Part shown: in pieces, positions 1 through 64,000 of the stretch | How positions within the stretch are numbered: position 1 is the stretch's first letter | Layout: each line of letters opens with the position of its first letter | Assembly (NCBI GenBank): GCA_030698385.1 | Contig: JAUYLZ010000022.1 | Span: 1,301-65,300 of the forward strand | Direction of reading: 5' to 3' | Length of the DNA: 64,000 nt | DNA from: a bacterium | GTDB taxonomy: Bacteria > Patescibacteriota > Patescibacteriia > Patescibacteriales > XYC2-FULL-47-12 | Made by a program: the position numbers and the translations under genes | The notes under the pieces: generated by a model | Seen by the model: the letters and a program-made list of their open reading frames with translations, nothing else | What the model was told of the DNA's origin: nothing | Databases searched by the model: none

Positions 1-1118
1 GCGGCAGTACTACTCTGTTTATCGAAAACATCAGCATTCTAGCGGATAAAGCTATTCAGGACTGGCCGCTGTACTCGGGGCAGGAAACTTCAACTCGCTA
101 CGTTGATATGTCCAAACAAAACATCATTGACCCGCTGGGAACGCCGGAATCAAAGATGATCATGGATAAATGGATGAATTTTTATCTGAGCAGCTTGCCG
201 GCGGTTGAGGGATATATTAAACAAAAATTTCCCCGAAAAGAAAATGAAAAAGAATCTATTTATGACAAAGCCGCCAAAGCGCGCGCTTTTGACACCCTGC
301 GCGGTTTTTTGCCAGCCGGCATTACCACGCAATTAAGCTGGCATACTAACCTTCGTCAGGCCTGGGACAAGCTGGCTTTACTGCGATTCTGGCCATTGCC
401 GGAGGCGCGGACAATTGCTGAAAAAATGCATGCGTTGCTAAAACAAAAATATCCACACAGTTTCAGCCATGAATTAGTTGATGATCAGGAAAAATACCGA
501 GCGGAGCTTAATGATAAATACGCCTACTATAACGTGAACTTTTCCTCCAGCTTCAGCTATACAACATCGCTCTCAGCTGATAAAATAAGAATATACGATA
601 GTATCATCCAATCACGTCCGGAAAAAACCGGTTTGCCGAACTTTCTCGCTGAACTGGGACAAATCTCTTTTGAGTTCTTGCTCGACTTTGGGTCATTTCG
701 CGATATTCAGCGCCACCGCAATGGTGTCTGCCGCATGCCATTGCTAACCACTCAATTTGGCTTTAATAATTGGTATCTGGAACAACTGCCTGAGGCGCTC
801 AGAATGCGAGCCAATGAACTTATCAATGAACAAAAGCGCTCTATTGATCAATTAGTTGCCACTCCTGAAATTAAGCAGTACTATATCGCGCTGGGATTCA
901 ATATGGCCTGCAAAAATACCTATTCATTGCCAGCGGCCGTCTATGTGGCTGAGTTGCGTTCCGGCATTCCGGTTCACCCCAGTTTAAGAAAAATCGCCCA
1001 CCAGATGCACAACGCCATTATGGAAATTTACCCAAACATGCTGATGCATACCGACTTGCGGCTTGATGACTGGGATGTGCGGCGCGGCACGCAGGATATT
1101 ACGCAAAAGCAAAATTAA
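1..1118 (+). CDS. thyX: FAD-dependent thymidylate synthase ThyX-like, long tandem-Thy1 form; 5' end lies outside the window
   Basis: The frame of ORF 108..1118 stays open back to nt 3 (GSTTLFIENISILADKAIQDWPLYSGQETSTRYVD). An SxRY-type motif sits in the first half and FRDIQRHR in the second half. Two Thy1-like helices are present (LRQAWDKLALLRF and VYVAELRSG). Confidence 0.7.
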   Translation, partial: GSTTLFIENISILADKAIQDWPLYSGQETSTRYVDMSKQNIIDPLGTPESKMIMDKWMNFYLSSLPAVEGYIKQKFPRKENEKESIYDKAAKARAFDTLRGFLPAGITTQLSWHTNLRQAWDKLALLRFWPLPEARTIAEKMHALLKQKYPHSFSHELVDDQEKYRAELNDKYAYYNVNFSSSFSYTTSLSADKIRIYDSIIQSRPEKTGLPNFLAELGQISFEFLLDFGSFRDIQRHRNGVCRMPLLTTQFGFNNWYLEQLPEALRMRANELINEQKRSIDQLVATPEIKQYYIALGFNMACKNTYSLPAAVYVAELRSGIPVHPSLRKIAHQMHNAIMEIYPNMLMHTDLRLDDWDVRRGTQDITQKQN

Positions 1119-1147
1119 TAATAAAATCTTAGTAGAAAAACAAAATT

Positions 1148-1702
1148 ATGAAACTAATAATTGCTATTATCGGCCTGCCCGGATCGGGCAAAACCGTCGC
1201 CATTGAGTATTTGATGGAAAAATTGCATTGCCCCAAAATCTACTTTGGCGACGCTACTTTTGACGAGCTGAAAAAAAGGCGTATGGAAATCAATGAAACA
1301 AACGAACGCCAAATCAGAGAAGAACTGCGCGCCCAGCATGGCATGGCCGCCTTTGCGACAGTAAACTTGCCAAAAATTGAAACTGCTCTGGAAACTAACG
1401 ATGTAGTTCTGATTGAGAGCCTTTACAGCTGGGAGGAGTATTTAAAGCTAAAAGAAAAATTCGGCGAACAGTTGAATTTAATAACCATCTACTCATCGCC
1501 AAAAACCCGTTATGCCAGGCTGGTAAATAGGCCAATTCGCCCGCTGACCAATGAAGACGCGCGCAGCCGTGATCATTCCCAGATTGAAAATCTGCATCAA
1601 GCCGGACCGATAGCAATATCTGACTTTACGGTAATTAACGAAGGAGGTGTAGATGATCTGCATTCCGCGCTTGATGCCATTTTAAAAAAATTTAATATTT
1701 AA
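1148..1702 (+). CDS. P-loop nucleotide kinase (UPF0200 / dephospho-CoA-kinase-like family)
   Basis: Walker A motif IIGLPGSGKT at the N-terminus. It is about 184 aa with the layout of small NMP-kinase-like proteins and lies between thyX and tmk-dut. Confidence 0.5.
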   Translation: MKLIIAIIGLPGSGKTVAIEYLMEKLHCPKIYFGDATFDELKKRRMEINETNERQIREELRAQHGMAAFATVNLPKIETALETNDVVLIESLYSWEEYLKLKEKFGEQLNLITIYSSPKTRYARLVNRPIRPLTNEDARSRDHSQIENLHQAGPIAISDFTVINEGGVDDLHSALDAILKKFNI

Positions 1703-1750
1703 TAAATAAAAACAATAACCAGGAGGAATTGCGAATTAAGCAATTCTTTT

Positions 1751-2956
1751 TTGTTGAGCAACCCCATGCCCTTAGTTAACAATGAACAATCAAAAGGTAA
1801 ATTTATTGTCTTATACGGCATCAATAATCTTGGCAAAACCGTCCAGGCCGAGCTTTTGGTGGATAAACTTAATGAAGAAGGCTACAAAGCGGAATACTTG
1901 AAATACCCGATTTATGACTTAGTCCCCTCCGGCATGATTATTAATGACTATTTGCGCCACAGCAATTATTACAAACTTAGCCCGCGGGAAATACAGACTT
2001 TTTATACATTTAACCGCACTCAATTTCAACACGAGCTGGAAAAAAAGCTTGTCGGCGGCATCACCGTAATTGCCGAAGATTACACCGGCACCGGCCTTGC
2101 CTGGGGCATTGGCGCCGGCGTGGATGAAAACTTTCTTAAATATTTGAATAGTCATCTGCTGACTGAAGATCTGGCCATATTGCTTGATGGCGAGCGTTTT
2201 TCAGCGGGTATTGAAACCAACCATAAGCATGAGCGAGATTCCGAATTAACCGATCAAGTGCGTGAGGTGCATCTGCGTTTAGCGCTGGAAAAAAACTGGC
2301 AAGTTATAAACGCCAATCAGACTATTGAACAAGTTCATGAAAAAATCTGGCAACAAACGCAAAAAATTATCCGTAGTAATAATGATCAAATTTTTAACTA
2401 TATACAAAAAAAGGTAAAAAATACTCAAGCCGAAAAAATATCCGAAATGACCATTATCAATGAAACCTTCAATGAAAACATTCAATATCTTGGCAATAAT
2501 AATGAAGCAAAGGACTCGGATATTTCACAAAATCTTAAACTGAAAATTCAAAAAATTCCCCCTGATGCCAAAATCCCAACCCGCGCGCATGAGCATGATG
2601 CCGGTCTGGATATCTACGCGAATGACTACTACACGCTCTATGAAAATGAAAGAATCGCAATAGCTACCGGAATCAAACTGGCTATTCCGCCCGGCTATGT
2701 CGGTCTCGTTTGGGACAAAAGCGGTATTGCCGCCAGCGGTCTGCACGCAATCGGCGGTGTCATTGATTCTGATTATCGCGGTGAATTGAAAATTCTGGTT
2801 TATAACATCTCCGGTGATATTTATAATATTAAAAAAGGGCAAAAAATCGCCCAACTTTTAATCCAGGAAATAAAAACGCCGGATGTAATAGAATCCGGCG
2901 ATTTGAATGAAACAACGCGCAATGAGGGTGGGTTTGGTAGTAGTGGTATATATTAG
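1751..2956 (+). CDS. Fusion protein: thymidylate kinase-like N-terminal domain plus dUTPase C-terminal domain
   Basis: The N-terminal part has FIVLYGINNLGKT (P-loop) and a Tmk-like body. The C-terminal part has AGLDIYA, GVIDSDYRGEL and RNEGGFGSSG, which are the trimeric dUTPase motifs. The start may be ATG 1766 rather than TTG 1751. Confidence 0.75.
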   Translation: MLSNPMPLVNNEQSKGKFIVLYGINNLGKTVQAELLVDKLNEEGYKAEYLKYPIYDLVPSGMIINDYLRHSNYYKLSPREIQTFYTFNRTQFQHELEKKLVGGITVIAEDYTGTGLAWGIGAGVDENFLKYLNSHLLTEDLAILLDGERFSAGIETNHKHERDSELTDQVREVHLRLALEKNWQVINANQTIEQVHEKIWQQTQKIIRSNNDQIFNYIQKKVKNTQAEKISEMTIINETFNENIQYLGNNNEAKDSDISQNLKLKIQKIPPDAKIPTRAHEHDAGLDIYANDYYTLYENERIAIATGIKLAIPPGYVGLVWDKSGIAASGLHAIGGVIDSDYRGELKILVYNISGDIYNIKKGQKIAQLLIQEIKTPDVIESGDLNETTRNEGGFGSSGIY

Positions 2957-2965
2957 AAAAATTTA

Positions 2966-3127
2966 TTATTTAAACTCTCCTCTTTTTTTCTCCTTTTCTT
3001 TTTTCCGCAAATTTGACTCTACCCAATCCAAATCTAAACCGCTTCTATGCAGTGTGGTCTGCGGCACATTTACAAATTTTGGAATAATAACTGTTTTTAC
3101 CGCGGCAGTACTTTTTTCATCTTTCAT
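2966..3127 (-). CDS. Possible 53-aa small protein (MKDEKSTAAVKTVIIPKF...)
   Basis: The ORF is below the track cutoff. AGGAAGGA lies 7-8 nt upstream of the ATG. No recognisable family. Confidence 0.25.
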   Translation of the reverse strand: MKDEKSTAAVKTVIIPKFVNVPQTTLHRSGLDLDWVESNLRKKEKEKKRGEFK

Positions 3128-3202
3128 ATTCCCATCCTTCCTTAATTTATTTTAAAAAGATCGTTTTAATACATCTATACTATAATTTTTCTCATAAATC
3201 GT

Positions 3203-3226
3203 CAAGCTTAAAAAGGCTTGTTTTTT
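3203..3226 (+). terminator. Hairpin CAAGC-N8-GCTTG followed by T6
   Basis: Stem-loop plus T-run read directly from the sequence. It lies about 250 nt after the tmk-dut stop. Confidence 0.35.
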
Positions 3227-3260
3227 ACATATTTTTCAGCTAAACTAAAATAAGAGAATT

Positions 3261-3308
3261 TGTTTAAATGTTTAAATGTTTAAATGTTTTAGTGTTTAAA
3301 TGTTTATT
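3261..3308. repeat. Six tandem 8-mers (TGTTTAAA consensus) abutting the gatB start codon
   Basis: tgtttaaa x3, tgttttag, tgtttaaa, tgtttatt, then ATG at 3309. Confidence 0.9.
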
Positions 3309-4835
3309 ATGTCCTACGATGTCATTATCGGTCTGGAAGTGCATGTCCAGCCAAATACCAAAAGCAAAATGTTCTGCCGTTGCCGCAATCTCAACGAAGA
3401 TGTTGGTAAAGAGCCAAACTCAACCGTTTGCCCGATTTGTCTTGGCCATCCGGGGACTCTGCCGGTTATTAATAAAAAAGCGATTGAATTAACCGTTCTC
3501 GCCGGTTTGGCATTGGAGGGTGAAATTAATACCTACTCAAAATTTGACCGCAAGCACTACTTCTATCCGGACTTGCCAAAGGCCTATCAAATCTCCCAGT
3601 ACGACCTGCCGCTGGTCTATAACGGACATTTAAATATTGACGGTCATGATATAAAAATTACCCGTATTCATCTCGAAGAAGACGCCGGCAAACTGACGCA
3701 TCCGGCCGGAAAAAACTATTCGCTCGCCGATTACAACCGCGCCAGTTCCCCGCTGATGGAGCTTGTCACGGAACCCGTAATTAAATCCGCCCAAGAAGCA
3801 AAAAAATTCTGCCAGAAATACCAGCAAATCCTCCGCTATCTCGAAATCGCCGAAGCAGACATGGAAAAAGGCCAGATGCGCTGTGAGGCAAACCTAAGCC
3901 TGCAGGAAAAAGGCAAATGGCGCTACGATGAAGAAAAAGGCGCAATTGAGCCGATCGGCAATTATAAACTCAACGGCAAAGTTGAACTGAAAAATATTAA
4001 TTCTTTTAAAGCGATGGAGCGCGCGATTGAGTATGAAATCAGGCGGCAAACAGAAGCGCTCAATAATAACGAGACAATCCCGCAGGAAACGCGCGGCTGG
4101 GATGAAGATACGCAAAAAACCGTTAGCCAGCGTTCAAAGGAAGAGGCGAATGATTACAGATATTTTCCTGATCCGGATATCTCGCCTTTTGTCATTGATG
4201 CCGACTGGCTGAAAAAAATCAGAGCGGACTTGGTTGAGCTCCCTGACGCAAAAATTGCCCGATTCAAAAAGCAATACGGTTTTTCGCTATATGACGCTGA
4301 AATGCTAACCGCTGACAAAAATGTGGCTAAATTTGTTGAAGAAGTGATTTCTGAGTTACGCGCTTGGGTAAATACCAATGGCCACAACTGGGAAACGGCG
4401 CAGACAAAGCTGGCTAAACTCACCGGCAACTGGATTGGTACGGAGCTGTTTAAATATTTCAATGAAACCAAAACCGGCATTAAAGATATTAAAATTACCG
4501 CCGAAAATTTCGCGGAATTTATCGCGATTATTTTTGAGGACAAGGTAAACTCAACGGCGGCGCAAATAATTTTTAAAGAATTATACGAAAACGGCGGTGA
4601 TCCGTCAGATATCATGAAAGCTAAAAAATTAGAACAAATGGACAATGACGATGAACTTTCCGATATTATTCATGAAGTTATCGCGAAAAATGAAAAAGCG
4701 GTAAATGAATTCAAATCCGGTAAAGAAAATGCTCTTCAGTTCTTGGTCGGACAGGTCATGGCGGCGAGCAAAGGCAAGGCCAATCCACAAAAAACAAAAG
4801 AATTACTGGAAAAAAATATTAAAAATAACGCCTGA
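3300..4835 (+). CDS. gatB: Asp/Glu-tRNA amidotransferase subunit B
   Basis: YDVIIGLEVHVQ, CPICLGHPGTLP and a C-terminal GatB/YqeY tail (LQFLVGQVMAASKGKANP). The likely true start is ATG 3309 (MSYDV). Confidence 0.95.
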   Translation: MFIMSYDVIIGLEVHVQPNTKSKMFCRCRNLNEDVGKEPNSTVCPICLGHPGTLPVINKKAIELTVLAGLALEGEINTYSKFDRKHYFYPDLPKAYQISQYDLPLVYNGHLNIDGHDIKITRIHLEEDAGKLTHPAGKNYSLADYNRASSPLMELVTEPVIKSAQEAKKFCQKYQQILRYLEIAEADMEKGQMRCEANLSLQEKGKWRYDEEKGAIEPIGNYKLNGKVELKNINSFKAMERAIEYEIRRQTEALNNNETIPQETRGWDEDTQKTVSQRSKEEANDYRYFPDPDISPFVIDADWLKKIRADLVELPDAKIARFKKQYGFSLYDAEMLTADKNVAKFVEEVISELRAWVNTNGHNWETAQTKLAKLTGNWIGTELFKYFNETKTGIKDIKITAENFAEFIAIIFEDKVNSTAAQIIFKELYENGGDPSDIMKAKKLEQMDNDDELSDIIHEVIAKNEKAVNEFKSGKENALQFLVGQVMAASKGKANPQKTKELLEKNIKNNA

Positions 4836-4940
4836 TTATTTTTGATATAATCTATTGCCAGACAAAAAATAAATTAAAAAAATTGTTCATTTGCACCTTA
4901 CAAATACTGGTTTTAAAACCAACAAAAAAAGGAGAAAATC

Positions 4941-5618
4941 ATGAAAAAACAGTACAGACACGGATATTGGAAAGATTTGTTTTATGGCGCCAAAAGCACT
5001 CTACGCGACATTTCAACTACGAAGCTAAATAACTTTATTGCCAACAGCTGGACTTTTCCCAGCCACCGCAAACTGGTTGCTCAAGAGCTAATCCGCAGAA
5101 ATGAGCTGCACGGTTTGCAATTCGTTATCAAATATGGGCCAACTTATTTCTTGAGATGGCGCGCCTCGCGTCAAGCACTGAAACATCCGGACATGGGAGC
5201 CGGCTTTGCCGCGCATATTATGGAGTACGATTGGCTGCACTGTTTTTCCGCCTGGCGCTGGCTAATGAAAAAGGATTTGCGTCACTCATACGAAAGAGCG
5301 ATGATTAGCAGCGTGGTGATTAGCTGTTGTTCATTTTTTTGGAAAAGCGTTGCGTTCATTAAGTTGCTGCGCCTGGGCGTTACCGCTGGAGAATTAACAT
5401 CTCTGATTATGTACGGAACGCCGTTTTGGCAAGAAATTGCCTGGCAGCTGCTCCCGTTCCTGAATGATAAACATTATATAAGAAACATAAATTTCATCTA
5501 CGCCTGCAGCTATGAAAAAAGTCCGAAAATTTGGGGCGGCAATCCGGATAAATGGAAAAAGCGAGCCGCCAAAATTCTTGAATTAAACAATTTACCAAAA
5601 CATGAATTTGACTGGTAA
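4941..5618 (+). CDS. Hypothetical Trp-rich protein
   Basis: Long ORF with AAAGGAGAA upstream of the ATG and its own terminator. No recognisable motif. Confidence 0.5.
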   Translation: MKKQYRHGYWKDLFYGAKSTLRDISTTKLNNFIANSWTFPSHRKLVAQELIRRNELHGLQFVIKYGPTYFLRWRASRQALKHPDMGAGFAAHIMEYDWLHCFSAWRWLMKKDLRHSYERAMISSVVISCCSFFWKSVAFIKLLRLGVTAGELTSLIMYGTPFWQEIAWQLLPFLNDKHYIRNINFIYACSYEKSPKIWGGNPDKWKKRAAKILELNNLPKHEFDW

Positions 5619-5639
5619 TAATTGTTTTCCACACCTCAA

Positions 5640-5669
5640 ACGAGACTGCCATAGTCTCGTTTTCTTTTT
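5640..5669 (+). terminator. Rho-independent terminator after ORF 4941..5618
   Basis: ACGAGACT-gccat-AGTCTCGT followed by TTTCTTTTT. Confidence 0.6.
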
Positions 5670-5700
5670 CTTTCATTTTTCCTAATAAAAATACCCTCTC

Positions 5701-5729
5701 TTGACAAATATTTTGCCATAATATATATT
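5701..5729 (+). promoter_or_regulatory. Sigma70-like promoter TTGACA-17-TATATT
   Basis: Hexamers and 17-nt spacing read directly from the sequence. Confidence 0.5.
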
Positions 5730-5735
5730 AATAAA

Positions 5736-5867
5736 AATACCTAAAAATTTAAATTAATGTCGCGCAAACAACCAAACAATTATCAGAACCGAATGTCTGA
5801 ACGCAAAACTTCAGACAATAATAATATTTTTTAATTTCCAATCTCCCAGTAACGGGAGATTTTTTTA
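5736..5867 (+). ncRNA. Candidate ~130-nt independent transcript (sRNA or 25-aa micropeptide MSRKQPNNYQNRMSERKTSDNNNIF, 5757..5834)
   Basis: Bounded by the promoter at 5701..5729 and by the terminator ATCTCCC-agtaac-GGGAGAT+T7 at 5841..5867. There is no SD before the ATG. Confidence 0.3.
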
Positions 5868-5965
5868 TAACCGATCTTTTTAGATCTTTACAATAAAATA
5901 AGCGTATAATAAACCGTAAGGTTTTTTATATAAATAATAAAAATAGCTGAGGGAGGAACAAAACC

Positions 5966-6172
5966 ATGATATGCCCACATTGCCAAAAGGAGATCACCCA
6001 ACAACATGAGGTACATGAAATTGATGAGAAACTATACCATTATCGTTGGGCCGATATTGGCCACACCTCATGTTACTGGCAAGAAATGGAAAAACAAGAA
6101 TTGCTTATTAACGGCGTTCACCCTATGTTCACAAAACAACAATTAGTTTCTTCCATAACGCAAGCTGCTTAA
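5966..6172 (+). CDS. Hypothetical small protein with N-terminal CxxC
   Basis: GAGGGAGG sits 8 nt before the ATG, the protein starts MICPHCQ, and a terminator follows. Confidence 0.5.
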   Translation: MICPHCQKEITQQHEVHEIDEKLYHYRWADIGHTSCYWQEMEKQELLINGVHPMFTKQQLVSSITQAA

Positions 6173-6200
6173 AAAAATAGTTCTTTAAATACCTCAACCA

Positions 6201-6240
6201 AAAAAAGGCAAGTCTTCAAAAACTTGCCCTTCTTTTTTTT
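6201..6240. terminator. Bidirectional terminator between ORF 5966..6172 and miaA
   Basis: A-run, GGCAAGT-N8-ACTTGCC, T-run. Confidence 0.6.
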
Positions 6241-6280
6241 AACCGATTAAATGCGGCGACTTTGCCAAAGATAAAATTAT

Positions 6281-7210
6281 TTAAAGCCAATGCTTTACGA
6301 TTTTTTTTGCCTGCGAATAATTTTTTATCCAATTTATCACCCTGCCCTGCCGCTCCCAGCGCCGCAACCATGACATTTGGCGTTTGGCAAACTGGTGAAT
6401 GGCCGTACTCAAATCATCAATAAACTCATCTTTTAGCGTAATGCCATTTACGAAATAGGTCGTATGTTTATACTCAAGACCGAAGCTTTTTAGCCGCCGC
6501 CAGCTTATTCCTTCCGCGTGCAAACGTTCTACTTCTTCAATCAGGCCTTCATTTTCAATTCGTTGAACTAATCGTTTATCGATTTTTTTATTTATTTTTT
6601 CACGGTCCAAATTAATACCCAGCAATAAACAGTCGTAATCACTGCCTTTTTTTTGCAAAGTTTCGGTCAGCGGTTTTTCCGTTTGTTTCACAATCTCAAT
6701 ATAACGAATTAAGTAGCGCTTATTTTGAATTATACTTTGAAAACTCGGATCCAATTTTTTTAGTATCTTTTGCAACTCTTTAATCGGCTTTTTTTTCAAA
6801 CTATTTCGCAACTCCTTATCCGGCTTCACATTATTAAGGCTGTAACCGTCAACAATTGCCTGTGCATAAAGTCCGGTGCCACCGACTAAAATTGGCAATT
6901 TGCCTCGCTGTTGAATATTTTTAATTGCTTTACTCGCGCATTTTATATATTTAGCCAAATTAAAATCTGTCTTTGGGCTGACAACATCAATACAATGGTA
7001 ATTAATTTTTTGAATTTTGTAGTTTAAAATTTTCAAAATATACTCATCTAAATCCTTTCCGGTGCCAACATCCATGCCCTTATAAACCTGCCGGCTATCA
7101 GCGCTGACAATTTCACCATCAAAGATACTGGCCAATTTCACGGCTAGCTTGGTTTTTCCAGTGGCGGTAGGACCGACAATTACTAGTAGTTTTTTATTGC
7201 CTTTTTTCAT
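6281..7210 (-). CDS. miaA: tRNA dimethylallyltransferase
   Basis: VIVGPTATGKT P-loop, SADSRQVYKGMDVGTGK and overall MiaA length. Confidence 0.9.
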   Translation of the reverse strand: MKKGNKKLLVIVGPTATGKTKLAVKLASIFDGEIVSADSRQVYKGMDVGTGKDLDEYILKILNYKIQKINYHCIDVVSPKTDFNLAKYIKCASKAIKNIQQRGKLPILVGGTGLYAQAIVDGYSLNNVKPDKELRNSLKKKPIKELQKILKKLDPSFQSIIQNKRYLIRYIEIVKQTEKPLTETLQKKGSDYDCLLLGINLDREKINKKIDKRLVQRIENEGLIEEVERLHAEGISWRRLKSFGLEYKHTTYFVNGITLKDEFIDDLSTAIHQFAKRQMSWLRRWERQGRVINWIKNYSQAKKIVKHWL

Positions 7211-7247
7211 AGTAATTTACTATAACATACTATTGAAAAAAATACAA

Positions 7248-7274
7248 TAAAGACGGTTTTTACACCGTCTTTTA
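7248..7274. terminator. Hairpin AGACGGT-N6-ACCGTCT flanked by A/T runs
   Basis: Read directly from the sequence. It separates the SH3b gene from miaA. Confidence 0.5.
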
Positions 7275-7313
7275 CACTTTTTTTCCATTTTAAATTGCCC
7301 ACGATTCAGCCTG

Positions 7314-7943
7314 CTATTTTTCTACAACATACTCGCCAGATACATAGCCAGTATGCCCGGCATCATCAATGACAAGCTTGTACCAATTAGTATCGGTTTT
7401 TTCCAGCCACTCATACTCCTCGCCGCTGTTTAATTTTTTGATAATATCTCCAGTCTCAACATCCGGTTCGGTGCGGACATTGAGCCAGCCCAGATCAGAA
7501 CTAACCTCTACTAATTTTCTCTCGGAAAAAATATCTCTTCCCTCCGAAGTCTCCGGCTGATTCTCACTATCTACAACCTCCGGCTCATTTTGAACAACCG
7601 CGTCTGTTTGGTCATTAGTCATGTCAGTACTATCATCCGCGACTTCTTCAGCGCTTGTTTGTTCATCTGATGTTTTATCATTATCTCCTAAAAGAGTGTC
7701 TTTAAAAAACCACGGATAAAGCCCAATTAAAACTATTACTAAGCAGATCAAAAGAAACGCCGTGCGCTTGATTAATTTATTCAGAAGTTGGCTCTCCAAA
7801 ATTGTTCCTTTTGGTTTGGAAAAACCATGAAAATCATTTAATTCTTTGATCTCTGTTTCCGCTTCGGCCAAAAGTTCTTTTAATTCTATAATTTCCTGAT
7901 CCTTTTTTTTGATCATTTCACGGTATCTTTTTTCATCAGTCAT
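7314..7943 (-). CDS. Membrane-anchored protein with C-terminal bacterial SH3 domain
   Basis: N-terminal coiled coil, one TM helix (FLLICLVIVLIGLYPWFF), an acidic linker and a C-terminal WLNVRTEPD...WYKL...GYV SH3b pattern. Confidence 0.6.
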   Translation of the reverse strand: MTDEKRYREMIKKKDQEIIELKELLAEAETEIKELNDFHGFSKPKGTILESQLLNKLIKRTAFLLICLVIVLIGLYPWFFKDTLLGDNDKTSDEQTSAEEVADDSTDMTNDQTDAVVQNEPEVVDSENQPETSEGRDIFSERKLVEVSSDLGWLNVRTEPDVETGDIIKKLNSGEEYEWLEKTDTNWYKLVIDDAGHTGYVSGEYVVEK

Positions 7944-8091
7944 AAATTTTCAGTAGTAAATTTAAGATGTGTATATTATTTATCATTATAGCACATCAAT
8001 AAAAATAAATTAAATCTTGGTAAATATTGACTAATTTATTGAAAGTTTCAAGCCACTTTTAGTTAAGTTAAAAACAAGACTGCCTGACATC

Positions 8092-8125
8092 AAAAAAACC
8101 GCGATTTTATTCGCGGTCTTTTTTT
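8092..8125. terminator. Bidirectional terminator ACCGCGA-N6-TCGCGGT
   Basis: A7 upstream and T7 downstream of a 7-bp GC-rich stem. Confidence 0.6.
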
Positions 8126-8137
8126 AATTTCTTGTAT

Positions 8138-8479
8138 TTAATGCATCGTACCACTGTCAGGCAAACTTTTCCATTCTTTTCTATTTATATATTTTAGCTT
8201 ATCAATATCATTTTTCATTGGTACAAGTTGTTCATCACCCCACCTGAGAACAGTTGATTCATTAGCTTTTTTCTTAAGTTCTTCTCTTATATCATTCATC
8301 TGATCTTGCAGGCCATTCATCTGATTTTGCAGGCCATTCATTTGATCCTGAACACCTTGAAAACTTTGATTAATAGAAGAAGTTATCAAAGTCTCTGAAA
8401 CTTCAATTCTTTTATCAACTTCTTGTTGTACAACACTTCTAACTATTTGTTCTATTTGTTTTAAATCTTCGGTATTCAT
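8138..8479 (-). CDS. Hypothetical coiled-coil protein with MNGLQ(N/D)Q repeats
   Basis: ORF with its own terminator. No recognised family. Confidence 0.45.
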   Translation of the reverse strand: MNTEDLKQIEQIVRSVVQQEVDKRIEVSETLITSSINQSFQGVQDQMNGLQNQMNGLQDQMNDIREELKKKANESTVLRWGDEQLVPMKNDIDKLKYINRKEWKSLPDSGTMH

Positions 8480-8525
8480 ATTTACGTTAAAAAAATAGAT
8501 ATGTATTATAACACACTTGCCAATG

Positions 8526-9809
8526 CTATTTTTCTATCTCAATTTTGATATGATCAACCAGCGCCGGAACTTTGGTAATCCAACTGGGCGTAAACTCGAT
8601 ATCGTAGCCGGCGACTTCTCGCAGTGATGATAAATAATCATCCAGCTGCTCGCGAGTTAAGCCAACTAGCCTCTCCGGGTCAATGCTATCCGTTCCTTCT
8701 TTAAGAACCATTTGAGCCACCACCTCAACTTTTATATCGGCTGTTTTTTTGTCCAAATCATAATTTTCTACGCTATAGACGAAGTTGTCTTTTTCAAAAC
8801 TCTCCAGCTCTTTGTCATCCGGCAAGCTCTCGGTAATTTTTTGTAAAGCCAGATTAGCCACGTCAGTTGAATTAAAAGCAATAATCGCCGCGTCCGCCAT
8901 CGCCACAATACTGAATTGATCTATTTTTTCCCCAACTTCTGCGTCAATGCTATAAACAATTTTTTTGTCATCTAGTTCAAAAATAATACTGTCATAGGCT
9001 TTATATTTACTACCCTCGGACATTTGTTTAACTTGGTCAGCCAGTTTTTTTTCCAGAGTCTGTTTAGCTTTTTCAATATCTTGGCTCGTGACCAGCGCGT
9101 CGCCGATCTCTTCGTAAACGAACTTCTGCAAACTCTCCGCGTAAATTAGCTCCTGCGCGCTCGCGGATAATCCGGGGATAGTAAACTTCGTCGGGGCAAT
9201 GGCCATTTCCGGACCGTCTTGGTCCGCGTAGATTTCAACGTCTTCAACTTCACCGCCGGCCGGTACGCGCACTGTTTCATTCAGGTGAAAAAGCTTGTTA
9301 TCAGGAGAAAGCAGACGCGTGGTTTTTATCAGCGGTTGATCGCTGCGCGAGGTATTTTTTATATTTACATAACCAACAATTTTCGCGTCAACCACATTTT
9401 TACCGGATGCTTGAAACTTATCATTAGCGCTTAGAGATACTTTGTCTACAATGCCGGCAATACTCATGCTATTGGCGGCGTTAGCGACAGATGAATCAAC
9501 AATGCCGGCTACAAAACTTGTTCCTGTTCCTTCTTTGATTGGCACAATTGTTATCTTCACGCTGACAATCGAAAAATAAACTACTACCGCCACCAAAAGC
9601 AGAGTCAAAATTATGAAACTGGCCGCGATTTTTTTGTATATGCTAATTGGATGTGATTTTGACATATGGGATTTTTTTTCCTTTTTGTCATTTTTATTAA
9701 ACTTTTTGGCTGGCGCATCTGCCGCTAACTCCTCGTTTAGAAACGTTTCTTTGAAATTAACAGATTCATTTGTGCCGTCCTTGCGCCTAATTAATTTTTT
9801 CCTTGGCAT
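8526..9809 (-). CDS. Hypothetical N-terminally anchored extracytoplasmic protein
   Basis: Basic N-terminus, a single TM helix (IAASFIILTLLLVAVVVYFSIV) and a large beta-rich ectodomain. Confidence 0.5.
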   Translation of the reverse strand: MPRKKLIRRKDGTNESVNFKETFLNEELAADAPAKKFNKNDKKEKKSHMSKSHPISIYKKIAASFIILTLLLVAVVVYFSIVSVKITIVPIKEGTGTSFVAGIVDSSVANAANSMSIAGIVDKVSLSANDKFQASGKNVVDAKIVGYVNIKNTSRSDQPLIKTTRLLSPDNKLFHLNETVRVPAGGEVEDVEIYADQDGPEMAIAPTKFTIPGLSASAQELIYAESLQKFVYEEIGDALVTSQDIEKAKQTLEKKLADQVKQMSEGSKYKAYDSIIFELDDKKIVYSIDAEVGEKIDQFSIVAMADAAIIAFNSTDVANLALQKITESLPDDKELESFEKDNFVYSVENYDLDKKTADIKVEVVAQMVLKEGTDSIDPERLVGLTREQLDDYLSSLREVAGYDIEFTPSWITKVPALVDHIKIEIEK

Positions 9810-10000
9810 AGTGTAAAAATGTCATCGTGAAAAGTTATATCCAAGGCATGGGGCGGGCAGAACTTAATAATCACAATAACTTAAAAAATAGTTAAACATC
9901 TACTATCATCCTAGCAAATAATCATTTTTTTGTCTAAGGGTTGACTAATTACTTATTTAATGTTTTTAATTTATTATAGTAGTTCAAAACCATTAGATCT

Positions 10001-13000
10001 TCATTTTACTGCATCCGGCCCCAAAAGCGATATCAGTTTATTTTTTAATAAATCATTATTATCAACCTTGAAACCGGTTTTCACAACCTTCCAGCCATCG
10101 CCATTTTTTAAATAAAAATATACCGGACTGGCGCCTTTATATTCTGACAAAAAATTTTTTATCCGCACTAAATTATCTTGATCATTAATGTCGGAAATTT
10201 TTAATTTAAGCGGCACTGGCGCCGCGCTCGCCAAATCTCCATCATATCCGTTATTAGACGAAAATTTTGAATAACCATTGCCATTGCCATTTTTTTGCCA
10301 GCGACCGTTTTTATCTTTATTTTTTATGACAAAATTTTTGGCCGCCGCTGCGGCGTTTTCCAAAGTGATTTGTTCGGCGGCAATACACACAACCTTTAAT
10401 TCATTATCTTTGGTGGAAATGCGTCCGCGGCAGATTACAACCTTGCCCTCCTGCCAAATTTCGCTGTTTTTTTTCAGCAATGAAGGAAAAACAATTGCCT
10501 CAATATAGGCTGTTTTATTTTCCAGACGGACAAAAAGCATAGACTCATTTTTTTTGGTAACAATTTTTTTCACACTGCCGACGACACCGGCAATATTGTA
10601 AAACTCCTCCGAGTCTGAACTGGTGATATTAACAATCGGCTTCACCTGATCTTTGATAATTTTGTCATACTCGTTAAACGGATGATCGGAAATATAAAGG
10701 CCGAGCAGCTCTTTTTCCCAGATTAATATTAGTTGCTTATCCGCTGCCGGCGCCTCCTTAATGCTGATGGTTGAGGCGATTTCTAATTCCGGCACAGTGG
10801 AAAAAAGGCTGTCCTGCCCGCGCTCTTGAGCCTGAGTTATTGTCCGGCTATATTCAAGCATTTTTTCCAAGTTTGCCAAAAGCTGGCCGCGCTCAGCCAT
10901 GGAATCAAAAGCGCCGACTTTTATCATGCTCTCCAGCGATTTTTTGTTCAGGTCCTTATCCTGCACACGGTTGAGAAAATCAGGAATATCTTTATACGGA
11001 CCGCCTTCCTTTCGCTCTTTTATTATCACCTCAGTTATATGAGCGCCGACATTTTTTATCGCCCGCAAACCGAAGCGTATGGTTTTTGAGGCTTCCGCGC
11101 TGACTTCATTTTTGGCCGTGCCGCTGGTAATTACCGCGAAATCAGCATATGACTCGTTTATATCCGGCGGCAGCACTTCAATACCCATATTATTACACTC
11201 TTCAATCATCACCGGCACACGGTCAATATCTTCCTGATCGGCCGTCATTAACGCGGCCATGAATTCAGTCGAATAATTAGCTTTTAGGTAAGCTGTTTGA
11301 TAGCCGATTAAAGCGTAACAGGCGGCATGAGCGCGATTGAATCCATAACCGGCAAATGGTTCAATAAACGCAAATATTTCTTCAGCTAATTCCGAACTAA
11401 TGCTATTTTTCACACAACCCTCAACAAACTTTATTTTTTGTTCACCCAAAAGCTTGGCGATTTTTTTTCCGACCGCTTTTCGCAACACATCAGCCTCACC
11501 CATGGTAAAACCCGCCAAATCGCGCGCCATCTGCATAACTTGCTCCTGATAAATCGCGACTCCATAAGTTTTTTTCAAAATCGGCTCCAGCTTTGGATGA
11601 AGATATTTTGGTTTTATACGTCCATGTTTGCCATTAATATAATCAGGAATCCACTCCATTGGACCGGGACGGTACAAAGCGACCATAGCGATAACATCTT
11701 CAAACTCGGTCGGCAGAAGCTCTTTTAAATACCGCTTCATGCCAGCGGACTCAAACTGGAATACGCCGGTTGAGTCGCCTCTTTGCAATAGTTCATAAGT
11801 ATTTTGATCATTAGTCGGCAGCGCGTCAACATCTATTTCAATGCCACGCGTTTTTTTGATAATTTTTAACGCAGATTCAATAATGGTTAAATTCTTCAGC
11901 CCCAAAAAATCCATCTTGAGCAATCCCAAATCTTCAACCGGATGCAGTGAATATTGCGATACGGCAAAGTTATCATCGCTGGAAGAAACAATTTGCACCG
12001 GCGCGTATTCTGTAACCGACTCCTTGGTAATCAAAACTCCGCAGGCATGCACGGAAGCATGCCGGATGACATTTTCTATTTTTTTGGCAGTATCGACGAT
12101 TTCACGCACTCCGGCTTCTGCCTCGTACAGAGCCTTAAGATCGGGGGTTTTTAATGCTTGCTCAATTGTTGAAAACATTGGGATTGCTTTGGAAATTTTA
12201 TCACAATACTCATAAGGATAATCCAAAACCCGCCCGACATCGCGCACCGCCGCCCGTGCCGCCATGGTCGCGAAGGTGATTATTTGCGCGACATGGTCTT
12301 TGCCGTATTTTTCCTCAACATAACGAATTACTTCATCACGCCGAATATCGGCAAAATCAAGATCAATATCAGGCATGGAGATTCTCTCCGGATTCAAAAA
12401 TCTTTCAAAAACCAGATCATAGTAAATCGGATCAAGATTGGTAATACCTAACAGATAAGAGACAAACGAGCCGGCCGCGCTGCCGCGTCCCGGACCGACA
12501 ACGATGCCATTTTCCTTTGCCCAATTGACAAAATCAGCAACAATTAAAAAATATGACGGATAACCCATCTTTTCAATAACCGTCAACTCATAATCAAGGC
12601 GCTCCCGAGCCTCATCACCTAATTCATCATAAGTTTTCCCATACCTGGTTTTTAGCCCTTCTTTGCATAAAACTTCAAGATAATCATTCTCGCTCTGATT
12701 ATTTGGCACGGCAAAATAAGGCAGCTGATACTCACCAAAGGTAATTTCAACATTGCACGCCTCGGCAATTTTACCTGTATTGGCAATCGCTTCAGGCGTG
12801 TCGCTAAAATCTGTCAGCATCTGCGCGGCCGAACGAACTGAATAATCCTCGCCCATCATGGTCAGGCGCGACACTTCTTTTTTCTTTCTTTTTGTCTGTA
12901 GGCACAAAAGCACGTCTTGTCCATCAGCATCATCGCTATTTAAGTAATGCGCGTCGTTGGTCGCGACCAATGGCGCGTTAAACTCTTTGCTTAACTTTTT

Positions 13001-13573
13001 TAAGGCATTATTAACATAGTCCTGTCCGCGCAAATTTGGGTGGTGCTGAACTTCCAGATAAAAATTTTCCTCGCCAAACAACTCTTGATAAAACTTGATT
13101 TTATCTTTCGCTTTTTCTTCCTGTCCGGATAGTATCAAAGTCGGTATTTCGCCGTTTAAACAGGCGCTCAGCCCAATTAAGCCTTCATGATGCTCGCGTA
13201 ATAACTCATCATCAACGCGCGGTTTGTAATAATATCCTTCCAGATGCGCCTTGCTCACCAATTGGATTAAATTATGATAACCGATATTATTCTTCGCGAG
13301 CAATAATAAGTGGTATCTTTTTTCGTCAACTTTGGCGCGCTTATTATGCCGGCCGTTGGGCGCCAGATACATCTCACAACCAATGATAGGCTTAATACCT
13401 TCTTTGAGGCAGGCTTGATAAAACTCAATCACGCCATACATAACCCCGTGGTCGGTAATGGCGACCGCCTCGCCGCCGTCTTCTTTTATTTTTTTTACCA
13501 AATCTTTGGGCTTAATCAAACCATCAAGCAAAGAGTAATGGGTATGTAAATGTAGATGTGTAAACTTTGACAT
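10001..13573 (-). CDS. dnaE: DNA polymerase III alpha subunit
   Basis: PHP domain HLHLHTHYSLLDG, PDIDLDF palm motif, OB-fold C-terminus, 1190 aa. Confidence 0.95.
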   Translation of the reverse strand: MSKFTHLHLHTHYSLLDGLIKPKDLVKKIKEDGGEAVAITDHGVMYGVIEFYQACLKEGIKPIIGCEMYLAPNGRHNKRAKVDEKRYHLLLLAKNNIGYHNLIQLVSKAHLEGYYYKPRVDDELLREHHEGLIGLSACLNGEIPTLILSGQEEKAKDKIKFYQELFGEENFYLEVQHHPNLRGQDYVNNALKKLSKEFNAPLVATNDAHYLNSDDADGQDVLLCLQTKRKKKEVSRLTMMGEDYSVRSAAQMLTDFSDTPEAIANTGKIAEACNVEITFGEYQLPYFAVPNNQSENDYLEVLCKEGLKTRYGKTYDELGDEARERLDYELTVIEKMGYPSYFLIVADFVNWAKENGIVVGPGRGSAAGSFVSYLLGITNLDPIYYDLVFERFLNPERISMPDIDLDFADIRRDEVIRYVEEKYGKDHVAQIITFATMAARAAVRDVGRVLDYPYEYCDKISKAIPMFSTIEQALKTPDLKALYEAEAGVREIVDTAKKIENVIRHASVHACGVLITKESVTEYAPVQIVSSSDDNFAVSQYSLHPVEDLGLLKMDFLGLKNLTIIESALKIIKKTRGIEIDVDALPTNDQNTYELLQRGDSTGVFQFESAGMKRYLKELLPTEFEDVIAMVALYRPGPMEWIPDYINGKHGRIKPKYLHPKLEPILKKTYGVAIYQEQVMQMARDLAGFTMGEADVLRKAVGKKIAKLLGEQKIKFVEGCVKNSISSELAEEIFAFIEPFAGYGFNRAHAACYALIGYQTAYLKANYSTEFMAALMTADQEDIDRVPVMIEECNNMGIEVLPPDINESYADFAVITSGTAKNEVSAEASKTIRFGLRAIKNVGAHITEVIIKERKEGGPYKDIPDFLNRVQDKDLNKKSLESMIKVGAFDSMAERGQLLANLEKMLEYSRTITQAQERGQDSLFSTVPELEIASTISIKEAPAADKQLILIWEKELLGLYISDHPFNEYDKIIKDQVKPIVNITSSDSEEFYNIAGVVGSVKKIVTKKNESMLFVRLENKTAYIEAIVFPSLLKKNSEIWQEGKVVICRGRISTKDNELKVVCIAAEQITLENAAAAAKNFVIKNKDKNGRWQKNGNGNGYSKFSSNNGYDGDLASAAPVPLKLKISDINDQDNLVRIKNFLSEYKGASPVYFYLKNGDGWKVVKTGFKVDNNDLLKNKLISLLGPDAVK

Positions 13574-13657
13574 AGTCTTATGACTTTATAAACTGTCTTA
13601 TCCTATAAGTTAAATCTGCTATAAAAATTTAAGGTAAAATAATAAAACGAGGGATAA

Positions 13658-13680
13658 TTACATCCTCCGCCTCCTTGTTT
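13658..13680 (-). promoter_or_regulatory. Start-stop minimal ORF: AAGGAGGCGGAGG-ATG-TAA in the dnaE upstream region
   Basis: The minus strand reads aaacAAGGAGGcGGAGGATGTAAtta, about 85 nt upstream of the dnaE ATG. Confidence 0.3.
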
Positions 13681-13793
13681 TTTGATTTGATACTACTATT
13701 TATTATACATTCAAACTCATCACTAAGCAAATAAAAAAATCACTTAAGTATTGCCTTAAGCGATTAGTACTTTTTTTTAATAATTAAAAACTT

Positions 13794-14084
13794 TTATTTT
13801 TTCTTTTTCTTCTCATTACCGGAATGCTCTTTGACAAGTTCCATCACCTTTTTCGCTCCTTCGGCAAAAACCGAAAGGTAGGCGGCGCTATGCTCAATTT
13901 TTTCCTTGGTTGCCTTGATGGTTTCATTAATATTTTTAATAATTTCCTCAATACCTTTAATCATGTTTGAAGAGCGTCTGATTATTTGGACAATATAAAA
14001 TATTCCCCAGCAGAAAAAAATTGTAAACAGCCCAACGCAGGCCGAAATTGTTATCCAAAAAATATCTTGTGATGTGGCTATCAT
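13794..14084 (-). CDS. Small membrane-anchored hypothetical protein
   Basis: One N-terminal TM helix followed by a charged helical tail ending in K-rich sequence. Confidence 0.4.
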   Translation of the reverse strand: MIATSQDIFWITISACVGLFTIFFCWGIFYIVQIIRRSSNMIKGIEEIIKNINETIKATKEKIEHSAAYLSVFAEGAKKVMELVKEHSGNEKKKKK

Positions 14085-14100
14085 AAAAAAATTATAAAAA

Positions 14101-14418
14101 TTAATCTAAGTCTATTTTTATGCCGCCGACAAATCTAATTTTGACGGCATAGTTATAAAGACGGGCAAAAATATAACCGGTAATATACCCGACAAAAGCG
14201 CCGACCAAGGCGCTGATTAAACCGACCAAGCAACCGACAACCAGGTATAGAATTGAAGCGGTGATGAATTCTCCAACGCCGGCGTAACCTTCAAAAAAAT
14301 AAACATTAATAATATTTGCCACCGCTAAAGCAATACCATAAAAAAAACCGATTATCGCTGTAAAAAAAGCGTATAAATTTGCCACTGATTTTGGATCAAT
14401 TTTTTTTATTGTTCTCAT
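14101..14418 (-). CDS. Small multi-pass membrane hypothetical protein
   Basis: Three predicted hydrophobic helices rich in Gly/Ala/Ile. AAAGGAGGCAT precedes the start. Confidence 0.45.
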   Translation of the reverse strand: MRTIKKIDPKSVANLYAFFTAIIGFFYGIALAVANIINVYFFEGYAGVGEFITASILYLVVGCLVGLISALVGAFVGYITGYIFARLYNYAVKIRFVGGIKIDLD

Positions 14419-14451
14419 ATGCCTCCTTTAACCGCTTAAAAACTTAATTAT

Positions 14452-16854
14452 TTAAAAACCGCGTAATGACGCATTAAATTTTTTATTAAGATTAACGACA
14501 ATTTTTTTCTGAACATTATCCACTTCTTCGCCGGTAAGAGTTTTTTCCTGGCTGGCAAAAGTAATATGCATGGCAATGTTTTTCTTGCCAACAGCTATTT
14601 TATCACCGATGTAGATATCAAAGACTTCCACATCCCTTATCAGCTTATTGACTTTCATGATTTCAGCTCTGATGTCATTATACAACACTTTTTCATCAAT
14701 CACAAAAGCCAGGTCGCGGATTAAATCCGGATACTTATTTTTCGGAGAATATGTCTTGGTTTTTAATAATTCAAGCATTGGGGAAATTTCCAGCTCCGCA
14801 ACCACTGCATCGGTTTTTAAGCCATTTTTCTTGGCAGTTTGTTTGTCTATGATGCGCAGACTGCCGACCGCGGCATTGTTTAAATGTAAAGTTGCTCCGC
14901 TAACACTGGTAGTAAACTGAAATTCCAAGTCAAGTTCTTTTGCCAAAAATTCAATTACTCCTTTTAATTTTTTGAAATTTTCACCAACTTCTTTTTCTGA
15001 ACGCGCATATACCAGTCCCAAAATCATTTTTTGCTTGGGAAGTTTTTCTTTTGTCTTGTTGTCCTTTCGCAGTTCTTTTTCTTCACTAATAAAAATATTG
15101 CCGATTTCAAACAGTTTTATAACTGCGAAATTTCTTTGATTGGTGACAACATTCTGTATCAGATGCGGAATTAAATTTCGCCGCAGCAATGTGTGTTCAT
15201 TGGTCAATGGATTGGCTAACTTTATATAAAAATCACTTTCTAAACCCAGTTTCTTCACTTGTGCTTCATTTACAAAAGCGTAATTATAAGTCTCGCTTAA
15301 ACCGGCTTGAACCAGAATGTCTTTAATTTTGTTGCGAAAATTAAGTTCAACATTTTTTTCCGGCGCCTCCATTTTAACCATTGGCATTTCGGACTTGATA
15401 TTATTGTAGCCATAAATGCGAGCGACCTCCTCAATAATATCTTCAGGAATAGAAATATCTTTGGTGGCCCGCCAAGTTGGAACTTTGACGATCAACTTTT
15501 TATCGCCGCTGACAGTGAAACCGAGATTTTGCAGTATTTCGGCTGCTTTATTGCTTGGTATTTGTGAACCGATTTTTTTCTGCAGCCACTCCACATCAAC
15601 TTCTATCGGTCCTTGATTGAGCTTGAATTTATGAATATCAACCAAATGGCTGACGACTCTTGCTTGCGGGCATGACTTTTTAATTAATTCAAAAATTCGC
15701 TGCAGAGCCTCAGCGCACAAATTCGGATCAAGGGATTTTTCGTAGCGCTGTGAACTCTCGGTACGCAAGCCTAATTTTTGCGATGTCTTGCGAATGGACA
15801 CTGCGTCAAAATTAGCTGATTCCAGCGTAATGCTTGTCGTAGCGCCGTCAATTTCCGAATTTCCCGCGCCCATCACGCCGGCGATGGCTACCGGCTCTTG
15901 GCCATTGGTAATTAATAACATTTCTTTAGCCAACTTTCTTTTTTCTCCATCTAAAGTAGTGATTGCTTCATTTTGTTTGGCAAGACGAATGGAAATTTTT
16001 TGACCAATTTTTTTCGTATCAAAGGCATGAGTTGGCTGGCCAATTTCAAGCATTACGTAATTAGTAATATCAACAACATTATTAATCGGACGCATACCGC
16101 AAGCGCGCAAACGATTTTGAATCTTTTCGGCAGATGGTTTTATCTCAATACCGTCAATGGTTATGGCCATATAACGAGGGCAAATTTTTTGATCTTGTAC
16201 GTCTACACTCAAGACTTTATTACTTTTAGCAACCTCAAGCGCTGACTGAGGGTAAACTTTTAGCGGTTTATCCAGCCAGACGGAAATATCCCGAGCCAGG
16301 CCGTAATGACTCCAAAGATCCGGCCGATGCGTCATGGACTTATTGTCAATATCAAATATCACATCATCCATGCCTAACGCGGTTGCCAAATTTTCTCCAA
16401 CTTTATAATCGCCTTTTAGATCAACGACTTCATCATCGCTTTTTGCCGGGAATAAGTTCTCCAGCCCAATTTCACTAGACGCGCAAATCATTCCTGAAGA
16501 CTCCTCGCCGCGAATCGTCGCTTTTCCCAGCGCAACCAAATCGCCTTGTCCGTGCCAACGAACCTGCGCTCCGATTTTTGCAAAAACGACCAGCATGCCT
16601 TCATACAAATTACCGCCGCCGCAGACGACTCGGCACTTTTCACTGCCAATATCAACCATTACCAATTTTAACTTGTCGGCATTGGGATGAGCTTCAATTT
16701 TTATAATTCTGCCTACCACGATATTTTCAAAATCCTGAGCTAAATTTTTCACTCCTTCAACCTCAACCGTATGCAATGTCAAAAGTTCTCCGAATTTCTC
16801 CGGACTTATATCTATATCAACATATTCTTTTAACCAAGCTAGGGATAGCAACAT
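14452..16854 (-). CDS. pheT: Phenylalanine-tRNA ligase beta subunit
   Basis: MLLSLAWLKEYV start, tRNA-binding domain, B3/4 and B5 domains, 800 aa, adjacent to pheS. Confidence 0.95.
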   Translation of the reverse strand: MLLSLAWLKEYVDIDISPEKFGELLTLHTVEVEGVKNLAQDFENIVVGRIIKIEAHPNADKLKLVMVDIGSEKCRVVCGGGNLYEGMLVVFAKIGAQVRWHGQGDLVALGKATIRGEESSGMICASSEIGLENLFPAKSDDEVVDLKGDYKVGENLATALGMDDVIFDIDNKSMTHRPDLWSHYGLARDISVWLDKPLKVYPQSALEVAKSNKVLSVDVQDQKICPRYMAITIDGIEIKPSAEKIQNRLRACGMRPINNVVDITNYVMLEIGQPTHAFDTKKIGQKISIRLAKQNEAITTLDGEKRKLAKEMLLITNGQEPVAIAGVMGAGNSEIDGATTSITLESANFDAVSIRKTSQKLGLRTESSQRYEKSLDPNLCAEALQRIFELIKKSCPQARVVSHLVDIHKFKLNQGPIEVDVEWLQKKIGSQIPSNKAAEILQNLGFTVSGDKKLIVKVPTWRATKDISIPEDIIEEVARIYGYNNIKSEMPMVKMEAPEKNVELNFRNKIKDILVQAGLSETYNYAFVNEAQVKKLGLESDFYIKLANPLTNEHTLLRRNLIPHLIQNVVTNQRNFAVIKLFEIGNIFISEEKELRKDNKTKEKLPKQKMILGLVYARSEKEVGENFKKLKGVIEFLAKELDLEFQFTTSVSGATLHLNNAAVGSLRIIDKQTAKKNGLKTDAVVAELEISPMLELLKTKTYSPKNKYPDLIRDLAFVIDEKVLYNDIRAEIMKVNKLIRDVEVFDIYIGDKIAVGKKNIAMHITFASQEKTLTGEEVDNVQKKIVVNLNKKFNASLRGF

Positions 16855-16860
16855 AGAAGT

Positions 16861-17907
16861 TTAAAACTGATTCAAAAAACTCATATCACCGGAATTAAAC
16901 AAACGGATATCATCAATGCCATACTTAAGCATGGCCAGACGCTCAATACCGGTGCCAAAGGCAAACCCCTGAAATTTATCCGGATCAATGCCGCCGGCGC
17001 GCAAAACATTCGGATGCACCAGTCCGGCGCCGAGCATTTCCACCCAGCCGGTTTTTTTACAGACCGAACAACCGCGTCCATTACAAAAAACACAGCTCAT
17101 CTCAACTTCCAATCCCGGTTCAACAAAGGGGAAATAGCCGGGACGCATGCGGATATTAACTTCTTTTTGGTAAAAACCGGAAAACATCTCTTTCAAAACG
17201 CCAGCCAAATTAGCCAGCGAAATACGCTCGTCAATCATCAAACCTTCAATCTGGTAAAACGTATGTTCGTGGCTGGCGTCAATATTTTCGTTGCGATAAA
17301 TTTTGCCCAAAGCTACCGCGCGCAGGGGCGCGCCGTATTTTTCCATGGCCCGTACCTGCACATTTGAGGTATGCGTGCGCATGACTAAATCATATTCGCC
17401 GGCTTTATTTTTTTGATCAATAAAAAAAGTATCTTGCATATCGCGCGCCGGATGCGTTTTTGGAATGTTAAGCGCCTCAAAGTTGTAATAATCGCTTTCC
17501 AGCTCCGGCCCTTCCAGAATTTTGAAACCCATGGATAAAAATATGCGCTCCAAATCGCGCTGAACCTGTGTCAGAGGATGAAGATGCCCGCCTTCAATTT
17601 TAACACCGGGCAAAGTCACGTCGATAAATCCATCTTTTTCGTCTATTGAGCCAAATTTATTTTTTAATTCAACTATCTTATCCATCACTTCATCGCGCAG
17701 TTGCTGGGCTTGTTGCGCCACTGCTTTTTTCTCTTTTTCCGGCAGGCTTTTTAATTCTTTAAAAACAGCGGCTAACTCGCCTTTTTTGCCAAGATATTTT
17801 TTTTCAACTTTTTCTATATCAAAAATATCAGCTATGCCAGCCAGCTGAGACAAAACTTCTTGTTTTAAATTTTGCAATTTATTTTTCATAAATATCGTGT
17901 TTTCCAA
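16861..17907 (-). CDS. pheS: Phenylalanine-tRNA ligase alpha subunit
   Basis: HPARDMQDTFF, class II motifs and the C-terminal FGTGIERLAMLKYGIDDIRLF. The start may be the second Met at 17889. Confidence 0.95.
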   Translation of the reverse strand: MENTIFMKNKLQNLKQEVLSQLAGIADIFDIEKVEKKYLGKKGELAAVFKELKSLPEKEKKAVAQQAQQLRDEVMDKIVELKNKFGSIDEKDGFIDVTLPGVKIEGGHLHPLTQVQRDLERIFLSMGFKILEGPELESDYYNFEALNIPKTHPARDMQDTFFIDQKNKAGEYDLVMRTHTSNVQVRAMEKYGAPLRAVALGKIYRNENIDASHEHTFYQIEGLMIDERISLANLAGVLKEMFSGFYQKEVNIRMRPGYFPFVEPGLEVEMSCVFCNGRGCSVCKKTGWVEMLGAGLVHPNVLRAGGIDPDKFQGFAFGTGIERLAMLKYGIDDIRLFNSGDMSFLNQF

Positions 17908-18148
17908 CCGAAAGAAAAAAAATATCCCCGCCGTCTATTCTGTCAAAAATAATTCTATAATCCATAGTAACTGATATTGACCAAGAGTTTTCCAATCTGC
18001 CGCGCAATTGATGCAAGCGCAAACTTGGGTGTAGTGGGTTATTCTTAAAAATTGTCTCTATTTTGACAACCTGCTTTTTTATATGGTTTGGTAACTTGGA
18101 AAATAGTTTAATGAATTTTTTACTATAATAAATATTCTTTACGATCAT
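17879..18148 (-). CDS. Type II toxin, RelE/ParE superfamily
   Basis: 89 aa with NPLHPSLRLHQLRGRLENSWSISV..DYRIIF. It overlaps the upstream antitoxin gene by 4 nt. Confidence 0.75.
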   Translation of the reverse strand: MIVKNIYYSKKFIKLFSKLPNHIKKQVVKIETIFKNNPLHPSLRLHQLRGRLENSWSISVTMDYRIIFDRIDGGDIFFLSVGKHDIYEK

Positions 18149-18372
18149 AAAAAATCCGCCAATGACTTTGCCTTAATAAAATTTCCTCTTTTATATTCTT
18201 TTCTAGCTTGTTCAATGTCTTTTACTAATTCGTCTTCAGTAATTATATCGTCATGAGTATTAATCAACCTGCGAATATACTGACTGACATTGTCAAAGCC
18301 ATAGCGTTTACTCTGCTCTTTCACCATTTTAATTGTTTTGTCGTCTAACGACAGACTTAAAACACTGCGCAT
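18145..18372 (-). CDS. Type II antitoxin, ribbon-helix-helix type
   Basis: 75 aa. The N-terminal SLSLDDKTIKMVKEQSKRYGFDNVSQYIRRLI matches an RHH pattern. It is coupled to the toxin gene. Confidence 0.65.
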   Translation of the reverse strand: MRSVLSLSLDDKTIKMVKEQSKRYGFDNVSQYIRRLINTHDDIITEDELVKDIEQARKEYKRGNFIKAKSLADFL

Positions 18373-18450
18373 ATTTTTTAAAATAATTTTATAATACTCA
18401 TATTGTATGACAAATGTATTACAGTGTCAAACGCCAATTGGCATTTTTTG

Positions 18451-19203
18451 TTATTGCTCCAAAAAATTTAATATATTACTGCTAACATTTGCCGGCAAAA
18501 CATTAGTGTTAATTTCATTCATCAATTGATTTCTACTGCCTGTTAATTCAACTACCCATTCATTATTGTTTAAATTGGCAACGGTGTAGCTCCCATCATC
18601 AAGGACTTTCATCTGCGTAACAACATCATCTTTGTTCACACTTCTGATATTTAATATCCTATGTGGTACGCCATTTTCCTCAGTTCGACTTAATATAAAT
18701 TGAGCATCGTTTTCAATATTGCGCCTGATATATAACTCTCTTGATTCTACAATACCTATATCTTTCGTTACTGTATTAATATTTCGCAGCTGAAAATTCA
18801 CCAAATCAGGATTAATTGTTAATAGAATAGTATAGGAAAGCAGAACTAAAATCAAGCCCGTCAAAGAGGCTTTTATCCACTCTTTAGCTGAAGACACCCG
18901 TTCCTGGCTCCCCCCGGCAGTCAGCCAGATTATCCCGCCAAACATTAAGACAATAGTCGCAACGATGCCGACTGAGCCAACTCCATACTGATAAATAGCT
19001 CTAACATACTTAGCAATGGTAGAATTATCCACTACTTGCTCTTGCCCCGCTTGAAAATCATTGCCAATGCCAACCGAGGGGGTAAATGTAACCTGCGCTC
19101 CGGCGCTGATCGGCGCGGCAACATAAACAAGCAGAGCCACCAGCTGAATGACAAAAACGGCCATGAAAAATATCAGAACAATTTTTGGTATCTGTTTAAT
19201 CAT
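18451..19203 (-). CDS. TrbC/VirB2-like (T4SS-pilin-like) membrane protein with C-terminal extension
   Basis: Signal/TM segment, then GVGSVGIVATIVLMFGGIIWLTAGGSQERVSSAKEWIKASLTGLILVLLSYTILLTINPDL. This is the two-helix pilin-like pattern common in CPR genomes. An extra ~110-aa tail follows. Confidence 0.5.
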   Translation of the reverse strand: MIKQIPKIVLIFFMAVFVIQLVALLVYVAAPISAGAQVTFTPSVGIGNDFQAGQEQVVDNSTIAKYVRAIYQYGVGSVGIVATIVLMFGGIIWLTAGGSQERVSSAKEWIKASLTGLILVLLSYTILLTINPDLVNFQLRNINTVTKDIGIVESRELYIRRNIENDAQFILSRTEENGVPHRILNIRSVNKDDVVTQMKVLDDGSYTVANLNNNEWVVELTGSRNQLMNEINTNVLPANVSSNILNFLEQ

Positions 19204-19204
19204 C

Positions 19205-19582
19205 TTAAACTCTTTTGTAGCTGATTAAAAAAAACTCCAGCATCGTCAGCCCCAGCACTAAAAAAACCATGTTATACCAAGTCAACAGATCAATTGCTTG
19301 AAGAATTAGTAGCACTACCGCAAGTGACGCGAAGGAAAAAGATTGGCGAAAGGAAATCGCTACGTGGCGAAAAACCAGCTCTTGCCGCAGAGCGATGAAA
19401 CGAATAAAAAATCCGACAATCGCGCTCGTACCGACCAAGGATAAAAATAAACTGACAAAAAACAAAGCAAAACCGATTCTGTTGGTCTCATTCGGATTTA
19501 CACTAGTAATAACTACGGCAAAAGCCGACCAGCAAATAGCGGTCGCCAAAATCATCATTGCTAAATATGTCTTCAAAGTCAT
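19205..19582 (-). CDS. Four-helix integral membrane hypothetical protein
   Basis: 125 aa, four hydrophobic segments. Its stop abuts the start of the pilin-like gene. Confidence 0.45.
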   Translation of the reverse strand: MTLKTYLAMMILATAICWSAFAVVITSVNPNETNRIGFALFFVSLFLSLVGTSAIVGFFIRFIALRQELVFRHVAISFRQSFSFASLAVVLLILQAIDLLTWYNMVFLVLGLTMLEFFLISYKRV

Positions 19583-19700
19583 GTTTAAATTTTAAATTTA
19601 ATAAATATTTAGACAAAAAATTACTAACTATAAACACATCTACATTCTAACAAAATTTGCACTTTTCGACAAGAAATACGATATAATTTCAATAGTTTTT

Positions 19701-19997
19701 TTATGATAAATATTTTAATTTGCTTATTTTTTGACCAGAAACATACTTATTTAATTCCGCGATTATATCATTTTCGCGGTACTTCAACTCCTGCATTACC
19801 AATGATGACTTGCATTCAATTGCCAAAATATTGTTGCTTACATACTTGGCCTCAACATCTTGGGCTAACTCTGCGCCGATCAAAGCCGGCGCTTTTTCAT
19901 TAAAAAATTCCACAAGATGCGTTGCGTCAATTTGCCGGCCGATGCCGGCTCGCTGTACGGATTTATTTAGTAATGATTTTATTGTGTGGAAAGCCAT
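19701..19997 (-). CDS. DUF721/DciA-like protein
   Basis: 98 aa. The pattern ...APALIGAELAQDVEAKYVSNNILAIECKSSLVMQELKYRENDIIAELN resembles the DUF721 core. Confidence 0.45.
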   Translation of the reverse strand: MAFHTIKSLLNKSVQRAGIGRQIDATHLVEFFNEKAPALIGAELAQDVEAKYVSNNILAIECKSSLVMQELKYRENDIIAELNKYVSGQKISKLKYLS

Positions 19998-20005
19998 AAT
20001 ATCTA

Positions 20006-23000
20006 TTATAATTGCCGGAATTCACAAATATCACGAAAGTCGCAAAATTTGCAGAGCTGAGAAGGCTTGGCCGGAAACTCGTTATTTTTTATCGCCGCTT
20101 CAATATTTTTAATCCGGCTGATGATTTTTTCCTTCATATCTATAATTTCATCCGGCGTACCCAAAAAATTTATTTCCGAATTATCATCAAGATAATAAAA
20201 CTGCAAATTTCCTACTTTTCTTTTCATCACTTCCTGCGCGGCCATTTGATAAATCAGGAGCTGTTCTTTGTCTTCGGCGGTAACTTTTCCCGCTTGCTTG
20301 GGCCGGCCGGTTTTGTAATCAACAATATTTATTTCGTCTTTGTCTCCCGCGTCAATTCGATCAACTTTTCCGTACATCGTGTACTCTCCGAGTCTTAGCC
20401 GAAAGCCCTTCTCCAGCAACTCCACTTGCGGCCAGCTGTCTGCGTGTTTGGCATAAAAGTCTTTTAAAATCTGCCTGCCTTTTTTTTGATATTTTATTTT
20501 TTGCTGTTCATCTTCATACCAGTCATCAATCCAATACTCATCGTATAAAGCCAGCAATTCTTTTAAGTTTACTAAATTATTTTTATCTGCTTCGTCTTTC
20601 TTTTTAGATTCAAATAAACTTACTTGCTGTTTTTGGCCGCGCGTAAGCATCAGAGTAAAAAACTGCTGCAGGGTCAAATGCATGGTCTGGCCGAAACTAA
20701 AGGGCGCTTTGCCCTGGCGCGGAATTTTTAGCACATGCGCGAAGCGATACTGATACGGACAATTTTTAAAGGCTTGCAGCTGGGTGAATGAATAAAAAGC
20801 GGGCAATGAATATTGATGCTTAGCAATGGCTTTAGCGGGTTGCTTGGTCAACTCTTTAAACTTTACAGCATTGACTGACAGCGCTTGCTCTTTTATATTA
20901 TCATCAATTAATTCAGCCTCAATTAAAAATCGTGATGGCTTCTTCTTTCTCGCGCCGCCATAATCCGGCGCCCAAGAAAAATAAAGTCCTTTTTTCGCGC
21001 GCGTCATCGCGACATAAAATAAACGCCGCTCTTCTTCCAGATGCGTATCGCCTTGGGGCAAAATTTCTTTGACCAGCGCGTCCGGCAGCGCGATTGGATC
21101 ATGGCGTTCGGTGGTCGGAAAGCGCAGATCAACCATATTAACGATAAAAACATATTTAAACTCAAGTCCTTTGGCACCGTGCACGGTCATAATTTTTATC
21201 ATCTCAGGCCCTGCCTCCGGATCAGTGGCAATGGCGCCATCATTGCCTGACTCCATTTCCAGCTCAATTTCTGCTAAAAAGTTTTTTATGCTTGCTCCGC
21301 CGCTACTAGCGAGTGGGTTATCATTCTCAAACTCCTTTACGCGCTTCATAAAAGCGTTTAATAGTCTGGCGGCATCACGCGCGTCTTGTTCGGGCAGTTT
21401 GCTGACATATTGAAGATACCCACTCTCATTCATAAAGGAAAAAATAATTTCGCTCGCTTTTTTGGTTTTAACCAGAGCGCTTTGCCTTTGGACTATTTCA
21501 ATTAATGATTTTACCTTTTGTCCCACGCCTTTGCCAAAATTCGCGGCAAATTTAGTCGCCTGCCATAATGACCAGGCTTTTTTCTTGGCGCCGTTGAGCA
21601 ATTCCATTATCTCTTCGTGGTCTAAACTAAAAATAGGAATATTCAGCACACGATACATGGCATTGGCTTCATGATAATTATCAAGCAATTTTAAATAGCT
21701 GATAATATCCATAATCACCGGCTGAGAATAAAGACCCTGCGCTGATAAAAAAACATAAGGCAGCCGCGCGATGTCCAGCGCGTTGGTAAATTCTTTGGCG
21801 GAACTATTGGCGCGGACCAAAATCGCAAAGTCGTTCCACGTGCAGTCTTTATCTTTTACTTTTAATTCAGCGATTTTCTCCACCACTTTGTTTACTTCAT
21901 CTTGCAGGTCGTTGCCTTGAATCATTTCAATTGTTCCCGCTTCTTTGTTTTGAGAAATTAATCTTTTGTCAATTGGGTTAGTTATGCGCTGTGCGTTATG
22001 CGCTGCGCGAAGCTGTACCTCTAACCTATTGGGATTGTTCAGCTGGATAAACTCATAAGCAGTATCCAAAATGCTCTGCGCGCTGCGATAATTGTCGGTC
22101 AAAACTACTTCTTGGGAATTTTTATAATCTTTTTTGAACTGTAAGATATTGCTCATAGAAGTTCCCCTGAACCGAAAAATACTTTGATCATCGTCCCCTA
22201 CGACAGTTAAATTTTTTCCCTGTGGAGTCAGCAACTTTACTAACTCATACTGCGCCCAATTCGTGTCCTGAAACTCATCAACTAAAATATATTTAAACTT
22301 TTCCTGAAATTTTTGTAAAACCGCCAGTCGCTCTTTAAAAAGTTTCAGCGTATAATTAATCAAGTCGCCAAAATCAAGCATATTATTATCTAATAATAAT
22401 TGCTGGTAAACATGATAAGCGTTCGCCACCTCATTAATTCGACTAACTTCTTGCTCCAGCACTTCATGGGTTATTTTTCCGTCTAAGTCCAAAACTCCTT
22501 TCAGACGTCCGCGAATTTTATCGGTGGAAGTTTTGCCATCAAGGTTTTGCCGTAGCTCTTCAGCGTATTCCAAATATTCTTTCGCGGTTATGACTTCATC
22601 TTTGGCGCGGGAAAAGTGTTTGAGCATTGCGGAGATAAATTTCGTCGGGTTGCCCAGCGGCCGGTAGTAATCCAGCTCAAACTTGTCTAAATTTTTTTTA
22701 ATCAATGCCCACTGGCCGAATTCGTTCAATAATTTAAAATTAGTCGGCAGGCCAATGTCAAATCCATGTTGCTGTAAAATTTTTTCACAAAAACCATGAA
22801 AAGTCATAATCCACAAATCCACATAGCCATAAGGCAGAAGTTTGTCCGCGCGTTCAGCCATTTCACCGGCCGCTTTTTCGGTAAAAGTCAGCGCCAAAAT
22901 TTCGTCCGGTTTGGCCAATTCTTGCTCAATCAGCCAGCCGATTTTTTGGGTAATCACAGTCGTTTTGCCCGTGCCCGCGCCGGCAATAATGAGCAGAGGA

Positions 23001-23068
23001 CTGCCCGTGTGTTCAACGGCTTTTTTTTGGTTTTTGTTGAGGTTATACATATATACAGTAGTATACAA
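20006..23068 (-). CDS. UvrD/PcrA-type superfamily 1 helicase fused to a C-terminal PD-(D/E)XK (Cas4/AddB-like, Cys-cluster) nuclease
   Basis: LIIAGAGTGKTTV (Walker A), VDEFQDTN, helicase motifs, then FKNCPYQYRF...VDRID...IVDYKTG...CKFCDFRDIC at the C-terminus. Confidence 0.85.
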   Translation of the reverse strand: MYTTVYMYNLNKNQKKAVEHTGSPLLIIAGAGTGKTTVITQKIGWLIEQELAKPDEILALTFTEKAAGEMAERADKLLPYGYVDLWIMTFHGFCEKILQQHGFDIGLPTNFKLLNEFGQWALIKKNLDKFELDYYRPLGNPTKFISAMLKHFSRAKDEVITAKEYLEYAEELRQNLDGKTSTDKIRGRLKGVLDLDGKITHEVLEQEVSRINEVANAYHVYQQLLLDNNMLDFGDLINYTLKLFKERLAVLQKFQEKFKYILVDEFQDTNWAQYELVKLLTPQGKNLTVVGDDDQSIFRFRGTSMSNILQFKKDYKNSQEVVLTDNYRSAQSILDTAYEFIQLNNPNRLEVQLRAAHNAQRITNPIDKRLISQNKEAGTIEMIQGNDLQDEVNKVVEKIAELKVKDKDCTWNDFAILVRANSSAKEFTNALDIARLPYVFLSAQGLYSQPVIMDIISYLKLLDNYHEANAMYRVLNIPIFSLDHEEIMELLNGAKKKAWSLWQATKFAANFGKGVGQKVKSLIEIVQRQSALVKTKKASEIIFSFMNESGYLQYVSKLPEQDARDAARLLNAFMKRVKEFENDNPLASSGGASIKNFLAEIELEMESGNDGAIATDPEAGPEMIKIMTVHGAKGLEFKYVFIVNMVDLRFPTTERHDPIALPDALVKEILPQGDTHLEEERRLFYVAMTRAKKGLYFSWAPDYGGARKKKPSRFLIEAELIDDNIKEQALSVNAVKFKELTKQPAKAIAKHQYSLPAFYSFTQLQAFKNCPYQYRFAHVLKIPRQGKAPFSFGQTMHLTLQQFFTLMLTRGQKQQVSLFESKKKDEADKNNLVNLKELLALYDEYWIDDWYEDEQQKIKYQKKGRQILKDFYAKHADSWPQVELLEKGFRLRLGEYTMYGKVDRIDAGDKDEINIVDYKTGRPKQAGKVTAEDKEQLLIYQMAAQEVMKRKVGNLQFYYLDDNSEINFLGTPDEIIDMKEKIISRIKNIEAAIKNNEFPAKPSQLCKFCDFRDICEFRQL

Positions 23069-23174
23069 TAATTGAGCATAAAAAAAAGCCCGCTCGTTTT
23101 TGATGCCGGCAAAGTTTGATCAACAAGACCCCTTGTGATACGATATAAACGTAATAACTTATCAATAATATACT

Positions 23175-23381
23175 ATGGTTTCTCTTAACATTGCGGTTAA
23201 AACATCAACAAAATCCGCTAAAAAATTAATAATAGAATTAGACGTGAATAAATTTGAAAGAATTGCCGCGAGTTTTGGTTTATTTCGCGATGACTTTATA
23301 GACAGTATTCAGCGGGCGGAGCAAGACTACCGGGCAAGACGATTCAAAAAAATAGCATCGCTTAAAGATTTACGTAACTAA
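23175..23381 (+). CDS. Antitoxin-like protein, paralog of 18145..18372
   Basis: The C-terminal IQRAEQDYRARRFKKIASLKDL parallels IEQARKEYKRGNFIKAKSLADF of the other antitoxin. A toxin remnant follows 7 nt downstream. Confidence 0.5.
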   Translation: MVSLNIAVKTSTKSAKKLIIELDVNKFERIAASFGLFRDDFIDSIQRAEQDYRARRFKKIASLKDLRN

Positions 23382-23387
23382 ATAAGC

Positions 23388-23589
23388 ATGATAACAATTA
23401 TCGTTACTGATGAGTTTAGAAAACGCTATCAACGGTTGCCGGCGCCAATTAAAAAGAAAGCTGAAAAGCAAGAACAATTGTTCCGCCACAATCCATTTCA
23501 CCCGCATTATCTTTCGCTTTATTGACGGCGAAACGGCGCTGTTGCTGACTGTTGGAGAACATAGCTGGATTTATAACCTAAAATTCTAG
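23388..23589 (+). pseudogene. Decayed RelE/ParE toxin (internal deletion plus frameshift)
   Basis: Frame 1 gives MITIIVTDEFRKRYQRLPAPIKKKAEKQEQLFRHNPFHP..stop, which matches the N-terminal half of toxin 17879..18148. A second frame gives IFRFIDGETALLLTVGEHSWIY, which matches the C-terminus (IIFDRIDGGDIFFLSVGKHDIY). The central ~25 codons are missing. Confidence 0.6.
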
Positions 23590-23593
23590 ATGT

Positions 23594-23629
23594 AAAAAAA
23601 CCCCTACGAACATCCTGTTGCGTAGGGGG
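23594..23629 (-). terminator. Rho-independent terminator of the 282-aa orphan gene
   Basis: CCCCTACG-N12-CGTAGGGG. On the minus strand it is followed by T7. Confidence 0.65.
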
Positions 23630-23645
23630 TTTAATGAACACAATA

Positions 23646-24494
23646 TTATTTAATTGGTGATTTGGCTTCCGCCTCATCCACCATTCCTTGCAGATCATTT
23701 CTGATCTGCAAAATCCTCTCGTTAGAGATAAAACGAGCCGCCAATTGACCGGCGGCAATAAATTTTTTCATCATATGCCATTGTTTTGGACAATAGCAAG
23801 GCGAAACGCCTGCTATATCCAAAACACCTCTAACCTTTGATAACGGCCCGCCGACTTTGGCAACGCCGTTAAAAATAGTCATGATGAAAGCCATGATGAA
23901 AGCTCTGGATACAGAGCAAAATTTTTCTTCATCCGCAAAGTTACGTCGGATGAAAAGAGACTGCACCATATCCTCAACGGCCTTAGCCGCCTTGAACGCG
24001 GCCTCCGGGCCACCAGAGGAAAACATCCGGTCAATTTGCCCAGATTCGTATCCGAGCTTGACCAGCTGCCGACGCATGCTGTCAGCAAATTTTTGCTTTT
24101 CCGCCTTTCTTTCGGGACTGTCATAATCCCATTTTTTTCCCTCACGATCATTTTCATCTTTATAAAGATAAAAACAATATGTGGGACACTTAGGACTATT
24201 GTCCCGCCAATAAATACATTCAATGATTATTTCCGACTTGCGGTCGGAGATGAGTTCATTGAATTTCAATCCGGTTACCTCCTCAAATTCTGCAACCGGA
24301 AAATAAAACTCTTCTGGAGATGGGAATTCATTACTCCAGGTACTTTTTTCTTCCCACCTTCCCGCCCGATACACGGACTGGAAAATTTTCCATGCATCTG
24401 GCTTGTTTACCGAATCAAATGGTTCAATAGTGGCTACTACTCCGCCACCATAAAAATTTCCTAATTTGTCAACTGCTTTTTTTGTTATTTTCAT
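23646..24494 (-). CDS. Orphan hypothetical protein (282 aa from ATG 24494; alternative GTG start at 24524)
   Basis: Long ORF with a dedicated consensus promoter, a long leader and a terminator. No recognisable domain. There is a hydrophobic segment AFIMAFIMTIFNGVAKVGG near the C-terminal third. Confidence 0.55.
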   Translation of the reverse strand: MKITKKAVDKLGNFYGGGVVATIEPFDSVNKPDAWKIFQSVYRAGRWEEKSTWSNEFPSPEEFYFPVAEFEEVTGLKFNELISDRKSEIIIECIYWRDNSPKCPTYCFYLYKDENDREGKKWDYDSPERKAEKQKFADSMRRQLVKLGYESGQIDRMFSSGGPEAAFKAAKAVEDMVQSLFIRRNFADEEKFCSVSRAFIMAFIMTIFNGVAKVGGPLSKVRGVLDIAGVSPCYCPKQWHMMKKFIAAGQLAARFISNERILQIRNDLQGMVDEAEAKSPIK

Positions 24495-24657
24495 GAGTTT
24501 TTTGCCAGTGATTCTTCGGCTCACTGACCAGCCGATGGAGTTTAAGCGCTAAAGCGCTTGATAGCCGCTTCAGAGATGATAATGACTCCAAAGCAGCTTC
24601 CAGACGGTTTTAACAGTAAAACCACCTCAAAGCTGCTCGGGAATGCATGTTTTTAAA
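24495..24657 (-). promoter_or_regulatory. Structured 5' leader (candidate cis-regulatory RNA) of the orphan gene
   Basis: Nested stems on the minus strand: AGCAGCUU..[GGUUUUA-cugu-UAAAACC]..AAGCUGCU; GGAGU..[AAGCGC-uuua-GCGCUU]..ACUCC. Two mutually exclusive hairpins (CGGCU..AGCCG versus CAGUGA..UCACUG) lie next to the start codon. Confidence 0.35.
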
Positions 24658-24663
24658 GAGCTT

Positions 24664-24692
24664 ATTATATCATACTTTCAAAATAATGTCAA
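24664..24692 (-). promoter_or_regulatory. Consensus sigma70 promoter TTGACA-17-TATAAT
   Basis: The minus strand reads TTGACAttattttgaaagtatgaTATAAT. Confidence 0.6.
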
Positions 24693-24809
24693 TCAAGAGT
24701 GCTTGGAATAACAAAAATATAGCTAAAATTAGCTATAAAATGATACAAAAAAGTTCAAATTTGGCAAAAGAATAAAACTAACTTTTTGAAAGAAAAAAAA
24801 CAAAAAAAT

Positions 24810-24838
24810 TTGACAAAAATAAATATATCTATTAAGAT
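24810..24838 (+). promoter_or_regulatory. Promoter-like TTGACA-17-TAAGAT upstream of the nfeD-flotillin operon
   Basis: Hexamers read directly from the sequence. A strong SD (AGGAGGTGA) precedes ATG 24911. Confidence 0.4.
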
Positions 24839-24910
24839 GTGTTGATTTAGCAAAAATGCTAAATAACGCACATTACACAATTTTTTTTAAAATAAAGGAG
24901 GTGAAAGGAA

Positions 24911-25438
24911 ATGATAATTACCTTTCTGTCAATTGCTTTAGGCGGTTTCGTGGTTTTGATGTTCACTTTGGCCTTTGGCGGCGACCATGATGTCGACCAC
25001 GACTTTGATCATGATTTTGATTCTGACGGAGATCACGGCAGCATTGGCGCCCATTGGTTTAGCGTGAAGGTGCTGTCTGCTTTTGCGACGGCGTTCGGCG
25101 CGACCGGGGTCATCACCTGCGTCTATAACTTTTCCGATTTTTGGAAGCTGGTTATCTCTACCGGAGTCGGCATTGTTATCGCCGCTATTGTTGACGCGGC
25201 CGTATCAATGCTCTACAAACAGCAGACGACCACCATCATTCGGACAAACGAATGTGTGGGAAAAACCGGAACGGTAACGCTGGGGATTTTAGCTAACGGC
25301 ACCGGCGAGGTCAGAATAGAGCTGGAAGGAATGGCCATTAACAAACCGGCTCGCAGCCAAAGCGGCGAGGAAATAAAACAGGGAGAGGAGGTTGAAGTTT
25401 TGTCAGGAGGCTCACCGCTGATAGTAAAAAAATCCTAA
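24911..25438 (+). CDS. NfeD/YqiJ-like membrane protein
   Basis: N-terminal TM helix, a His/Asp-rich loop GGDHDVDHDFDHDFDSDGDHG, further TM helices and a C-terminal OB-like segment (GKTGTVTLGILANGTGEVRIELEG...EVEVLS). It lies immediately upstream of a flotillin gene. Confidence 0.7.
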   Translation: MIITFLSIALGGFVVLMFTLAFGGDHDVDHDFDHDFDSDGDHGSIGAHWFSVKVLSAFATAFGATGVITCVYNFSDFWKLVISTGVGIVIAAIVDAAVSMLYKQQTTTIIRTNECVGKTGTVTLGILANGTGEVRIELEGMAINKPARSQSGEEIKQGEEVEVLSGGSPLIVKKS

Positions 25439-25494
25439 TAACAATATTAGGTAAACTCAAAAAACGGAAAAATATCTGAAAAAGGAGAACAAAC

Positions 25495-27306
25495 ATGTTA
25501 GAGTGGTTTAGTTTAGGTAATGTAATAGTGCCAATAATGGTACTATTGATAATTATTTCTTTCTTCGCGGTCATGCGCATTATGGCGCGCAATTATCTAA
25601 AGGTGCCGCCCAACCAGTTGGCAGTAATTTTTGGCCGCAAGTACAAGTACCGAGCCAGCGACGGCTCAACGCAAACGCGCGGCTTTCGTCTAGTCAGCGG
25701 CGGCGCGGCATTCATCATCCCACTACTTGAACATCACAAGGTAATGTCGCTGGACGCGTTCCAAATTGAAACCATCATCAAGAGCGCTCCCTCATCTCAA
25801 GGAGTAAGGGTGACTGTGTCGGCTGTTTCTTCTTTAAAAATCGGCAAGGAAGAAACCATGCTGGAGGCCGCCGCCAGTCGTTTCCTTGATCAAGGACCGC
25901 AACAGATAGAGGAGTTCTGCAAAAGCATTGTAGCTGGCGGACTGCGCGGCGTGGTCGCTACCATGACCGTTGAAGAGTTGGTCAAAGAACGGACCAAATT
26001 CGGCAACAAAGTTCAGGAAGACGTGGCCGGCGAACTGCAAAAAATCGGCCTGAATATTGATAACTTCATTATTCAGGAAATAAGCGATGATCAAGGTTAT
26101 ATTGACGCCTTGGGAAAAAAACAAACTGCGGGTGTAAAACGAGATGCCGCCATAGCTGAAGCGGAAGCGACACGCGACCAAAATATTAGTGTTGCTGAAG
26201 CCCTGCGTGAGTCTGACCAGAAGTCAAGCGAAGCAAGGCGAGCGGGAGAGAAGGCAAAGGCCGAGGCCGAACAGCAGATTTCTGATGTCAGCCAATTGCG
26301 GGATGTTACCATCGCGCAAAACACGGCTCTGGTGCAGGCTGAACAAACGAAAATTAAAATCGCCGCCGACATCGCCGCCGCGCAAAAAAATAAAGAGTTG
26401 CGCATCGCCCAAGTTGAGGCCGAGCAAGCTGAAGTAGAAGCTCGGACCAAGTTGCAGGAAAAAGAGCATGAAAGAAAAGACGCGGAACTGAAAGCCACGA
26501 TTGTGGTGCAGGCAGAACGCGAAAAAGAGGCCGCTATTACCACAGCCGATGGAGCAAAAGAAGCGGCGCGGCGAGTAGCGGAAGGCGAACGGATTAAAAT
26601 TGAACAAGCGGCTGAAGCCGGCAAAAAGAAATCAGAATTGGAGGGTGAGGGAGTAAAATTACGCCAAACAGCTGAAGCTGATGGTCGCAAAGCGGCCGCA
26701 ACCGCTCTCCAGGCAGAAAAAGAAGCCGAGGCCAAAGGTAACCAGGCAAAACTTGAAGCTGAAGCCGAAGGAACCAAGGCCAAACTTCTGGCCGAAGCTG
26801 AGGGCATTAAAGCCAAACTTACAGCCGAGGCCGAAGGTATTGAAAAGAAAGCCGAGGCCTATCAGAAGCTGGATCAGGCTGGCAAACTTTTACTCATACT
26901 TGAGCACTTGCCTAAAATTATTGAGTCTCTGGGTAAGGCGATTAAGGAGGCTGGCGAAGGCACCTTGGCTCCAATGGCGCAGGCAATAGGCACTGGCTTG
27001 GCCGGTGTTGAAGAAATACGCCTCACCGACTTCGGCGGTGCTTCCGGTAGAGATGGCATCGGCAGTGATGTTCTTTCTCGTTTTACCGGCACTATTCCTG
27101 ATGTGGTGTTTAATCTTCTGGCCAAAGCGCAAGCTATGGGTATGGGCGAAAAGGTTGCGGAAATCGGAAAACAATTCGGTTTTGATTTCAGCTCTCTGTT
27201 TGGAGGTAACGCTCAGTCCGTAAGTTTGGCAAGCAGCACGGAGCCAACCGCAAACGAACTGACCGCCGCCCCCGTAGAAGAAGAGGAGAAAATCAACAAT
27301 GAGTAG
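25495..27306 (+). CDS. Flotillin (SPFH/band-7 family, YqiK/FloT-like)
   Basis: N-terminal TM helix, an SPFH domain, a long Glu/Ala-rich coiled coil (AEAEGTKAKLLAEAEGIKAKLTAEAEG) and a flotillin C-terminal region. Confidence 0.9.
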   Translation: MLEWFSLGNVIVPIMVLLIIISFFAVMRIMARNYLKVPPNQLAVIFGRKYKYRASDGSTQTRGFRLVSGGAAFIIPLLEHHKVMSLDAFQIETIIKSAPSSQGVRVTVSAVSSLKIGKEETMLEAAASRFLDQGPQQIEEFCKSIVAGGLRGVVATMTVEELVKERTKFGNKVQEDVAGELQKIGLNIDNFIIQEISDDQGYIDALGKKQTAGVKRDAAIAEAEATRDQNISVAEALRESDQKSSEARRAGEKAKAEAEQQISDVSQLRDVTIAQNTALVQAEQTKIKIAADIAAAQKNKELRIAQVEAEQAEVEARTKLQEKEHERKDAELKATIVVQAEREKEAAITTADGAKEAARRVAEGERIKIEQAAEAGKKKSELEGEGVKLRQTAEADGRKAAATALQAEKEAEAKGNQAKLEAEAEGTKAKLLAEAEGIKAKLTAEAEGIEKKAEAYQKLDQAGKLLLILEHLPKIIESLGKAIKEAGEGTLAPMAQAIGTGLAGVEEIRLTDFGGASGRDGIGSDVLSRFTGTIPDVVFNLLAKAQAMGMGEKVAEIGKQFGFDFSSLFGGNAQSVSLASSTEPTANELTAAPVEEEEKINNE

Positions 27307-27751
27307 CTCTTATCCCCTCTTACGCTCCGAGGATACTGATGGTTTAGTCATCCATTGTTCAGATCCAAGGTTCCAGTCGGCATTCCGCCAGTTTATCAAA
27401 AATGAATTGGGCCTGAATAATCCTTGTTTAATTATTGTCCCCGGCGGCATTCATGATTTGGTATCGTTAGCGCGCCCTAAAGCCGCGCGCCAGCTAAAGG
27501 ACCAGCTGGAATTCATCATAAAAAATATGAGGGTAAAACGCATTATCCTCATCAATCATGATGACTGCAGATGGTACGCCAAATGGAACGCGCTGGTGCC
27601 GGGAAAAATTGGCGATGAAATCGTCAATAACCTAGCCAAAGCGGCCGAAAAAATAATGGAGAAAAAATTCGGTCTGGAAATTGAAATTTATTTAGCAAAG
27701 ATTCAGGCTAACAATGTAATATTTGAACGCTTGGACACTCCGGCTAAATAA
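27299..27751 (+). CDS. Minimal beta-carbonic-anhydrase-like protein (150 aa)
   Basis: IHCSDPRF ... LIIVPGG ... ILINHDDCRW reproduces the beta-CA spacing CxDxR / xxAGx / HxxC. Its start overlaps the flotillin stop (ATGAGTAG). Confidence 0.45.
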   Translation: MSSSYPLLRSEDTDGLVIHCSDPRFQSAFRQFIKNELGLNNPCLIIVPGGIHDLVSLARPKAARQLKDQLEFIIKNMRVKRIILINHDDCRWYAKWNALVPGKIGDEIVNNLAKAAEKIMEKKFGLEIEIYLAKIQANNVIFERLDTPAK

Positions 27752-27774
27752 AATCTTTTTGATTATTTAATTGC

Positions 27775-27808
27775 AAAAGCCCATCTACAGTTTAGATGGG
27801 CTTTTTTC
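27775..27808. terminator. Bidirectional terminator between the two convergent CA-like genes
   Basis: AAAAGCCCATCTA-N5-TAGATGGGCTTTT. Confidence 0.6.
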
Positions 27809-27829
27809 TTTGCTTAAAATAAAAAATTT

Positions 27830-28252
27830 TTATAATATCTCTTCAAATTCAATCTCGCGGCCGCTGTCATCCCGCAAATTCGCCCAAAAAAGCTTTACAT
27901 TCATGCTGGGATTTTTGGCTTTAATTATTTCCGCCGCTTTTTTCATGTCAGCGACTTGTTTGGCTTTTTCTGCCACCGCGTCCGCAAAAGTATACTCAGC
28001 CGCGTAGGCGCCGCATTGGCTGTGATGAAATAGCACCACGCAATGCGAATGGTGAAGCTTGGCGGAAAGCGCGATTTGGCCCAAAAGCATTTCGCCCGGT
28101 TCGCTGTCGTCGGCTATTACTTTCGCCGCGCCGGCGAGCGAAACCAAGTCGCAATCGCCGATGTAGCCCTGCGCCTCCATCCATTTATTCATCTCCCGCG
28201 TCAGGCGGAAATCCATACAGCGTACTAAAACATGCGTACATTGATGAGACAT
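27830..28252 (-). CDS. Minimal beta-carbonic-anhydrase-like protein (140 aa)
   Basis: VRCMDFRL ... GDCDLVSLAGA ... VVLFHHSQCGAY closely follows the pattern of small archaeal-type beta-CAs (TCMDSRL / KNAGN / GHTDCGM). It lies 26 nt downstream of the antiporter gene. Confidence 0.5.
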   Translation of the reverse strand: MSHQCTHVLVRCMDFRLTREMNKWMEAQGYIGDCDLVSLAGAAKVIADDSEPGEMLLGQIALSAKLHHSHCVVLFHHSQCGAYAAEYTFADAVAEKAKQVADMKKAAEIIKAKNPSMNVKLFWANLRDDSGREIEFEEIL

Positions 28253-28278
28253 ATTATATTTATATATTAAATAATGCG

Positions 28279-29688
28279 TTAAGCTGTCGCTATTTTTTGC
28301 TTCTTTTCCATCTTATCCAGTCCGATTTTTAATAACGGCGGGGTAACTAATGTAGTCACAATAACCATAATGACAATCGCTGAAAAGGTCGCGTCATTAA
28401 CCACGCCCAAGCTTTTACCAATAGCGGCAAATATTAAACCAACCTCGCCGCGCGGAATCATGCCCAAACCAATGACCAGGCGCGAGTAACCTTTATTAAC
28501 TACCAGTCCACAAACCTGCTTGCCGATGACGGCGGCAATAGTGAGTCCGGCCGCGACACCAAGCACTTTAACGTCAGTGAATGTCTCCAGTTTAACCTGA
28601 ATGCCCATCAGCACAAAGAAAATTGGCACTAAAAAGGCGGCAATCGGCTGAATCAAGTTTTCAATATGAAACTCGGGAATAATTTTGCCATGATGATCTT
28701 TGCGCGTAAATAATTTAAAATGCACATCATCTAAAATCAGACCGGCGGCAAAAGCGCCGACGATTGTCGCCAAACCAATGGCATTTGCCGCCCAAGCTAA
28801 AATAAAAGCAAAAATCAGCGCGGAAATAACCTTCATGCCTTCAACCTGCATTCGCGCCAGCTTCTTGCCAACCCAAGGAGCAGTATAGGTGCCTATCACA
28901 ATTGAGCCAATAAGGAATACAACCGACTTGAGAGTTATCGCGCCGACTGATATTAGTGATACCGCACCAGTAGTGATAATACCGCTGACTACCGCTAAAA
29001 CTATTAAACCCATAATGTCGTCAATAACCGCCGCGCCTAAGATAATTTTAGCTTCCGGCAGCTGCAGTTTGCCCAAGTCTTTAAACACCCGCGCGGTAAT
29101 ACCGACTGAGGTGGCGGTCAATGTCGCGCCGATAAACAAGTGAACATTCAGCGCAGCTTCCGGAAAAAAGAATTTTGAAACAAAAAATCCGAGAACAAAA
29201 GGCGCGATAACGCCAACAGTCGCGACTAGCAGTGACGGCACGCCGACCTTCATCATTTCTTTAATATTTGATTCCAATCCAACCATGAAGAGCAGAATAA
29301 TTACGCCGATTCTGGATAAAATATCTATATGAATATCACTGGCAATCGGTATAAACCAAGTAATGCCGATGAGATGTAAATTACCGACCAGCACGCCAAA
29401 AATAAGTTCGCCCAAAACAGCCGGCTGGTTGAATTTTTCAAAAATTTCGCCGCCAATTTTTGCAGCCAGTAAAATTACTATAATCCATAATAAAACTGAT
29501 GCCACCGGATCAACATGGCCTGCTCCTTCAGTTCCAGCTTCATGCTCTCCCGCTGTTACCGAATCAATTTCTACAGCCGAGCCATTGTCATAGACGGCTG
29601 GCTCAGGACTTGCGTCAACTACCGCCGGACTTAAAATAAGAGTTGATATAACTGCGAATGTTAATAAATATTTCCTTACTTTTTTCAT
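28279..29688 (-). CDS. Cation:proton antiporter (CPA2, Kef/NapA-type)
   Basis: About 12 TM helices with QPAVLGELIFGVLVG, AVIDDIMGLIVLAV and IPRGEVGLIFA motifs. The start was chosen at MKKVRKYLL (signal-like), although the ORF is open to 29748. Confidence 0.85.
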   Translation of the reverse strand: MKKVRKYLLTFAVISTLILSPAVVDASPEPAVYDNGSAVEIDSVTAGEHEAGTEGAGHVDPVASVLLWIIVILLAAKIGGEIFEKFNQPAVLGELIFGVLVGNLHLIGITWFIPIASDIHIDILSRIGVIILLFMVGLESNIKEMMKVGVPSLLVATVGVIAPFVLGFFVSKFFFPEAALNVHLFIGATLTATSVGITARVFKDLGKLQLPEAKIILGAAVIDDIMGLIVLAVVSGIITTGAVSLISVGAITLKSVVFLIGSIVIGTYTAPWVGKKLARMQVEGMKVISALIFAFILAWAANAIGLATIVGAFAAGLILDDVHFKLFTRKDHHGKIIPEFHIENLIQPIAAFLVPIFFVLMGIQVKLETFTDVKVLGVAAGLTIAAVIGKQVCGLVVNKGYSRLVIGLGMIPRGEVGLIFAAIGKSLGVVNDATFSAIVIMVIVTTLVTPPLLKIGLDKMEKKQKIATA

Positions 29689-29753
29689 ATAGTATATAAA
29701 AAATAAAATAATAAAAATCCTACTTCTTAATTGAAGTAAAATTATCATGTTAA

Positions 29754-30179
29754 TTAGGTAGTATGACTGCCTCTTCCGCGATGCCTTCTTACCGCTTTTA
29801 CTCTCGCCATTTCTTTAGCGATCTTTGCCTGAATAGCTGTAAAGTCAACGTGTTCTTTTTTCTCAAGCATTGTTTCTTGCGCGCGAGTTCTTGCCTCTTC
29901 GGCGCGCGCCTCGTCAATATCCGCCGCGCGTTCAGCCGTATCAGCCAAAATCACAACTTTGGTCGGCAATACTTCAATAAACCCACCGGAAACAGCCATA
30001 GTTTCGATTTGTTTATTAGGCATAACAATTTCGATAACTCCCGCTTGCAAACTGGCGATCAGAGGAATATGGTGCGGCAACACAGTAATTTCACCCTGCT
30101 TGGTCGGCACGGTTAACTGGAGCACTTCTTGTTTAAGAACTACGCGTTCAGGTGTTACGATTTCAAAATGTAATAACAT
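29754..30179 (-). CDS. atpC: F1 ATP synthase epsilon subunit
   Basis: FEIVTPERVV..GEITVLPHHIPLIA pattern. It is the last gene of the atp operon. Confidence 0.9.
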   Translation of the reverse strand: MLLHFEIVTPERVVLKQEVLQLTVPTKQGEITVLPHHIPLIASLQAGVIEIVMPNKQIETMAVSGGFIEVLPTKVVILADTAERAADIDEARAEEARTRAQETMLEKKEHVDFTAIQAKIAKEMARVKAVRRHRGRGSHTT

Positions 30180-30180
30180 A

Positions 30181-30262
30181 ATGCTAATCTACAAATGACA
30201 TGCAAATTCCTCAAATTAATTCGCATGCAAATGTTGCATTGGCAGCATTTGCATGATAATTT
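30181..30262. repeat. ATGCAAAT-type spacer element, copy A (atpD-atpC spacer)
   Basis: atgcTaatctacAaatgaCatgcaaatTcctcaaatt is about 90% identical to 42375..42411. It also contains the inverted repeat CATGCAAATG..CATTTGCATG. Confidence 0.8.
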
Positions 30263-30288
30263 ACGGCATTTACATTATAAATTTTTTT

Positions 30289-31689
<1,401 letters not shown>

Positions 31690-31720
31690 TCATAAATTTA
31701 TGGCTACTAGTGATTATAAC

Positions 31721-31765
31721 TAATCTACATAAATTAATTACTAATTCGCGCAAATCACAAAAATT
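31721..31765. repeat. Degenerate copy of the ATGCAAAT-type spacer element (atpG-atpD spacer)
   Basis: Shares taatctaca, aattaatt and aattcgcNNgcaaat with copy A. Confidence 0.4.
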
Positions 31766-32740
31766 TTAATGACTTTCCAGAGCTTGCGCGCCACCGGCGA
31801 TTTCGGCAATTTCGGAGGTAATCGCCGCCTGTCGCGCTTTGTTATATGTTAATGTCAAATCGTCAATCATATCAGAAGCCGCATCAGTCGCGTTGCGCAT
31901 GGCCATCATGCGCGCGCTGTGTTCCGAAGCGTTTGACTCAAGCAACGCCTGAAACATCTGTATTTCAACCAAACGCGGAATCATTTCGTCCAGCACCTCG
32001 CGCGGGGACGGTTCAAAAATATACTCACGGTTTTCAAAATGCTTTTTTTGCTTTTCAGACACAACTTCAGGACTCATCGCCGCTCCTTCATGAAAACGCG
32101 GCGTCGATGCCTCGCCTGCTTGCGAGCCGATAACACCCAAATATTCATCTTTTTGACTTATATCAATCGGCAGAAGCTGTTTCACGCGCGGTACTTGTTT
32201 TACCGTGGAAATAAAATCAGTATAGGCTAACATTACTTTATCATATTTACCAGATAAATAATCATTGATAACCAAACGCGCGGTTGGTATTACTTCCTCA
32301 ACTTCATTGGTAACGTCCGGTTTTTCAAACTCTGCCGCCAAATTATAGCCATAGCGATAATTAATCGCCGCGCCCTTTTTACCGAGGATGATACAGTCTG
32401 TTTCAACATCACTGTGCAGTTTAATAGAATTGACGGCCTTACTAATTATATTCGCGTTAAAGCCGCCGCACAGACCTCGGTTTGAAGTTATTAAAATTAT
32501 AGCGACTTTTTTCACTTCTTTTCGGGGATTTAGTAAAGTATGCAAATTTTCATTTCTATCAGCGACTTCGGCCAAATTTAACACTGTCAGCCAGCTCAAA
32601 TTCGCGTAGCTTCTGGTAGCCAGCACCGCCTCAATGGCCCGGCGCATTTTTGCAGCCGAAACCAACTCCATCGCTTGGGTAATTTTCTTGGTGTTTTTTA
32701 CCGATTTAATTCTTCGGATTATATCTCGTGTGCTTGCCAT
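31766..32740 (-). CDS. atpG: F1 ATP synthase gamma subunit
   Basis: IKSVKNTKKITQAMELVSAAKMRRA N-terminus and C-terminal ITSEIAEIAGGAQAL. Confidence 0.95.
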   Translation of the reverse strand: MASTRDIIRRIKSVKNTKKITQAMELVSAAKMRRAIEAVLATRSYANLSWLTVLNLAEVADRNENLHTLLNPRKEVKKVAIILITSNRGLCGGFNANIISKAVNSIKLHSDVETDCIILGKKGAAINYRYGYNLAAEFEKPDVTNEVEEVIPTARLVINDYLSGKYDKVMLAYTDFISTVKQVPRVKQLLPIDISQKDEYLGVIGSQAGEASTPRFHEGAAMSPEVVSEKQKKHFENREYIFEPSPREVLDEMIPRLVEIQMFQALLESNASEHSARMMAMRNATDAASDMIDDLTLTYNKARQAAITSEIAEIAGGAQALESH

Positions 32741-32743
32741 ATA

Positions 32744-32983
32744 TTATTTAATTTTTCTCCTTAATTCTTCATATTCTTCTACGGACATATCAAGATCTTT
32801 TAATATTTCTTTTAAGAGGCCAATGCCAAGATCTTCATTGTCATGTACCGGAACAGTAGTTGTGCGCTTACTTTCATGATTGATAAAAAAATGATGGCTG
32901 CCTTTGGAACGAAGCAAAACAAAACCTAAATGCTTTAAAATTTTTATCATCTTCTTAGCAGAGATAATGTTTAATTTTGACAT
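32744..32983 (-). CDS. hicA: HicA mRNA-interferase toxin
   Basis: 79 aa with KILKHLGFVLLRSKGSHHFF...TTVPVH. It is 2 nt after hicB and 3 nt before the atpG start. Confidence 0.8.
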   Translation of the reverse strand: MSKLNIISAKKMIKILKHLGFVLLRSKGSHHFFINHESKRTTTVPVHDNEDLGIGLLKEILKDLDMSVEEYEELRRKIK

Positions 32984-32985
32984 AG

Positions 32986-33225
32986 CTATCTGCTAAATTG
33001 AAGCTGTTGTATGCCGACAAACTGATTTTGCGGAATATTTGCCTCAAAGAATTTCTCGTCCACATCTAAACAAAGCCCGACTACCTCGTTCAGCCGCCGA
33101 TACAACTCCGGCAATGTTTTTGCCTGCGTATAACAACTGCGCAAAGCCGGCACCCGGCCAAGATAATAACCGCTATCATCTTTTTCAATAATCACCGAAA
33201 AATTATAAATTTTTCTTTTTTTCAT
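32986..33225 (-). CDS. hicB: HicB-like antitoxin
   Basis: YNFSVIIEKDDSGYYLGRVPALRSCYTQAKTLPELYRRLNEVVGLCLD (HicB N-terminal fold pattern). Confidence 0.7.
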   Translation of the reverse strand: MKKRKIYNFSVIIEKDDSGYYLGRVPALRSCYTQAKTLPELYRRLNEVVGLCLDVDEKFFEANIPQNQFVGIQQLQFSR

Positions 33226-33574
33226 ATAAAAAACTTGAATTTTTTATTAGTATTTTACAAAATAAAGGTTCAGCTTTGGGAGAGGGGATAGATTGGATAA
33301 TGCGAAAAATTCCTTCGGTGTTAGCGCAATCGGTTTCACGCATTTTCCCATCTTCAGCCGGCATTTTTAACTGTTCCCAAATTGGGAACGGTTGAAAAAA
33401 TTCTTTATCTCTTTCTTTCATTTTTGCCCAATAAGTCTTGGGTTGAGGACTGTCAGTCAGCGCTTCAACTATATCAATAACGGAAAACCACCATTCTTTA
33501 TGATAAATAGTTTTTCTGATTCTTTTGCCTTTAAATAAAGTAATGCGGGTATTGCTATTTTTAGCGTTTTTCAT
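33203..33574 (-). pseudogene. Truncated Bro-N domain gene (paralog of 54604..55431)
   Basis: It shares IRKTI(Y/H)(H/K)xEWWF and CANTEGIFRIIQSIPSxKAEP with the 275-aa paralog. Homology stops after AEP and the ORF runs 23 nt into hicB. Confidence 0.6.
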
Positions 33575-33709
33575 ATTTTATTCGCCTTTGGATATCTCTG
33601 GGTTGATGGCATTTGACAAAAATATTATTTTATTCACTAAACTTTGCCTTCTGGTTTTCTTGTTTTTTTGTTTTAATGTTCCCGTGTTTTTATGTTTTAA
33701 TGTTACGTG

Positions 33710-35239
33710 TTATGAGATCAAATAATCCAGTCCTGATTTAAAATCATTCACTCCTTTTTTCAGCTTCGCCGCCGCCTTATCTTCCAAGAGCCCGGTCTTT
33801 TCTATTTCAGCTAAAACTTCTTTTAAGTTGATGTCGGCGTACTCGTACAGACCTTTTTCAAACTCTTGAATTTTTTCAACCGGCACATCATCAAGCAATC
33901 CTTCGTTAACGGCATAAAAAATCAGCACCTGCTTGCTGACCTCAACCGGCTCGTACTGCCCTTGTTTGAATATTTCAGTTAATCTTTTGCCGCGTTCAAG
34001 TTTTTTCTTCGTGTCGTCGTCCAAATCAGAGCCGAACTGAGCAAAGGCCGCCAGCTCGCGGTACTGGGCGGCATCCAGCTTCATCTTGCCGGCGACTTTT
34101 TTCATCGCCTTCACCTGCGCGGCGCTCCCCACCCGGGACACGGAAATGCCGATATTCATCGCCGGCCTGATGCCTTGATAGAACAAATCGCCTTCTAAAA
34201 AAATCTGGCCGTCGGTAATGGAAATAACATTCGTTGGAATGTACGCGGATACGTCGCCGGCTTGCGTTTCAATAATTGGCAAAGCTGTCAGCGAACCGCC
34301 GCCATAATCTTTATTTAATTTTGCCGCGCGCTCCAAAAGGCGCGAATGCAGGTAGAACACGTCGCCCGGGTACGCCTCGCGTCCCGGCGGACGGCGCAAG
34401 AGCAGTGACATCTGCCGGTAGGCAACCGCATGCTTGCTCAAATCATCATAAATAACAATAACATCCTCGCCCTTGTCCATAAAGTATTCGCCCATGGCGC
34501 AACCGGTATAAGGAGAAATGTAAGCTAGGGCGGCCGGATCAGACGCGCCAGCGACTACGATAGTTGTGTACTCCATAGCGCCATTTTTTTCCAGTTCAGT
34601 CACAATTCGGGCAACTTTACTCTCTCTTTGCCCAATCGCTACGTAAAAACATTTTATACCTTTGCCTTTTTGATTGATAATGGTGTCAATGGCAATCGCT
34701 GTTTTGCCGGTCTGGCGGTCGCCAATGATAAGTTCGCGCTGTCCGCGGCCGATTGGAATCATCGCGTCAATTGCTTTTAACCCGGTCTGGATCGGCTGGT
34801 TGACCGAAGCGCGAGTGATAACTCCCGGAGCGATTTTTTCAACTGGATAAAATTTATCAGCTTTGATCTCGCCTTTGCCGTCAATTGGTTGGCCCAAAGC
34901 ATTTACTACGCGCCCGACTACCGCTTCGCCAACCGGCACTTCGAGAATTCTCCCCGTGCTTTTTACCGTATCGCCTTCTTTTATTTTCAAATAATCACCA
35001 AGAATTACAGCGCCAACGCTGTCTTCTTCAAGATTTAGCGCCACGCCATATATCACCTCTCCGGCCGAGACCTCAAAAGCAAGCATCTCGCTTGACAGCG
35101 CGTCCGAGAGTCCTGATACGCGCGCAATGCCGTCGCCGACCTCGGCCACTGTGCCAATTTTTTCAACCGCCACATCAGTAGAAAAATCATTTATTTGCTG
35201 TTTGAGTTGTTCAATTATGAAATCTTTTGAGTTTGCCAT
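33710..35239 (-). CDS. atpA: F1 ATP synthase alpha subunit
   Basis: [18 protein letters not shown] Walker A, full-length alpha. Confidence 0.97.
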
Positions 35240-35309
35240 ATTTTTGTCATTGCGAGGAGCGAAGCGAGGCGAGCAATCCCGTTTTTAACGCGACGTTCTC
35301 TCATTAGAG

Positions 35310-35723
35310 TTAACTAACTAACTTATTTTTTAAAATTTGTAATTTATTCTTAATGCTTGCGTCAATAATGGTATAACCGAATTTTGCTATAAATCCACCG
35401 ATAATTTTTTCATCAATTTTATTATCGGCTTTAATTTCTTTGATATTTAAATTCTGCTTCAAACTCTGCTTAATTTTTTCTATCACCTCATCATCCAAAG
35501 CTTTGGCGCTGACAATTTTACCTTCAACAATTCCTTTTTCAAAATTCCATATATTCACAAACTCCTTGATAACCAGCTTGCTCTTTGTTAGCATCTGGCG
35601 CGCCGCCAAAAGCTTGGTGAAATTTTTTATCACAATCTTAATATCGCCGTCAGTTTCTGCCTGACTGACAACTTCATAAAAACTACGCGCGTATTGTTTC
35701 GGTGTGATTTTCATACTTCGCAT
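35310..35723 (-). CDS. atpH: F1 ATP synthase delta (OSCP) subunit, short form
   Basis: Operon position, and C-terminal IIGGFIAKFGYTIIDASIKNKL typical of delta. Confidence 0.8.
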   Translation of the reverse strand: MRSMKITPKQYARSFYEVVSQAETDGDIKIVIKNFTKLLAARQMLTKSKLVIKEFVNIWNFEKGIVEGKIVSAKALDDEVIEKIKQSLKQNLNIKEIKADNKIDEKIIGGFIAKFGYTIIDASIKNKLQILKNKLVS

Positions 35724-35729
35724 TGAATT

Positions 35730-36224
35730 TTAAACCTCTTTAATAATCTTTTCAATAAAATTCTTATCCAAGCCGCTGTCTAACTTTTGCGCTAATACTT
35801 TTTCGACCGCCGCTACTACCAGCTCGCCAGTCTCCGCTTTTATCTGCGCGGTAATTAACTTTTTTTCGTTCTCCAAATCTTGTTTGGTCTTGGCAACAAT
35901 GGCGCTGATTTCTTCTTTGGCCTTAACCATCATCTCTGCCTTGCGCGCCTCCCCCTGCTTGTTTACTTCAGCTAAAATTATACTCGCTTCTTGTTTGGCT
36001 TTTTTGATAATATCTTCTCTTTTACTTTGCGTATCGGCCAGTTCACTTTCGATTTTTTCCGCGTTTTTCAGACTATCATCGATTTTTTGCGAGCGCTCCT
36101 GCAGCACTTTCATCAGCGGTTTAATGCCAAAGTAGTAGAGCACCACAAAGACAATCGCAAAATTTACCACTTGCGCAACTAAGAGCTTAACATCTATATG
36201 AAATGTAGAAATGACTTCTCCCAT
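35730..36224 (-). CDS. atpF: Fo ATP synthase b subunit
   Basis: Single N-terminal TM helix plus a long charged helix. Operon position. Confidence 0.85.
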   Translation of the reverse strand: MGEVISTFHIDVKLLVAQVVNFAIVFVVLYYFGIKPLMKVLQERSQKIDDSLKNAEKIESELADTQSKREDIIKKAKQEASIILAEVNKQGEARKAEMMVKAKEEISAIVAKTKQDLENEKKLITAQIKAETGELVVAAVEKVLAQKLDSGLDKNFIEKIIKEV

Positions 36225-36293
36225 AAAAATAATTTTAATAAGTTTACTATGAGAGTCTAATGCTTGCGCATCAAACTCCCATCTGTAAAACTA

Positions 36294-36530
<237 letters not shown>

Positions 36531-36585
36531 TTACTATCGACTATGTTTTATTTATTTAAAGTCGGTTTGAGACGTAAGGTTAGTA

Positions 36586-36711
36586 ATTAATTTTCAACTG
36601 CCAATTTTCAATTTTCAATAAATAATTAATTTTCAATAACTAGTTTCTAAAGGTTAAAAAATTAATAATTGAAAATTGACTGAAAATTGTAAATTGATCA
36701 TTGAAAATTTA
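36586..36711. repeat. AATTTTCA-repeat spacer between atpB and atpE
   Basis: Multiple aattttca / tgaaaatt units in both orientations. The last ~36 nt (attgactgaaaattgtaaattgatcattgaaaattt) recur after the rpe stop at 57983..58030. Confidence 0.7.
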
Positions 36712-37593
36712 CTAATGTTCTTCGCCGGTATTAATCGTCAAAAACGCCAGTGTCAACATCGCAAAAATCAAAGCTTGAATCACTCCAACAATTATTTCCA
36801 AAAACATAAACGGAATCGGCACCAGCCAAGCAATCATCGCGGACATTGAAGCGAGCAGAACTTCACCGGCGAAAATGTTACCGAATAAACGAAAAGAAAG
36901 TGACGCGACCTTGGCAATTTCACCGACAATTTCCACCAGTCCCACAAACGCTTTGATTGGATTGACCAAAATTATGGTTGGCTCTTTCATAATCTTTTTT
37001 GGTATTTCCAGAAATGCTTCAATATTAATAAACTTATTCAAATACTTCCAGGCGCCGAGTTTAAAAATGCCAAATAAGTGCGAAGCCGCCACCGCGATTA
37101 GCGCCAAAGCTAAAGTTGTGTTCAAATCAGCAGTGCCGCCGCGAAAAAATGGTATCAAAACCTGTTCGCCGTGTTCGGAAACAACTTGTCCAACCGTGCC
37201 CACTCCGGGCAAAAGGCCAAACCAATTATTTAATAGTATAAAAATAAAAAAAGTAAACACCAAGGGAAAAAACTGCAATGATTTTTTGTGATCGCCGGTG
37301 ACTGAATCAAATGTTTCCAAAAACCATTCAAAAATCATCTCAAAGATTCCCTGAATTTTTCCCGGAATTTTTTTAATGCTTAATTTTAAAGTAGCAAAAA
37401 TAATAATTATCAGCAAAACCACCATCCAGCTGACCAATAACGAATTAGTAACCGCGAATCCGCCAATATTGAAAAGCGGTTCGGCAAAAAGTGTTTGCTC
37501 ATGCTTAACTTCAACTAAAACATTCTGCGAATCGTTATTTGTCTTATTTATATTTATTTCTTGGTTGCTTTCATTCATGATTTTAATTTTCAA
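36712..37593 (-). CDS. atpB: Fo ATP synthase a subunit
   Basis: LSFRLFGNIFAGE with the conserved Arg, multi-pass membrane protein. Confidence 0.9.
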   Translation of the reverse strand: MKIKIMNESNQEININKTNNDSQNVLVEVKHEQTLFAEPLFNIGGFAVTNSLLVSWMVVLLIIIIFATLKLSIKKIPGKIQGIFEMIFEWFLETFDSVTGDHKKSLQFFPLVFTFFIFILLNNWFGLLPGVGTVGQVVSEHGEQVLIPFFRGGTADLNTTLALALIAVAASHLFGIFKLGAWKYLNKFINIEAFLEIPKKIMKEPTIILVNPIKAFVGLVEIVGEIAKVASLSFRLFGNIFAGEVLLASMSAMIAWLVPIPFMFLEIIVGVIQALIFAMLTLAFLTINTGEEH

Positions 37594-37597
37594 TTCT

Positions 37598-37619
37598 CAA
37601 TCCCGAGTGCTCGGGATTG
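37598..37619. repeat. GC-rich palindrome CAATCCCGAGTGCTCGGGATTG
   Basis: Perfect inverted repeat in the atpZ-atpB spacer. A near-identical core TCCCGAGCGCTCGGGA lies at 57922..57937. Confidence 0.85.
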
Positions 37620-37637
37620 AAAATTGTAAATTGTAAA

Positions 37638-37898
37638 TTATTTTTTATTGTACTTATCCATTTCCTTAAATGAATCTCTTACCAGACCAAACATGGATAT
37701 GGCAAAAGCTATGCCTACAGTTAACAAAAAAAGCCATGGTTCTGTATCATAACGCCGGTCCAACCATTTCCCCAGATATATCGCCAGAACTACCGGTCCG
37801 ATTATCCAACCGGACAGGCGCGTAAACATAAGTAGCGCCGGTTGCCACCAGGCGGCGACATCTTCTTCTTTTTTTTGTTTATCTTCGCTAATTTGCAT
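37638..37898 (-). CDS. AtpZ/AtpI-like small membrane protein
   Basis: 86 aa, two TM helices, first gene of the atp operon, preceded by AAGGAGG. Confidence 0.6.
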   Translation of the reverse strand: MQISEDKQKKEEDVAAWWQPALLMFTRLSGWIIGPVVLAIYLGKWLDRRYDTEPWLFLLTVGIAFAISMFGLVRDSFKEMDKYNKK

Positions 37899-37942
37899 AT
37901 GCCTCCTTATTCACAACTAACCCTAATTTTTTTAATTATTTC

Positions 37943-37971
37943 ATTATAATGTAATGCTAGCTAACAGTCAA
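37943..37971 (-). promoter_or_regulatory. atp operon promoter TTGACT-17-TATAAT
   Basis: The minus strand reads TTGACTgttagctagcattacatTATAAT, about 45 nt upstream of the atpZ start. Confidence 0.55.
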
Positions 37972-38000
37972 TTGACAAAATATAGTAATATTATTATAAT
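37972..38000 (+). promoter_or_regulatory. Divergent consensus promoter TTGACA-17-TATAAT facing the tRNA cluster
   Basis: TTGACAaaatatagtaatattatTATAAT, back to back with the atp promoter. Confidence 0.5.
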
Positions 38001-38044
38001 TATAACTGAAAAAATTAAAATGAGAAAGTCTGACAAAAAACCGC

Positions 38045-38073
38045 TTGACAATTTTAATTATTGATCTTAACAT
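38045..38073 (+). promoter_or_regulatory. Second promoter-like element TTGACA-17-TAACAT, ~20 nt before the first tRNA
   Basis: Hexamers and spacing read directly from the sequence. Confidence 0.4.
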
Positions 38074-38091
38074 AACTACATTGCAAACAAT

Positions 38092-38166
38092 CGGGATGTA
38101 GCTCAGTTGGCAGAGCGCTCGCTTAATGAAAGCGAATGGCCGCAGGTTCGAATCCTGTCATCTCGA
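38092..38166 (+). tRNA. tRNA-like gene with canonical acceptor, D and T arms but an expanded or shifted anticodon arm; anticodon not assignable
   Basis: Acceptor CGGGATG/CATCTCG, D-loop AGTTGGCA, T-arm GCAGG-TTCGAAT-CCTGT. The anticodon region CTCGC-TTAATGAAA-GCGAA is either a 4-bp stem with a 9-nt loop or a shifted 5-bp stem TCGCT/AGCGA with loop TAATGAA that lacks U33. Confidence 0.6.
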
Positions 38167-38184
38167 ATTTATTTTAAAAAAAAT

Positions 38185-38257
38185 ACGCGCGTAGCTCAGT
38201 TAGCAGAGCGTTTGCTTGGTAAGCAAAAGGTCACTGGTGCAAATCCAGTCGCGCGGT
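38185..38257 (+). tRNA. tRNA-Thr (anticodon GGT) with atypical elbow and 1:72 mismatch
   Basis: Anticodon arm TTTGC-TTGGTAA-GCAAA. The D-loop is AGTTAGCA (A at the G18 position) and the T-loop is TGCAAAT (G at the U55 position). The acceptor ACGCGCG/CGCGCGG gives A1:G72. Confidence 0.7.
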
Positions 38258-38277
38258 TTTCCCTGAGCTCTTTATAC

Positions 38278-38349
38278 GGGTCCGTAGTTTAATTAAAACG
38301 CTTGCCTGATAAGCAAGAAATGTGGGTTCCAATCCCAACGTGAGACCCG
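38278..38349 (+). tRNA. tRNA-Ile(GAT)-like gene with 5-nt D-loop and a 3-nt bulge in the acceptor stem (possible pseudogene)
   Basis: Anticodon arm CTTGC-CTGATAA-GCAAG. The D arm is GTTT-AATTA-AAAC with no GG. The T-loop is TTCCAAT. The 3' acceptor strand CG[TGA]GACCC pairs with GGGTCCG only if TGA bulges out. Confidence 0.5.
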
Positions 38350-38366
38350 TCTCAAAATCCCCCTGT

Positions 38367-38427
38367 CTTTGGGGAAAGGACATACTACAAAAATCTGTTA
38401 ATTTCGTAACAGTGCGTAGTATGTCCT
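38367..38427. terminator. Long nested hairpin terminator between the tRNA cluster and tatD
   Basis: AGGACATACTAC...[CTGTTA-atttcg-TAACAG]...GTAGTATGTCCT followed by GTTTTATTTT. Confidence 0.65.
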
Positions 38428-38430
38428 GTT

Positions 38431-39306
38431 TTATTTTATGCCAAATAGCGCCTGCGCGTTTTGCGTGGTTGCTTTGGCTACTGATTCAACGGTAATATTT
38501 TTTAATTCGGCGATTTTTTTAGCAACTTCAACAACATAGCTAGGTTCATTTCTTTTACCGCGCTGTGTCGCCGGCGCCATGAACGGTGAATCTGTTTCAA
38601 TCATAATTTTATTAAGCGGTACCTTGCGCAAGAGATCATCCCAGGAATTGTTAAAAGTGATTAAACCGGTAAAAGAAATTAAAAATCCAAGGTCAAAGTA
38701 CTGCCAAGCAAGTTCCCAGTCTCCGGAAAAACAATGCATCACGCCTTTCAAGGCGCCGCTACGGCTTGGTTTGCGGCTATAAAAATCTTTTATTAATTTC
38801 AACACGTCATCGTGAGCGTCTCGGCAATGAATTATTGCCGGCTTGCCAATGTCATTAGCCAGTTCAAGCTGTTGTAAAAAGGTAAACTGTTGCAGTTGCT
38901 GATTTTGCCGCACCTTTGTCTTATCTTCCGGCAAACCTGTCTGTCCGATAGGCAGATAGTGGTAATCCAAACCAATCTCCCCAATCGCCACAACCTTGCC
39001 GCTTTGCGCCAAGCGCTGATAACTGTCATAGTCGAAACGTTCGCCCTTCATTTTTATCTTTTTCCCTTCTTCTTCAAATTCAGAGTCCTGCAAGTGAACT
39101 GGATGCAGGCCAACTGCCGCGTAAACTCCGGCCTCATATTTCCTGGCAATCTCAACTGCGCGCTTGGAGCTCTTTAATTCGGTCGCCGGAATAATTAGAC
39201 TGATTTTTTGATCCAGCGCGCGCCGAATCACGGCATCCACGTCTTTGGTGTATGCCTGAAAATTCAGGTGGCAGTGAGTATCAATGAGTTGAAAGCCGTT
39301 AGCCAT
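38431..39306 (-). CDS. tatD: TatD-family metal-dependent hydrolase
   Basis: LIDTHCHLNF start motif, IGEIGLDY, HCRDAH and ETDSPF motifs. Confidence 0.85.
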   Translation of the reverse strand: MANGFQLIDTHCHLNFQAYTKDVDAVIRRALDQKISLIIPATELKSSKRAVEIARKYEAGVYAAVGLHPVHLQDSEFEEEGKKIKMKGERFDYDSYQRLAQSGKVVAIGEIGLDYHYLPIGQTGLPEDKTKVRQNQQLQQFTFLQQLELANDIGKPAIIHCRDAHDDVLKLIKDFYSRKPSRSGALKGVMHCFSGDWELAWQYFDLGFLISFTGLITFNNSWDDLLRKVPLNKIMIETDSPFMAPATQRGKRNEPSYVVEVAKKIAELKNITVESVAKATTQNAQALFGIK

Positions 39307-39412
39307 GTCGCTTATTTAATGCTGTAAAAAATTTGATCTCTATATTAAAAACTATTATTTCAAATTTTTAATTTCAGATTGCAGATTGCGGTAATCATAA
39401 ATAATCATAAAT

Positions 39413-40051
39413 CTAAAATCTTAAATCATCAATTTTAAGGTCTCCTTGCCGTAAAATTTTAACCTCTCCGTCTCGCGCGTCAACAAAAGTAGAGCCCTTG
39501 GATTTTGGCAATTTCCCCGCGTCAATAATGTAGTCCGGCTGATATTTTTGATTTTTAAAATATTTAATAACTGTCGGCGCGTCAAGCGCCGAGGGCCGGC
39601 CGGATGGATTGGCGGAAGTTGAAGTAATCGGCTTTTTTAAACTTTTAGACAAAAACGTCGCGATTTCATTGCTCGAAATTCTCACGCCGCCGTCAAAACT
39701 TTTTTGATTGATGCTTTTTTTAAAAATCTTTTTGCCATGCTCGTTATAGTTCAAAACCAATGACAAAGGTCCTGGCAAATATTTTTTTATTAATTTTTTC
39801 GCCGCCGAATTAATGACAAAATAGGTCTTTAACATCGCCTGCGACGCCACAATCACCGGCAGGGGTTTATTAAACGAGCGTCCTTTGATTTGATAGACTT
39901 TTTTTACCGCTATGATATTGGTTGAATCACACCCCAAACCGTAAAATGTCTCTGTCGGATAAACAATAACTTTTCCCTGTTGTAAAAAATCAGCGAGTTG
40001 GCTGATTATCTCTTTATCAATTTTATTTTTGTCTATTTTTATTATTGTCAT
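39413..40051 (-). CDS. tsaC: L-threonylcarbamoyladenylate synthase (TsaC/YrdC/Sua5 family)
   Basis: VIVYPTETFYGLGCD, PLPVIV, ITSTSANPSG motifs, 212 aa. Confidence 0.85.
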   Translation of the reverse strand: MTIIKIDKNKIDKEIISQLADFLQQGKVIVYPTETFYGLGCDSTNIIAVKKVYQIKGRSFNKPLPVIVASQAMLKTYFVINSAAKKLIKKYLPGPLSLVLNYNEHGKKIFKKSINQKSFDGGVRISSNEIATFLSKSLKKPITSTSANPSGRPSALDAPTVIKYFKNQKYQPDYIIDAGKLPKSKGSTFVDARDGEVKILRQGDLKIDDLRF

Positions 40052-40056
40052 AAAGC

Positions 40057-40176
40057 AAGTTTCAAACTTGTTTTGCGAGTAGCAAAATTGTTTGAAACTT
40101 ATGCTGCATGCTACTTTAGTATAATCAGTAAAAGTTTAAAACAGTTCGCCTCAGACGGCGAACAAGTTTTAAACTT
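40057..40176. repeat. Two consecutive long hairpins with related outer stems (AAGTTTMAAAC ... GTTTKAAACTT)
   Basis: Hairpin 1 at 40057..40100 has the inner stem TTTTGC/GCAAAA. Hairpin 2 at 40132..40176 has the inner stem AGTTCGCC/GGCGAAC. Both lie in the cvpA-tsaC spacer, and hairpin 2 overlaps the cvpA stop. Confidence 0.7.
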
Positions 40177-40711
40177 AAAGCAAAGAATGCAGTTCCCTCA
40201 ATACCTGCGGCAATAAGGGAGAAACGAATTCGCCGAACTTTAATAAAAAGGGCGCGATTTTAGCGTTTACTAAAAATTTGTCAAAAGAGAATCCGAGCGA
40301 GTAGCGGCTGGCAAAGTAAATTAAAATCCCCAGCATCGCGCCGCTCAAAAGAAATCCGAACAGCGCGCCGGCCGCCCGGTTGATCAGACCAAAGAATGGG
40401 ATAATGGCTAAAAAGTTAAAAAACTTGTCCAAAACCGCCACGCCAATGGAGATAATTTTTTGCGAAATAATCAGCAGTAACAAAAAACTAACGCCCAGAC
40501 CGACATTTTCATAACCGGCGTAAAGCGAGCGCGTCCATTCATATACCGTCATAAAATAGTGTCCAGCCACCCAAATGCCGACCAAAAAACCAACCAGCTC
40601 GCCAATCATGCGAATAATGCCTTTCAAAAAACCGTAAACGACAAAAACCAAAACAAAGACCAATAAAAAGGCGTCAAAAAAACTTAAATTTAATAAAGCC
40701 GCAATATTCAT
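40175..40711 (-). CDS. cvpA: CvpA-family membrane protein
   Basis: N-terminal FDAFLLVFVLVFVVYGFLKGIIRMIGELVGFLVG pattern, four TM helices. Confidence 0.8.
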   Translation of the reverse strand: MNIAALLNLSFFDAFLLVFVLVFVVYGFLKGIIRMIGELVGFLVGIWVAGHYFMTVYEWTRSLYAGYENVGLGVSFLLLLIISQKIISIGVAVLDKFFNFLAIIPFFGLINRAAGALFGFLLSGAMLGILIYFASRYSLGFSFDKFLVNAKIAPFLLKFGEFVSPLLPQVLRELHSLL

Positions 40712-40799
40712 AAATTTTTCCTCCTCGTTATTATTTTACCCTTTTTTTCTTTTAAAATCAATTTATCCGGATGTTTAAAATTTGATTAAAGATCACAAA

Positions 40800-40838
40800 A
40801 TAAAAAATCCCCCAGATTCAAATAAAAGAATCTGGGGT
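40800..40838 (-). terminator. Rho-independent terminator after ORF 40845..41174
   Basis: CCCAGATTC-N8-GAATCTGGG. On the minus strand it is followed by ATTTTTTATTTT. Confidence 0.6.
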
Positions 40839-40844
40839 TACTAG

Positions 40845-41174
40845 TTACTGAGCAAAAATTGACGATGATGCTGAAATCACCATTGTCTGTGAATACATTT
40901 GATTAAATTCATTAATCAAAGCATTCATTTCTTCTCCATCATAATCTTTAAAAATATAAAAAAACATTTGTTGCGGATCCTTATATACGGAATATATAGT
41001 ATTGTTGATCCACCATGCATCCTTTATAGGGATAGGTTTTCCATCCCGAAAATCAAAAAAGGATTGTTGAAGTTTTGTAATATTTTCATTTGTGATTGCA
41101 GGAACAAAAAAAATAAAAGATATAATAATAAAAACTAACATAAAAAAACATCCAATCGCTATTTTTTCTTTCAT
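40845..41174 (-). CDS. Small N-terminally anchored hypothetical protein
   Basis: 109 aa with a signal/anchor helix (IAIGCFFMLVFIIISFIFFVPA). Confidence 0.4.
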   Translation of the reverse strand: MKEKIAIGCFFMLVFIIISFIFFVPAITNENITKLQQSFFDFRDGKPIPIKDAWWINNTIYSVYKDPQQMFFYIFKDYDGEEMNALINEFNQMYSQTMVISASSSIFAQ

Positions 41175-41326
41175 TTTGAAAGATCTCCTTCTGACTGAAA
41201 AAAATTAAATTTTTAAAGATAAAAGTATTCTATCATATAATTAAAAAAATGTCAATATTTTAATTTATTTTAGTTAAAATAAACATAAAAAATTCATAGT
41301 TACTTGTTTTTTAATCCGCCTACCAC

Positions 41327-42349
41327 TTAAGCGATCTTCTGTTCTGTAGAGTGAGTATTCGTGACTACATGCGCTCGCGCGTCCACCTCATAAGCCGTAT
41401 TGGTCGCTTCAAAGAAATTCACCAGCTGTTCAACATCGTTGGCGGTCGCCATCCACTTGGCCGGATTGGAGACATTGTAGTGCGGGTTAAAGCCGAGCTC
41501 TTCAAGACGCCGGTCAGCCATATATTTCACGTACTGGTTGATGTAATCGGCGTTCAAACCAAGAATACCGCGCGGCATCAGTTCTTTGTTGTAGCTAACT
41601 TCCAGTTCAACCGCGTCCAAAATCATCCGGTGAATTTCCGCGGTAAACGCTTCATCGGCGATTTCCGGGTGTTCATCTAAAACGGTCAAAATCAAATTAA
41701 TGCCAAACTTCAAATGCAGACTCTCGTCGCGCACCACCCAGTCAATCAACGAACCGAAGTTGCGCAGAAGTCCGCGCTGGCGAAATGACAACCCCACCAT
41801 AAAACCGGAGTAAAACCAAATGCCTTCCATAATAACATTGGTCGCGACCAAATTGCGGATGAAGTCACGCTTGCCCTCAACAGTATCAATATCCAGATTT
41901 ACTTCAGTCATACGCTTAAGATAGGTAATATTGTAATCTTCTTTTTTGCGCATGGTCTCGGTGGCGCGATGCGCTTTGAAAGCCTCCTCGCGGTTGATGG
42001 GAAAGGTTGACATCACATACTCAAAAGCGACCGAATGGTTCGCCTCCTCCCACATCTGCTTGGCCAAATACAAATGCGCCTCGGCGGCATTAATGTAGGG
42101 ATAGACGCCAAAGGCCAGGCATTTATTTACCAAAAGCTCGGCCGGATTGAAATAACTCATGAAAAAAGTCACGGCGTGCCGCTCCTCGTCCGTCATGCGA
42201 TTCCAATCGGCTAAATCTTCGCCAAGCTGAATTTCGTGCGGAAACCAGGTGTTGGACACGGCCTGGTCGTAAAGCTCCTTGGCCCAGGTATATTTAATTG
42301 GATATACCTGCAGGCCTTCGTGAATGTTTGTTTTTCCAACAATAGACAT
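41327..42349 (-). CDS. nrdB: Ribonucleotide reductase class Ia beta subunit
   Basis: Di-iron ligand motifs EEANHSVAFEYV, MEGIWFYSGF and RDESLHLKFG. Confidence 0.92.
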   Translation of the reverse strand: MSIVGKTNIHEGLQVYPIKYTWAKELYDQAVSNTWFPHEIQLGEDLADWNRMTDEERHAVTFFMSYFNPAELLVNKCLAFGVYPYINAAEAHLYLAKQMWEEANHSVAFEYVMSTFPINREEAFKAHRATETMRKKEDYNITYLKRMTEVNLDIDTVEGKRDFIRNLVATNVIMEGIWFYSGFMVGLSFRQRGLLRNFGSLIDWVVRDESLHLKFGINLILTVLDEHPEIADEAFTAEIHRMILDAVELEVSYNKELMPRGILGLNADYINQYVKYMADRRLEELGFNPHYNVSNPAKWMATANDVEQLVNFFEATNTAYEVDARAHVVTNTHSTEQKIA

Positions 42350-42374
42350 AAATTTTATGTAAGTATGTTATATA

Positions 42375-42476
42375 ATGCAAATCTACGAATGATATGCAAA
42401 TACCTCAAATTGCGAGCCATACAAATTTGCATAAAAAATATTTTGAAGTATTTGCATAAATTTGAGGATTTGCATT
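42375..42476. repeat. ATGCAAAT-type spacer element, copy B, forming a long inverted repeat (nrdA-nrdB spacer)
   Basis: ATGCAAATACCTCAAATT (42398..) pairs with AAATTTGAGGATTTGCAT (42455..). The 5' part is ~90% identical to 30181..30217. Confidence 0.8.
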
Positions 42477-42485
42477 ATATTTATC

Positions 42486-45194
42486 TTATTGACACGAATC
42501 GCACTGCAACCGTTCAATCGGATCAATCGGACAAGCATCAACCGCTGGTTTAAGATTTACCGCATTTTTATCAGTATCACCAACTTTAACTGGACCGCTG
42601 TTGGCTAGCGCTGGCTCGGGAAACTTCCAAATAACTTCGCCTGGTTCACTGTTTTTTTCTTCAACCTGTGCTGTATTTTTATCTTTCATGATGTCGGCCA
42701 TTTGCGCCGCCACTGAAGCGACCGCCGGCTGCGGCTCTGCCGCCGGAATGCTAATCGGTCCAGCGGCTGCCGACTCTTCAGCGGCCGGCAGGGAAGCCGC
42801 TCCGGTAAAACCGCCTTTGAATCTGCCAAAACCGAAACTGCGGCCGCCGGCAATTTGTTCGGACTTGTTCACTCGCGAGGTACTCTGTTCGGCGGTATGG
42901 CGCTGTTTCATGTGCAGGTAATAAAAAGTTTTTAGCCCCTTATCCCAGCCATATTCATAAATACCCATGGTCTCTTCAATGTCGCGGGAAGTCAGATACA
43001 TATTGCGGCTAATCGCCTGGTCAATCCACTTCTGCGCCCGTGAAGCAACTTCAATAAACGCCTTTGGATCCAGCTGAAATGAAGTCTTATAGATATCTTT
43101 AATATGCTGCGGAATACTTTTAATATCGTTAATTTCTCCCTGACGCGATAAAATTTCTTCCTTTACCTCTTCCCAGAGATTCAACTTTTTCAGATCATTT
43201 ATTAAGTTGACATTCACTTCCAAAAACTTGCCGCGATTGGTCGCGCGCGCGAAGATATTGGAAAATTGCGGATCAATGCCGGGCGTGGTGCCAGCCACAA
43301 GACCAATATTGGCAGTTGGCGCAATCGCCATCAGCGTCGCGTTACGCATGCCTTTTTTTACCTTCTGGCGCAGCGCGTCCCAATTTAAGTTTATGCCCCG
43401 ATTTATTTTTATCTCAACGCCGCGGTCTTTTTCCAAAATATCTATAGTATCAATTGGGACAAGCCCCTCACTCCAGCGTGAACCAGTGAAGTTAGGGTAA
43501 CTGCCACGCTCCTGCGCCAAGTCTGCTGAAGTATCAATAGCCACATAACTGACAAACTCCATGATTTTATCAATTAAATTATAAGCGTCCGCGCTATCGT
43601 AGGCAATGCTTTTCCGCTGGATAATATCGGTAAACCCCATAATGCCAAGGCCGATCGCCCGGTTGTTCTTGTCTGAATTTTGCGTTTCCGGAATAGGCGA
43701 TTTATTCACGTCCAATAAATTATCCAGTTGCCGAATGGCCGTACGTACGCTTTCTTCCATTAGCGCCCAGTCAATTTCATCGCTATCGGCGAAATGCTGG
43801 GATAAATTTATCGAGGCCAAATTGCAAACAGCGATATTATTTTTATCCTGCGGCAGACAAATCTCCGTGCAAAGGTTGGAAAGATGAATTGTGCCGGTGT
43901 TGTTATTTAAGGCGCGCACGTTGATTGAATCCTTGAAAGTAATCCACGGATGCGAGGCTGTCTGCAGCATAATCATAATTGATTTAAACTGCTCGCGCGC
44001 TTTTATTTTTTTGAACATATTTAACTTCCCGGCTTCGGCTTTGCGTACATACTCATTATACGCGGCGGAAAACGCAGCGCCATAGAGTTCATTAAGATCA
44101 GCTGTCTCGGCCGGATCAAACAGATACCAGTCATCATTGTTTTTTACCCGCTTCATAAATTCATCCGATATATACACAGATGTATTGGCGGTGCGCGTGC
44201 GGCGGTACTCATCGCCGGCGTTTTGCTTCAGGTCCAAAAACTCAGCAAAATTGTAGTGCCAGTTCTCCATATAAAAACACAGCGCTCCCATCTTTTTCCC
44301 GGCGCGCGAAACCGCGCGCAAGGTTGAGTCAATCGTGTGCATGAAGGGGATTGGCCCGGAAGAAAAAGTATTGTTGGAGCGAACCGGCGACCCTTCCGCG
44401 CGTAATTTTGTTACGGACAGGCCGATGCCGCCGGTTGCCTTGGTTAGCTTCATCACGTCCGAAACGGTTTTGGCGATATGATCGATATTGTCCTGCATTT
44501 CCATCACATAGCAGTTGCTCATCTGCGGCAGGCGCGTGCCGGCATTCACGTTCGTTGATCCGCCGGAAATGTAATGCAGCTGCGAGAGCTTGTTATAAAA
44601 ATTAATTGCCCATTTCGTTGGATTCTGCTCCGGCAGAGCAAGCCCCATGGCAATGCGCATCCAGGTATACTGCGGCAGTTCCAGCAACTCCTGTTTTTCA
44701 CCGCGAATGGCATAGCGTTTTAAAATTGTCGTCAAACCGATATAACGGAACAGTTCATCGCGCTGCGGTTTTAACGCGCTCGCCAGCAGTTCCAAATCGT
44801 ATATACCCGTAAAACGTTTATCCAAAATACCATTTAACGATTTATTTTTGATATAACTGATAAAGTTGCTCCGATGCAGATCAATAAACTCTTCATTGGA
44901 ATTAAAATCACCCAGCACTTTTTTATAATTTGTTTTGAGCAGTAGGCGAGTGGCCGCTTTGTCATAATCAGGGTCATCTTTGATATTTTGCACGGCCGCT
45001 GAAATTGTTGCCTGGTCAAGGTCTTCGGTGGTAATGCCATTATACAGCGTCAGTTCGGTTTCACTGGCGATTTGCGTAACCATACTGATAGGGTCATTCA
45101 AACCAACGCAGGCGCGCTCAATTGAACGATTAATCTTGTCAGCGTCATAAGGCTCCATGGAACCATCGCGGTGTTTAATCATTATATTTGTCAT
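42486..45194 (-). CDS. nrdA: Ribonucleotide reductase class Ia alpha subunit with ATP-cone and long low-complexity C-terminal tail
   Basis: N-terminal ATP-cone (KRDGSMEPYDADKINRSI), SNLCTEI active-site loop and a C-terminal CDSC redox pair after an Ala/Pro/Glu-rich insert. Confidence 0.95.
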   Translation of the reverse strand: MTNIMIKHRDGSMEPYDADKINRSIERACVGLNDPISMVTQIASETELTLYNGITTEDLDQATISAAVQNIKDDPDYDKAATRLLLKTNYKKVLGDFNSNEEFIDLHRSNFISYIKNKSLNGILDKRFTGIYDLELLASALKPQRDELFRYIGLTTILKRYAIRGEKQELLELPQYTWMRIAMGLALPEQNPTKWAINFYNKLSQLHYISGGSTNVNAGTRLPQMSNCYVMEMQDNIDHIAKTVSDVMKLTKATGGIGLSVTKLRAEGSPVRSNNTFSSGPIPFMHTIDSTLRAVSRAGKKMGALCFYMENWHYNFAEFLDLKQNAGDEYRRTRTANTSVYISDEFMKRVKNNDDWYLFDPAETADLNELYGAAFSAAYNEYVRKAEAGKLNMFKKIKAREQFKSIMIMLQTASHPWITFKDSINVRALNNNTGTIHLSNLCTEICLPQDKNNIAVCNLASINLSQHFADSDEIDWALMEESVRTAIRQLDNLLDVNKSPIPETQNSDKNNRAIGLGIMGFTDIIQRKSIAYDSADAYNLIDKIMEFVSYVAIDTSADLAQERGSYPNFTGSRWSEGLVPIDTIDILEKDRGVEIKINRGINLNWDALRQKVKKGMRNATLMAIAPTANIGLVAGTTPGIDPQFSNIFARATNRGKFLEVNVNLINDLKKLNLWEEVKEEILSRQGEINDIKSIPQHIKDIYKTSFQLDPKAFIEVASRAQKWIDQAISRNMYLTSRDIEETMGIYEYGWDKGLKTFYYLHMKQRHTAEQSTSRVNKSEQIAGGRSFGFGRFKGGFTGAASLPAAEESAAAGPISIPAAEPQPAVASVAAQMADIMKDKNTAQVEEKNSEPGEVIWKFPEPALANSGPVKVGDTDKNAVNLKPAVDACPIDPIERLQCDSCQ

Positions 45195-45310
45195 GGGGGT
45201 AACAATTAGTAAAAAAAATTTTATTTGAGCAGGGAAGTGAAGAGTAGAAAAAAACCAATAACTATTTCAAACTTTCAAATAAATTTAAAAATAATGTACT
45301 GACGCAAAAA

Positions 45311-45345
45311 ATACTATATATTGTGGGTGAATTTAAATTATACCA
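45311..45345 (-). promoter_or_regulatory. Candidate nrdA promoter (extended -10 TGGTATAAT) with an adjacent NrdR-box-like palindrome
   Basis: The minus strand reads tgGTATAATttaaattcaccCACAATATATAGTAT. The 16-mer matches 14/16 positions of the NrdR box consensus acaCwAtATaTwGtgt. Confidence 0.4.
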
Positions 45346-45404
45346 CAACATAAAAGCTCCGCCTATTAGCGGAACTTTAGCCTAACAAAAAAGTTATCCA
45401 CACC

Positions 45405-45635
45405 CTACTTTAAATTAAAAAACCATGCGAAAAGTATGAGATGCAATCCATAACCGATTAAGAGAAAAAAAACACCAGTTATCCCCACTATCCTTTCCCT
45501 TCTCATTTCTCTCAAAACAATGTTATCAACTTTGTGCTCATTCAAAAAACGATGATGAACTCGCAAAGCGGCAAAAGCTATCATCACCGTGCCAATTACT
45601 TCAAATGTCGCTGACAACATCTCCAAATATTCCAT
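45405..45635 (-). CDS. Small two-helix membrane hypothetical protein
   Basis: 76 aa, two hydrophobic helices, 4 nt after tal. Confidence 0.4.
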   Translation of the reverse strand: MEYLEMLSATFEVIGTVMIAFAALRVHHRFLNEHKVDNIVLREMRRERIVGITGVFFLLIGYGLHLILFAWFFNLK

Positions 45636-45639
45636 ATGA

Positions 45640-46503
45640 TTATTTTATTAAATTATTCCAGTCTTGCGCGAACTTCGCGATTCCCTGTTCGGTAAGTTCA
45701 TGTTTTAAATTAAACTCATCCCACGATTTTTCTAAATTTAAACTCTGGTAATTAATCGCTGTTAGTCCCCTGCTGTTATAAATAAAATCATCAGCCGGCG
45801 CGAGCAAGCCCTGCTCAGCCCATTCTTGCAAAATTTTTAACGGCGCGGTGATGATATCGCTTTTTATTTTGAGCGCGGCGTTAAAATGATCCAAATTGCG
45901 CACGCTCGCGGTTAGCACTTCAACATGTCCATCACTGGTTTTATACATTTGTAAAATATTTTTTATCAAATCCAGGCCATTCTCGCCGCGGTCATCCAGC
46001 CGGCCGATGAAGGGTGAAACAAAAACATCGCCTTTTTTCGCTCCCCTAGTTGCCGCATAAACTGCGGCTGCCTGTTCTTGGGAAAAACACAAAGTTAAAT
46101 TTACTTTTATACCGTCCGCGATAAATTTTTCAGCAGTCTCCAATCCGGCCGTTGTCGTTGGCAGTTTTATGTGCGCGTTGGGAATCCAGGTGTTCATCTC
46201 CCTGCCCTGCTTAAGCATTTGTTCCGCCGTCGTATTTGCGTCAGCATAAACTTCAACCGAAATTGAACCGTTGGGAATCAGCCCGGACAGCTCGGTAACG
46301 ACTTTTTTATAATACTCGTACACTTCAGTTTCAGAAAACTTCTCTCCGCGCGCCAGTCGCTCTTGCGCGTCCGGACTTTTCGCGATTAATGATGGGTTAG
46401 TCGTCTGGCCGTCCAAAAAGCCGAGGAGCTTAATTGCTTCTTTAGTTTCGGCAATGTCGCCGGAGTCAAGGAAGATTTTGGTTCTTAAACGTTGGAGAAT
46501 CAT
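45640..46503 (-). CDS. tal: Transaldolase
   Basis: KIFLDSGD, GQTTNPSL and the active-site region IKLPTT; 287 aa. Confidence 0.9.
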   Translation of the reverse strand: MILQRLRTKIFLDSGDIAETKEAIKLLGFLDGQTTNPSLIAKSPDAQERLARGEKFSETEVYEYYKKVVTELSGLIPNGSISVEVYADANTTAEQMLKQGREMNTWIPNAHIKLPTTTAGLETAEKFIADGIKVNLTLCFSQEQAAAVYAATRGAKKGDVFVSPFIGRLDDRGENGLDLIKNILQMYKTSDGHVEVLTASVRNLDHFNAALKIKSDIITAPLKILQEWAEQGLLAPADDFIYNSRGLTAINYQSLNLEKSWDEFNLKHELTEQGIAKFAQDWNNLIK

Positions 46504-46513
46504 GAATAAAGAA

Positions 46514-46903
46514 TTAGGAATTATGAATAAAACGATTGGTTTGCTTTATCAGGCCGTTTGTGATTTTGTGAACTTTTATTGATTGCTGAGCGAGTTCGTT
46601 AAATACCTCAAGCGTCAAATAGCCTACATCCCGCGCAATTAATAATTGATTTTGTAACTCTGTTACTGACCCAAGGGATATAAAATAAAAATGTAATTTT
46701 TCTTTATACGAATAGCGGCTAAATCCTTCAGCAATGTTAGAAGTGATAGATACCGCACACCTTCTCGTTTGACTAGTTAAACCAAACAACTCTTCTTTGG
46801 GAAAAGATTTGGTAATGACATAAACGCGTAATACTAACTTGTGTCCCTCTTTCCATGCGTCTAAATCAGTAAACGAAACGATTTTACCTGATTCCTGATT
46901 CAT
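46514..46903 (-). CDS. Four-helix-bundle protein (23S rRNA intervening-sequence protein family)
   Basis: LDAWKEGHKLVLRVY..FPKEELFGLTSQTRRCAVSITSNIAEGFSR..GSVTELQNQLLIA is the hallmark pattern of this family. Confidence 0.8.
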   Translation of the reverse strand: MNQESGKIVSFTDLDAWKEGHKLVLRVYVITKSFPKEELFGLTSQTRRCAVSITSNIAEGFSRYSYKEKLHFYFISLGSVTELQNQLLIARDVGYLTLEVFNELAQQSIKVHKITNGLIKQTNRFIHNS

Positions 46904-46913
46904 ATATCATCAT

Positions 46914-47021
46914 TCATCTCACAATCTCCTTCCCCTCATGATACTCAATCGGATGCTCTTGGGTTTCGGTAATGTCGCCGCTGTCTAAAAATATTTTGGT
47001 TGTTATATATTCTGGCCTCAT
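46914..47021 (-). pseudogene. Chimeric remnant: tal-like 5' end fused to a LOG-like 3' end (repeat R copy 3)
   Basis: It translates to MRPEYITTKIFLDSGDITET-QEHPIEYHEGKEIVR. The first part parallels tal residues TKIFLDSGDIAET and the second parallels the LOG C-terminus QERPIEYHDGQEIMK. Confidence 0.55.
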
Positions 47022-47069
47022 AATACGACGTTTAACATTTTATCGTACAAAATAAAACTCATTACTACA

Positions 47070-48347
47070 TTAGTCTACGCCTTCTATAGCCTCTACAATC
47101 TTACCGGCACTCATCCAGCTTAACTCTGTATCGGGATGTTGTGCAAAACAACTCCGAACGTCATCGTGAAAATACTGCTGCGCTTCTCGCATCTTATCTT
47201 CCCAGTGATAGTGACAGTCGTAGATACTTTCAAATTCAGCACTTGGACACGTGTCATAGCCATCCACCGCTACCGAATGCTCCGCCCTGCCATTAGCATC
47301 AGCTTGCACAAAACAGTCAACCAGCGCCTGATCGTCTGTGTTCAGCATTTCATACGCCATAGTTTCTGCGGGCGGTGACTGTATTAAAAAATCATCTGCT
47401 GAAACATAATAATACTCCATGTTTTCAATAATACCGCTATCGTCCTCATCGTATTCCAAATTCATGCCAACAGGAAATACACGCCCCCGACGGTAAAAAA
47501 AGTGTGCGAGTGCCATTAAATCTATGCCGTCATCCGGTATCGTGATTGCTTCGTTACTTTCCCGTAAATTAGCCACTGTTCCTGCTGGATATTTTTGTCC
47601 GCCTTCTTGTTGATTCAGATAGTGCAATTCAGCACCCTCATGTAATTGATCGTCCAAAAGCAACGTTCTAACCAGCTCCGGAGATGACATTACCGCTGCT
47701 AATGCATTGTCAGGAACCCAATGCCCGGCAATTTCTTTTTCTTCGGTAAGCGCATGGCCACGCTCAGCAAGCTCACGGCTACGTAGCGTTTCAATTTCTG
47801 CTTCGCTATACCCTCCTGCTAAAGATCTCACATACGCTATGCCACTGATATGTTCCGACACACAATACCAATAACGGTGCGCCGCTTTTTTAAAACACAG
47901 GGTCTCATCAGCATACACCGCATCCCACACGCCATATGTATCATAGTGTATTTTGTACCGGCTACCGTCACTACTCATAACAATTTCAATGTTAAATGGC
48001 TCTGTGTATCCTAATCTCTCAAGATTGCTGACAACATTCAACGCATAGGCAGCTGGTTGCGTACGTGCCACATCAATAGTACCACTCGTTATGCTATCTG
48101 TCTGGTGTATGTCACCGTCATCACTGACGATGGTAGTATGTTGTGGTGCTGCATTATTAAAAACAAACACCCAGACTATAAAGAAAAGCGTGGCTAAAAA
48201 GAGCAGCCCGGCAGCGCTCCATACCATAGCAATGGTGCGCTTACTGCCTTCTTTAGCTATGCTTACATTACTATTCTCTAGTACTTGCTCATCATTGTTG
48301 CTTGGTTGTTCTACACTATCAATTAGCTGCTGATTTTCTTCTTCCAT
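47070..48347 (-). CDS. Orphan N-terminally anchored extracytoplasmic protein (425 aa)
   Basis: Acidic N-terminus, one TM helix (MVWSAAGLLFLATLFFIVWVFVF) and a large Cys-containing ectodomain. Confidence 0.5.
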   Translation of the reverse strand: MEEENQQLIDSVEQPSNNDEQVLENSNVSIAKEGSKRTIAMVWSAAGLLFLATLFFIVWVFVFNNAAPQHTTIVSDDGDIHQTDSITSGTIDVARTQPAAYALNVVSNLERLGYTEPFNIEIVMSSDGSRYKIHYDTYGVWDAVYADETLCFKKAAHRYWYCVSEHISGIAYVRSLAGGYSEAEIETLRSRELAERGHALTEEKEIAGHWVPDNALAAVMSSPELVRTLLLDDQLHEGAELHYLNQQEGGQKYPAGTVANLRESNEAITIPDDGIDLMALAHFFYRRGRVFPVGMNLEYDEDDSGIIENMEYYYVSADDFLIQSPPAETMAYEMLNTDDQALVDCFVQADANGRAEHSVAVDGYDTCPSAEFESIYDCHYHWEDKMREAQQYFHDDVRSCFAQHPDTELSWMSAGKIVEAIEGVD

Positions 48348-48375
48348 ATTTTTTCTTTTGAACTATTGAAAATTT

Positions 48376-48446
48376 CACTTCATAATCTCCTGCCCATCAT
48401 AATCTCCTGCCCCTCGTGGTACTCAATCAGACGCTTGGTTGTTTCG
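48376..48446. repeat. Repeat R copy 2 (LOG 3'-end-derived), with an internal 17-nt tandem duplication
   Basis: cttcataatctcctgcccat[cataatctcctgccc]ctcgtggtactcaatcagacgcttgg aligns with 49081..49130. Confidence 0.8.
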
Positions 48447-48463
48447 TTTTTATAGTATGGTAC

Positions 48464-49066
48464 TTACTTTTTTATTGGTTCACACCACTGGTAACTACCC
48501 AAACAGCGCAACTGATTTTGCATCAATCCTGCCGGACAGCCACTCGACGGCATGGGTATATATCCACTTTTTTGCATAACCGTTACTGATTCTATACAAC
48601 ATTCATCATTTTGGTTCTGACAGTTAGTGAGTAGGCTTTTGTAGTAGGGTGGTTGCTGCACCGTACTACTAGGCGGCCAACCCTCACTCCATCGCCAACC
48701 CTCACTCCGCCATTGAAAATTATCTATATAAACAATGTACGCAACTACCACCATAACAGTAGTCACACCCAAAAAAACTACTATTTTCCATATCTTGTTC
48801 ATTTGCAACATACTAGTAAAAAAGTACACTGCCGAAGGAGCGAGTAATATAATATAGCCTAAGACCAATTGCGTGATTGTAATACACTGCGAAGGGCAGC
48901 GTACAAACGCGGCATCATAGAGCACTGTCCAATCCGGACATGTAGCGGTCGTTGGGGCACATCGAGGCATGCCGTGCGGCGTACCCAGCTGTAACATAAC
49001 GTACCAAATAAACAAGATAACGAAACTGACAAAAATATTAATGATAATTTTTTTAGAAAATTTCAT
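48464..49066 (-). CDS. Orphan Cys-rich multi-pass membrane protein (200 aa)
   Basis: Three hydrophobic helices, a WRSEGWRWSEGW repeat and Cys-rich loops. Confidence 0.45.
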   Translation of the reverse strand: MKFSKKIIINIFVSFVILFIWYVMLQLGTPHGMPRCAPTTATCPDWTVLYDAAFVRCPSQCITITQLVLGYIILLAPSAVYFFTSMLQMNKIWKIVVFLGVTTVMVVVAYIVYIDNFQWRSEGWRWSEGWPPSSTVQQPPYYKSLLTNCQNQNDECCIESVTVMQKSGYIPMPSSGCPAGLMQNQLRCLGSYQWCEPIKK

Positions 49067-49078
49067 ACTTCTTATTTC

Positions 49079-49831
49079 TTACTTCATAATCTCCTGCCCA
49101 TCATGGTACTCAATCGGACGCTCTTGGGTGTTAACCTTATCTTTCTTAATTAAACTATCAATATGCCGTAGCGCCTCGCCAGCGGAATCAACGAGGTGAT
49201 AAATTTCTAAATCCTCTTGGGCTATTGCCTTGCTTTTATTATACAGCTCTTGCTCAATCCAGGAAAGCAGCGGTTGCCAGTAGCTTTTACCGACTAAAAT
49301 AATGGGGATGCGGCAAATTTTTTTCGTCTGTACCAAAGTCGCGATTTCAAAAAATTCATCCAGCGTGCCAAACCCGCCGGGAAAGTAGATATAAATTTCT
49401 GACGCGTAGGCGAGCATCACCTTACGAATAAAAAAATAGTGAAATGACTGTGACTCTCTGACATAACGGTTGGTACGCTGTTCTTTGGGTAGCTGAATAT
49501 TGAGCCCGACCGAGACGCCATTTTTTGCCTCCACCGCGCCCTTGTTGGCGGCCGCCATTACGCCGGGTCCGCCGCCGGTAATGACCGCAAAGCCGCGCTC
49601 GGCTAACCCTTTAGCTAAGCTTGCCGCTTCATCATAAATCTTATCGCCATCTTTACAGCGCGCGCTGCCAAAAATAGTGGCGGCCGCGTCATAGCGGCGC
49701 AGAAACTCAAAGCCAGAAACGAACTCGCCCATGATTTTGAAAATGCGCCAAGACGGGGTGACTTCGTCGCGGCTGTAGGCGATGGAGGAGATTCGGGGTT
49801 TAAATTTTTTTACTATCTTTCTATTAAACAT
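49079..49831 (-). CDS. LOG-family (TIGR00730-type) nucleotide 5'-monophosphate nucleosidase
   Basis: GGGPGVMAAANKGA and PGGFGTLDEFFE motifs. The last ~50 nt constitute repeat R copy 1. Confidence 0.85.
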   Translation of the reverse strand: MFNRKIVKKFKPRISSIAYSRDEVTPSWRIFKIMGEFVSGFEFLRRYDAAATIFGSARCKDGDKIYDEAASLAKGLAERGFAVITGGGPGVMAAANKGAVEAKNGVSVGLNIQLPKEQRTNRYVRESQSFHYFFIRKVMLAYASEIYIYFPGGFGTLDEFFEIATLVQTKKICRIPIILVGKSYWQPLLSWIEQELYNKSKAIAQEDLEIYHLVDSAGEALRHIDSLIKKDKVNTQERPIEYHDGQEIMK

Positions 49832-49868
49832 ATTGTTCTATGCTTTGTTTCAAAAATTTTATAACGAA

Positions 49869-50411
49869 TTAAAATTCATCTAAATTTTCTATGATATTAT
49901 CCTTTGCAGAGTCAATTTTAAATTTATGTTCGAAAACATATGTTGAGCTTGCGGGGTTTTTCATCCACTCCCGATAATCTGCTTCGCGAAATTGAATGGT
50001 ATCCGAAGTATTTCCTTCATTGTTTTCAGCCCATATAGTAATCGTTGGATTGAATCTGGAGGCTCCAGAGTCTAAAGGCACAAGACCATTTGTTAAATCT
50101 AAATCGTAAGGACCTTCGGCACAATAATCATATTCTTGCCAAGGTGGTTCGTACTCGTAACAAATATGTAATTTCCCCTCCTTTATTGGCCAACCCCATT
50201 TATTTACGACTAATAGTTTGATAAACGAGTCAGGGGGAAGATTAGGAAGACCTAAATATGTTTCAACTGAACCATCCATATTCTTTATTCTATATTGATC
50301 ATCGCCATCTATAGATCGCAGTTTAGGTATATAAACGTAGTAATATGTACCAAAAATAACGATTATAAAAAATGCATAAATAAAAATAGGTTTTAAATAT
50401 TTTTTATTCAT
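49869..50411 (-). CDS. Orphan N-terminally anchored protein (180 aa)
   Basis: Anchor helix PIFIYAFFIIVIFGTYYYVYI followed by a soluble domain. Confidence 0.45.
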   Translation of the reverse strand: MNKKYLKPIFIYAFFIIVIFGTYYYVYIPKLRSIDGDDQYRIKNMDGSVETYLGLPNLPPDSFIKLLVVNKWGWPIKEGKLHICYEYEPPWQEYDYCAEGPYDLDLTNGLVPLDSGASRFNPTITIWAENNEGNTSDTIQFREADYREWMKNPASSTYVFEHKFKIDSAKDNIIENLDEF

Positions 50412-50560
50412 ATATATAGTTATTAGCTATAATTAACTCGGGAATAGCCTTTCCCTGTGGACAAGTTTTTACTTCTGTTTTACACTCTTTACCAGTAAGG
50501 TATCCAGTCAAGAATGCATAATCTAACTATTCATGTAGGCCTATTTAGCACTACTTTGTT

Positions 50561-50641
50561 ATGACTAAACTTATGTTCTATCTCGGAATTGATGTGGGAA
50601 AATTTTCCCACTCACTCTGCCTCATTGACGAAGCCGACCAT
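50561..50641 (+). mobile_element. IS110-family transposase N-terminal stub (about 27 codons)
   Basis: MTKLMFYLGIDVGKFSHSLCLIDEAD matches the GIDV(G/S)K start of DEDD-type IS110 transposases. The reading frame then runs into the antisense of the truncated LOG copy. Confidence 0.55.
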
Positions 50642-51064
50642 CATGACCTTGCGCGTAAAAAAATAATGAAAAGCTTGCGACTCTTGCACGTATTTATTAA
50701 TGCGCTGCTCGCGCGGCAGCTGAATATTGAGACCAACCGAGACACCGTTTTTGGTTTCCGCCGCGCCCTTGTTGGCGGTCGCCATCACACCGGGCCCGCC
50801 GCCGGTAATGACCGCAAAGCCGCGCTCGGCTAACCCTTTAGCTAAGCTTGCCGCTTCATCATAAATTTTATCGCCATCTTTACAGCGCGCGCTGCCAAAA
50901 ATCGTGGCGGCCGCGTCATAGCGGCGCAGAAACTCAAAACCAGAGACGAACTCGCCCATGATTTTGAAGATGCGCCACGATGGGGTGACTTCGTCGCGAC
51001 TGTAGGCGATAGACGAAATGCGGGGTTGAAATTTTATGGCTGGTTTTTTGCGAGCAAATATCAT
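50612..51064 (-). pseudogene. Truncated duplicate of the LOG gene (lacks the PGGxGTxxE half)
   Basis: More than 80 consecutive residues are identical to 49079..49831 (PRISSIAYSRDEVTPSWRIFKIMGEF...GGGPGVMA). Homology ends after RKVM at about nt 50642. Confidence 0.7.
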
Positions 51065-51123
51065 AAATTGTTATATTGTCCTATTGTTATATTATTACGT
51101 CATTACGCGCTCCCGGTTTATTA

Positions 51124-51759
51124 CTAGTTTGATACATAGTACGCTGCCGACTTCGGCCATGAAATAAAATTAACTAAAAATCTTTTTATAGTATCAAGAT
51201 CGGCATTCGTCCTTAACTGATAGAAAGTAATTCCTCCGTAAAGGATGTCGCCGCTTTTATAGTCTTTTGAACGAATGTTCACAATTTTGTAACCAGGATC
51301 AAGCTGCCACCGCGTTGAGGCATTCCCATTCTTGTCTGTGTCGGATATATCATAGATGTATATTTCGGCATTGTGATGAGCTGTTTCTATTTCCAGCTTA
51401 TCAATGAGGTTACTGTTTTGAGGTAAAAAATTAACGGCTTCCGGTTCAGTTTCTCTTGTCCAAATTTCTATAACTTGTCCGGAGTAATCTTCATTTTCTC
51501 TGACAACTAAGTGGTTACCTGAATTTTCACTAACCCTAACGCCGTACCAGCGAGTCGGGTATAAAAAATGTATGTGAAATAATTCAGCGTCGGTATAACC
51601 AACATCTCCTACCTCAAGATATGGAAACACATCGTCACCCAAGGGCATATCATAATAAGGCGAGTCAAATTCTAAATAATTAGGCGAGTCAAAGCCCCAA
51701 ATTAAGAGACTTATTACCGCTAACAAAATTACTATAATTATTATCAGATACTTTATCAT
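51124..51759 (-). CDS. Orphan N-terminally anchored protein (211 aa)
   Basis: Anchor helix IKYLIIIIVILLAVISLLIW followed by a soluble domain. Confidence 0.45.
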   Translation of the reverse strand: MIKYLIIIIVILLAVISLLIWGFDSPNYLEFDSPYYDMPLGDDVFPYLEVGDVGYTDAELFHIHFLYPTRWYGVRVSENSGNHLVVRENEDYSGQVIEIWTRETEPEAVNFLPQNSNLIDKLEIETAHHNAEIYIYDISDTDKNGNASTRWQLDPGYKIVNIRSKDYKSGDILYGGITFYQLRTNADLDTIKRFLVNFISWPKSAAYYVSN

Positions 51760-51786
51760 AAAATTGTTCGGTTGTTTTATTAAAGG

Positions 51787-52686
51787 TTACTGTTTGAAGT
51801 AAAAACTATTTACTATTCCAGCTAATGCAATGATATAATCTTCGTTTTCATAACCTTTTCCTGCTGCCGTATAAGAGATTACTAGCGGTTGTTCTTGGCC
51901 GTTGTCCACAAAATAATCATGTCTCGTAGACTGTGGCGAAACCCAAGGTGTTTGATATCTGCTTTCTACAGCTAACCGTCCTCCTACAGAAACTGCAAAC
52001 CGACCAAATCCTATTTCATACAGAAAACTTTCATACGGAAAATTATCATTGCGAACGCGCCGACCATATTTTTGCTCTAAGTCTCTCTGAGAAAAATCGG
52101 CTTCATCGTCATAGTTGTGACTGCGCCCAAAAGACACATACAAATCAGCCCCTTCTGTGGATCGGCTCTCCCTGGCATAATCTTTCCGAGATTTTACTAC
52201 AACCAGCTGATTGATTAGATCGCGGTCTATGACTATCCAACCTGAGGGATACTTAAAACCAAATCCGTATTGTTCGCTCTGATAACTGTTCCAGTTGGTG
52301 GTGTCGGCTAAATACCCAGCCTCATTTAAAGCTATTTCCTGTTGTTCTGCTGCCCACTCTAATTCTTCTATACTCGGCTCTATGATATAATCGGGGTCGT
52401 CAAAATCTACGTCAAAATGAATAATGTCATCTTCCATAAGCGTAATTTCGTCTGAAATCATTATTAGATTGCTAACCACTTTTCTATGGTAGTAGTAGAA
52501 TCCGACTCCCGCTGCTATTAAAACCACCATTATCAACACTAATACTTTTTCCAAGACACTCAATACAGCCATTTTCTTTACTATTGATCTCACTCGAGTA
52601 TATACATCAGCCATCCAACTAGACTGCGTACGTTCGGTATCACTGTCTAGTGTAAAACGATTGTCATTGTCCTGTTGGATATCCAT
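51787..52686 (-). CDS. Orphan membrane-anchored protein (299 aa)
   Basis: Cytoplasmic N-terminus, one TM helix (VLVLIMVVLIAAGVGFYYY) and an ectodomain. Confidence 0.45.
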   Translation of the reverse strand: MDIQQDNDNRFTLDSDTERTQSSWMADVYTRVRSIVKKMAVLSVLEKVLVLIMVVLIAAGVGFYYYHRKVVSNLIMISDEITLMEDDIIHFDVDFDDPDYIIEPSIEELEWAAEQQEIALNEAGYLADTTNWNSYQSEQYGFGFKYPSGWIVIDRDLINQLVVVKSRKDYARESRSTEGADLYVSFGRSHNYDDEADFSQRDLEQKYGRRVRNDNFPYESFLYEIGFGRFAVSVGGRLAVESRYQTPWVSPQSTRHDYFVDNGQEQPLVISYTAAGKGYENEDYIIALAGIVNSFYFKQ

Positions 52687-52713
52687 ATAGATAGAAGATA
52701 AAACTAAATAATG

Positions 52714-54591
52714 TTAGGTGGTAATAATGGATTTGACCTTTTCCACAATCCCCGCCGCGTCAATCCCCTCATACTTGAGCAACTCCTCCGGCTTACCACT
52801 GCGCGGCAGTTTTGTTACCGCCAGCGAATAGGTGGGACGCGTAATAACACCGGAACCGCAGACCGCTTCGTACAAACCGCCTTCGGGGTGATTGTCTTCC
52901 ACAACGATTAACGCTTGCGTTTCCTGACAGGCTTTTTGTAGCGCTTTGGTGTCTAACGGTTTGACGCTGTACAAATCAATTACGCGAATGTGAATACCCT
53001 GTTTTTGCAGTTCATAAAAAGCTTTAATCGCCTCGTGCAAAGCGATGCCGGCGGCAATAACGGTCGCGACATCTTTTTTACTTTGAAAAATTGTCTTACT
53101 GCCGCCGATTTTAAAACTCTCGCCGTTGCTGTAAATCACCGGCGTCTTCGCGCGCGTAGTTTGTAAATAAACCAAACCGTCATGCTTGGCCGCCGCCAAA
53201 ACTAACTTCTGTGTAGCAACGGCATCAGACGGATACAGCACAACGCTATTGTGAACTGAGCGAAACAAGGCGATTTCTTCCAGCCCCATCTGCGAGGCGC
53301 CGTCTTCGCCAATAGACACGCCGGCATGCGAACCGATAAATTTAATATTTGCGCCAGAATACTGACACATACGAATTTGATCAGCCGCGCGCGTGAAAAA
53401 GGCGGCGAAGGTTGAAACAAAAGGAATTTTTCCCCGCCGCGCCAAACCCAGCGCCGCGCCAACCATGTTCTGCTCGGTAATGAACATTTCAAAAAACTGC
53501 CGCGGCGTTTTTTCTTTTACCGTTTCGGCAAAAGTGGAGTTACTTACCTCGGCATCCAGTACTACTACCTGCTTATTCGCCTTTGCCAGTGCGGCAATCA
53601 CATCGCCATAGGCCTGACGTGTCGCAACCTGTTCATCTTTACGGTAAATTTTAGATTTAGGATTTATGATTTTAGATTTGTTTGGAGTTTGTCCCGCCAC
53701 GGCGGGATTGGAGCTTGGAGCTTTTAACTGACCTCGCGCTTCATGATCAACTTCCCCCAACTCTTTAATTGCCTTATTCAAATCATCCTCCGCCAGCGCT
53801 TTTCCATGCCAGCCGTCTTTATTTTCTAAAAATGACACACCCTTGCCTTTCAATGTTTTTGCAATGATCATCACCGGTTTACCCGTCGTAGAGACACGAT
53901 ATATCGCGTCTCTACCCTTCAACGCCTTGTCGTAAACACGGGCCACCTGCTGCACATTGTGTCCGTCAACCACCACCGCCTCCCAGCCAAATGCCTTTGC
54001 CTTGTCTGCAAAATCTTTCACATCATGCCCCGGCATAGTTTCGCCGCGCTGGCCGAGCCTGTTCACATCAATAATGCCGATTAAATTATTTAATTTATAA
54101 TAAGCCGCCACCTGCATCGCCTCCCAGTTTGATCCTTCGGCCATTTCGCTGTCGCCGAGCAGTACGAAGGTTTTGTAAGCCAAACCATCATAACGCGCGT
54201 TGAGCGCCATGCCCACGCCAACGGACAGCCCTTGTCCGAGCGAGCCGGTCGCGACTTCAGTGTACGGCAGGCGACGTGTCGGGTGCCCCTCAAGGCGGGA
54301 GGTAAACTTACGAAATGTGGTCAACTCTTTATTGGTAATGCTTGAACCCGCAACCGCCGCCCACAGTGAGTAGAATAATGGCGAGGCATGCCCTTTGGAA
54401 AAAATCAGCCGGTCGTTATTCTGATTTTCAGGATTTTTAATATCATATTTAAAATAACCATTAAAAAACAACACCGCCATCAGCTCCACGGCTGACAGAC
54501 TGGACGTTGGATGTCCGGAACCGGCCGCCGTGGATGAGGTTAAAATCCAGTAACGCATGAGTTTAGCGATTTTATTTATATCATTTGGCAT
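52714..54591 (-). CDS. tkt: Transketolase (N- and C-terminal halves of the split type joined by an atypical linker)
   Basis: GHPTSSLS, GSLGQGLSVGVG and GDSEMAEGSNWEA (TPP binding), then the linker, then ATRQAYG...FITEQNMVGAA...SHAGVSIGEDGASQMG. Confidence 0.92.
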   Translation of the reverse strand: MPNDINKIAKLMRYWILTSSTAAGSGHPTSSLSAVELMAVLFFNGYFKYDIKNPENQNNDRLIFSKGHASPLFYSLWAAVAGSSITNKELTTFRKFTSRLEGHPTRRLPYTEVATGSLGQGLSVGVGMALNARYDGLAYKTFVLLGDSEMAEGSNWEAMQVAAYYKLNNLIGIIDVNRLGQRGETMPGHDVKDFADKAKAFGWEAVVVDGHNVQQVARVYDKALKGRDAIYRVSTTGKPVMIIAKTLKGKGVSFLENKDGWHGKALAEDDLNKAIKELGEVDHEARGQLKAPSSNPAVAGQTPNKSKIINPKSKIYRKDEQVATRQAYGDVIAALAKANKQVVVLDAEVSNSTFAETVKEKTPRQFFEMFITEQNMVGAALGLARRGKIPFVSTFAAFFTRAADQIRMCQYSGANIKFIGSHAGVSIGEDGASQMGLEEIALFRSVHNSVVLYPSDAVATQKLVLAAAKHDGLVYLQTTRAKTPVIYSNGESFKIGGSKTIFQSKKDVATVIAAGIALHEAIKAFYELQKQGIHIRVIDLYSVKPLDTKALQKACQETQALIVVEDNHPEGGLYEAVCGSGVITRPTYSLAVTKLPRSGKPEELLKYEGIDAAGIVEKVKSIITT

Positions 54592-54603
54592 AATTTTTTG
54601 AAA

Positions 54604-55431
54604 TTATTTTAATCTCTTTTTATTTTCAGGCATCTGTAAAAAATTATCTTTTGTTGAAACTTTTTTTCCGCTTTTTTTCTCAAGGTCCTTTCTGGCCTTG
54701 CCGGCTACGCTTCCGCCTGCTTGCGCGGCCAGTTTATTTTTATCAAAACCCATGGTGTCTTTATTTTTAGCAATCTCAATAGTTGAGGCCTCGCCAAGCA
54801 TGGTAAAAATCAATTCCAGGTCGTTCATATGATCCCTCAAATTTTCTCTGTTTAAATTCTTGAACTTTTGATATTGACTGGGAGTCATGCCGAAAGTCGC
54901 TTGGGAAATTTCCGCAGTCAAAATCGCGTACTCTCGCTTTTCTTTGACGCCGCGTTTTTGCCATTCGTCCGTCAAGGTTTCGCGAACTTCTATCCCGCGC
55001 ATTCGTTTCTCAATCCAGGCGTCAGAATATCCTTTGGCTTTATAAAGCGTCCTTGTTCTTTTTGTCGCTATTTCTGGATCTTCAATTTCTTGTATTCGTT
55101 CATAACCGACTTTAGCCAGCCAGCGCTTGAATGGCTCGGCTTTTGAGGAGGGAATTGACTGAATAATACGAAAAATTCCTTCCGTATTAGCACAATTCAG
55201 TTTTTGAGGACCTCCTGCGGTATCAATGGTAAGGGTGGTGGCAATTTGCCCCCATCCTTGGGATAGCTCCTGGTCGCGCCTACGCATATCTTTTATATAT
55301 CCTTTTGGTTGCACAGAATTAGTTAATGCAGCTACGACATCTTCAATCACAAACCACCATTCGTTTTTATGTATGGTTTTACGAATTTCTTTTTTCCTGA
55401 AAATAGCTATTTTAGTTGATGCGATTTCCAT
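54604..55431 (-). CDS. Bro-N domain protein (phage antirepressor-like N-terminus)
   Basis: KEIRKTIHKNEWWFVIEDVVAALT and EGIFRIIQSIPSSKAEPFKRWLAKV follow the Bro-N pattern. The C-terminal half is helical and charged. Confidence 0.65.
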   Translation of the reverse strand: MEIASTKIAIFRKKEIRKTIHKNEWWFVIEDVVAALTNSVQPKGYIKDMRRRDQELSQGWGQIATTLTIDTAGGPQKLNCANTEGIFRIIQSIPSSKAEPFKRWLAKVGYERIQEIEDPEIATKRTRTLYKAKGYSDAWIEKRMRGIEVRETLTDEWQKRGVKEKREYAILTAEISQATFGMTPSQYQKFKNLNRENLRDHMNDLELIFTMLGEASTIEIAKNKDTMGFDKNKLAAQAGGSVAGKARKDLEKKSGKKVSTKDNFLQMPENKKRLK

Positions 55432-55476
55432 GTTCTTACTTTTTTATTTGTTATTATTATTTTAACTTCTGCTTTC

Positions 55477-56367
55477 TTACTTCTTCGTCACCGCGTGTCC
55501 CCCAAACTCCCGCCGGGTCGCAGCAATCACCCGCTTGCCCAAGGCAAATTTTTTGGAGGTATCTTGACGAGTTTTCACTGCTACTTCAAACGCCGGCGCG
55601 TAGCCGTTGATTGACTGCACCGTATCCTGCAATTCTGCAATGGTAACGCTGCCGATTTGAGTGGAAATATCTTTAAAATCCTTACGCGTAAGACCCGTAA
55701 CCATCCAGTCAAGCAAAGCGCTGCTCACAATACTCGCCGGCTGCCAGGTCTTGGCCGCCTTGAGCAGGTCAATTTTTTGTTCAAAGCCGTTGAGCAACTC
55801 CATACCTTCAGCGAGCCCTTGCATGTATACGTACTCAATGATGTTATGCACGCTTTTGACAAAGTGTCCGGCGCCGCTGGCGCCAAAATAGCCGTAACCG
55901 TTTTTGGGCGCGAGCGCCTTGCAGAATGGCTCAATGTGTTTGAACTGCGCTTTTGGTCCGCCAATCATCAGCGCGTAGCCGCGTGTGAGTCCCCAGATAC
56001 CGCCGGAAACACCGGCGTCAAACAAATGCACGCCGTATTTGGCACAACGCTGGCTCTGGGTTTGCGCGTTTTTGTAAAAAGCGTTCGCGCCGTTGATAAT
56101 GATGTCGCCTTTTTTTAAAAGAGGCAGAAGCGCGTCAATCGTTTCATCAGTCACTTGACCGGCGGGCAGCATCAGCCAGATAATTTTTTTACGCGGCAAC
56201 GCCGCTACCAACGCCTCCAGCGTATCAGCGGTTTTTCCCTTGGCTTTGGTTATCTCCCGATAGACCTCTTTACTGCGGTTGAAGCCAACAACATCATGCC
56301 CGTTCCGGAGCAGACGGACAGCCATGTTTTTACCCATACGGCCGAGGCCGAGAATACCGATAGTCAT
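55477..56367 (-). CDS. gnd: 6-phosphogluconate dehydrogenase (decarboxylating), short form
   Basis: IGILGLGRMGKNMAVRL Rossmann motif, GVSGG and GAGHFVKSVHNIIEY. Confidence 0.85.
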   Translation of the reverse strand: MTIGILGLGRMGKNMAVRLLRNGHDVVGFNRSKEVYREITKAKGKTADTLEALVAALPRKKIIWLMLPAGQVTDETIDALLPLLKKGDIIINGANAFYKNAQTQSQRCAKYGVHLFDAGVSGGIWGLTRGYALMIGGPKAQFKHIEPFCKALAPKNGYGYFGASGAGHFVKSVHNIIEYVYMQGLAEGMELLNGFEQKIDLLKAAKTWQPASIVSSALLDWMVTGLTRKDFKDISTQIGSVTIAELQDTVQSINGYAPAFEVAVKTRQDTSKKFALGKRVIAATRREFGGHAVTKK

Positions 56368-56373
56368 AATTCA

Positions 56374-57885
56374 TTAGTTATTTATTTTGAGTAACAAATT
56401 TTTCGGCCCCTTGCCGCCCTTTTGGTAAGTTTGCAGCGGCACTTGTTTCCAATGTTTCAGCACAGCCGTAATGTATCTCCACGATGCCGCCAGTTCGCGC
56501 GAACTGGCAAAGTTGGTCTGTTCGCCGCGCATAGCGCGAAATAAAAGTGTTTCGTAGGCATCGGGAATACGCTCCCGCCTAGAACCGGCGAGGCTGGCGG
56601 CGGCGTCACTGAACTCGTGGTAATCAAAGCGCAGCTCTTTACTCACCATCTCGTTTTTAAAACCCGGCCGCTTGGCCCAAAAGTGTACGGCGATACCTTC
56701 TTGGGGCTGAATGCGAAACACCAGTAGGTTGCGCGGATGCTCGTGCGGGCCCGCAGGACAATTAAAACATCCTTTTGTCTGCTTAAAGTATACTTTTATT
56801 TTTACCTTGGAGCGATGCAACGCCTTACCGGCGGTAATATAGAACGGCACACCGCGCCAGCGCCGGCTCTTGAGCTGTGTTTTAATCTGTACGAAGGTTT
56901 CCGTCTGCGACGCTGTTTTGCCCGACGGCAATGGTGCCGGAGCGTTTTTCACGTCATCGGCGTAGCCGCGATACTGCGCCCGCACAACGGTATCAAGCAG
57001 TGTACCCGCGGCCGGCAGCGCCAGACTGCGCATCACGCGCTCCCGCTCGCGGCGAATGGCGGCAGACCCCATGCCCTGAGGCTGTTCCATGGCGACGAGC
57101 GCAAGCATCTGCAGCGCGTGACTTTGCACCACGTCGCGCAACTCGCCCACTCCGTCAAAAAAATTGATGCGATGCGCCACGCTCTCGGCCTCAAAGAGTT
57201 CAATTTCCACACGCTCTACGTAACGCGCGTTCCAAACCGGCTCAAAGATGCTGTTGGAAAAACGAAATGTTAAAATATTCTGAATAGTTTCTTTGGCTAA
57301 GTAGTGATCAATGCGGAAAATTTGACTCTCATCAAAGAGCGCCCCCAGCTGCGCGTCCATATTGCGCGCGGTAGCGCTATCACGGCCGAATGGCTTTTCA
57401 ACCAGCAGACGCGTCCAGCCCTCGCCCTCACCAACACAGGCGATACTTAAACCCGAGTGAGAGAGGTTCTTAAAAATAACCGGGTAGTACTCCGGCGGCA
57501 CGGCGAGGTGTAAAAGCTTGTTGGAACAAATATTTTGACCAAACTTTTTATCCAGCTCCACTAACCGCCGCTTAAGCGTCTGGTAATCGGCGAGTGTATC
57601 AAAATTGCCGCGAGCGTAGGTAAGTTTACGTAAAAACGCCGTGAGCTCGCGCGCGGTGTGGTGGTGCCGATCGTGTTTAAGCACGGTTGTGGCAAACTCG
57701 CGAAACTGCTCGTCACTCCATTCACGCCGCGCAAATCCCACGATGTGAAACTTACTCGGCAGCACGCCGCGCCGGTGCAGATCAAAGAGCGCGGGCAAGA
57801 GCTTTTTTTGAGCCAAATCGCCGGTCACGCCAAAAATGACGATGGTGGTGGGGGTGGTAATCGTAAAATTTTTTTTAGTTGGCAT
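56374..57885 (-). CDS. zwf: Glucose-6-phosphate 1-dehydrogenase
   Basis: IFGVTGDLAQKKLLPAL, RIDHYLAKE and EKPFG motifs. Confidence 0.95.
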   Translation of the reverse strand: MPTKKNFTITTPTTIVIFGVTGDLAQKKLLPALFDLHRRGVLPSKFHIVGFARREWSDEQFREFATTVLKHDRHHHTARELTAFLRKLTYARGNFDTLADYQTLKRRLVELDKKFGQNICSNKLLHLAVPPEYYPVIFKNLSHSGLSIACVGEGEGWTRLLVEKPFGRDSATARNMDAQLGALFDESQIFRIDHYLAKETIQNILTFRFSNSIFEPVWNARYVERVEIELFEAESVAHRINFFDGVGELRDVVQSHALQMLALVAMEQPQGMGSAAIRRERERVMRSLALPAAGTLLDTVVRAQYRGYADDVKNAPAPLPSGKTASQTETFVQIKTQLKSRRWRGVPFYITAGKALHRSKVKIKVYFKQTKGCFNCPAGPHEHPRNLLVFRIQPQEGIAVHFWAKRPGFKNEMVSKELRFDYHEFSDAAASLAGSRRERIPDAYETLLFRAMRGEQTNFASSRELAASWRYITAVLKHWKQVPLQTYQKGGKGPKNLLLKINN

Positions 57886-58023
57886 GTAATTTTATTTATA
57901 ATACTAATTTTCTATTATCAATCCCGAGCGCTCGGGACAATTTTCATATAATTTTTAAGTTTAAAATTTTCAATGAAAATTACCTGACTGAAAATTAATT
58001 GAAAAATGAAAAATGGAAATTGA
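57886..58023. repeat. rpe-zwf spacer carrying the AATTTTCA-type element and the palindrome TCCCGAGCGCTCGGGA (57922..57937)
   Basis: cctgactgaaaattaattgaaaaatgaaaaatggaaattgatcatttt parallels 36675..36710. The palindrome parallels 37598..37619. Confidence 0.75.
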
Positions 58024-58662
58024 TCATTTTAATTTGGTTAAATTCACTAACTCTTTATACTTAGTAATAACATCGTTAGCGCCAAAAAGCGCGCTTCCTA
58101 CGACCAAATCACTCGCGCCCGCTTTTACCAAAGTTTTAATATTTTTCTCGCTCACGCCGCCGTCAACGCCAATAGAACCGCTATATATTTTTTTCAGCTC
58201 GCTCACGCGTCCCACCGTTTCCGGAATAAAAACCTGTCCCTGCGCGCCCGGCGCAACCCCCATCAGCATAACGGCATCCAGACACTGGCAGGCATTCTTA
58301 ATTTCTGAGACAGACGATTCGGGATTAAGCGCCAGACCTTTTTTAAAACTAAATTGCCGCGCGAACGCAATCACCCCTTCAATGTCGCTGTCAGCTTCGT
58401 AATGCCAAAATACTCGATACGCTTTTAACTGCTGACACATTGCAAAATAAGAACGCGGATTTTCAACCATTAAGTGAATTTCCAAATTTACTGTGGTTTT
58501 TATTTGTTTTAACTCTTCCAGCCGTATCGTCATATTATCAACAAACTTCCCGTCGGCAATGTCAATTTGCGCCAACTCGGCAAAACCAGAAACTGCGTCC
58601 AGTTTTTTCTGAACTTCGGCAATATCTTTTTCCAAAATGGCGGGAATGACTCTTATTGTCAT
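58024..58662 (-). CDS. rpe: Ribulose-phosphate 3-epimerase
   Basis: IPAIL.., DIADGKFV, HLMV, VDGGV motifs, 212 aa. Confidence 0.9.
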   Translation of the reverse strand: MTIRVIPAILEKDIAEVQKKLDAVSGFAELAQIDIADGKFVDNMTIRLEELKQIKTTVNLEIHLMVENPRSYFAMCQQLKAYRVFWHYEADSDIEGVIAFARQFSFKKGLALNPESSVSEIKNACQCLDAVMLMGVAPGAQGQVFIPETVGRVSELKKIYSGSIGVDGGVSEKNIKTLVKAGASDLVVGSALFGANDVITKYKELVNLTKLK

Positions 58663-58690
58663 TACATTATCTTTAAATATTTATAAATTA

Positions 58691-59401
58691 TTATTCCTCC
58701 TTTTTCTCATTCTCACTTTCACCTAATAATATATTCACGCCATTCTTCTGAAATTGATCTAAATAAGCGATCTGAAAATCATCAGGCCTGACTAACTTTG
58801 ATTTAGAAACTTGTATGCTCTTGAATTTTGACCCTTCGCCAGCGCCAAGCTTTACCATGCCGCTGTCATCATCAACTTTCATAACCAAAAACAAAACACC
58901 AAAATTATTATCATCGGTAATTGGTATGACACTATCTCCTTTTTTAACATTCAATGAATAATTTTTTTCTCTAAAATACCTTATTATAGAAGCTCTTTCC
59001 TGTGTTTTCTCCAAGCCTGACAATACATCTTTAATTTCTGATATATGTTTAGTAAGTATTTGACCGGGCTTACCCTCTAATTCAAGCGTGCCGTCGTCAT
59101 TAACACTCCGAACTAGATAAAGGATGCGATCAACAATGACGCCATCTCCCACTTTTACTTTCTCATTTGCTTCCTTTTTTCCTTCTGGCCGTTGGTAAGT
59201 ATCAAATTTTTGCAGTTCAGATATATGCTTTGTTACTTCCTCACCCGGCTTACCCTCCAACCTGGCCACACCATCTTCATTTATTTCAAGTACTTTGTAA
59301 AAAATTCTGTCTTCAGCGATAACGCCGTCTCCGGCCTTGATGTCTTTTTCTTTTTTGTTCTCATTGTTATTTAAAGGTTGTGGAAAATTTTCTATACCCA
59401 T
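58691..59401 (-). CDS. Hypothetical protein made of three tandem ~70-aa K(x)GD(G/S)VI beta-barrel-like repeats
   Basis: KAGDGVIAEDRIFYKVLEINEDGVARLEGKPGEEVTKHISE / KVGDGVIVDRILYLVRSVNDDGTLELEGKPGQILTKHISE / KKGDSVIPI..LFLVMKVDDDSGMVKLGAGEGSKFKSIQV. Confidence 0.5.
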   Translation of the reverse strand: MGIENFPQPLNNNENKKEKDIKAGDGVIAEDRIFYKVLEINEDGVARLEGKPGEEVTKHISELQKFDTYQRPEGKKEANEKVKVGDGVIVDRILYLVRSVNDDGTLELEGKPGQILTKHISEIKDVLSGLEKTQERASIIRYFREKNYSLNVKKGDSVIPITDDNNFGVLFLVMKVDDDSGMVKLGAGEGSKFKSIQVSKSKLVRPDDFQIAYLDQFQKNGVNILLGESENEKKEE

Positions 59402-59451
59402 ATATTTTATTTAAGTAAGTTAAATTTTATAAATACTTTTTACTTAAAATT

Positions 59452-59901
59452 TCACGCTTCTAGTTTCATTATCTTTTTAATCCTTCTTTTGTGTCTGGCT
59501 AAATTGCTAAATTCCGTGGTTAAAAAAGTCATAACGATTTTCTCCGCTTCTTTTTTGTTGATATGTCCTTGCCCCAGGCATAAAATATTGGCATTATCAT
59601 CAACTACGGCCTCGCGGGCAATTTTTAGATTATTAGTTAAAGCCGCTCTAACGCCTTTTACTTTATTCGCCGCGATACTCATGCCAATGCCGTTATTACA
59701 GATTAAAATGCCGCGCGCGTCTTTAACTTTGCCAACCGCTTGAGCAACGCGCTTCGCGTAGTCAGGGTAGTCGTCTTTTTTTTCAAACTTAATATTACCC
59801 TGGTCGCTGACGACGTAACCCTGTTTGCTTAAAAAATTCTTTAAATGCTCTTTGAGTTTAAAACCGGCGTGATCGGCGCCAATGTAAACGATTGATTTCA
59901 T
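59452..59901 (-). CDS. rpiB: Ribose-5-phosphate isomerase B
   Basis: IVYIGADHAGFKLKEHL and CNNGIGMSIAANK. The start was chosen at MKSIVY; the ORF is open to 59931. Confidence 0.9.
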   Translation of the reverse strand: MKSIVYIGADHAGFKLKEHLKNFLSKQGYVVSDQGNIKFEKKDDYPDYAKRVAQAVGKVKDARGILICNNGIGMSIAANKVKGVRAALTNNLKIAREAVVDDNANILCLGQGHINKKEAEKIVMTFLTTEFSNLARHKRRIKKIMKLEA

Positions 59902-60034
59902 AAATCGTAAGTTCCAAATAGCAAGCTCCAATCAGCCAGCTGGCGGACAAACAAATCTCAAATTATAATTATTAAATTTCAAAATTTTTTATTTTGAATT
60001 TAAAATTTGTTTGAAGCTTGTTATTTGTCATTTG

Positions 60035-60730
60035 TTATTTAATATTAGTAACCGCATAACACTTCTCCACCTCTCGAAAAATCTTAACCGGACACTCGTG
60101 CCAATCAGTATTTTCATCGTTAAACTTTTTATAAGCATCTATTTTCCCCTCGCCAATAAAAAATACTAGAACTACTTTTGTTTGCTTTATTAAGGCAGGT
60201 GAGGCGCTTATTCGCTCACTAGGCGGTTTTGGTGAATTTTTCTCTAAGACAAAATTTTCAATACTGTCTAGTGTCTGATGATTGGGAAAAAGCGATGCCG
60301 TGTGCCCGTCCTCGCCGACTCCTGCTACTACTATATCATATTTTCCGCCAAATTGCTTGAGTTCGGCTTCATAAACTTTTAAACCAAAATCTGCGGTCTT
60401 AGCGTCGTAAATAAACGGATGCACGTTTTCAGCTGGTAAATTTTTTTCCTGAATCAAAAAATCAAAAAACTGCTCTTTAGCGGCCTTATAATTACTGTCA
60501 TCATCTTCTAAAGAAACCAGCCGTTCGTCCAGCATAAAAAAATGAATTTTTTGCCACGCAATATCTTCTTGTTTTAAAACGGCAAAAAACTCCCGCACGC
60601 TGCGCCCGCCGGGCAGAGCCACTACGACATAATCTTGCCGCGTCAGCAGTTCATTCACATGGCGCGTAAATGCACCCGCCGCCACATGGGCGAGTTTGAT
60701 TGTGTTGGAGTTACATAAAACTGTTAGCAT
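60035..60730 (-). CDS. pgl: 6-phosphogluconolactonase
   Basis: VALPGGRS, MLDERLV and GVGEDGHTASLFP motifs. Confidence 0.8.
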   Translation of the reverse strand: MLTVLCNSNTIKLAHVAAGAFTRHVNELLTRQDYVVVALPGGRSVREFFAVLKQEDIAWQKIHFFMLDERLVSLEDDDSNYKAAKEQFFDFLIQEKNLPAENVHPFIYDAKTADFGLKVYEAELKQFGGKYDIVVAGVGEDGHTASLFPNHQTLDSIENFVLEKNSPKPPSERISASPALIKQTKVVLVFFIGEGKIDAYKKFNDENTDWHECPVKIFREVEKCYAVTNIK

Positions 60731-60754
60731 AAAAATTTATTCTACAAAAATATA

Positions 60755-61306
60755 TCAAATCACCTTTACTTTTTTTGATATTAATAATAATTTTCTCGCC
60801 TTTCTAACAACCTTATTAACAAAATCTTTTTTCTTATCAGTATATATCCTGCGTTCATTGCTATGCTTGCGCGCTAACTCCTGCTTTAACGCAATATAGC
60901 GCTGACGTTCATTGTCGTGCACTAAAAGATAGTCACGAAATAAAATCATATCCCCAACGTAGTGTGTATTCACCTCTCCTACGTGTAGGTAATGTGTGCG
61001 TTTTTGTATAGAGCCTTTGGGGAAAAAAAATCTGTCGACACGATCATCGTCCGCCTTATGTTTGTAACCAATCTTCGCGAGCGCGGGAATGTATTTTTTA
61101 AATAATTGAAACGACGGCACAATAACCGCAATATCAATAATCGGCTTAGCTACCATTCCCGGAATGGCAGTACTGCCCACATGCTCAATTTTGATTGCGT
61201 TGTGGCCAAGTACTTTTTTTAGCTTGTTCCGCTCCGCGTTAAAACTGCGCTTCCAGCCATGGCTGAATGGCACCAATTTGACTGTTCCTCGCATAGTACC
61301 AATCAT
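60755..61306 (-). CDS. GrpB-family protein
   Basis: IEHVGSTAIPGMVAKPIIDIAV and RDYLLVHDNERQRY patterns. The start was chosen at MIGTMRG; the ORF is open to 61393. Confidence 0.7.
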   Translation of the reverse strand: MIGTMRGTVKLVPFSHGWKRSFNAERNKLKKVLGHNAIKIEHVGSTAIPGMVAKPIIDIAVIVPSFQLFKKYIPALAKIGYKHKADDDRVDRFFFPKGSIQKRTHYLHVGEVNTHYVGDMILFRDYLLVHDNERQRYIALKQELARKHSNERRIYTDKKKDFVNKVVRKARKLLLISKKVKVI

Positions 61307-61466
61307 AGCGTTTCTGCTACATAAATAAAAGTCCCCAGCACAATGCCAATCAGCATTTAAAAAAATAATGTCTAAACTTAACCCGCAATTCAAACCATTG
61401 AAAGGAAATAGCGGTATTAAACGTAATATAAGTGTAGCACTTAAACCGTTTTTTGCCAGTTGGTTG

Positions 61467-61700
61467 TTACAGTTTCAGCAATTCTTTGAGTTTAGCTTGG
61501 TCAAATCCGACCACAATGTTGCCATCAATATCAATTACCGGTACGCCCATTTGGCCGGACTTGGAAATCATATCTTGCTGTGCTATCTGATCAACCGTAA
61601 CGTCTTTTTCGGTGTATGCAATGTTATTTTGTTTAAAGTACCCCTTGGCCGCGTTGCAATACGTGCACGTTGGAGTTGTATAAATGATTACCTGTGACAT
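61467..61700 (-). CDS. Glutaredoxin-like protein (NrdH/YruB type)
   Basis: 77 aa, VIIYTTPTCTYCNAAK CxxC motif, GVPVIDIDG. Confidence 0.8.
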   Translation of the reverse strand: MSQVIIYTTPTCTYCNAAKGYFKQNNIAYTEKDVTVDQIAQQDMISKSGQMGVPVIDIDGNIVVGFDQAKLKELLKL

Positions 61701-61713
61701 ATATTTTCTTTTA

Positions 61714-62010
61714 TTAAATTAAACCTAAAATACATTTTACAAATTCGTCGTTTTGCCTGACTTGATAGCACATCATCTGTCCGTTGCGTTCATGATTGAC
61801 CAACTTGCGCATCTCAAGAATGCGCAACTGCTGTGAAACCGCCGAGACGCTGATTTTTAAAATTTCGGCAAGTTCACTGACGCAAATTTTTTTATCCTGC
61901 ATTAACAGTTTAAAAATTCGATAACGGCTTTCATCTCCCAGCGCGTCAAACATTCTGATTAATTGCTCATCTTTTTCGGTCAAATTTTCTTTTAATTTTT
62001 TTAAATCCAT
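61714..62010 (-). CDS. ArsR/SmtB-family transcriptional regulator
   Basis: FDALGDESRYRIFKLL...CVSELAEILKISVSAVSQQLRIL winged-helix pattern. Confidence 0.8.
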   Translation of the reverse strand: MDLKKLKENLTEKDEQLIRMFDALGDESRYRIFKLLMQDKKICVSELAEILKISVSAVSQQLRILEMRKLVNHERNGQMMCYQVRQNDEFVKCILGLI

Positions 62011-62210
62011 ATTTTTATATAATTTAAGTGTTTAAGCAATTACTTAATATTATAAACTAAAAATTATTACTGTCAAGAACGCTTGTATTATTATTTTTAC
62101 CGTGTTAATATACAGTATTGATACAAGTTGTGGATAATTATTTTGACCAAAAGGTTTTAATAATATAATCTATATATACTTTAGACATTTTTATTTACTT
62201 ATGTTTTTCT

Positions 62211-62930
62211 ATGAATGAAGAAAAATCATCAAAAGTACCATTTTTGCTCGGTTTAACTTCTGGCATTGCCATAGTTTCCTTAATCGGCTTTTTTGTAATG
62301 CTGGGTCTTTTTCTAAGCAAAGATGTAAAAATTGCCGGTAATGACACGGATATTGCCGGAGAAAAAGTTGCTAACGCTGAAGATAATCAGCCGAGCAATC
62401 CAGAGGAACCGCAAAAAACTTCATTTAACATCAGCAGTAGTGATCACATTCGCGGCAACGTGGATGCTAAAGTCACTATTGTGGAATTCTCCGACTTTCA
62501 GTGTCCTTTCTGCAGCCGTTTTCACGAAACTATGAAGCAGGTTATGACTGAGTACAGCGATGACGTTCGTTGGGTGTACAAGCATTTTCCATTGGACTCT
62601 CTGCATCCGGAAGCGCGCCCGTCAGCCATGGCCAGCGAGTGCGCGGCCGAACAGGGCAAATTTTGGGAATACGGCGACAAGCTGATTGAAAATCAAGCAT
62701 CACTCAGTACGGATACATATAAATCCATCGCGGTTGAACTAGGTCTCAACACTTCACAATTTAACACCTGTCTGGACACGCAAAAATACGCTGACAAAGT
62801 GGAGCAGGACTATCAGGAAGGTTTAGCCAAGGGCGTGCGCGGCACTCCGGGTAATTTCGTTAATGGATCTTCCCTGCCGGGCGCGGTCCCATTTGCGCAG
62901 GTAAAAGCGCTGATTGATCAGAACTTATAG
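62211..62930 (+). CDS. DsbA-family thiol:disulfide oxidoreductase, membrane anchored
   Basis: N-terminal TM helix, FSDFQCPFCSRFH active site, GTPGNFVNG. Confidence 0.8.
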   Translation: MNEEKSSKVPFLLGLTSGIAIVSLIGFFVMLGLFLSKDVKIAGNDTDIAGEKVANAEDNQPSNPEEPQKTSFNISSSDHIRGNVDAKVTIVEFSDFQCPFCSRFHETMKQVMTEYSDDVRWVYKHFPLDSLHPEARPSAMASECAAEQGKFWEYGDKLIENQASLSTDTYKSIAVELGLNTSQFNTCLDTQKYADKVEQDYQEGLAKGVRGTPGNFVNGSSLPGAVPFAQVKALIDQNL

Positions 62931-62995
62931 AATATTAAATTTATACAAACGAAAAGAGAGACTTAATTGTCTCTCTTTTTTTTACTAAAACTGTT

Positions 62996-63586
62996 CTAAA
63001 TCTTCCCCACCAAATCCAATCCCGGACGCAGTGTCCGGTCCCCCGGTTTCCATTTGGCCGGACAAACTAAGCCGTTATTTTCTCGCACAAATTTTGCCGC
63101 GCGTAACTTTCTCAGCAGTTCCTCCGCGCTACGGCCGATATCATTATGATTTACTTCTACTGATTTTATCAATCCTTCCGGATCAATGATAAAACTCCCC
63201 CTTAGTGCCTTACCCTCGTTCGGCAGGTACACTCCCAAACTCTGACAAAGTTTGCCGGTCGGATCAGCCAGCATCGGGAATTTAATCTTAGCAATAGTCG
63301 GCGAGTGGTCATACCAGGCCTTGTGCACATAGACTGAATCAACGCTCACGCTTAGCGCTTCAGCGCCTTCCGCGCGAAATTGCTCATAGAGTTCGGCCAT
63401 TTCTTCGAGCTCAGTCGGACAAATAAAGGTAAAATCCCCCGGATAGAAAAAAAGAATCAGCCATTTGTGGCGATAATCGCTTAAACTAATTTTTTTGATC
63501 TGGTTCTCATGAAATGCCTCCAGCGTAATATCCGGCACCAATGTGTCTATCAAAGAGGTATTTGAAATCTGTGAAATATTTTCCAT
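62996..63586 (-). CDS. 2-Cys peroxiredoxin (AhpC/TSA family)
   Basis: FFYPGDFTFICPTE active site and a C-terminal VCPAKW resolving Cys. The start was chosen at MENISQ so that it does not overlap metG. Confidence 0.9.
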   Translation of the reverse strand: MENISQISNTSLIDTLVPDITLEAFHENQIKKISLSDYRHKWLILFFYPGDFTFICPTELEEMAELYEQFRAEGAEALSVSVDSVYVHKAWYDHSPTIAKIKFPMLADPTGKLCQSLGVYLPNEGKALRGSFIIDPEGLIKSVEVNHNDIGRSAEELLRKLRAAKFVRENNGLVCPAKWKPGDRTLRPGLDLVGKI

Positions 63587-63605
63587 ATCTGTATAAATAA
63601 TAAAT

Positions 63606-64000
63606 TTAAATCCGTGGAAATAACAATTCTCCTTTCTTAATATTTTTTTCAGAAAATTGCTTGATGATTTTTGCCGCGGTTTCCGGAATGTATACCTGCA
63701 AAAGTTCGGCAACGTTAAGAATATCTTGCGCGATTGGCTCAAGCACGGCTTTTTTTTCATTTAAATCTTTAATCTCCCACGGTTTTTTCGCGCTGATTAT
63801 TTCATCTGCTTTTCGTAATTTGTCCCAAAGTAATTTAAGACCTTCATCAATTTTGAATTCTTTTAAAACATTATCAAAATGCTTCTTTAATTCTTCATCA
63901 CTGCCGATTTTTATATTTACTTCAATATTATCTTTTTCCAGCAGATTGGAGACGCGCGCGACTAAGTTGCCCAGACCATTGGCCAAGTCCGCGTTGTATT
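63606..64000 (-). CDS. metG: Methionine-tRNA ligase, C-terminal part (5' end beyond the window)
   Basis: The frame is open to the window edge (YNADLANGLGNLVARVSN). The anticodon-binding domain pattern KKPWEI...LQVYIPETAAKI is present. Confidence 0.7.
   Translation of the reverse strand, partial: YNADLANGLGNLVARVSNLLEKDNIEVNIKIGSDEELKKHFDNVLKEFKIDEGLKLLWDKLRKADEIISAKKPWEIKDLNEKKAVLEPIAQDILNVAELLQVYIPETAAKIIKQFSEKNIKKGELLFPRI

Follow-up and report, generated by a model that had tools for sequence, protein, structure and literature searches.

A hairpin-rich orphan gene behind a consensus promoter and a folded leader at a variable junction of a Candidatus Falkowbacteria genome

Long structured 5′ untranslated regions (UTRs) and 5′ stem-loop stabilisers are known from E. 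coli ompA and cspA and from B. subtilis aprE, and the classical 5′ stabilisers lie closer to the 5′ end than the approximately 10 nt predicted for the locus described here. A layout of strong promoter, structured RNA and single open reading frame (ORF) is found with the IS110 bridge RNA, the IscB omega-RNA and retrons. The operator of T4 gene 32 comprises a pseudoknot of approximately 28 nt and, after it, more than 40 nt of unstructured RNA in which the ribosome-binding site lies (PMC535899). Initiation that is independent of a Shine-Dalgarno (SD) sequence relies on start regions that are A-rich and free of structure (PMC6847099, PMC7043885).

The gene analyzed here is an ORFan on the minus strand of a 64,000-nt stretch of DNA (the window), and it combines a consensus promoter, a folded leader of about 163 nt, a 282-codon ORF and a strong terminator (Table 1). 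The hexamers of the predicted promoter match the consensus at 12 of 12 positions with a 17-nt spacer, as an earlier note on this DNA had reported. The spacer ends in TGA, which places an extended −10 TGn at 24672-24670 and gives the arrangement TTGACA-17-TGaTATAAT, so that every sequence feature looked for in a sigma-70 promoter with an extended −10 element is present. Three perfect TTGACA/TATAAT sites were observed in the 64 kb, while 0.04 were expected. The tRNA cluster of the window is driven by another of these three sites. The claim that the gene has its own strong terminator was likewise confirmed, in that the gene end carries the G+C-rich stem-loop and U tract that characterise predicted Rho-independent terminators. 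This terminator is common to the ORFan and to a convergent toxin-antitoxin-like gene pair, which meet tail-to-tail. Across 6849 nt, the sequence does not differ from that in a second, independent listing of sample SRR13727534 by Logan assembly.

Table 1. Features of the ORFan locus, in coordinates of the window.
Feature	Position	Strand	Details
Lineage-specific insertion, ~4.7 kb	23069..27829		Flanked by Pro_CA_2 (27830-28252) and UvrD/PDDEXK helicase (20006-23050)
Intrinsic terminator	23594..23628	-	8-bp stem CCCCUACG/CGUAGGGG (23628-23601) with internal mini-helix, −16.8 kcal/mol, then U7 (23600-23594)
ORFan coding sequence, 282 aa	23646..24494	-	32 kDa, pI 8.4, packed with local hairpins
Unpaired A-rich initiation region	24450..24504	-	Around AUG 24494-24492; no SD
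Predicted 5′ UTR, ~163 nt	24495..24657	-	Predicted start of transcription ~24657 +/- 3
Candidate compact H-type pseudoknot	24505..24535	-	S1 UCGGC/GCCGA, L1 UGG, S2 UCAGUGA/UCACUGG, L3 AGAA
Middle module	24537..24589	-	Hairpin CUGAAGCG..CGCUUUAG (24573-24549) or AAGCGC/GCGCUU (24559-24544)
Stem-loop 1	24582..24648	-	Core hairpin 24638-24591, 21 pairs, 4 G.U, −26.7 kcal/mol
Putative uORF, 12 codons	24610..24648	-	MHSRAALRWFYC and stop; AUG ~10 nt from predicted transcription start
Sigma-70 promoter (predicted)	24664..24692	-	−35 TTGACA (24692-24687), 17-nt spacer, −10 TATAAT (24669-24664)

The Pro_CA_2 and UvrD/PDDEXK helicase genes are adjacent in related Falkowbacteria, as judged by synteny, and in the window they are separated by the insertion. 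Its contents are the degenerate toxin-antitoxin-like pair, the ORFan, and an nfeD-flotillin-CA-like operon with strong SDs and approximately 50% GC. A relative carries another orphan gene at the same junction, and this gene is unrelated to the ORFan. No flanking repeats or mobile-element ends above chance were found around the ORFan. The junction in Falkowbacteria appears to be a hot spot that gathers orphan genes which are unrelated to one another and have strong promoters of their own.

The earlier note had also described a GC-enriched leader with nested helices, and every helix that it named exists. The GC content of the leader is 41-42%, compared with 20-28% in the neighbouring spacer, and the leader is more stable than 200 of 200 dinucleotide shuffles (z = −4.36). 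The core hairpin of stem-loop 1 is lengthened at its base by AUG.CAUUCC/GGAGU.CAU, and the distance between this base and the predicted 5′ end is approximately 10 nt. Either hairpin of the middle module can be enclosed by GGAGU (24589-24585) paired with ACUCC (24541-24537). This enclosing helix had been noted before and does exist, but GGAGU also pairs with the 5′ AUUCC, depending on the folded context. No internal promoter or terminator-like site and no tandem repeats were found within the leader. The possibility that the leader is degraded coding sequence was rejected, as the 47 codons that are open in a different frame are not significant. The long structured leader is thus real and non-random, and it very likely acts in cis on the mRNA.

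The architecture had been read as that of a riboswitch or another cis-regulatory RNA. Part of this holds, since a structured leader does follow a consensus promoter, and the ORFan leader resembles the Rfam-curated riboswitches and cis-regulatory leaders in its long stable 5′ UTR, its strong promoter and some alternative pairings. The switch features are a different matter. The ORFan leader has no family match and no expression platform (neither a terminator nor a start-sequestering alternative helix was found in it), no predicted fold hides AUG 24494, the folding is not confined to the leader, and homologous leaders were not found. The riboswitch reading is not supported.

The Rfam scan that the earlier note had proposed was run for the leader against Rfam 15, and no relevant family was returned either at the gathering threshold or at E <= 10; the matches obtained were chance hairpin matches (mir-1278 and CyVA-1). 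None of the collections searched yielded a homolog of the leader or of the ORF. When phages and plasmids were searched with blastn, the only match was a chance one of 42 nt, and the patterns of stem-loop 1 and the pseudoknot, exact or degenerate, had 0 matches in two metagenome and two viral scans. A covariance model built from the single leader sequence and searched over the window plus 23 loci detected the leader and, on the other strand, its palindrome; the one further match was a generic long hairpin in locus L003. With tblastn, the ORFan was compared with the fetched flotillin loci, with the fetched loci of Falkowbacteria relatives and with the remainder of the window, and the best E value was 0.32. 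No second copy was found in the window or the fetched loci, and the co-occurrence with nfeD-flotillin that had been suggested as a check was not seen in the fetched loci.

Next to the start codon, two mutually exclusive hairpins (CGGCU/AGCCG and CAGUGA/UCACUG) had been described. Both are present, but they clash by only 1-2 bases depending on the register and may not be mutually exclusive. According to the modelled pairing, they could together form the compact H-type pseudoknot at 24535-24505. Just 4 such motifs occur in 128 kb (both strands), by criteria that were set post hoc on one sequence. AUG 24494 is covered by neither hairpin, and the start region (−15 to +15) has a mean pairing probability of 0.28, which is the lowest among the 46 genes of the window that were compared (mean 0.50 +/- 0.12). 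The observation that ATG 24494 has no preceding SD was correct; however, it is uninformative, because SDs are present at only 8 of the 47 long ORFs in the window. The start is placed at ATG 24494 in the deposited annotation as well as in the gene call from Logan. GTG 24524 is a possible alternative start that would fall inside the pseudoknot, and a start at ATG 24451, which has AGGA upstream, was rejected as out of frame.

These features invite comparison with T4 gene 32 (PMC535899, PMC3014915), in which a pseudoknot lies immediately 5′ of a long unpaired start stretch, as the candidate pseudoknot does here. The ORFan protein is also of a similar size (~300 aa), and both mRNAs are seemingly built for stability. 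By this analogy, the leader could be a true cis-regulatory operator, namely a new small-ligand riboswitch or, more plausibly, an autogenous operator of the gene 32 type that is bound by the ORFan protein. In the latter case, the pseudoknot would nucleate protein binding, which would then spread over the adjacent unstructured A-rich start region. In favor of an operator are the 31-nt candidate pseudoknot directly 5′ of the ~55-nt unpaired AUG stretch, the rarity of such motifs, the alternative partners of GGAGU, the z-score of the leader and the comparable geometry of the gp32 operator (PMC535899). This geometry is compatible in silico with the ORFan leader, for one sequence and with post hoc criteria. 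However, the ORFan and its leader are unrelated in sequence to gp32 and to the gp32 operator, the pseudoknot is a prediction whose criteria were picked afterwards, and no homologs were found that could show covariation. The leader also has no Rfam family at E <= 10, no terminator and no predicted alternative that sequesters the AUG. In addition, no recognisable RNA- or ssDNA-binding domain was found in the ORFan protein. The structure prediction that had been proposed for the 282-aa protein did yield AlphaFold models, but with pLDDT values of 37 for the full protein and 49 for the C-terminal half, they are unusable. We regard an operator of either kind as rather unlikely.

A new finding is that the hairpin packing is not limited to the leader but extends over the entire mRNA. 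The coding region had a z-score of −7.7 relative to synonymous-codon shuffles, and 0 of 150 shuffles were equally stable, while the same test gave values from −2.0 to +2.3 in 13 control genes. The fold z-scores were −10.2 for 23590-23950 and −6.4 for 23951-24494, compared with +0.16 for a control segment of the helicase gene. When the 64 kb were scanned at a coarse step in 170-nt windows, approximately 14 of the 30 most structured windows were in or overlapped the ORFan gene. Hairpin density was 14 per kb in the ORFan and 3.7 per kb in control genes, and approximately 15 independent hairpins in 1 kb are far over the genome background. A discrete aptamer is an unlikely source of the folding signal, because the coding region is even more structured than the leader. 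The possibility that hairpin richness is common to the orphans of the hot spot was rejected, since the orphan in the relative (locus L084) gives a z-score of −0.5.

In terms of the level at which the structure acts, the interior G.U to A.C ratio on the sense strand was 17:6, compared with 59:44 in the controls, and this excess of G.U leans toward structure at the RNA level. On the other hand, the two strands fold almost equally (sense z = −10.2, antisense z = −9.1), and for this reason the palindromes may also have a DNA-level or neutral origin. The hairpins could accordingly be a functionless by-product in a young or fast-evolving foreign gene, in which inverted repeats from template switching or fold-back have not yet decayed, and the same would apply to the leader. 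Such an origin is consistent with the strict ORFan status, with the folding of both strands, with the location in an insertion hot spot, and with a perfect 12-nt tandem duplication inside the gene (23880-23903). It is also documented that a perfect stem can be created by template switching in a single step (PMC8794818, PMC10710096). The coding score of 2.8 to 3.3, which is under the genome mean of 7.0 +/- 2.8, points in the same direction. However, the codon-position composition is closely like that of the host genes and speaks against a very recent arrival or de novo birth, the number of independent hairpins is far above background, the G.U excess suggests selection on the RNA, and the perfect promoter together with the strong terminator implies a maintained expression unit. 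A by-product origin is therefore judged unlikely. Compared with a stop-free null (−2.9 +/- 1.6), the coding score of 3.3 is approximately 4 sd higher, and a pure non-coding RNA with a spurious ORF was rejected on the basis of this score and the host-like codon-position composition.

Our leading, though tentative, interpretation is that the locus produces a constitutive, strongly expressed accessory mRNA that is stabilised by its hairpins and whose leader keeps the A-rich start open. The gene would form an accessory transcription unit that is complete in itself and lies at a variable hot spot in this Candidatus Falkowbacteria (Patescibacteria) genome, and the consensus sigma-70 promoter with its extended −10 would fire strongly and constitutively. 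The transcript of approximately 1.07 kb would begin with a 163-nt 5′ UTR made of three stable stem-loop modules, continue with approximately 55 nt of A-rich, single-stranded RNA around AUG 24494, and then contain the 282-codon ORF with its many local hairpins up to the strong intrinsic terminator. The RNA structure would serve mRNA metabolism rather than sensing. With hairpins at both of its ends and within the gene, the message would be compact and nuclease-resistant, and the self-contained leader modules would leave the A-rich start region free for SD-independent initiation, on which this genome generally relies. The transcription start, the expression level and the stabilising role are what we infer from these features. 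This interpretation is supported because both the leader and the coding region are folded, because none of the other genes among the 46 compared has a more open start region, and because the perfect promoter class also drives the tRNA cluster, the terminator is strong, and the leader contains no terminator or promoter of its own.

The stabilised message would resemble those of ompA, cspA and aprE in its strong promoter, its 5′ UTR of approximately 160 nt with stable hairpins, and its accessible start. It would differ from them in the distance of about 10 nt between the hairpin base and the predicted 5′ end, and in the very dense structure that runs on through the coding region. With the SD-independent initiation described in Bacteroidetes and in E. 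coli without anti-SD pairing (PMC6847099, PMC7043885), the locus shares the missing SD, an A-rich and minimally paired start, and an SD-poor genome, as judged here by the sequence statistics of a Patescibacteria genome. The stabiliser interpretation leaves unexplained why the ORFan alone would need stabilisation, and there is a single example of it. If the hairpins are selected, the locus would be a clear bacterial case of a coding gene whose nucleotide sequence owes more to RNA (or DNA) structure than to the choice of codons, and it would inform both mRNA stability and translation without an SD in Patescibacteria. To our knowledge, nothing is known experimentally about either process in this group. 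As one example without a homolog, the locus is at present a curiosity and not a new class of regulator.

The RNA itself could also have a function. The transcript or its leader may act as a structured RNA in concert with the encoded protein, either as a dual-function RNA or as a guide-, bridge- or antitoxin-like RNA-protein module on a mobile or defence islet. A promoter, an RNA of approximately 160 nt with structure, a single mid-sized ORF (~300 aa) and a variable locus do recall the IS110 bridge RNA, the IscB/TnpB omega-RNA and the retron msr-msd, and the extreme structure along the transcript and the neighbouring toxin-antitoxin-like pair fit as well. In contrast to those systems, the ORFan has none of the defining domains in Pfam, PHROG or PADLOC searches (no RuvC/DEDD, reverse-transcriptase, HNH or ToxN-like domain), no element ends (no terminal inverted repeats were found at the ORFan), no extra copy in the window, and no Rfam match, HEARO and group I/II introns included. 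Type III toxin-antitoxin systems (ToxIN-like) differ in that this leader has no tandem repeats and no terminator that separates it from the ORF, and there is no PADLOC match. We consider a module of this type very unlikely. In a further variant, the ~1.07-kb transcript might be more than an mRNA. It could be a large RNA with extensive structure that happens to contain an ORF, or it could form an RNA-protein module through binding of the ORFan protein to the leader with its candidate pseudoknot or to the hairpin-rich message. This is distinctly unlikely, and if true it would represent a new self-contained RNA-protein system at a hot spot in a genome of the candidate phyla radiation.

The leader also contains the putative uORF MHSRAALRWFYC, whose UAA stop adjoins the apical loop of stem-loop 1. 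Ribosomes that translate it might melt the 5′ arm of this stem-loop, re-partition the pairing of GGAGU among its alternatives and change the fate of the mRNA. The position of its AUG, in an A/U-rich context close to the predicted 5′ end, and the location of the stop would suit such a role. However, ORFs of 12 codons are expected to arise by chance, and neither a terminator nor an occluded start site lies downstream that the uORF could control. Unlike in leader-peptide attenuators, the uORF has no regulatory codon run and the leader no terminator. Regulation by the uORF is highly improbable.

The statement that the protein is an orphan without a recognisable motif was borne out more strongly than first claimed. 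No relatives were found among about 15 billion proteins. Both the word search of 5.8 billion clusters and the HMMER scan of 1.84 billion representatives returned the ORFan protein itself only. NCBIfam, PHROGs, PADLOC and the PDB gave no match, and no significant internal repeats were found in the protein. Pfam gave a single sub-threshold match, to DUF5333 (E = 0.019, 15.6 bits compared with a cut-off of 27). The protein probably has an accessory or island-borne function, and it contains one hydrophobic stretch at residues ~198-216.

The 282-aa ORFan on the minus strand genuinely codes for protein. A 3-periodic Markov model scored it positive in the annotated frame alone, its coding score of 3.3 lay about 4 standard deviations above that of a stop-free, non-periodic null (-2.9 ± 1.6), and its base composition by codon position was close to that of the host genes. 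The product, a 32-kDa protein with a pI of 8.4 and a single hydrophobic stretch at approximately residues 198-216, had no match but itself, either among 5.8 billion clusters of proteins or in 1.84 billion representatives scanned in full with HMMER. The earlier note had recognised no motif in it, and this was upheld: the only Pfam match, DUF5333, was sub-threshold (E 0.019; 15.6 bits, where 27 are required), and NCBIfam, PHROG, PADLOC, and PDB gave no match. No significant internal repeats were found, and the AlphaFold models were unusable (pLDDT 37 and 49). A second (Logan) assembly of sample SRR13727534 was identical across 6849 nt.

What stands out most is how densely hairpins fill the coding region of this strict ORFan, a single example in an apparent Falkowbacteria insertion hot spot. 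In a scan of both strands of the entire 64 kb by sliding 170-nt windows, with energies corrected for base composition by regression, about 14 of the 30 windows ranked highest for structure lay in or overlapped the ORFan gene, and the structure extends beyond the leader (the predicted 5′ UTR, 24495..24657) through the transcript (Table). With the protein and codon usage held constant, the coding region gave z = -7.7 and none of 150 synonymous-codon shuffles was as stable; 13 other genes gave z values of -2.0 to +2.3. Local hairpins of 7 or more Watson-Crick pairs numbered 14 per kb, versus 3.7 per kb across control genes totalling 19 kb.

Table. Features of the ORFan locus and related sites, with structure z-scores from dinucleotide shuffles.
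Feature	Position	Strand	Details
ORFan promoter	-35, 24692-24687; -10, 24669-24664	minus	TTGACA, TATAAT; 17-nt spacer ending TGA
Second perfect promoter and tRNA cluster	37972-38340	+	TTGACA-N17-TATAAT upstream of tRNA-His, tRNA-Thr(GGT)
Third perfect promoter	62049-62076	minus	16-nt spacer; upstream of ArsR-like small ORF, then glutaredoxin gene (61467-62010, minus)
uORF	24648-24610	minus	12 codons, MHSRAALRWFYC; in leader
ORFan terminator	23628-23601	minus	Intrinsic; stem CCCCUACG/CGUAGGGG, then U7
Insertion, ~4.7 kb	23069-27829		Pro_CA_2/helicase junction, from synteny with relatives; carries the toxin-antitoxin-like pair, ORFan and operon
Toxin-antitoxin-like pair	23175-23589	+	Convergent with ORFan
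nfeD-flotillin-CA-like operon	24911-27751	+	Divergent from ORFan
Structure z -10.2	23590-23950	sense	
Structure z -6.4	23951-24494	sense	
Structure z -9.1	23646-23950	antisense	
Structure z +0.16	22000-22360	sense	Helicase control

Interior transition mismatches on the ORFan sense strand comprised 17 G·U and 6 A·C (59:44 in the control), a bias for which the one-sided binomial p is approximately 0.02 relative to 1:1, with weaker significance relative to the control ratio. The bias points modestly to structure at the RNA level on the transcribed strand. Since folding is seen on both strands, the hairpins could also have a DNA-level or neutral origin. Template-switch mutations make stems in one step (PMC8794818, PMC10710096), and we regard it as unlikely that the hairpins arose recently as a neutral by-product, for instance through such mutations.

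The ORFan promoter matches the sigma-70 consensus at 12 of 12 positions and has an extended -10 element. Perfect TTGACA-N16-18-TATAAT motifs were found at three sites in the 64-kb window versus 0.04 expected, and since the other two precede the tRNA-His/tRNA-Thr cluster and the ArsR-like/glutaredoxin genes, the perfect motif probably marks real, strong promoters here. In that cluster the tRNA-His anticodon was read by ARAGORN as ATG, which is unusual, and a third, partial tRNA-like Rfam match (38283-38340, 40 bits, model positions 6-65) was not called by ARAGORN; the ArsR-like ORF and the glutaredoxin gene both lack a Shine-Dalgarno (SD) sequence. Several descriptions in the earlier note stand: the minus-strand TTGACA-17nt-TATAAT promoter, the ORFan's own terminator, its divergence from the nfeD-flotillin operon, every helix named in the leader, and the GC enrichment of the leader (41-42%, compared with 20-28% in the flanking spacer).

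The leader had a minimum free energy of -58.6 kcal/mol versus -41.2 ± 4.0 for dinucleotide shuffles (z = -4.36), and none of 200 shuffles was equally stable. The proposal that it is a riboswitch or other cis-regulatory RNA is only partly supported: a structured cis leader is real, but no sign of switching was seen, as there is no Rfam family, no terminator, and the AUG is exposed. As in the first reading, the leader could be matched to no known class, the Rfam 15 scan returning no relevant family at the gathering threshold or at E ≤ 10. Neither a terminator-like site nor a second promoter was found inside the leader, blastn against phages and plasmids revealed no homologous leader, pattern scans, two of metagenomes and two of viral sequences, gave zero matches, and a single-sequence covariance model run on the window and 23 loci recovered only the leader itself.

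When the transcript was folded from its predicted start to 150 nt inside the ORF, the mean pairing probability at -15..+15 of the AUG was 0.28, the lowest of 46 genes compared (average 0.50 ± 0.12), which places AUG 24494 in an open A-rich stretch of about 55 nt, unhidden in every predicted state. The absence of an SD before this codon is true but unremarkable, as a recognisable SD lies within 20 nt of the start in only 8 of the 47 long ORFs of the window; this genome appears mostly to initiate translation without one. SD-poor bacteria depend on A-rich, unstructured start regions (PMC6847099, PMC7043885). The two hairpins described as mutually exclusive are both present, upstream of the open stretch, but they collide at just 1-2 bases, depending on register, and so could coexist as an H-type pseudoknot; a compact candidate lies at 24535-24505. 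Only four such motifs were counted in 128 kb (both strands) under criteria chosen after the ORFan example had been seen. The T4 gene 32 operator combines a pseudoknot with a neighbouring unstructured start region (PMC535899). The likeness is a functional analogy only, and it is rather improbable that the leader is a genuine operator, most plausibly an autogenous one of this type. Control via the 12-codon uORF in the leader would be very improbable.

We tentatively favour a self-contained accessory transcription unit whose hairpins build a compact RNA. The unit would be transcribed strongly, probably constitutively; the leader modules would fold on themselves, leaving the A-rich start region free, and the internal and terminator hairpins would shield the message from nucleases. 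The model agrees with the openness of the start region, the absence of any expression platform, the SD-less character of the genome, and structure along the whole transcript, but leaves unexplained why one gene alone is so built. A functional RNA working with the ORFan protein is a distinctly improbable alternative: the arrangement of a promoter, a structured RNA, and one ORF is shared with IS110 bridge RNA, IscB/TnpB omega-RNA, retron, and ToxIN-type modules, but the ORFan protein lacks all of their domains. No tandem repeats were found in the leader, and no element ends or additional copies.

The adjacent helicase is of the UvrD/PcrA type with a PD-(D/E)XK nuclease domain, and its closest relatives (about 65% identity) belong to Candidatus Falkowbacteria and other Patescibacteria. 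The gene order in relatives is ATP synthase, (Na/H exchanger), Pro_CA_2, helicase, DciA, pilin, PheS, PheT, and the Pro_CA_2-helicase gap is 78-240 nt in two Falkowbacteria loci (L085 and L082). In a third (L084), the same junction holds an unrelated 362-aa orphan with its own near-consensus promoter and an mRNA that is not unusually structured (z = -0.5). From these comparisons the junction, which is conserved and tight in Falkowbacteria relatives, appears to be a hot spot where orphan or accessory genes collect. The toxin-antitoxin-like pair begins with a 68-aa DUF2683-like ORF (E 9e-5, below the Pfam cut-off); by our own reading its second gene appears to be a frameshift-split RelE/YafQ-like toxin, with N-terminal MITIIVTDEFRKRYQRLPAPIKKKAEKQ... 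and C-terminal ...RIIFRFIDGETALLLTVGEHSWIY in different frames and no Pfam or PADLOC match. The nfeD-flotillin operon has strong SDs (AAGGAGG, AAGGAG, GAGGAG), while most genes of the genome lack one, a GC content of about 50%, and its nearest flotillins among GTDB representative genomes in Lachnospiraceae (about 32% identity), which suggests horizontal acquisition. Co-occurrence of the ORFan with NfeD-flotillin, raised earlier as a check, was not borne out: the flotillin and Falkowbacteria-relative loci that were searched encode nothing ORFan-like.

Two other spacers in the window are also structured. Between the Sua5/YrdC-like and CvpA-like genes, 40052-40174 carries two long near-perfect hairpins, GTTTAAAACTTGTTCGCC..GGCGAACTGTTTTAAAC and AGTTTCAAAC..GTTTGAAACT, which are probably a terminator pair; this is the top-ranked 170-nt window for structure in the 64 kb. 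The spacer between the ribonucleotide reductase large and small subunit genes (42350-42485) folds strongly and contains ATGCAAAT/ATTTGCAT in several copies, direct as well as inverted, which may form a regulator binding array.

Follow-up and report, generated by a model that had tools for sequence, protein, structure and literature searches.

How the ATP synthase operon of a member of the Patescibacteria came to have a truncated phage-type gene and a toxin-antitoxin pair between its atpA and atpG genes, and whether they have any part in the control of that operon, is the question raised by the 64,000-nucleotide stretch of DNA analysed here (the window). The F1Fo ATP synthase operon lies on the minus strand, with all eight subunit genes and atpZ present, co-oriented and in canonical order. 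The initial annotation had given the order as atpZ-B-E-F-H-A, the Bro-N fragment, hicB, hicA and atpG-D-C, with a 23-nt overlap between the Bro-N frame and hicB and 3 nt between hicA and atpG; this layout is confirmed, and both distances are exact. The TAA stop codon of hicA is followed by TAT and then by the ATG of atpG, while hicB and hicA are 2 nt apart. The operon does carry a truncated Bro-N gene of phage type and an intact hicBA pair between atpA and atpG. In the direction of transcription, the features are:

37943-37971, minus strand: candidate promoter of the atp operon, upstream of atpZ (TTGACT-17-TATAAT, 11/12 in a consensus scan); putative, the best candidate
37638-37898, minus strand: atpZ (Pfam ATPase_gene1)
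36712-37593, minus strand: atpB (the counterpart in relative L175 carries ATP-synt_A)
36294-36530, minus strand: atpE (the L175 counterpart carries ATP-synt_C)
35730-36224, minus strand: atpF (the L175 counterpart carries ATP-synt_B)
35310-35723, minus strand: atpH (Pfam OSCP)
33710-35239, minus strand: atpA, F1 alpha subunit, 509 aa (Pfam ATP-synt_ab, ATP-synt_ab_C, ATP-synt_ab_N)
33613-33709, minus strand: probable original atpA-atpG spacer, 97 nt, A-rich, without a G+C-rich hairpin
33575-33612, minus strand: left repeat of the block, a degenerate copy of atpG nucleotides 1-37 (alignment and shuffle controls)
33203-33574, minus strand: truncated Bro-N or phage Ant-like gene, 123-aa reading frame (Pfam Bro-N, E 1.2e-8)
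33226-33262, minus strand: region upstream of hicB with a -10-like box, candidate internal promoter (alignment of three lineages)
32986-33225, minus strand: hicB, small antitoxin, 79 aa (PDB 2yzt match, AlphaFold2 model, Foldseek)
32744-32983, minus strand: hicA, toxin, 79 aa (Pfam HicA_toxin, E 6.6e-21, 74.6 bits)
32741-32743, minus strand: TAT, the whole distance from the hicA stop to the atpG start
31766-32740, minus strand: atpG, F1 gamma subunit, 324 aa (Pfam ATP-synt, NCBIfam TIGR01146)
32704-32740, minus strand: right repeat, formed by nucleotides 1-37 of the functional atpG (repeat alignment)
30289-31665, minus strand: atpD (reading frame; Pfam annotation of the same gene in L001)
29754-30179, minus strand: atpC (reading frame; Pfam annotation of the same gene in L001)

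The first gene of the block is a fragment. It matches the Pfam Bro-N profile with 35.9 bits (cut-off 25.6) at positions 4-86 of 96, and phrog_15286 at positions 4-103 of 274 only; a 275-aa paralog in the same window (54604-55431) matches the latter family end to end. With residues 4-101 of this paralog the fragment shares 50% identity, the likeness ending after KAEP, and DNA similarity between the two ends at about 33264. Family homology is limited to codons 1-104 (about 33263-33574), the last 19 codons being read from the DNA upstream of hicB. Every one of the Bro-N homologs continues past KAEP with FKRWLAKVGYER, which is missing in the fragment, and none of its 3318 homologs covers more than about 85% of it. 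Like phage genes of the Bro-N or Ant anti-repressor type (PF02498; phrog_15286), the operon copy has the N-terminal Bro-N domain, but it holds approximately the first 104 of 274 residues and ends before the last Bro-N helix, so that neither the complete domain nor the ~274-aa architecture is present. The truncation proposed in the initial annotation is borne out by these limits. The accompanying idea, that hicBA had replaced the 3' half of Bro-N, stands as far as the truncation goes, while replacement and an internal deletion within one composite element are indistinguishable. The 104 codons form an uninterrupted frame that shares 75-81% identity with full-length relatives; this is odd for an ancient pseudogene and counts against the explanation favoured below. 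NCBIfam has no family for any of the three inserted proteins; for the 275-aa paralog it gives DinD weakly, at E 0.0015 and far under the cut-off.

HicB scores below the cut-off of Pfam UPF0150 (21.1 against 27.3 bits), but it matches PDB 2yzt (E 1.3e-7; E 1.1e-9 with a profile) and, as HicB-like, phrog_497. Close homologs carry a precomputed PF15919, and NCBI names this protein a HicB-family antitoxin. An AlphaFold2 model (pLDDT 84), predicted with the use of database homologs, has a beta-beta-beta-alpha core with a partial RNase H-like fold: strands at residues 12-15, 21-24 and 32-35, a helix at 38-60, and no regular secondary structure in residues 61-79. Foldseek ranks 2yzt, 6u0i_B, 6hpb_B, 6g1c, 1wv8 and 4p78 first to sixth for this model (TM 0.68 and rmsd 1.7 for 6hpb_B); 6hpb, 6u0i, 6g1c and 4p78 are themselves structures of HicB, and the structural matches cover only the N-terminal half of the HicBs of 135-140 aa. 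HicB has 79 aa, is encoded directly upstream of hicA, and has no helix-turn-helix, ribbon-helix-helix or Phd domain; as modelled, it is a small Class 2 antitoxin without a DNA-binding domain. HicBs of this class have 57-94 aa and no DNA-binding domain (Gerdes, bioRxiv 10.1101/2023.12.08.570793 / PMC10865869).

HicA matches HicA_toxin (PF07927) over residues 10-65 with 74.6 bits (cut-off 27), phrog_353 'toxin' at 3.8e-16, and PDB entries 1whz, 4c26 and 6g26. Its G-S-H-H motif (...RSKGSHHFF...) is intact and aligns to the G-S-(A/H)-H of 4c26 and to 1whz; the histidine of the G-S-H motif is, we assume, the catalytic residue. Codon comparisons show hicB and hicA to be intact and under purifying selection in this genome, with dN/dS of about 0.08-0.12 for both genes and about 0.1 for hicA against L170.

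As in Class 2 hicBA modules (10.1101/2023.12.08.570793 / PMC10865869), hicB precedes hicA by 2 nt in a cassette of ~0.5 kb, HicB consists of a partial RNase H-like domain only and falls within the 57-94-aa range, and HicA has 79 aa with G-S-H-H. The published classes are stand-alone bicistronic operons, whereas this pair lies within an essential operon and in the same orientation, ends 3 nt before the next start codon, and has no evident promoter of its own. The classical HicAB systems of E. coli, Burkholderia and Yersinia (PDB 6hpb, 6g26, 4p78) share the HicA fold family and the N-terminal fold of HicB. However, in those systems hicA comes before hicB, and a HicB of 135-145 aa autorepresses the operon through a helix-turn-helix or ribbon-helix-helix domain that is absent here.

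The way in which the block is seated gives some indication of how it arrived. The block is about 0.87 kb (32741-33612), and its Bro-N start codon is immediately preceded by 38 nt (33575-33612) in which atpG nucleotides 1-37 recur in decayed form (ATGCCATCAACCCAGAGATATCCAAAGGCGAATAAAAT). This was assessed by global alignment to the 5' end of atpG, with 2000 shuffles as controls. The score was reached by 9/2000 shuffles against the window's own atpG and by 0/2000 against the atpG of relative L181, and for L181's own stub copy by 1/2000; when the segment was compared with 8 other gene starts, all gave lower scores than atpG. In L184, the atpG stub is unambiguous, and in all three lineages (the window, L181 and L184) it adjoins the Bro-N start codon. 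Thus, the block is flanked by a duplicate of the atpG 5' end and lies within it, not simply in the spacer. For the 275-aa Bro-N paralog, a comparable upstream duplicate, there of the 5' end of the transketolase gene, was rejected as not significant, 697/2000 shuffles having reached its score.

In L184-186, the order is circularly permuted: atpA is followed by a truncated hicB, the hicA tail, the atpG stub and then Bro-N, inside which the contig ends. Together with the repeat, this order suggests integration into the 5' end of atpG; as a sign of excision or of a circular intermediate it is suggestive only. The mechanism of integration is one that we infer from the repeat and this one permuted relative only. 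No integrase or recombinase was found in the block, where family matches were obtained for no reading frames other than the Bro-N fragment, hicB and hicA. An intact element was not recovered anywhere searched. Searches of viral contigs returned nothing for the hicA-tail pattern, and only two uninformative loci for the Bro-N paralog.

There is a precedent for such an arrangement in the islands and prophages that integrate in the 5' end of dusA and bring a substitute for it (Farrugia et al. 2015, PMC4482086). In both cases a conserved protein-coding gene has received the insert at its 5' end, and a direct repeat of its first nucleotides flanks the insert; the downstream copy of this repeat keeps the gene intact, and relatives have empty sites. 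Unlike the dusA islands, the present block has no integrase and, at ~0.87 kb, would be a remnant; its target is atpG, inside an operon, and its excision is only putative.

The age of the insert can be judged from its distribution. The initial annotation had regarded it as accessory cargo between two genes that are adjacent in almost all bacteria, and among 120 distinct relatives in Patescibacteria the gap between atpA and atpG does have a median of 50 nt and is at most 200 nt in 112; the 97-nt spacer of the window lies inside the range of the relatives. The junction is thus mostly empty, but the view of a recent insertion does not hold, since hicBA stands before atpG not only in the window but also in three or more other lineages of species rank, all from a single Falkowbacteria-like clade, which makes the arrangement old. 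An old arrangement shared by relatives is in part what the initial annotation had named as evidence against an insertion, although a full-length Bro-N occurs at this site in none of these lineages. In L169-171 and L181-183, which include the NCBI Falkowbacteria CG10 genome, atpA is followed by a 90-aa Bro-N fragment, hicB, hicA, 3 nt and atpG. In L174-177, the order is atpA, hicB, hicA, 2 nt and atpG, with both toxin-antitoxin genes inactivated; the spacer before atpG reads CAT in L170 and AT in L174.

Several stages of decay are represented. Throughout L174-L180, hicA is frameshifted, the hicB start is lost and the operon is kept, while in L184 most of hicA is deleted. Within a population that is 99.9% identical, the frameshift in hicA is found in all alleles, and the hicB start is either ATG or ATA. 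As read from these alleles, the order of decay is the one expected for a toxin-antitoxin pair, with the toxin lost first and the antitoxin second. A neighbour-joining tree of atpA, atpG and atpD places six lineages in one clade (100%), with L174 and L181 grouped at 90%. Lineages without hicBA form a nested group, one sub-clade having lost the block, a pattern that fits one probable gain and one loss. The cassette similarity, ((L170,L174),window), agrees with the host tree. In the empty-site relatives L002, L003 and L083, no remnants of hicA or Bro-N were found upstream of atpG. The insert of L083 is unrelated, being an antisense gene for a 119-aa repeat protein with duplicated promoter-like and hairpin segments, and L089, a G+C-rich contig scoring 76% to atpG, proved to be unrelated DNA.

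Other accessory genes in the atp operons of Patescibacteria are likewise small and co-oriented between atp genes; however, their cargo differs, and they lie mostly between atpG and atpD (28/117) rather than between atpA and atpG (6/120). They include a MazE/AbrB-like antitoxin with a PIN toxin between atpG and atpD (L033/L126), a 23S rRNA-IVP protein between atpA and atpG (L065 and L119), and, as further accessory genes, an ORF6N gene, a relative of KilA-N/Bro (L041), DUF5680 (L090) and an rve integrase (L121).

On balance, the block is probably a decayed remnant of mobile DNA that entered at the start of atpG in an ancestor of this Falkowbacteria-like clade, and not a regulator of the ATP synthase. 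The ancestral unit would have had a phage-type Bro-N/Ant-like gene at its left end and, at its right end, a compact Class 2 hicBA followed by replacement atpG nucleotides 1-37. On integration, the original atpG 5' end would have become a dead stub upstream of the unit (33575-33612), with an intact atpG on the downstream side. The greater part of the unit would later have been lost, either an internal deletion or an insertion of hicBA joining Bro-N codon 104 to the region upstream of hicB. To judge from its family, HicA would be an mRNA-cleaving toxin held in check by the binding of the small HicB, and the pair may persist as a selfish module, for addiction or defence, to which the essential operon gives shelter. 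Mobility of this hicBA family is indicated by unlinked relatives of the pair, which are located beside tRNA genes and in other, unrelated surroundings.

The synonymous sites tell a less simple story. In hicBA and the 5' end of Bro-N, synonymous divergence is 2-3.5 times below that of all eight flanking atp genes, which simple vertical inheritance does not predict and which counts against the ancestral remnant. Synonymous-codon identity is 68-84% in hicB and hicA, where 53-62% is expected at saturation, and 48-62% in the eight atp genes; the boundary is sharp at the atpG start, codons 1-40 of that gene having no excess identity. Over the first 90 nt of Bro-N, the window and L181 share about 88% identity, and members of the Bro-N family are 75-81% identical across hosts with less than 70% identity in atpG. 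In the middle, the Bro-N remnants of the window and L181 belong to distinct subtypes, which means that a replacement or conversion has happened at least once. A+T richness was rejected as the cause of the low divergence in hicBA: the A+T-rich genes atpH (33% G+C) and atpB (38% G+C) are saturated, and after a permutation that preserves codon usage both hicB and hicA retain an excess of 13-31 percentage points.

These observations are those that an actively mobile cassette would explain, one in which the Bro-N...hicBA unit is still passed between related Patescibacteria and repeatedly enters at, or converts, atpG nucleotides 1-37, so that its copies are younger than the lineages that carry them. 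The permuted order in L184, which resembles a second integration or an attP-like junction, also speaks for such mobility, as does a report of a horizontally transferred BRO-family gene in Patescibacteria (PMC12455944). We nevertheless consider this rather unlikely, if the most serious of the alternatives. The similarity of the cassettes tracks the host tree; a recombinase, a free element or a copy in viral contigs was not found in our searches; and two genes of 79 codons give a wide error in synonymous divergence, for which local differences in rate could account. It is tempting to speculate further, and we do so with some doubt, that the Patescibacteria have a small selfish element, bounded by Bro-N on one side and hicBA on the other, which is specific for atpG nucleotides 1-37 as its target, brings its own replacement 5' end, and still spreads or converts among Falkowbacteria-like lineages, the ATP synthase operon serving as a safe harbour and a free promoter. 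If true, this would explain the flanking repeat, the permuted junction in L184, and the age of the cassette, which at synonymous sites is two- to three-fold younger than the surrounding operon.

The block might instead record two unrelated events in the spacer, Bro-N arriving first and hicBA later landing in it and removing its 3' half, with the likeness of 33575-33612 to atpG being incidental. Bro-N homology does stop abruptly at about 33264, 38 nt before hicB; relatives of hicBA occur without Bro-N in other genomes; and Bro-N stands alone inside another operon of the window (54604-55431). This explanation is improbable, however, given that the likeness to atpG reaches significance in both the window and L181 and is beyond doubt in L184, that the stub adjoins the Bro-N start codon in all three, and that Bro-N lies downstream of hicBA in L184, which one ordered pair of events leaves unexplained.

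A functional role has also been proposed. The initial annotation suggested that transcription of the downstream genes through or from within the module would couple them to its autoregulation; more broadly, hicBA could have been co-opted for the control of atpG-D-C by an autoregulated internal promoter, by HicA cleavage of atp mRNA, or by translational coupling of hicA to atpG. The absence of a terminator between hicA and atpG can be extended: a consensus scan gave no convincing terminator anywhere from atpA to atpG. No Rfam family or stable RNA structure was found in or near the block. Since the block is co-oriented with the operon and no terminator intervenes, it is probably read through from the atp promoter. 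About 25-30 nt before the hicB start there is a -10-like box (TAAAAT in the window, TATAAT in L170, TATAAA in L174); it has no -35 box, and the consensus scan found no match there. This region is at most a candidate internal promoter, and transcription would be most likely by read-through, perhaps with a weak contribution from this position. There is no Shine-Dalgarno sequence close to the atpG start in the window, and translation of atpG would begin from the unstructured A/U-rich start region 3 nt past the hicA stop.

This missing Shine-Dalgarno sequence, the 2-3 nt spacing between hicA and atpG kept in three lineages, and the purifying selection on both toxin-antitoxin proteins are all compatible with co-option. 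Yet empty-site relatives likewise have no Shine-Dalgarno sequence before atpG, and relatives without the block have the same operon. A HicB of the small Class 2 type has no DNA-binding domain (10.1101/2023.12.08.570793). The sister lineage with the frameshifted hicA and the lost hicB start retains the layout, so that atpG expression does not need a working toxin-antitoxin pair. Since HicB appears to have no DNA-binding domain and sister lineages lose the pair and keep the operon, hicBA is not considered a regulator of the ATP synthase, co-option is very improbable, and the autoregulatory coupling suggested in the initial annotation is not supported by the sequences and models. A literature search on toxin-antitoxin genes within ATP synthase operons returned nothing relevant.

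Finally, although Bro-N belongs to a repeated family that is prone to breaking assemblies, and the independent Logan contigs do break in or near it, an artefact of assembly joining a mobile element to the atp operon can be dismissed, because contigs from two different runs (SRR13727534, covering 25766-33512, and SRR26726065, covering 33080-34129) are 100% identical to the window across both junctions and overlap by 433 nt across Bro-N and hicB, and the same arrangement was independently assembled from JGI, ENA and NCBI data of other lineages; the chimera that the initial annotation had wished to see excluded is not borne out.

By itself, a hicBA islet in an ATP synthase operon is a modest curiosity. 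It does indicate that streamlined bacteria with tiny genomes can harbour selfish DNA over long evolutionary periods even where the gene order of an essential operon is most conserved. Inserts of this kind recur in the atp operons of Patescibacteria, and the related lineages capture a toxin-antitoxin pair at successive stages of decay. For annotation, this is a warning that toxin-antitoxin genes within an operon do not amount to a regulatory role. If the site-specific reading is true, atpG would join dusA and the tRNA genes as an integration target with a 5' end restored by the element.

The F1Fo ATP synthase operon on the minus strand of the window is complete (order atpZ, B, E, F, H, A, G, D, C). 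Similarity of atpG places the organism among the Patescibacteria (CPR), near Falkowbacteria. Three small co-oriented ORFs, which carry the same names in the public record of this metagenome-assembled genome, where the contig has 80,951 bp, separate atpA (33710-35239) from atpG (31766-32740):

33203-33574, minus strand: Bro-N fragment, 123 aa (Pfam Bro-N, E 1.2e-8)
32986-33225, minus strand: HicB-like gene, 79 aa (Pfam match below threshold)
32744-32983, minus strand: hicA, 79 aa (Pfam HicA_toxin, E 6.6e-21)

The spacings reported in the initial annotation are those found in the sequence. The Bro-N reading frame overlaps hicB by 23 nt, only TAT separates the hicA stop codon from the atpG start, and the hicB-hicA spacer is 2 nt. 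The insertion between atpA and atpG is real, and the assembly is sound, being matched by identical overlapping contigs from two runs. Logan contigs from runs SRR13727534 (over 25766-33512) and SRR26726065 (over 33080-34129) show 100% identity to the window and share 433 nt across Bro-N and hicB. They end near Bro-N because it belongs to a very large repeated family (3318 homologs).

Adjacency of atpA and atpG is, as had been assumed, the usual state: among 120 distinct Patescibacteria relatives the median gap is 50 nt, with at most 200 nt in 112 and more than 400 nt in six, which carry 23S rRNA-IVP proteins, retropepsin-like proteins and unknown ORFs. Extra genes are more frequent at the atpG-atpD junction (28 of 117 relatives). 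Examples from either junction, with L numbers denoting the relatives' atp or hicBA loci, are:

L033/L126 7248-7992, co-oriented, atpG-atpD: MazE/AbrB-like and PIN toxin-antitoxin pair
L041 6992-7516, co-oriented, atpG-atpD: ORF6N protein
L065 5569-5949 and L119 2217-2582, co-oriented, atpA-atpG: 23S rRNA-IVP proteins
L090 4923-5384, co-oriented, atpG-atpD: DUF5680
L121 1595-2371, co-oriented, atpG-atpD: rve integrase

Given cargo at both junctions, small accessory genes within atp operons are a recurrent feature of Patescibacteria. L083, the closest atpG relative in the metagenome scan, has a different 953-nt insert (570-1522) at the same atpA-atpG junction. It encodes an antisense 119-aa protein with an internal repeat, and contains a hairpin (aatcacccctcaccag...) twice and a promoter-like segment (tagtagcataattatataaaaaagtcaagt) twice, one copy directly upstream of atpG. 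The Falkowbacteria relative L181 has an extra insert between atpD and atpC (5641-7474) with a 70-aa ORF and a 545-aa ORF; the latter contains a C-x3-C-x2-C motif (CSKGCPFC) that recalls radical SAM enzymes, and no Pfam hit is on record.

The Bro-N gene is truncated, with homology lost after KAEP as first described, and three comparisons agree on this. Firstly, the fragment shares 50% identity with residues 4-101 of a paralog of 275 aa in the same window (54604-55431), and similarity ends after KAEP, at about 33264 in the DNA. Secondly, it covers only positions 4-103 of the 274-position phrog_15286 profile, which the paralog matches over its full length (E 5e-84). Thirdly, all close homologs run on after KAEP with FKRWLAKVGYER..., and none of the 3318 covers more than about 85% of the fragment. 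The final 19 codons are an in-frame reading of A+T-rich DNA upstream of hicB.

A palindrome with a 16-bp stem (CGTTCCCAATTTGGGAACAG core) at 33364-33398, within the Bro-N fragment, encodes PFPIWEQLK and scores terminator-like on the plus strand. L169-171 and L181-183 have a near-identical one just past the Bro-N stop; its position with respect to the reading frame differs, which points to a mosaic history of the Bro-N remnants. P0030, a 216-aa Bro-N protein from another source, matches window 33446-33574 at 42 of its first 43 residues and then continues as another subtype, suggesting recent recombination among family members. The paralog (minus strand) is a second accessory gene wedged in a conserved metabolic cluster, where it is co-oriented with its neighbours on either side, a 6-phosphogluconate-dehydrogenase-like gene (55477-56367) and transketolase (52714-54591); G6PD lies farther upstream. 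No duplicate of the transketolase 5' end was found upstream of it.

Other lineages with hicBA before atpG were found by looking up the nearest HicA and HicB relatives. L169-171 and L181-183 (including the NCBI Falkowbacteria CG10 genome) share the layout atpA, Bro-N fragment, hicB, hicA, 3 nt, atpG, with a Bro-N fragment of 90 aa that stops after TEGIF. In L174-177 the order is atpA, hicB, hicA, 2 nt, atpG; hicA has a 1-nt deletion and the hicB start is ATA. L179/L180 are 99.9% identical to L175 (5 of 5002 positions differ), and one difference restores the hicB ATG. In this one population, two samples have ATG and three have ATA at the hicB start (L175 4696, L180 5003), and the hicA frameshift, present in both alleles, is fixed. 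Loss of the toxin therefore came first, and drift of the antitoxin is now under way: toxin-antitoxin decay caught in progress. In L184-186, atpA is followed by an antisense 137-aa ORF, hicB codons 1-66 deletion-fused to the hicA tail, TAT, a 37-nt atpG stub (MANTRNIIEK, then stop) and, at once, the Bro-N start codon.

The window has such a stub as well. The 38 nt that immediately precede the Bro-N start codon (33575-33612) can be aligned to nucleotides 1-37 of atpG, with a score reached by 9 of 2000 shuffles against the window's own atpG and by 0 of 2000 against that of L181; eight other gene starts score lower. For L181's own stub the figure is 1 of 2000. The L184 stub is unmistakable, since it follows the hicA tail and TAT exactly like the real atpG elsewhere. 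The L184 order (hicB, hicA tail, atpG stub, Bro-N) and that in L181 and the window (atpG stub, Bro-N, hicB, hicA, atpG) differ by a circular permutation. Repeat and permutation fit a unit, Bro-N ... hicB-hicA-TAT-atpG(1-37), that would have recombined with the 5' end of the chromosomal atpG; the L184 lineage would have seen this event twice, or a tandem duplication of the unit. No recombinase or intact element was found, so the recombination step is one that we infer. The arrangement recalls the way in which dusA-specific islands rebuild the 5' end of the gene that they target (PMC4482086).

In a neighbour-joining tree of atpA+atpG+atpD, the hicBA lineages and three without hicBA (L083/85, L002/86, L003) form one clade (100% bootstrap), in which L174 and L181 are sisters (90%) and the lineages without hicBA are a nested group (68%). 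Monophyly of the hicBA-bearing lineages was never recovered in this tree. Similarity among the cassettes follows ((L170,L174),window), in agreement with the host tree. The simplest history is a single gain at the base of the clade and a single loss, and the arrangement is old and common to several lineages.

The HicB and HicA proteins are maintained, as indicated by a low dN/dS (0.08-0.12). Their synonymous divergence (window versus L170 and L174) is below that of every flanking atp gene, 2-3.5 times lower against all eight. Codons at conserved residues are identical in 68-84% of cases in hicB/hicA, where 50-62% is expected at saturation. A+T richness is not the cause, since the A+T-rich atpH and atpB stay, with the other atp genes, at 48-62%. 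The first 40 atpG codons have no excess of codon identity, and the boundary is sharp at the atpG start. Between the window and L181, Bro-N is also about 88% identical over its first 90 nt, and the middle parts of the two remnants belong to different subtypes. Taken together, these patterns, low cassette divergence included, are a hint that the block was later exchanged or converted between lineages, and they are the main observation left without explanation.

A further proposal was a coupling of ATP synthase expression to autoregulation of the toxin-antitoxin pair. The HicA protein carries the G-S-H-H motif and matches HicAs of known structure. HicB, below threshold in the Pfam profile search, matches the single-domain Thermus protein 2yzt (E 1.3e-7; 1.1e-9 with a profile). 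Its AlphaFold2 model (pLDDT 84) has a beta-beta-beta-alpha core, and its best structural matches are HicB antitoxins, namely E. coli 6hpb_B (TM 0.68, rmsd 1.7) and those of Burkholderia and Yersinia, with whose N-terminal halves only it aligns. The commonest hicBA class, Class 2, has a small HicB without a DNA-binding domain (Gerdes, 10.1101/2023.12.08.570793); with its small, single-domain fold, the modelled HicB places the pair in this class. The proposed coupling is unsupported: HicB lacks a DNA-binding domain, and sister lineages retain the operon even though their toxin-antitoxin genes are inactivated or deleted.

Of the hicBA relatives that are unlinked to atp, the closest (HicA identity 65-73%) directly adjoin tRNA genes (Ser, Leu, Arg):

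L166 3482-3709: hicBA relative beside tRNA gene
L172 3636-3719: hicBA relative beside tRNA gene
L178 785-857 and 1584-1671: hicBA relatives beside tRNA genes

In these, a TATAAT box precedes the hicB start by about 8 nt; this setting suggests islet-type insertion and possibly leaderless transcripts.

A sequence scan gave a near-consensus candidate promoter upstream of atpZ (37971-37943). On the minus strand from atpA to atpG no terminator was found, save a weak hairpin inside hicB, which bears out the earlier reading of the hicA-atpG junction. An Rfam search gave no family match, and the RNA of the hicA-atpG junction shows no more structure than shuffled controls (z = -0.02). In three lineages a -10-like box is kept 25-30 nt ahead of hicB, a candidate internal promoter. 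Empty-site relatives, too, have no Shine-Dalgarno sequence ahead of atpG, and their context there is equally A-rich; the atpG initiation signals are therefore independent of hicA. Elsewhere in the window (38091-38167, plus strand), ARAGORN calls a tRNA-His with anticodon ATG and, on our reading, an anticodon loop with A at position 33. Neither feature is usual, the bacterial tRNA-His anticodon normally being GTG, and this may be a miscall or an odd tRNA.

The block of about 0.87 kb (32741-33612) is most likely a long-resident selfish remnant, passively transcribed with the operon. Each of its components is an unremarkable member of a known family, and Patescibacteria often show intrusions of this kind. 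The parts that merit specialist attention are the duplication of the atpG start and the snapshot of toxin-antitoxin decay.

Follow-up and report, generated by a model that had tools for sequence, protein, structure and literature searches.

An Irregular tRNA Cluster Flanked by the ATP-Synthase Operon and tatD in a Falkowbacteria-like Bacterium

The Cluster and Its Transcription Signals

Three tRNA-like genes lie on the forward strand, between the ATP-synthase operon and tatD, in the DNA of a Falkowbacteria-like bacterium that we analyzed as one stretch of 64,000 nucleotides, referred to here as the window. These are tRNA 1 (38092–38166), a gene derived from tRNA-Pro(UGG) with a 9-nt anticodon loop, as judged from Rfam, ARAGORN, and alignment to phage tRNA-Pro; tRNA 2 (38185–38257), a tRNA-Thr(GGU) with A18 and G55, assigned by Rfam, ARAGORN, and covariation; and tRNA 3 (38278–38349), a tRNA-shaped, Ile(GAU)-like gene detected through a local Rfam match. 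The Rfam tRNA scores are 56.0, 62.2, and 40.1 bits, respectively, compared to a curated threshold of 29 bits for RF00005, and since the E-values for the whole window range from 4e-11 to 5e-5 (2e-9 for tRNA 1), random matches are negligible. Running ARAGORN on the region, as had been proposed in the preliminary description, supports the Thr assignment of tRNA 2, but miscalls tRNA 1 as “His atg” and leaves tRNA 3 uncalled. Neither ARAGORN nor Rfam finds further tRNA genes in the 64-kb window. Each gene has one stem mismatch, and an encoded CCA is absent 3′ of all three. The cluster and the features given for it in the preliminary description are thus all in place, and to these we add the G3·U70 pair, the C27·A43 mismatch, and the A73 discriminator of tRNA 1.

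On the upstream side, the reverse strand carries an atpI-like gene (ATPase_gene1, 37638–37898), the first of the atp operon, and on the downstream side a TatD-family hydrolase (38431–39306, reverse strand), identical to NCBI MDP3900030.1, which served as our synteny anchor. The two promoters reported earlier, one of them consensus, and the strong terminator are borne out by our analysis. Promoter P1 (37972–38000, forward strand) is a sigma-70-like consensus site, TTGACA-17-TATAAT, matching at 12/12 positions, and promoter P2 (38045–38073, forward strand), likewise sigma-70-like with TTGACA-17-TAACAT, matches at 10/12 and ends ~18 nt 5′ of tRNA 1. A second TTGACA promoter directly 5′ of the first tRNA gene is also found in the tRNA-bearing relatives inspected. 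Back to back with P1 lies a divergent promoter-like site (37943–37971, reverse strand; TTGACT-17-TATAAT, 11/12 matches), directed towards the atpI-like gene and the atp operon; it has the palindrome GTCAATTGAC in common with P1, and its core, GTCAATTGACA, is kept in all syntenic relatives.

Downstream of tRNA 3, folding places a small forward-strand hairpin, CCCCC-N8-GGGGA (38358–38375), ahead of an intrinsic terminator (38377–38440, forward strand; folding z-score −6.5), which consists of a hairpin (38377–38427) with a 12-bp outer and a 6-bp inner stem, followed by the T-rich tail UGUUUUAUUUU. This terminator adjoins tatD, a convergent gene, at its stop codon and is probably shared by both strands, and a hairpin with a T-tail can be read from the sequences at the same place in relatives.

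tRNA 2 and the A18:G55 Elbow Pair

tRNA 2 has the anticodon GGT, with A18 at 38202 and G55 at 38239, while the G19:C56 pair is kept. Its acceptor has six pairs together with an apposition of A1 (38185) and G72 (38256), and its discriminator is U73. That A18 and G55 change together can be seen in three sets of genes. Among foldable phage tRNAs with A18, 25 of 27 have G55, compared to 0/87 of the G18 controls; metagenomes searched by way of an A18 D arm yielded 25 Thr(GGU) genes, every one with G55, and most of these stand in the housekeeping context tRNA-Tyr – tRNA-Thr – rpmG of Patescibacteria; and in the neighboring tRNA-Tyr genes (n = 12), A18 is accompanied by G55 (7/7) and G18 by U55 (5/5). 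The pair therefore covaries (25/27 phage tRNAs, 25/25 Thr(GGU) genes, 12/12 tRNA-Tyr genes), which is the outcome the preliminary description had asked about. A literature search for A18:G55 found no paper describing the pair.

A18/G55 is thus a compensated elbow pair and not damage, and it is normal in Patescibacteria for tRNA-Thr(GGU) and tRNA-Tyr, as well as in many tRNAs of phages. The earlier claim that every member of the cluster departs from canonical architecture holds for tRNA 1, for tRNA 3, and for A1×G72, which is the sole true defect of tRNA 2, but not for A18/G55. Because the pair covaries and is lineage-normal, this apparent departure in fact points to a working tRNA, and, judged by its sequence, tRNA 2 is most likely a still usable, putative tRNA-Thr(GGU).

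tRNA 1 and the Loss of Its Anticodon

The upper half of tRNA 1 is regular. The acceptor, CGGGATG/CATCTCG, forms seven pairs, including G3·U70 (G3 at 38094, U70 at 38163), the D arm is GCTC-AGTTGGCA-GAGC, the T arm is GCAGG-TTCGAAT-CCTGT, and the elbow is canonical (G18 G19/U55 C56). The anticodon arm, CTCGC-TTAATGAAA-GCGAA, has 19 nt vs the usual 17, with a 9-nt loop at 38123–38131; a shifted reading with a 7-nt loop has A33. tRNA 1 thereby lacks the combination of a 7-nt loop, U33, and a purine at position 37 that is present in tRNA 2 (TTGGTAA) and tRNA 3 (CTGATAA). Position 27:43 is a C·A mismatch, and the discriminator is A73 (38166).

An annotated phage tRNA-Pro(TGG) can be aligned with tRNA 1 over its full length, and many tRNA-Pro genes are among the similarity matches of tRNA 1; on the evidence of this alignment, tRNA 1 is a tRNA-Pro(UGG) body. 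In the differences from tRNA-Pro(TGG) that bear on function, its loop has gained AA and undergone G-to-A changes, with the loss of G35, G36, and G37, and in the stems G43 has changed to A and C70 to T (the tRNA-Pro relative has G3–C70). None of these changes is compensated, the stem changes at 27:43 and 3:70 being of the G:C-to-A:T type. An identifiable parent type combined with uncompensated disabling changes is what would be expected of a pseudogene.

Several other identities were considered for this gene and rejected. The ARAGORN call of tRNA-His (atg) requires A33 and an A34 anticodon in a body that is tRNA-Pro-like. A group I or other intron does not account for the loop, as the insertion comprises only 2 nt and Rfam intron families, including group I, gave no match in the window or in relatives. 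YrlA (RF02553) scores 24.5 bits vs a threshold of 69, in an artefactual match that spans two genes, linking the T arm of tRNA 1 with the D arm of tRNA 2. A phage or mobile origin of the cluster was likewise discarded: phage records contained no near match to it, and the flanks examined hold housekeeping and not mobile-element genes. The anticodon arm of tRNA 1 has no exact viral match, and searches of E. coli and of plasmids with tRNA 1 returned nothing informative.

The G3·U70 pair and A73 are features of an alanine acceptor, also found together in two canonical Patescibacteria tRNA-Ala genes; the 1:72 pair of tRNA 1, however, is C–G and not G–C. An alanine identity was first suspected from G3·U70 in the L004t gene and from tRNA-Ala(TGC) genes in L007 and L008 (these and similar labels denote related lineages and their locus genes). 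As an ancestral identity of the first gene it was dropped, since the orthologues L011a, L321a, and L328a carry A3–U70 and only L004t has G3·U70.

tRNA 3 and the Question of Decoding

tRNA 3 departs further from the standard form. Its D loop, AATTA, has 5 nt and is without G18 and G19, and its 3′ acceptor strand, CG[TGA]GACCC, forms seven pairs only if a 3-nt bulge (38341–38343) is allowed. It also has a G49·A65 mismatch, its variable region comprises 4 nt, its discriminator is G73 and not A73, and the Rfam match is local only, covering model positions 6–65. The G+C content is 41%, vs 55% in tRNA 1 and tRNA 2, and no close relatives were found in phage records. From these features, we read tRNA 3 as a strongly altered Ile(GAU)-like gene with several independent defects.

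The preliminary description had left room for functional, decaying, and otherwise employed tRNAs, and had noted that an expanded anticodon loop is the architecture of frameshift or quadruplet decoders. Taken to its full extent, this would make all three genes working decoders, with tRNA 1 reading a four- or five-base codon or shifting the frame, and tRNA 3 serving as the Ile(GAU) tRNA of the genome. The intact stems and the strong promoter and terminator are in keeping with such a role, as are an 8-nt-loop gene at the same locus in L328, for which ARAGORN gives the anticodon “ctaa”, and the expanded loops known in +1 frameshift suppressors (PMC7803779) and in yeast mitochondrial tRNA-Thr (PMC7609411). 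However, having lost G35, G36, and G37, tRNA 1 has neither a proline anticodon nor a frame-holding position, its loop can close in folding to give a 7-bp stem capped by 5 nt, its changes are uncompensated, the closest relative is without the gene, and the loop sequence is conserved in no relative, which also answers the earlier suggestion that the 9-nt loop be checked for conservation. The ORFs of the window, moreover, are long and uninterrupted, with ordinary stop-codon use in a coarse check under the standard code, and tRNA 3 combines a bulged acceptor helix with the lack of A73 and of the elbow nucleotides. We therefore consider it very improbable that all three genes decode; the functional option stands for tRNA 2, and that of tRNA 1 as a frameshift or quadruplet decoder is not supported.

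Under the standard code, the 16,834 codons in the window include 1080 ATT/ATC and 400 CCA/CCG codons, and thus working Ile and Pro tRNAs must exist. As it has no anticodon, tRNA 1 cannot be the Pro tRNA of the genome. Canonical Pro and Ile tRNAs are presumably encoded elsewhere in the genome, which would make these two members of the cluster redundant.

The Locus in Related Genomes

The nearest available relative, L087, the TatD of which is 80% identical (the best TatD match among the genome species representatives scanned is 65%), has no tRNA at the locus and no alignable remnant of one, and its spacer aligns with the window only at the P1 core and the terminator T-tail. The presence of these signals without a tRNA in L087 speaks for the cluster being non-essential; non-conservation in close relatives, a mark of pseudogenes, is what we observe here. 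The tatD locus was compared across ~14 Falkowbacteria-level lineages, of which 6 are without a tRNA and 8 have 1–3 genes that differ in identity (Pro-like, Arg, Ala, Thr, and Ile across genomes). Falkowbacteria other than the present one have from none to two tRNA-like genes there, and in no relative examined does the content of the slot match that of the window.

The locus genes of these relatives are nearly all irregular as well, with 8-nt loops, a UUCG cap, 54–64-nt hairpin insertions, and wrong discriminators. In the first gene, the anticodon loop goes from 7 nt (L321a, with A33) through 8 nt (L328a) to 9 nt (tRNA 1), and that of L004t is a cUUCGg cap; the second gene of L011 and L328 carries the 54–64-nt hairpin insertion. 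Even the Ala(TGC) genes of the locus deviate, with U73, or G73 together with C32C33, or A3–U70, vs the G3·U70 and A73 of other Patescibacteria tRNA-Ala genes. A GC-rich element beside the L004 tRNA-like gene had no Rfam match, and ARAGORN runs with introns allowed and a lowered threshold gave mostly false positives.

Despite these irregularities, the four stems are paired across relatives (9 mismatches in 252 pairs), the changes being almost all compensated. Under random placement of changes, compensation to this extent has P ~0.002 for L011a vs L321a and P <5e-6 for L328a vs L004t. The irregular genes of relatives persist across 12–25% flank divergence, and their sequences are identical in separate assembly records. 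Compensated stem changes in irregular genes argue for selection on shape, and not for decay.

These records also bear on the explanation that the unusual residues arose through faulty sequencing or assembly of the metagenome-assembled genome. The cluster is indeed known from a single contig, and the databases searched contain no further copy of it, but the departures are many and varied (substitutions, 2-nt and 3-nt insertions, and a shortened loop), A18/G55 truly covaries, and comparable irregular genes in relatives recur unchanged from one assembly record to another. Error as the source of these features is hardly credible.

Origin and Possible Roles of the Cluster

The explanation that we prefer, and to which we give an even chance, is that the cluster is a lineage-specific accessory tRNA operon, occupying a slot of fast tRNA-gene turnover in Falkowbacteria. 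Transcription would start from P2, and perhaps from P1 too, span the three genes, and end at the hairpin shared with tatD. The transcript would then be matured by RNase P, a 3′ nuclease, and the CCA-adding enzyme, the last being needed because CCA is unencoded; the expression, processing, and charging of these RNAs are predicted on this basis. tRNA 2 would be the serviceable member, keeping all loops of the housekeeping Thr(GGU) tRNA of the phylum together with C2–G71 and U73; tRNA 1 would be a copy of tRNA-Pro(UGG) no longer able to read a codon; and tRNA 3 may be an older, more degraded copy of Ile(GAU) type. Some observations sit uneasily with turnover: one stem mismatch per gene is few for pseudogenes of any age, a near-consensus promoter is retained directly upstream, and the irregular genes of relatives have persisted with compensated stems.

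The conserved stems in relatives also invite a different reading, in which the locus genes, including tRNA 1 and tRNA 3, form a family of non-decoding, tRNA-shaped RNAs, where selection acts on the top half (acceptor, T, and D arms) and the anticodon arm need only be a hairpin. The role of such RNAs could be non-ribosomal amino-acid transfer, in which tRNA 1, with G3·U70 and A73, could be an alanine acceptor; alternatively, tRNA-binding enzymes or nucleases could use them as substrates or be diverted by them as decoys. In line with this are the hypervariable first-gene anticodon arm on intact stems, the hairpin insertion in the second gene (L011, L328), the deviation of even the canonical-looking Ala(TGC) genes, the dedicated promoter kept in tRNA-bearing relatives, and the reproduction of irregular sequences across separate assembly records, and there is precedent in the staphylococcal non-proteinogenic tRNA-Gly, which is without G18, G19, U55, and C56 (PMC4574755). 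However, the locus is empty in the closest relative and in half of the related lineages altogether, making any such role dispensable, the gene content differs in type from genome to genome, and G3·U70 is not ancestral (3/4 of the first-gene orthologues have A3–U70). Furthermore, no tRNA-dependent transferase is found among the neighboring genes examined, the compensations possibly predate the loss of ordinary tRNA status, and the changes in tRNA 1 itself are uncompensated. We regard this family as a serious, though less probable, alternative.

A more specific form, in which Falkowbacteria keep fast-evolving tRNA-shaped RNAs under a dedicated promoter without decoding, and tRNA 1 is an anticodon-less amino-acid acceptor, appears unlikely to us. 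In such a set, the anticodon arm would be free to be a 4–10-nt loop or a 60-nt hairpin, compensatory change would hold the acceptor, D, and T helices while positions 73, 1:72, and 3:70 drift, and tRNA 1 could take part in non-ribosomal transfer or draw off tRNA-targeting enzymes as a decoy.

Whichever reading is preferred, the locus shows that a seemingly broken tRNA (A18/G55) can be a lineage-typical, compensated variant, which matters for the annotation of tRNAs in candidate phyla and phages, and that within one slot of a reduced-genome phylum, tRNA-shaped genes switch identity and anticodon-arm form with their stems kept. If a role outside decoding holds true, these genes would represent a new class of bacterial tRNA-like RNA; if there is no such role, the locus would be a clear natural record of tRNA-gene loss in small genomes.

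Comparison with Known Systems

Polycistrons of irregular and allo-tRNA-like sequences have been described in soil bacteria by Mukai et al. 2017 (PMC5389517), and reviewed since (PMC7609411). Like these polycistrons, and like tRNA pseudogenes and accessory tRNA clusters of bacteria, the present locus has multiple tRNA-shaped genes per transcription unit, many of them non-7/5 or with odd loops, a patchy distribution among relatives, and a putative function. Unlike the soil-bacteria polycistrons, the acceptor/T branch here is an ordinary 7/5 and not 8/4 or 9/3, the irregularities are concentrated in the anticodon arm, at the discriminator, and at position 1:72, and the genes occupy one fixed slot (atp operon/tatD) in a reduced Patescibacteria genome.

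SufB2 and SufA6 derive from tRNA-Pro. Like +1 suppressors such as SufB2 (PMC7803779), tRNA 1 has a tRNA-Pro body with extra anticodon-loop nucleotides. In those suppressors, however, one extra nucleotide extends the proline anticodon and G37 is kept, whereas the loop of tRNA 1 is longer by two nucleotides, is without the GG anticodon, and carries an A at the G37 position. The intron-containing Patescibacteria tRNAs (group I, PMC13011429) are also dissimilar, as the insertion in tRNA 1 is of 2 nt and without an intron match.

The staphylococcal non-proteinogenic tRNA-Gly (PMC4574755) resembles the genes described here in its idiosyncratic D- and T-loop nucleotides, and is thought to escape translation for another pathway. 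It has, however, a normal 7-nt anticodon loop with a glycine anticodon, and known partners in the Fem transferases, and the A18:G55 pair of tRNA 2 is a housekeeping feature of the phylum, rather than the mark of a special role.

The closest likeness of tRNA 2 is to the canonical Patescibacteria tRNA-Thr(GGU). The two differ in all stem sequences, in the 1:72 apposition (A·G in tRNA 2 vs G–C), and in location, the canonical gene adjoining rpmG while tRNA 2 lies between the atp operon and tatD, but they have in common the A18 D arm, the anticodon loop TTGGTAA, the variable loop AGGTC, the T loop TGCAAAT with G55, the C2–G71 pair, and U73.

The tRNA Cluster and Its Genomic Setting

Three tRNA-shaped genes lie on the + strand at 38092–38349, where the three-gene cluster and all of the structural details listed for its members in the preliminary description were confirmed. 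The Rfam tRNA model (threshold 29) gives 56.0 bits for tRNA 1 (38092–38166), 62.2 bits for tRNA 2 (38185–38257) and 40.1 bits for tRNA 3 (38278–38349), the last match being local only (model positions 6–65), while ARAGORN reads tRNA 1 as “His atg” and tRNA 2 as Thr ggt, and misses tRNA 3. CCA is unencoded in all three genes. The window uses the standard genetic code and is bacterial chromosome, with the atp operon (an atpI-like first gene, then atpB, F, H and A) on one side of the cluster; on the other, tatD, sua5/tsaC, cvpA and ribonucleotide reductase form a convergent block. By the homologues of its TatD (NCBI MDP3900030.1), the organism belongs to Patescibacteria, nearest to Candidatus Falkowbacteria. 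An ORF of 123 aa at 33203–33574 (−), which separates atpA from the following atp gene inside the operon, carries a Bro-N domain, a family frequent in phages and mobile elements.

The two upstream promoters, one of them consensus, and the strong terminator described previously are also borne out: TTGACA-17-TATAAT at 37972–38000 (+, 12/12 positions), TTGACA-17-TAACAT at 38045–38073 (+, 10/12 positions), and a long hairpin at 38377–38427 followed by a T-rich tail (folding z-score −6.5). A divergent promoter is directed at the atp operon. The palindrome GTCAATTGAC at 37962–37977 supplies the −35 boxes (TTGACA) of both the atp operon and the tRNA side, arranged back to back, and this site is kept in all syntenic relatives, including those with no tRNA.

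The A18:G55 Elbow Pair of tRNA 2

The elbow of tRNA 2, with A18 (38202) in the D loop and G55 (38239) in the T loop, had been taken as a departure from canonical tRNA. We scanned viral contigs with the exact tRNA 2 D arm, using the identical D arm with G18 as a control. Among the A18 hits, 27 distinct sequences fold into a tRNA, and 25 of these carry G55, in a T loop beginning TGC or GGC; none of the 87 G18 controls does. A metagenome scan that combined the A18 D arm with the Thr-GGT loop and left the T loop unconstrained yielded 25 contigs, and G55 is present in every one of these Thr-GGT genes (25/25). Most of these contigs show the housekeeping order tRNA-Tyr – tRNA-Thr(GGU) – rpmG (– tRNA-Trp), and the L33 protein encoded on one of them has its matches in Patescibacteria, Parcubacteria and Nealsonbacteria. 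The neighboring tRNA-Tyr genes lie outside the search pattern and thus provide an independent test of 18:55 pairing: 7/7 distinct A18 forms carry G55, and 5/5 G18 forms carry U55. Because G55 tracks A18 in all three sets, the covarying A18:G55 is a normal substitute for G18:U55, both in this phylum and among many phage tRNAs. The elbow of tRNA 2 is thus a compensated pair rather than a defect, and of the three departures described earlier this one is ordinary for the phylum.

In phages, the pair occurs in tRNAs with Thr, Pro and several other anticodons, and in Patescibacteria in tRNA-Thr(GGU) and tRNA-Tyr (loci L088–L171 and L292–L316, besides the window); a literature search found no paper describing it. 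T loops beginning TCC, with C55 for U55, occur alongside ordinary G18 G19 in some tRNAs of Patescibacteria (Val-CAC, Thr-TGT), as at 1301–1373 of locus L295 and 3628–3699 of locus L297 (both −).

Compared to the housekeeping Thr(GGU) tRNA, tRNA 2 shares every loop, as well as C2–G71 and U73, and its stems all differ in sequence with pairing preserved. Its single real anomaly is A1×G72, the other Thr(GGU) genes having G1–C72.

Irregularities of tRNA 1 and tRNA 3

The best phage-record matches of tRNA 1 are annotated as tRNA-Pro, and it aligns end to end at ~85% identity with tRNA-Pro(TGG) of Synechococcus phage S-SCSM1. Relative to the latter, the loop TTTGGGA has become TTAATGAAA, with two added A's and G-to-A changes at the former G36 and G37, while G43-to-A creates C27.A43 and C70-to-T creates G3.U70; A73 is also present. 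The important changes are all of the G:C-to-A:T kind and lack any compensation. By this alignment, tRNA 1 is a proline tRNA body that has lost its anticodon, and the frameshift or quadruplet decoder proposed earlier is not supported. Bacterial ProRS recognizes G35, G36, A73 and G72, of which tRNA 1 retains A73 and G72 only, making proline charging and CCN decoding appear unlikely. By analogy with the known identity rule (G3.U70, A73), AlaRS could charge it. Folding indicates that the anticodon loop can pair further, giving a 7-bp stem and a loop of 5 nt.

In tRNA 3 (G+C 41%), an Ile(GAU) anticodon loop is combined with the absence of G18/G19, a G49.A65 mismatch in the T stem, a 4-nt variable region, a 3-nt insertion in the acceptor strand, and G73, the discriminator of E. 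coli tRNA-Ile being A73. No close relative was found among the phage records searched with this gene. ATT/ATC account for 1080 of 16,834 codons in the window, and a good Ile(GAU) tRNA is therefore needed; tRNA 3, from its structure, seems unlikely to be that tRNA.

The Same Locus in Related Genomes

Taking TatD as an anchor, we compared the spacer in ~14 Falkowbacteria-level lineages. The closest relative (L087, TatD 80% identical) has no tRNA at the locus, and aligns only in the consensus promoter and the T-tail; its spacer (1265–1420, −) is just a ~150-nt long imperfect hairpin into the terminator tail, plus a ~19-nt tandem duplication in the promoter region. A tRNA is also absent from L010, L319, L330 and L331, and from L001–L003, where synteny is broken. 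The gene of L317 (1741–1826, −), missed by default ARAGORN and by Rfam at the curated threshold, has a Pro-GGG anticodon arm and a 7-bp hairpin (GACCTTT/AAAGGTC) in place of the D arm. The one gene of L004 has an anticodon arm capped by cUUCGg; between this gene and the terminator, where the spacer is otherwise A+T-rich, lies a ~130-nt G+C-rich stretch (6945–7075, −) that matches no Rfam family, even when the threshold is permissive. A tRNA-Ala(TGC) with U73 is present in L008 and four identical strains, and recurs in L007, there with C32 C33, G73 and a compensated change at 4:69. L321 has two genes, one whose loop is CATATAG (A33), the other an “Ala TGC” gene with A3–U70. G3.U70 and A73 are found in two further tRNA-Ala genes of Patescibacteria, so that even the Ala genes of this locus deviate.

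L011 combines a canonical Arg(TCT) with a gene (4958–5088, −) bearing a ~54–62-nt anticodon-loop insertion. In L328, one gene has an 8-nt loop, TTCTAAAA, and the other (3438–3571, −) a hairpin insertion of ~58–64 nt. The acceptor, D and T arms of both insertion-bearing genes are normal, and the insertions (54–64 nt) form their own hairpins and are mutually unalignable; the syntenic gene of L321 has none. Group I introns, which are common in Patescibacteria tRNA genes (PMC13011429), were rejected for these insertions, which are too short and match no intron family, and are not involved in the cluster of the window. The irregular sequences of the relatives are identical in separate assembly records.

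Decay or Selection for Shape

The main rival to the turnover reading given below is a family of non-decoding, tRNA-shaped RNAs selected for their shape, which we consider possible but doubtful. Against simple decay, the twelve parsable genes have 9 mismatches in 252 stem pairs, and stem changes between orthologues are nearly all double, with pairing retained: among first genes of the locus, L011 and L321 differ by three double and no single changes (P ~0.002, random placement), and L328 and L004 by four double and two single changes (P < 5e-6, random placement). The relatives' anticodon loops and insertions are wholly unalignable, despite flanks that are 75–88% identical. This stem and loop pattern fits either quick deletion of young copies made from working tRNAs, or RNAs selected for shape and not for decoding. 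However, genes at this locus are dispensable, their content differs from genome to genome, and tRNA 1 has changed without compensation, all of which favor decay. Where the preliminary description left unusual functional tRNAs, decaying copies and another role side by side, our best reading, at about even odds, is an accessory tRNA operon in turnover, in which tRNA 2 would probably still be usable beside tRNA 1 and tRNA 3 as non-decoding relics.

Of the systems already described, tRNA pseudogenes and irregular tRNA polycistrons (PMC5389517, PMC7609411) come nearest, whereas SufB2-type suppressors (PMC7803779) and the staphylococcal non-proteinogenic tRNA-Gly (PMC4574755) resemble the cluster only in part.
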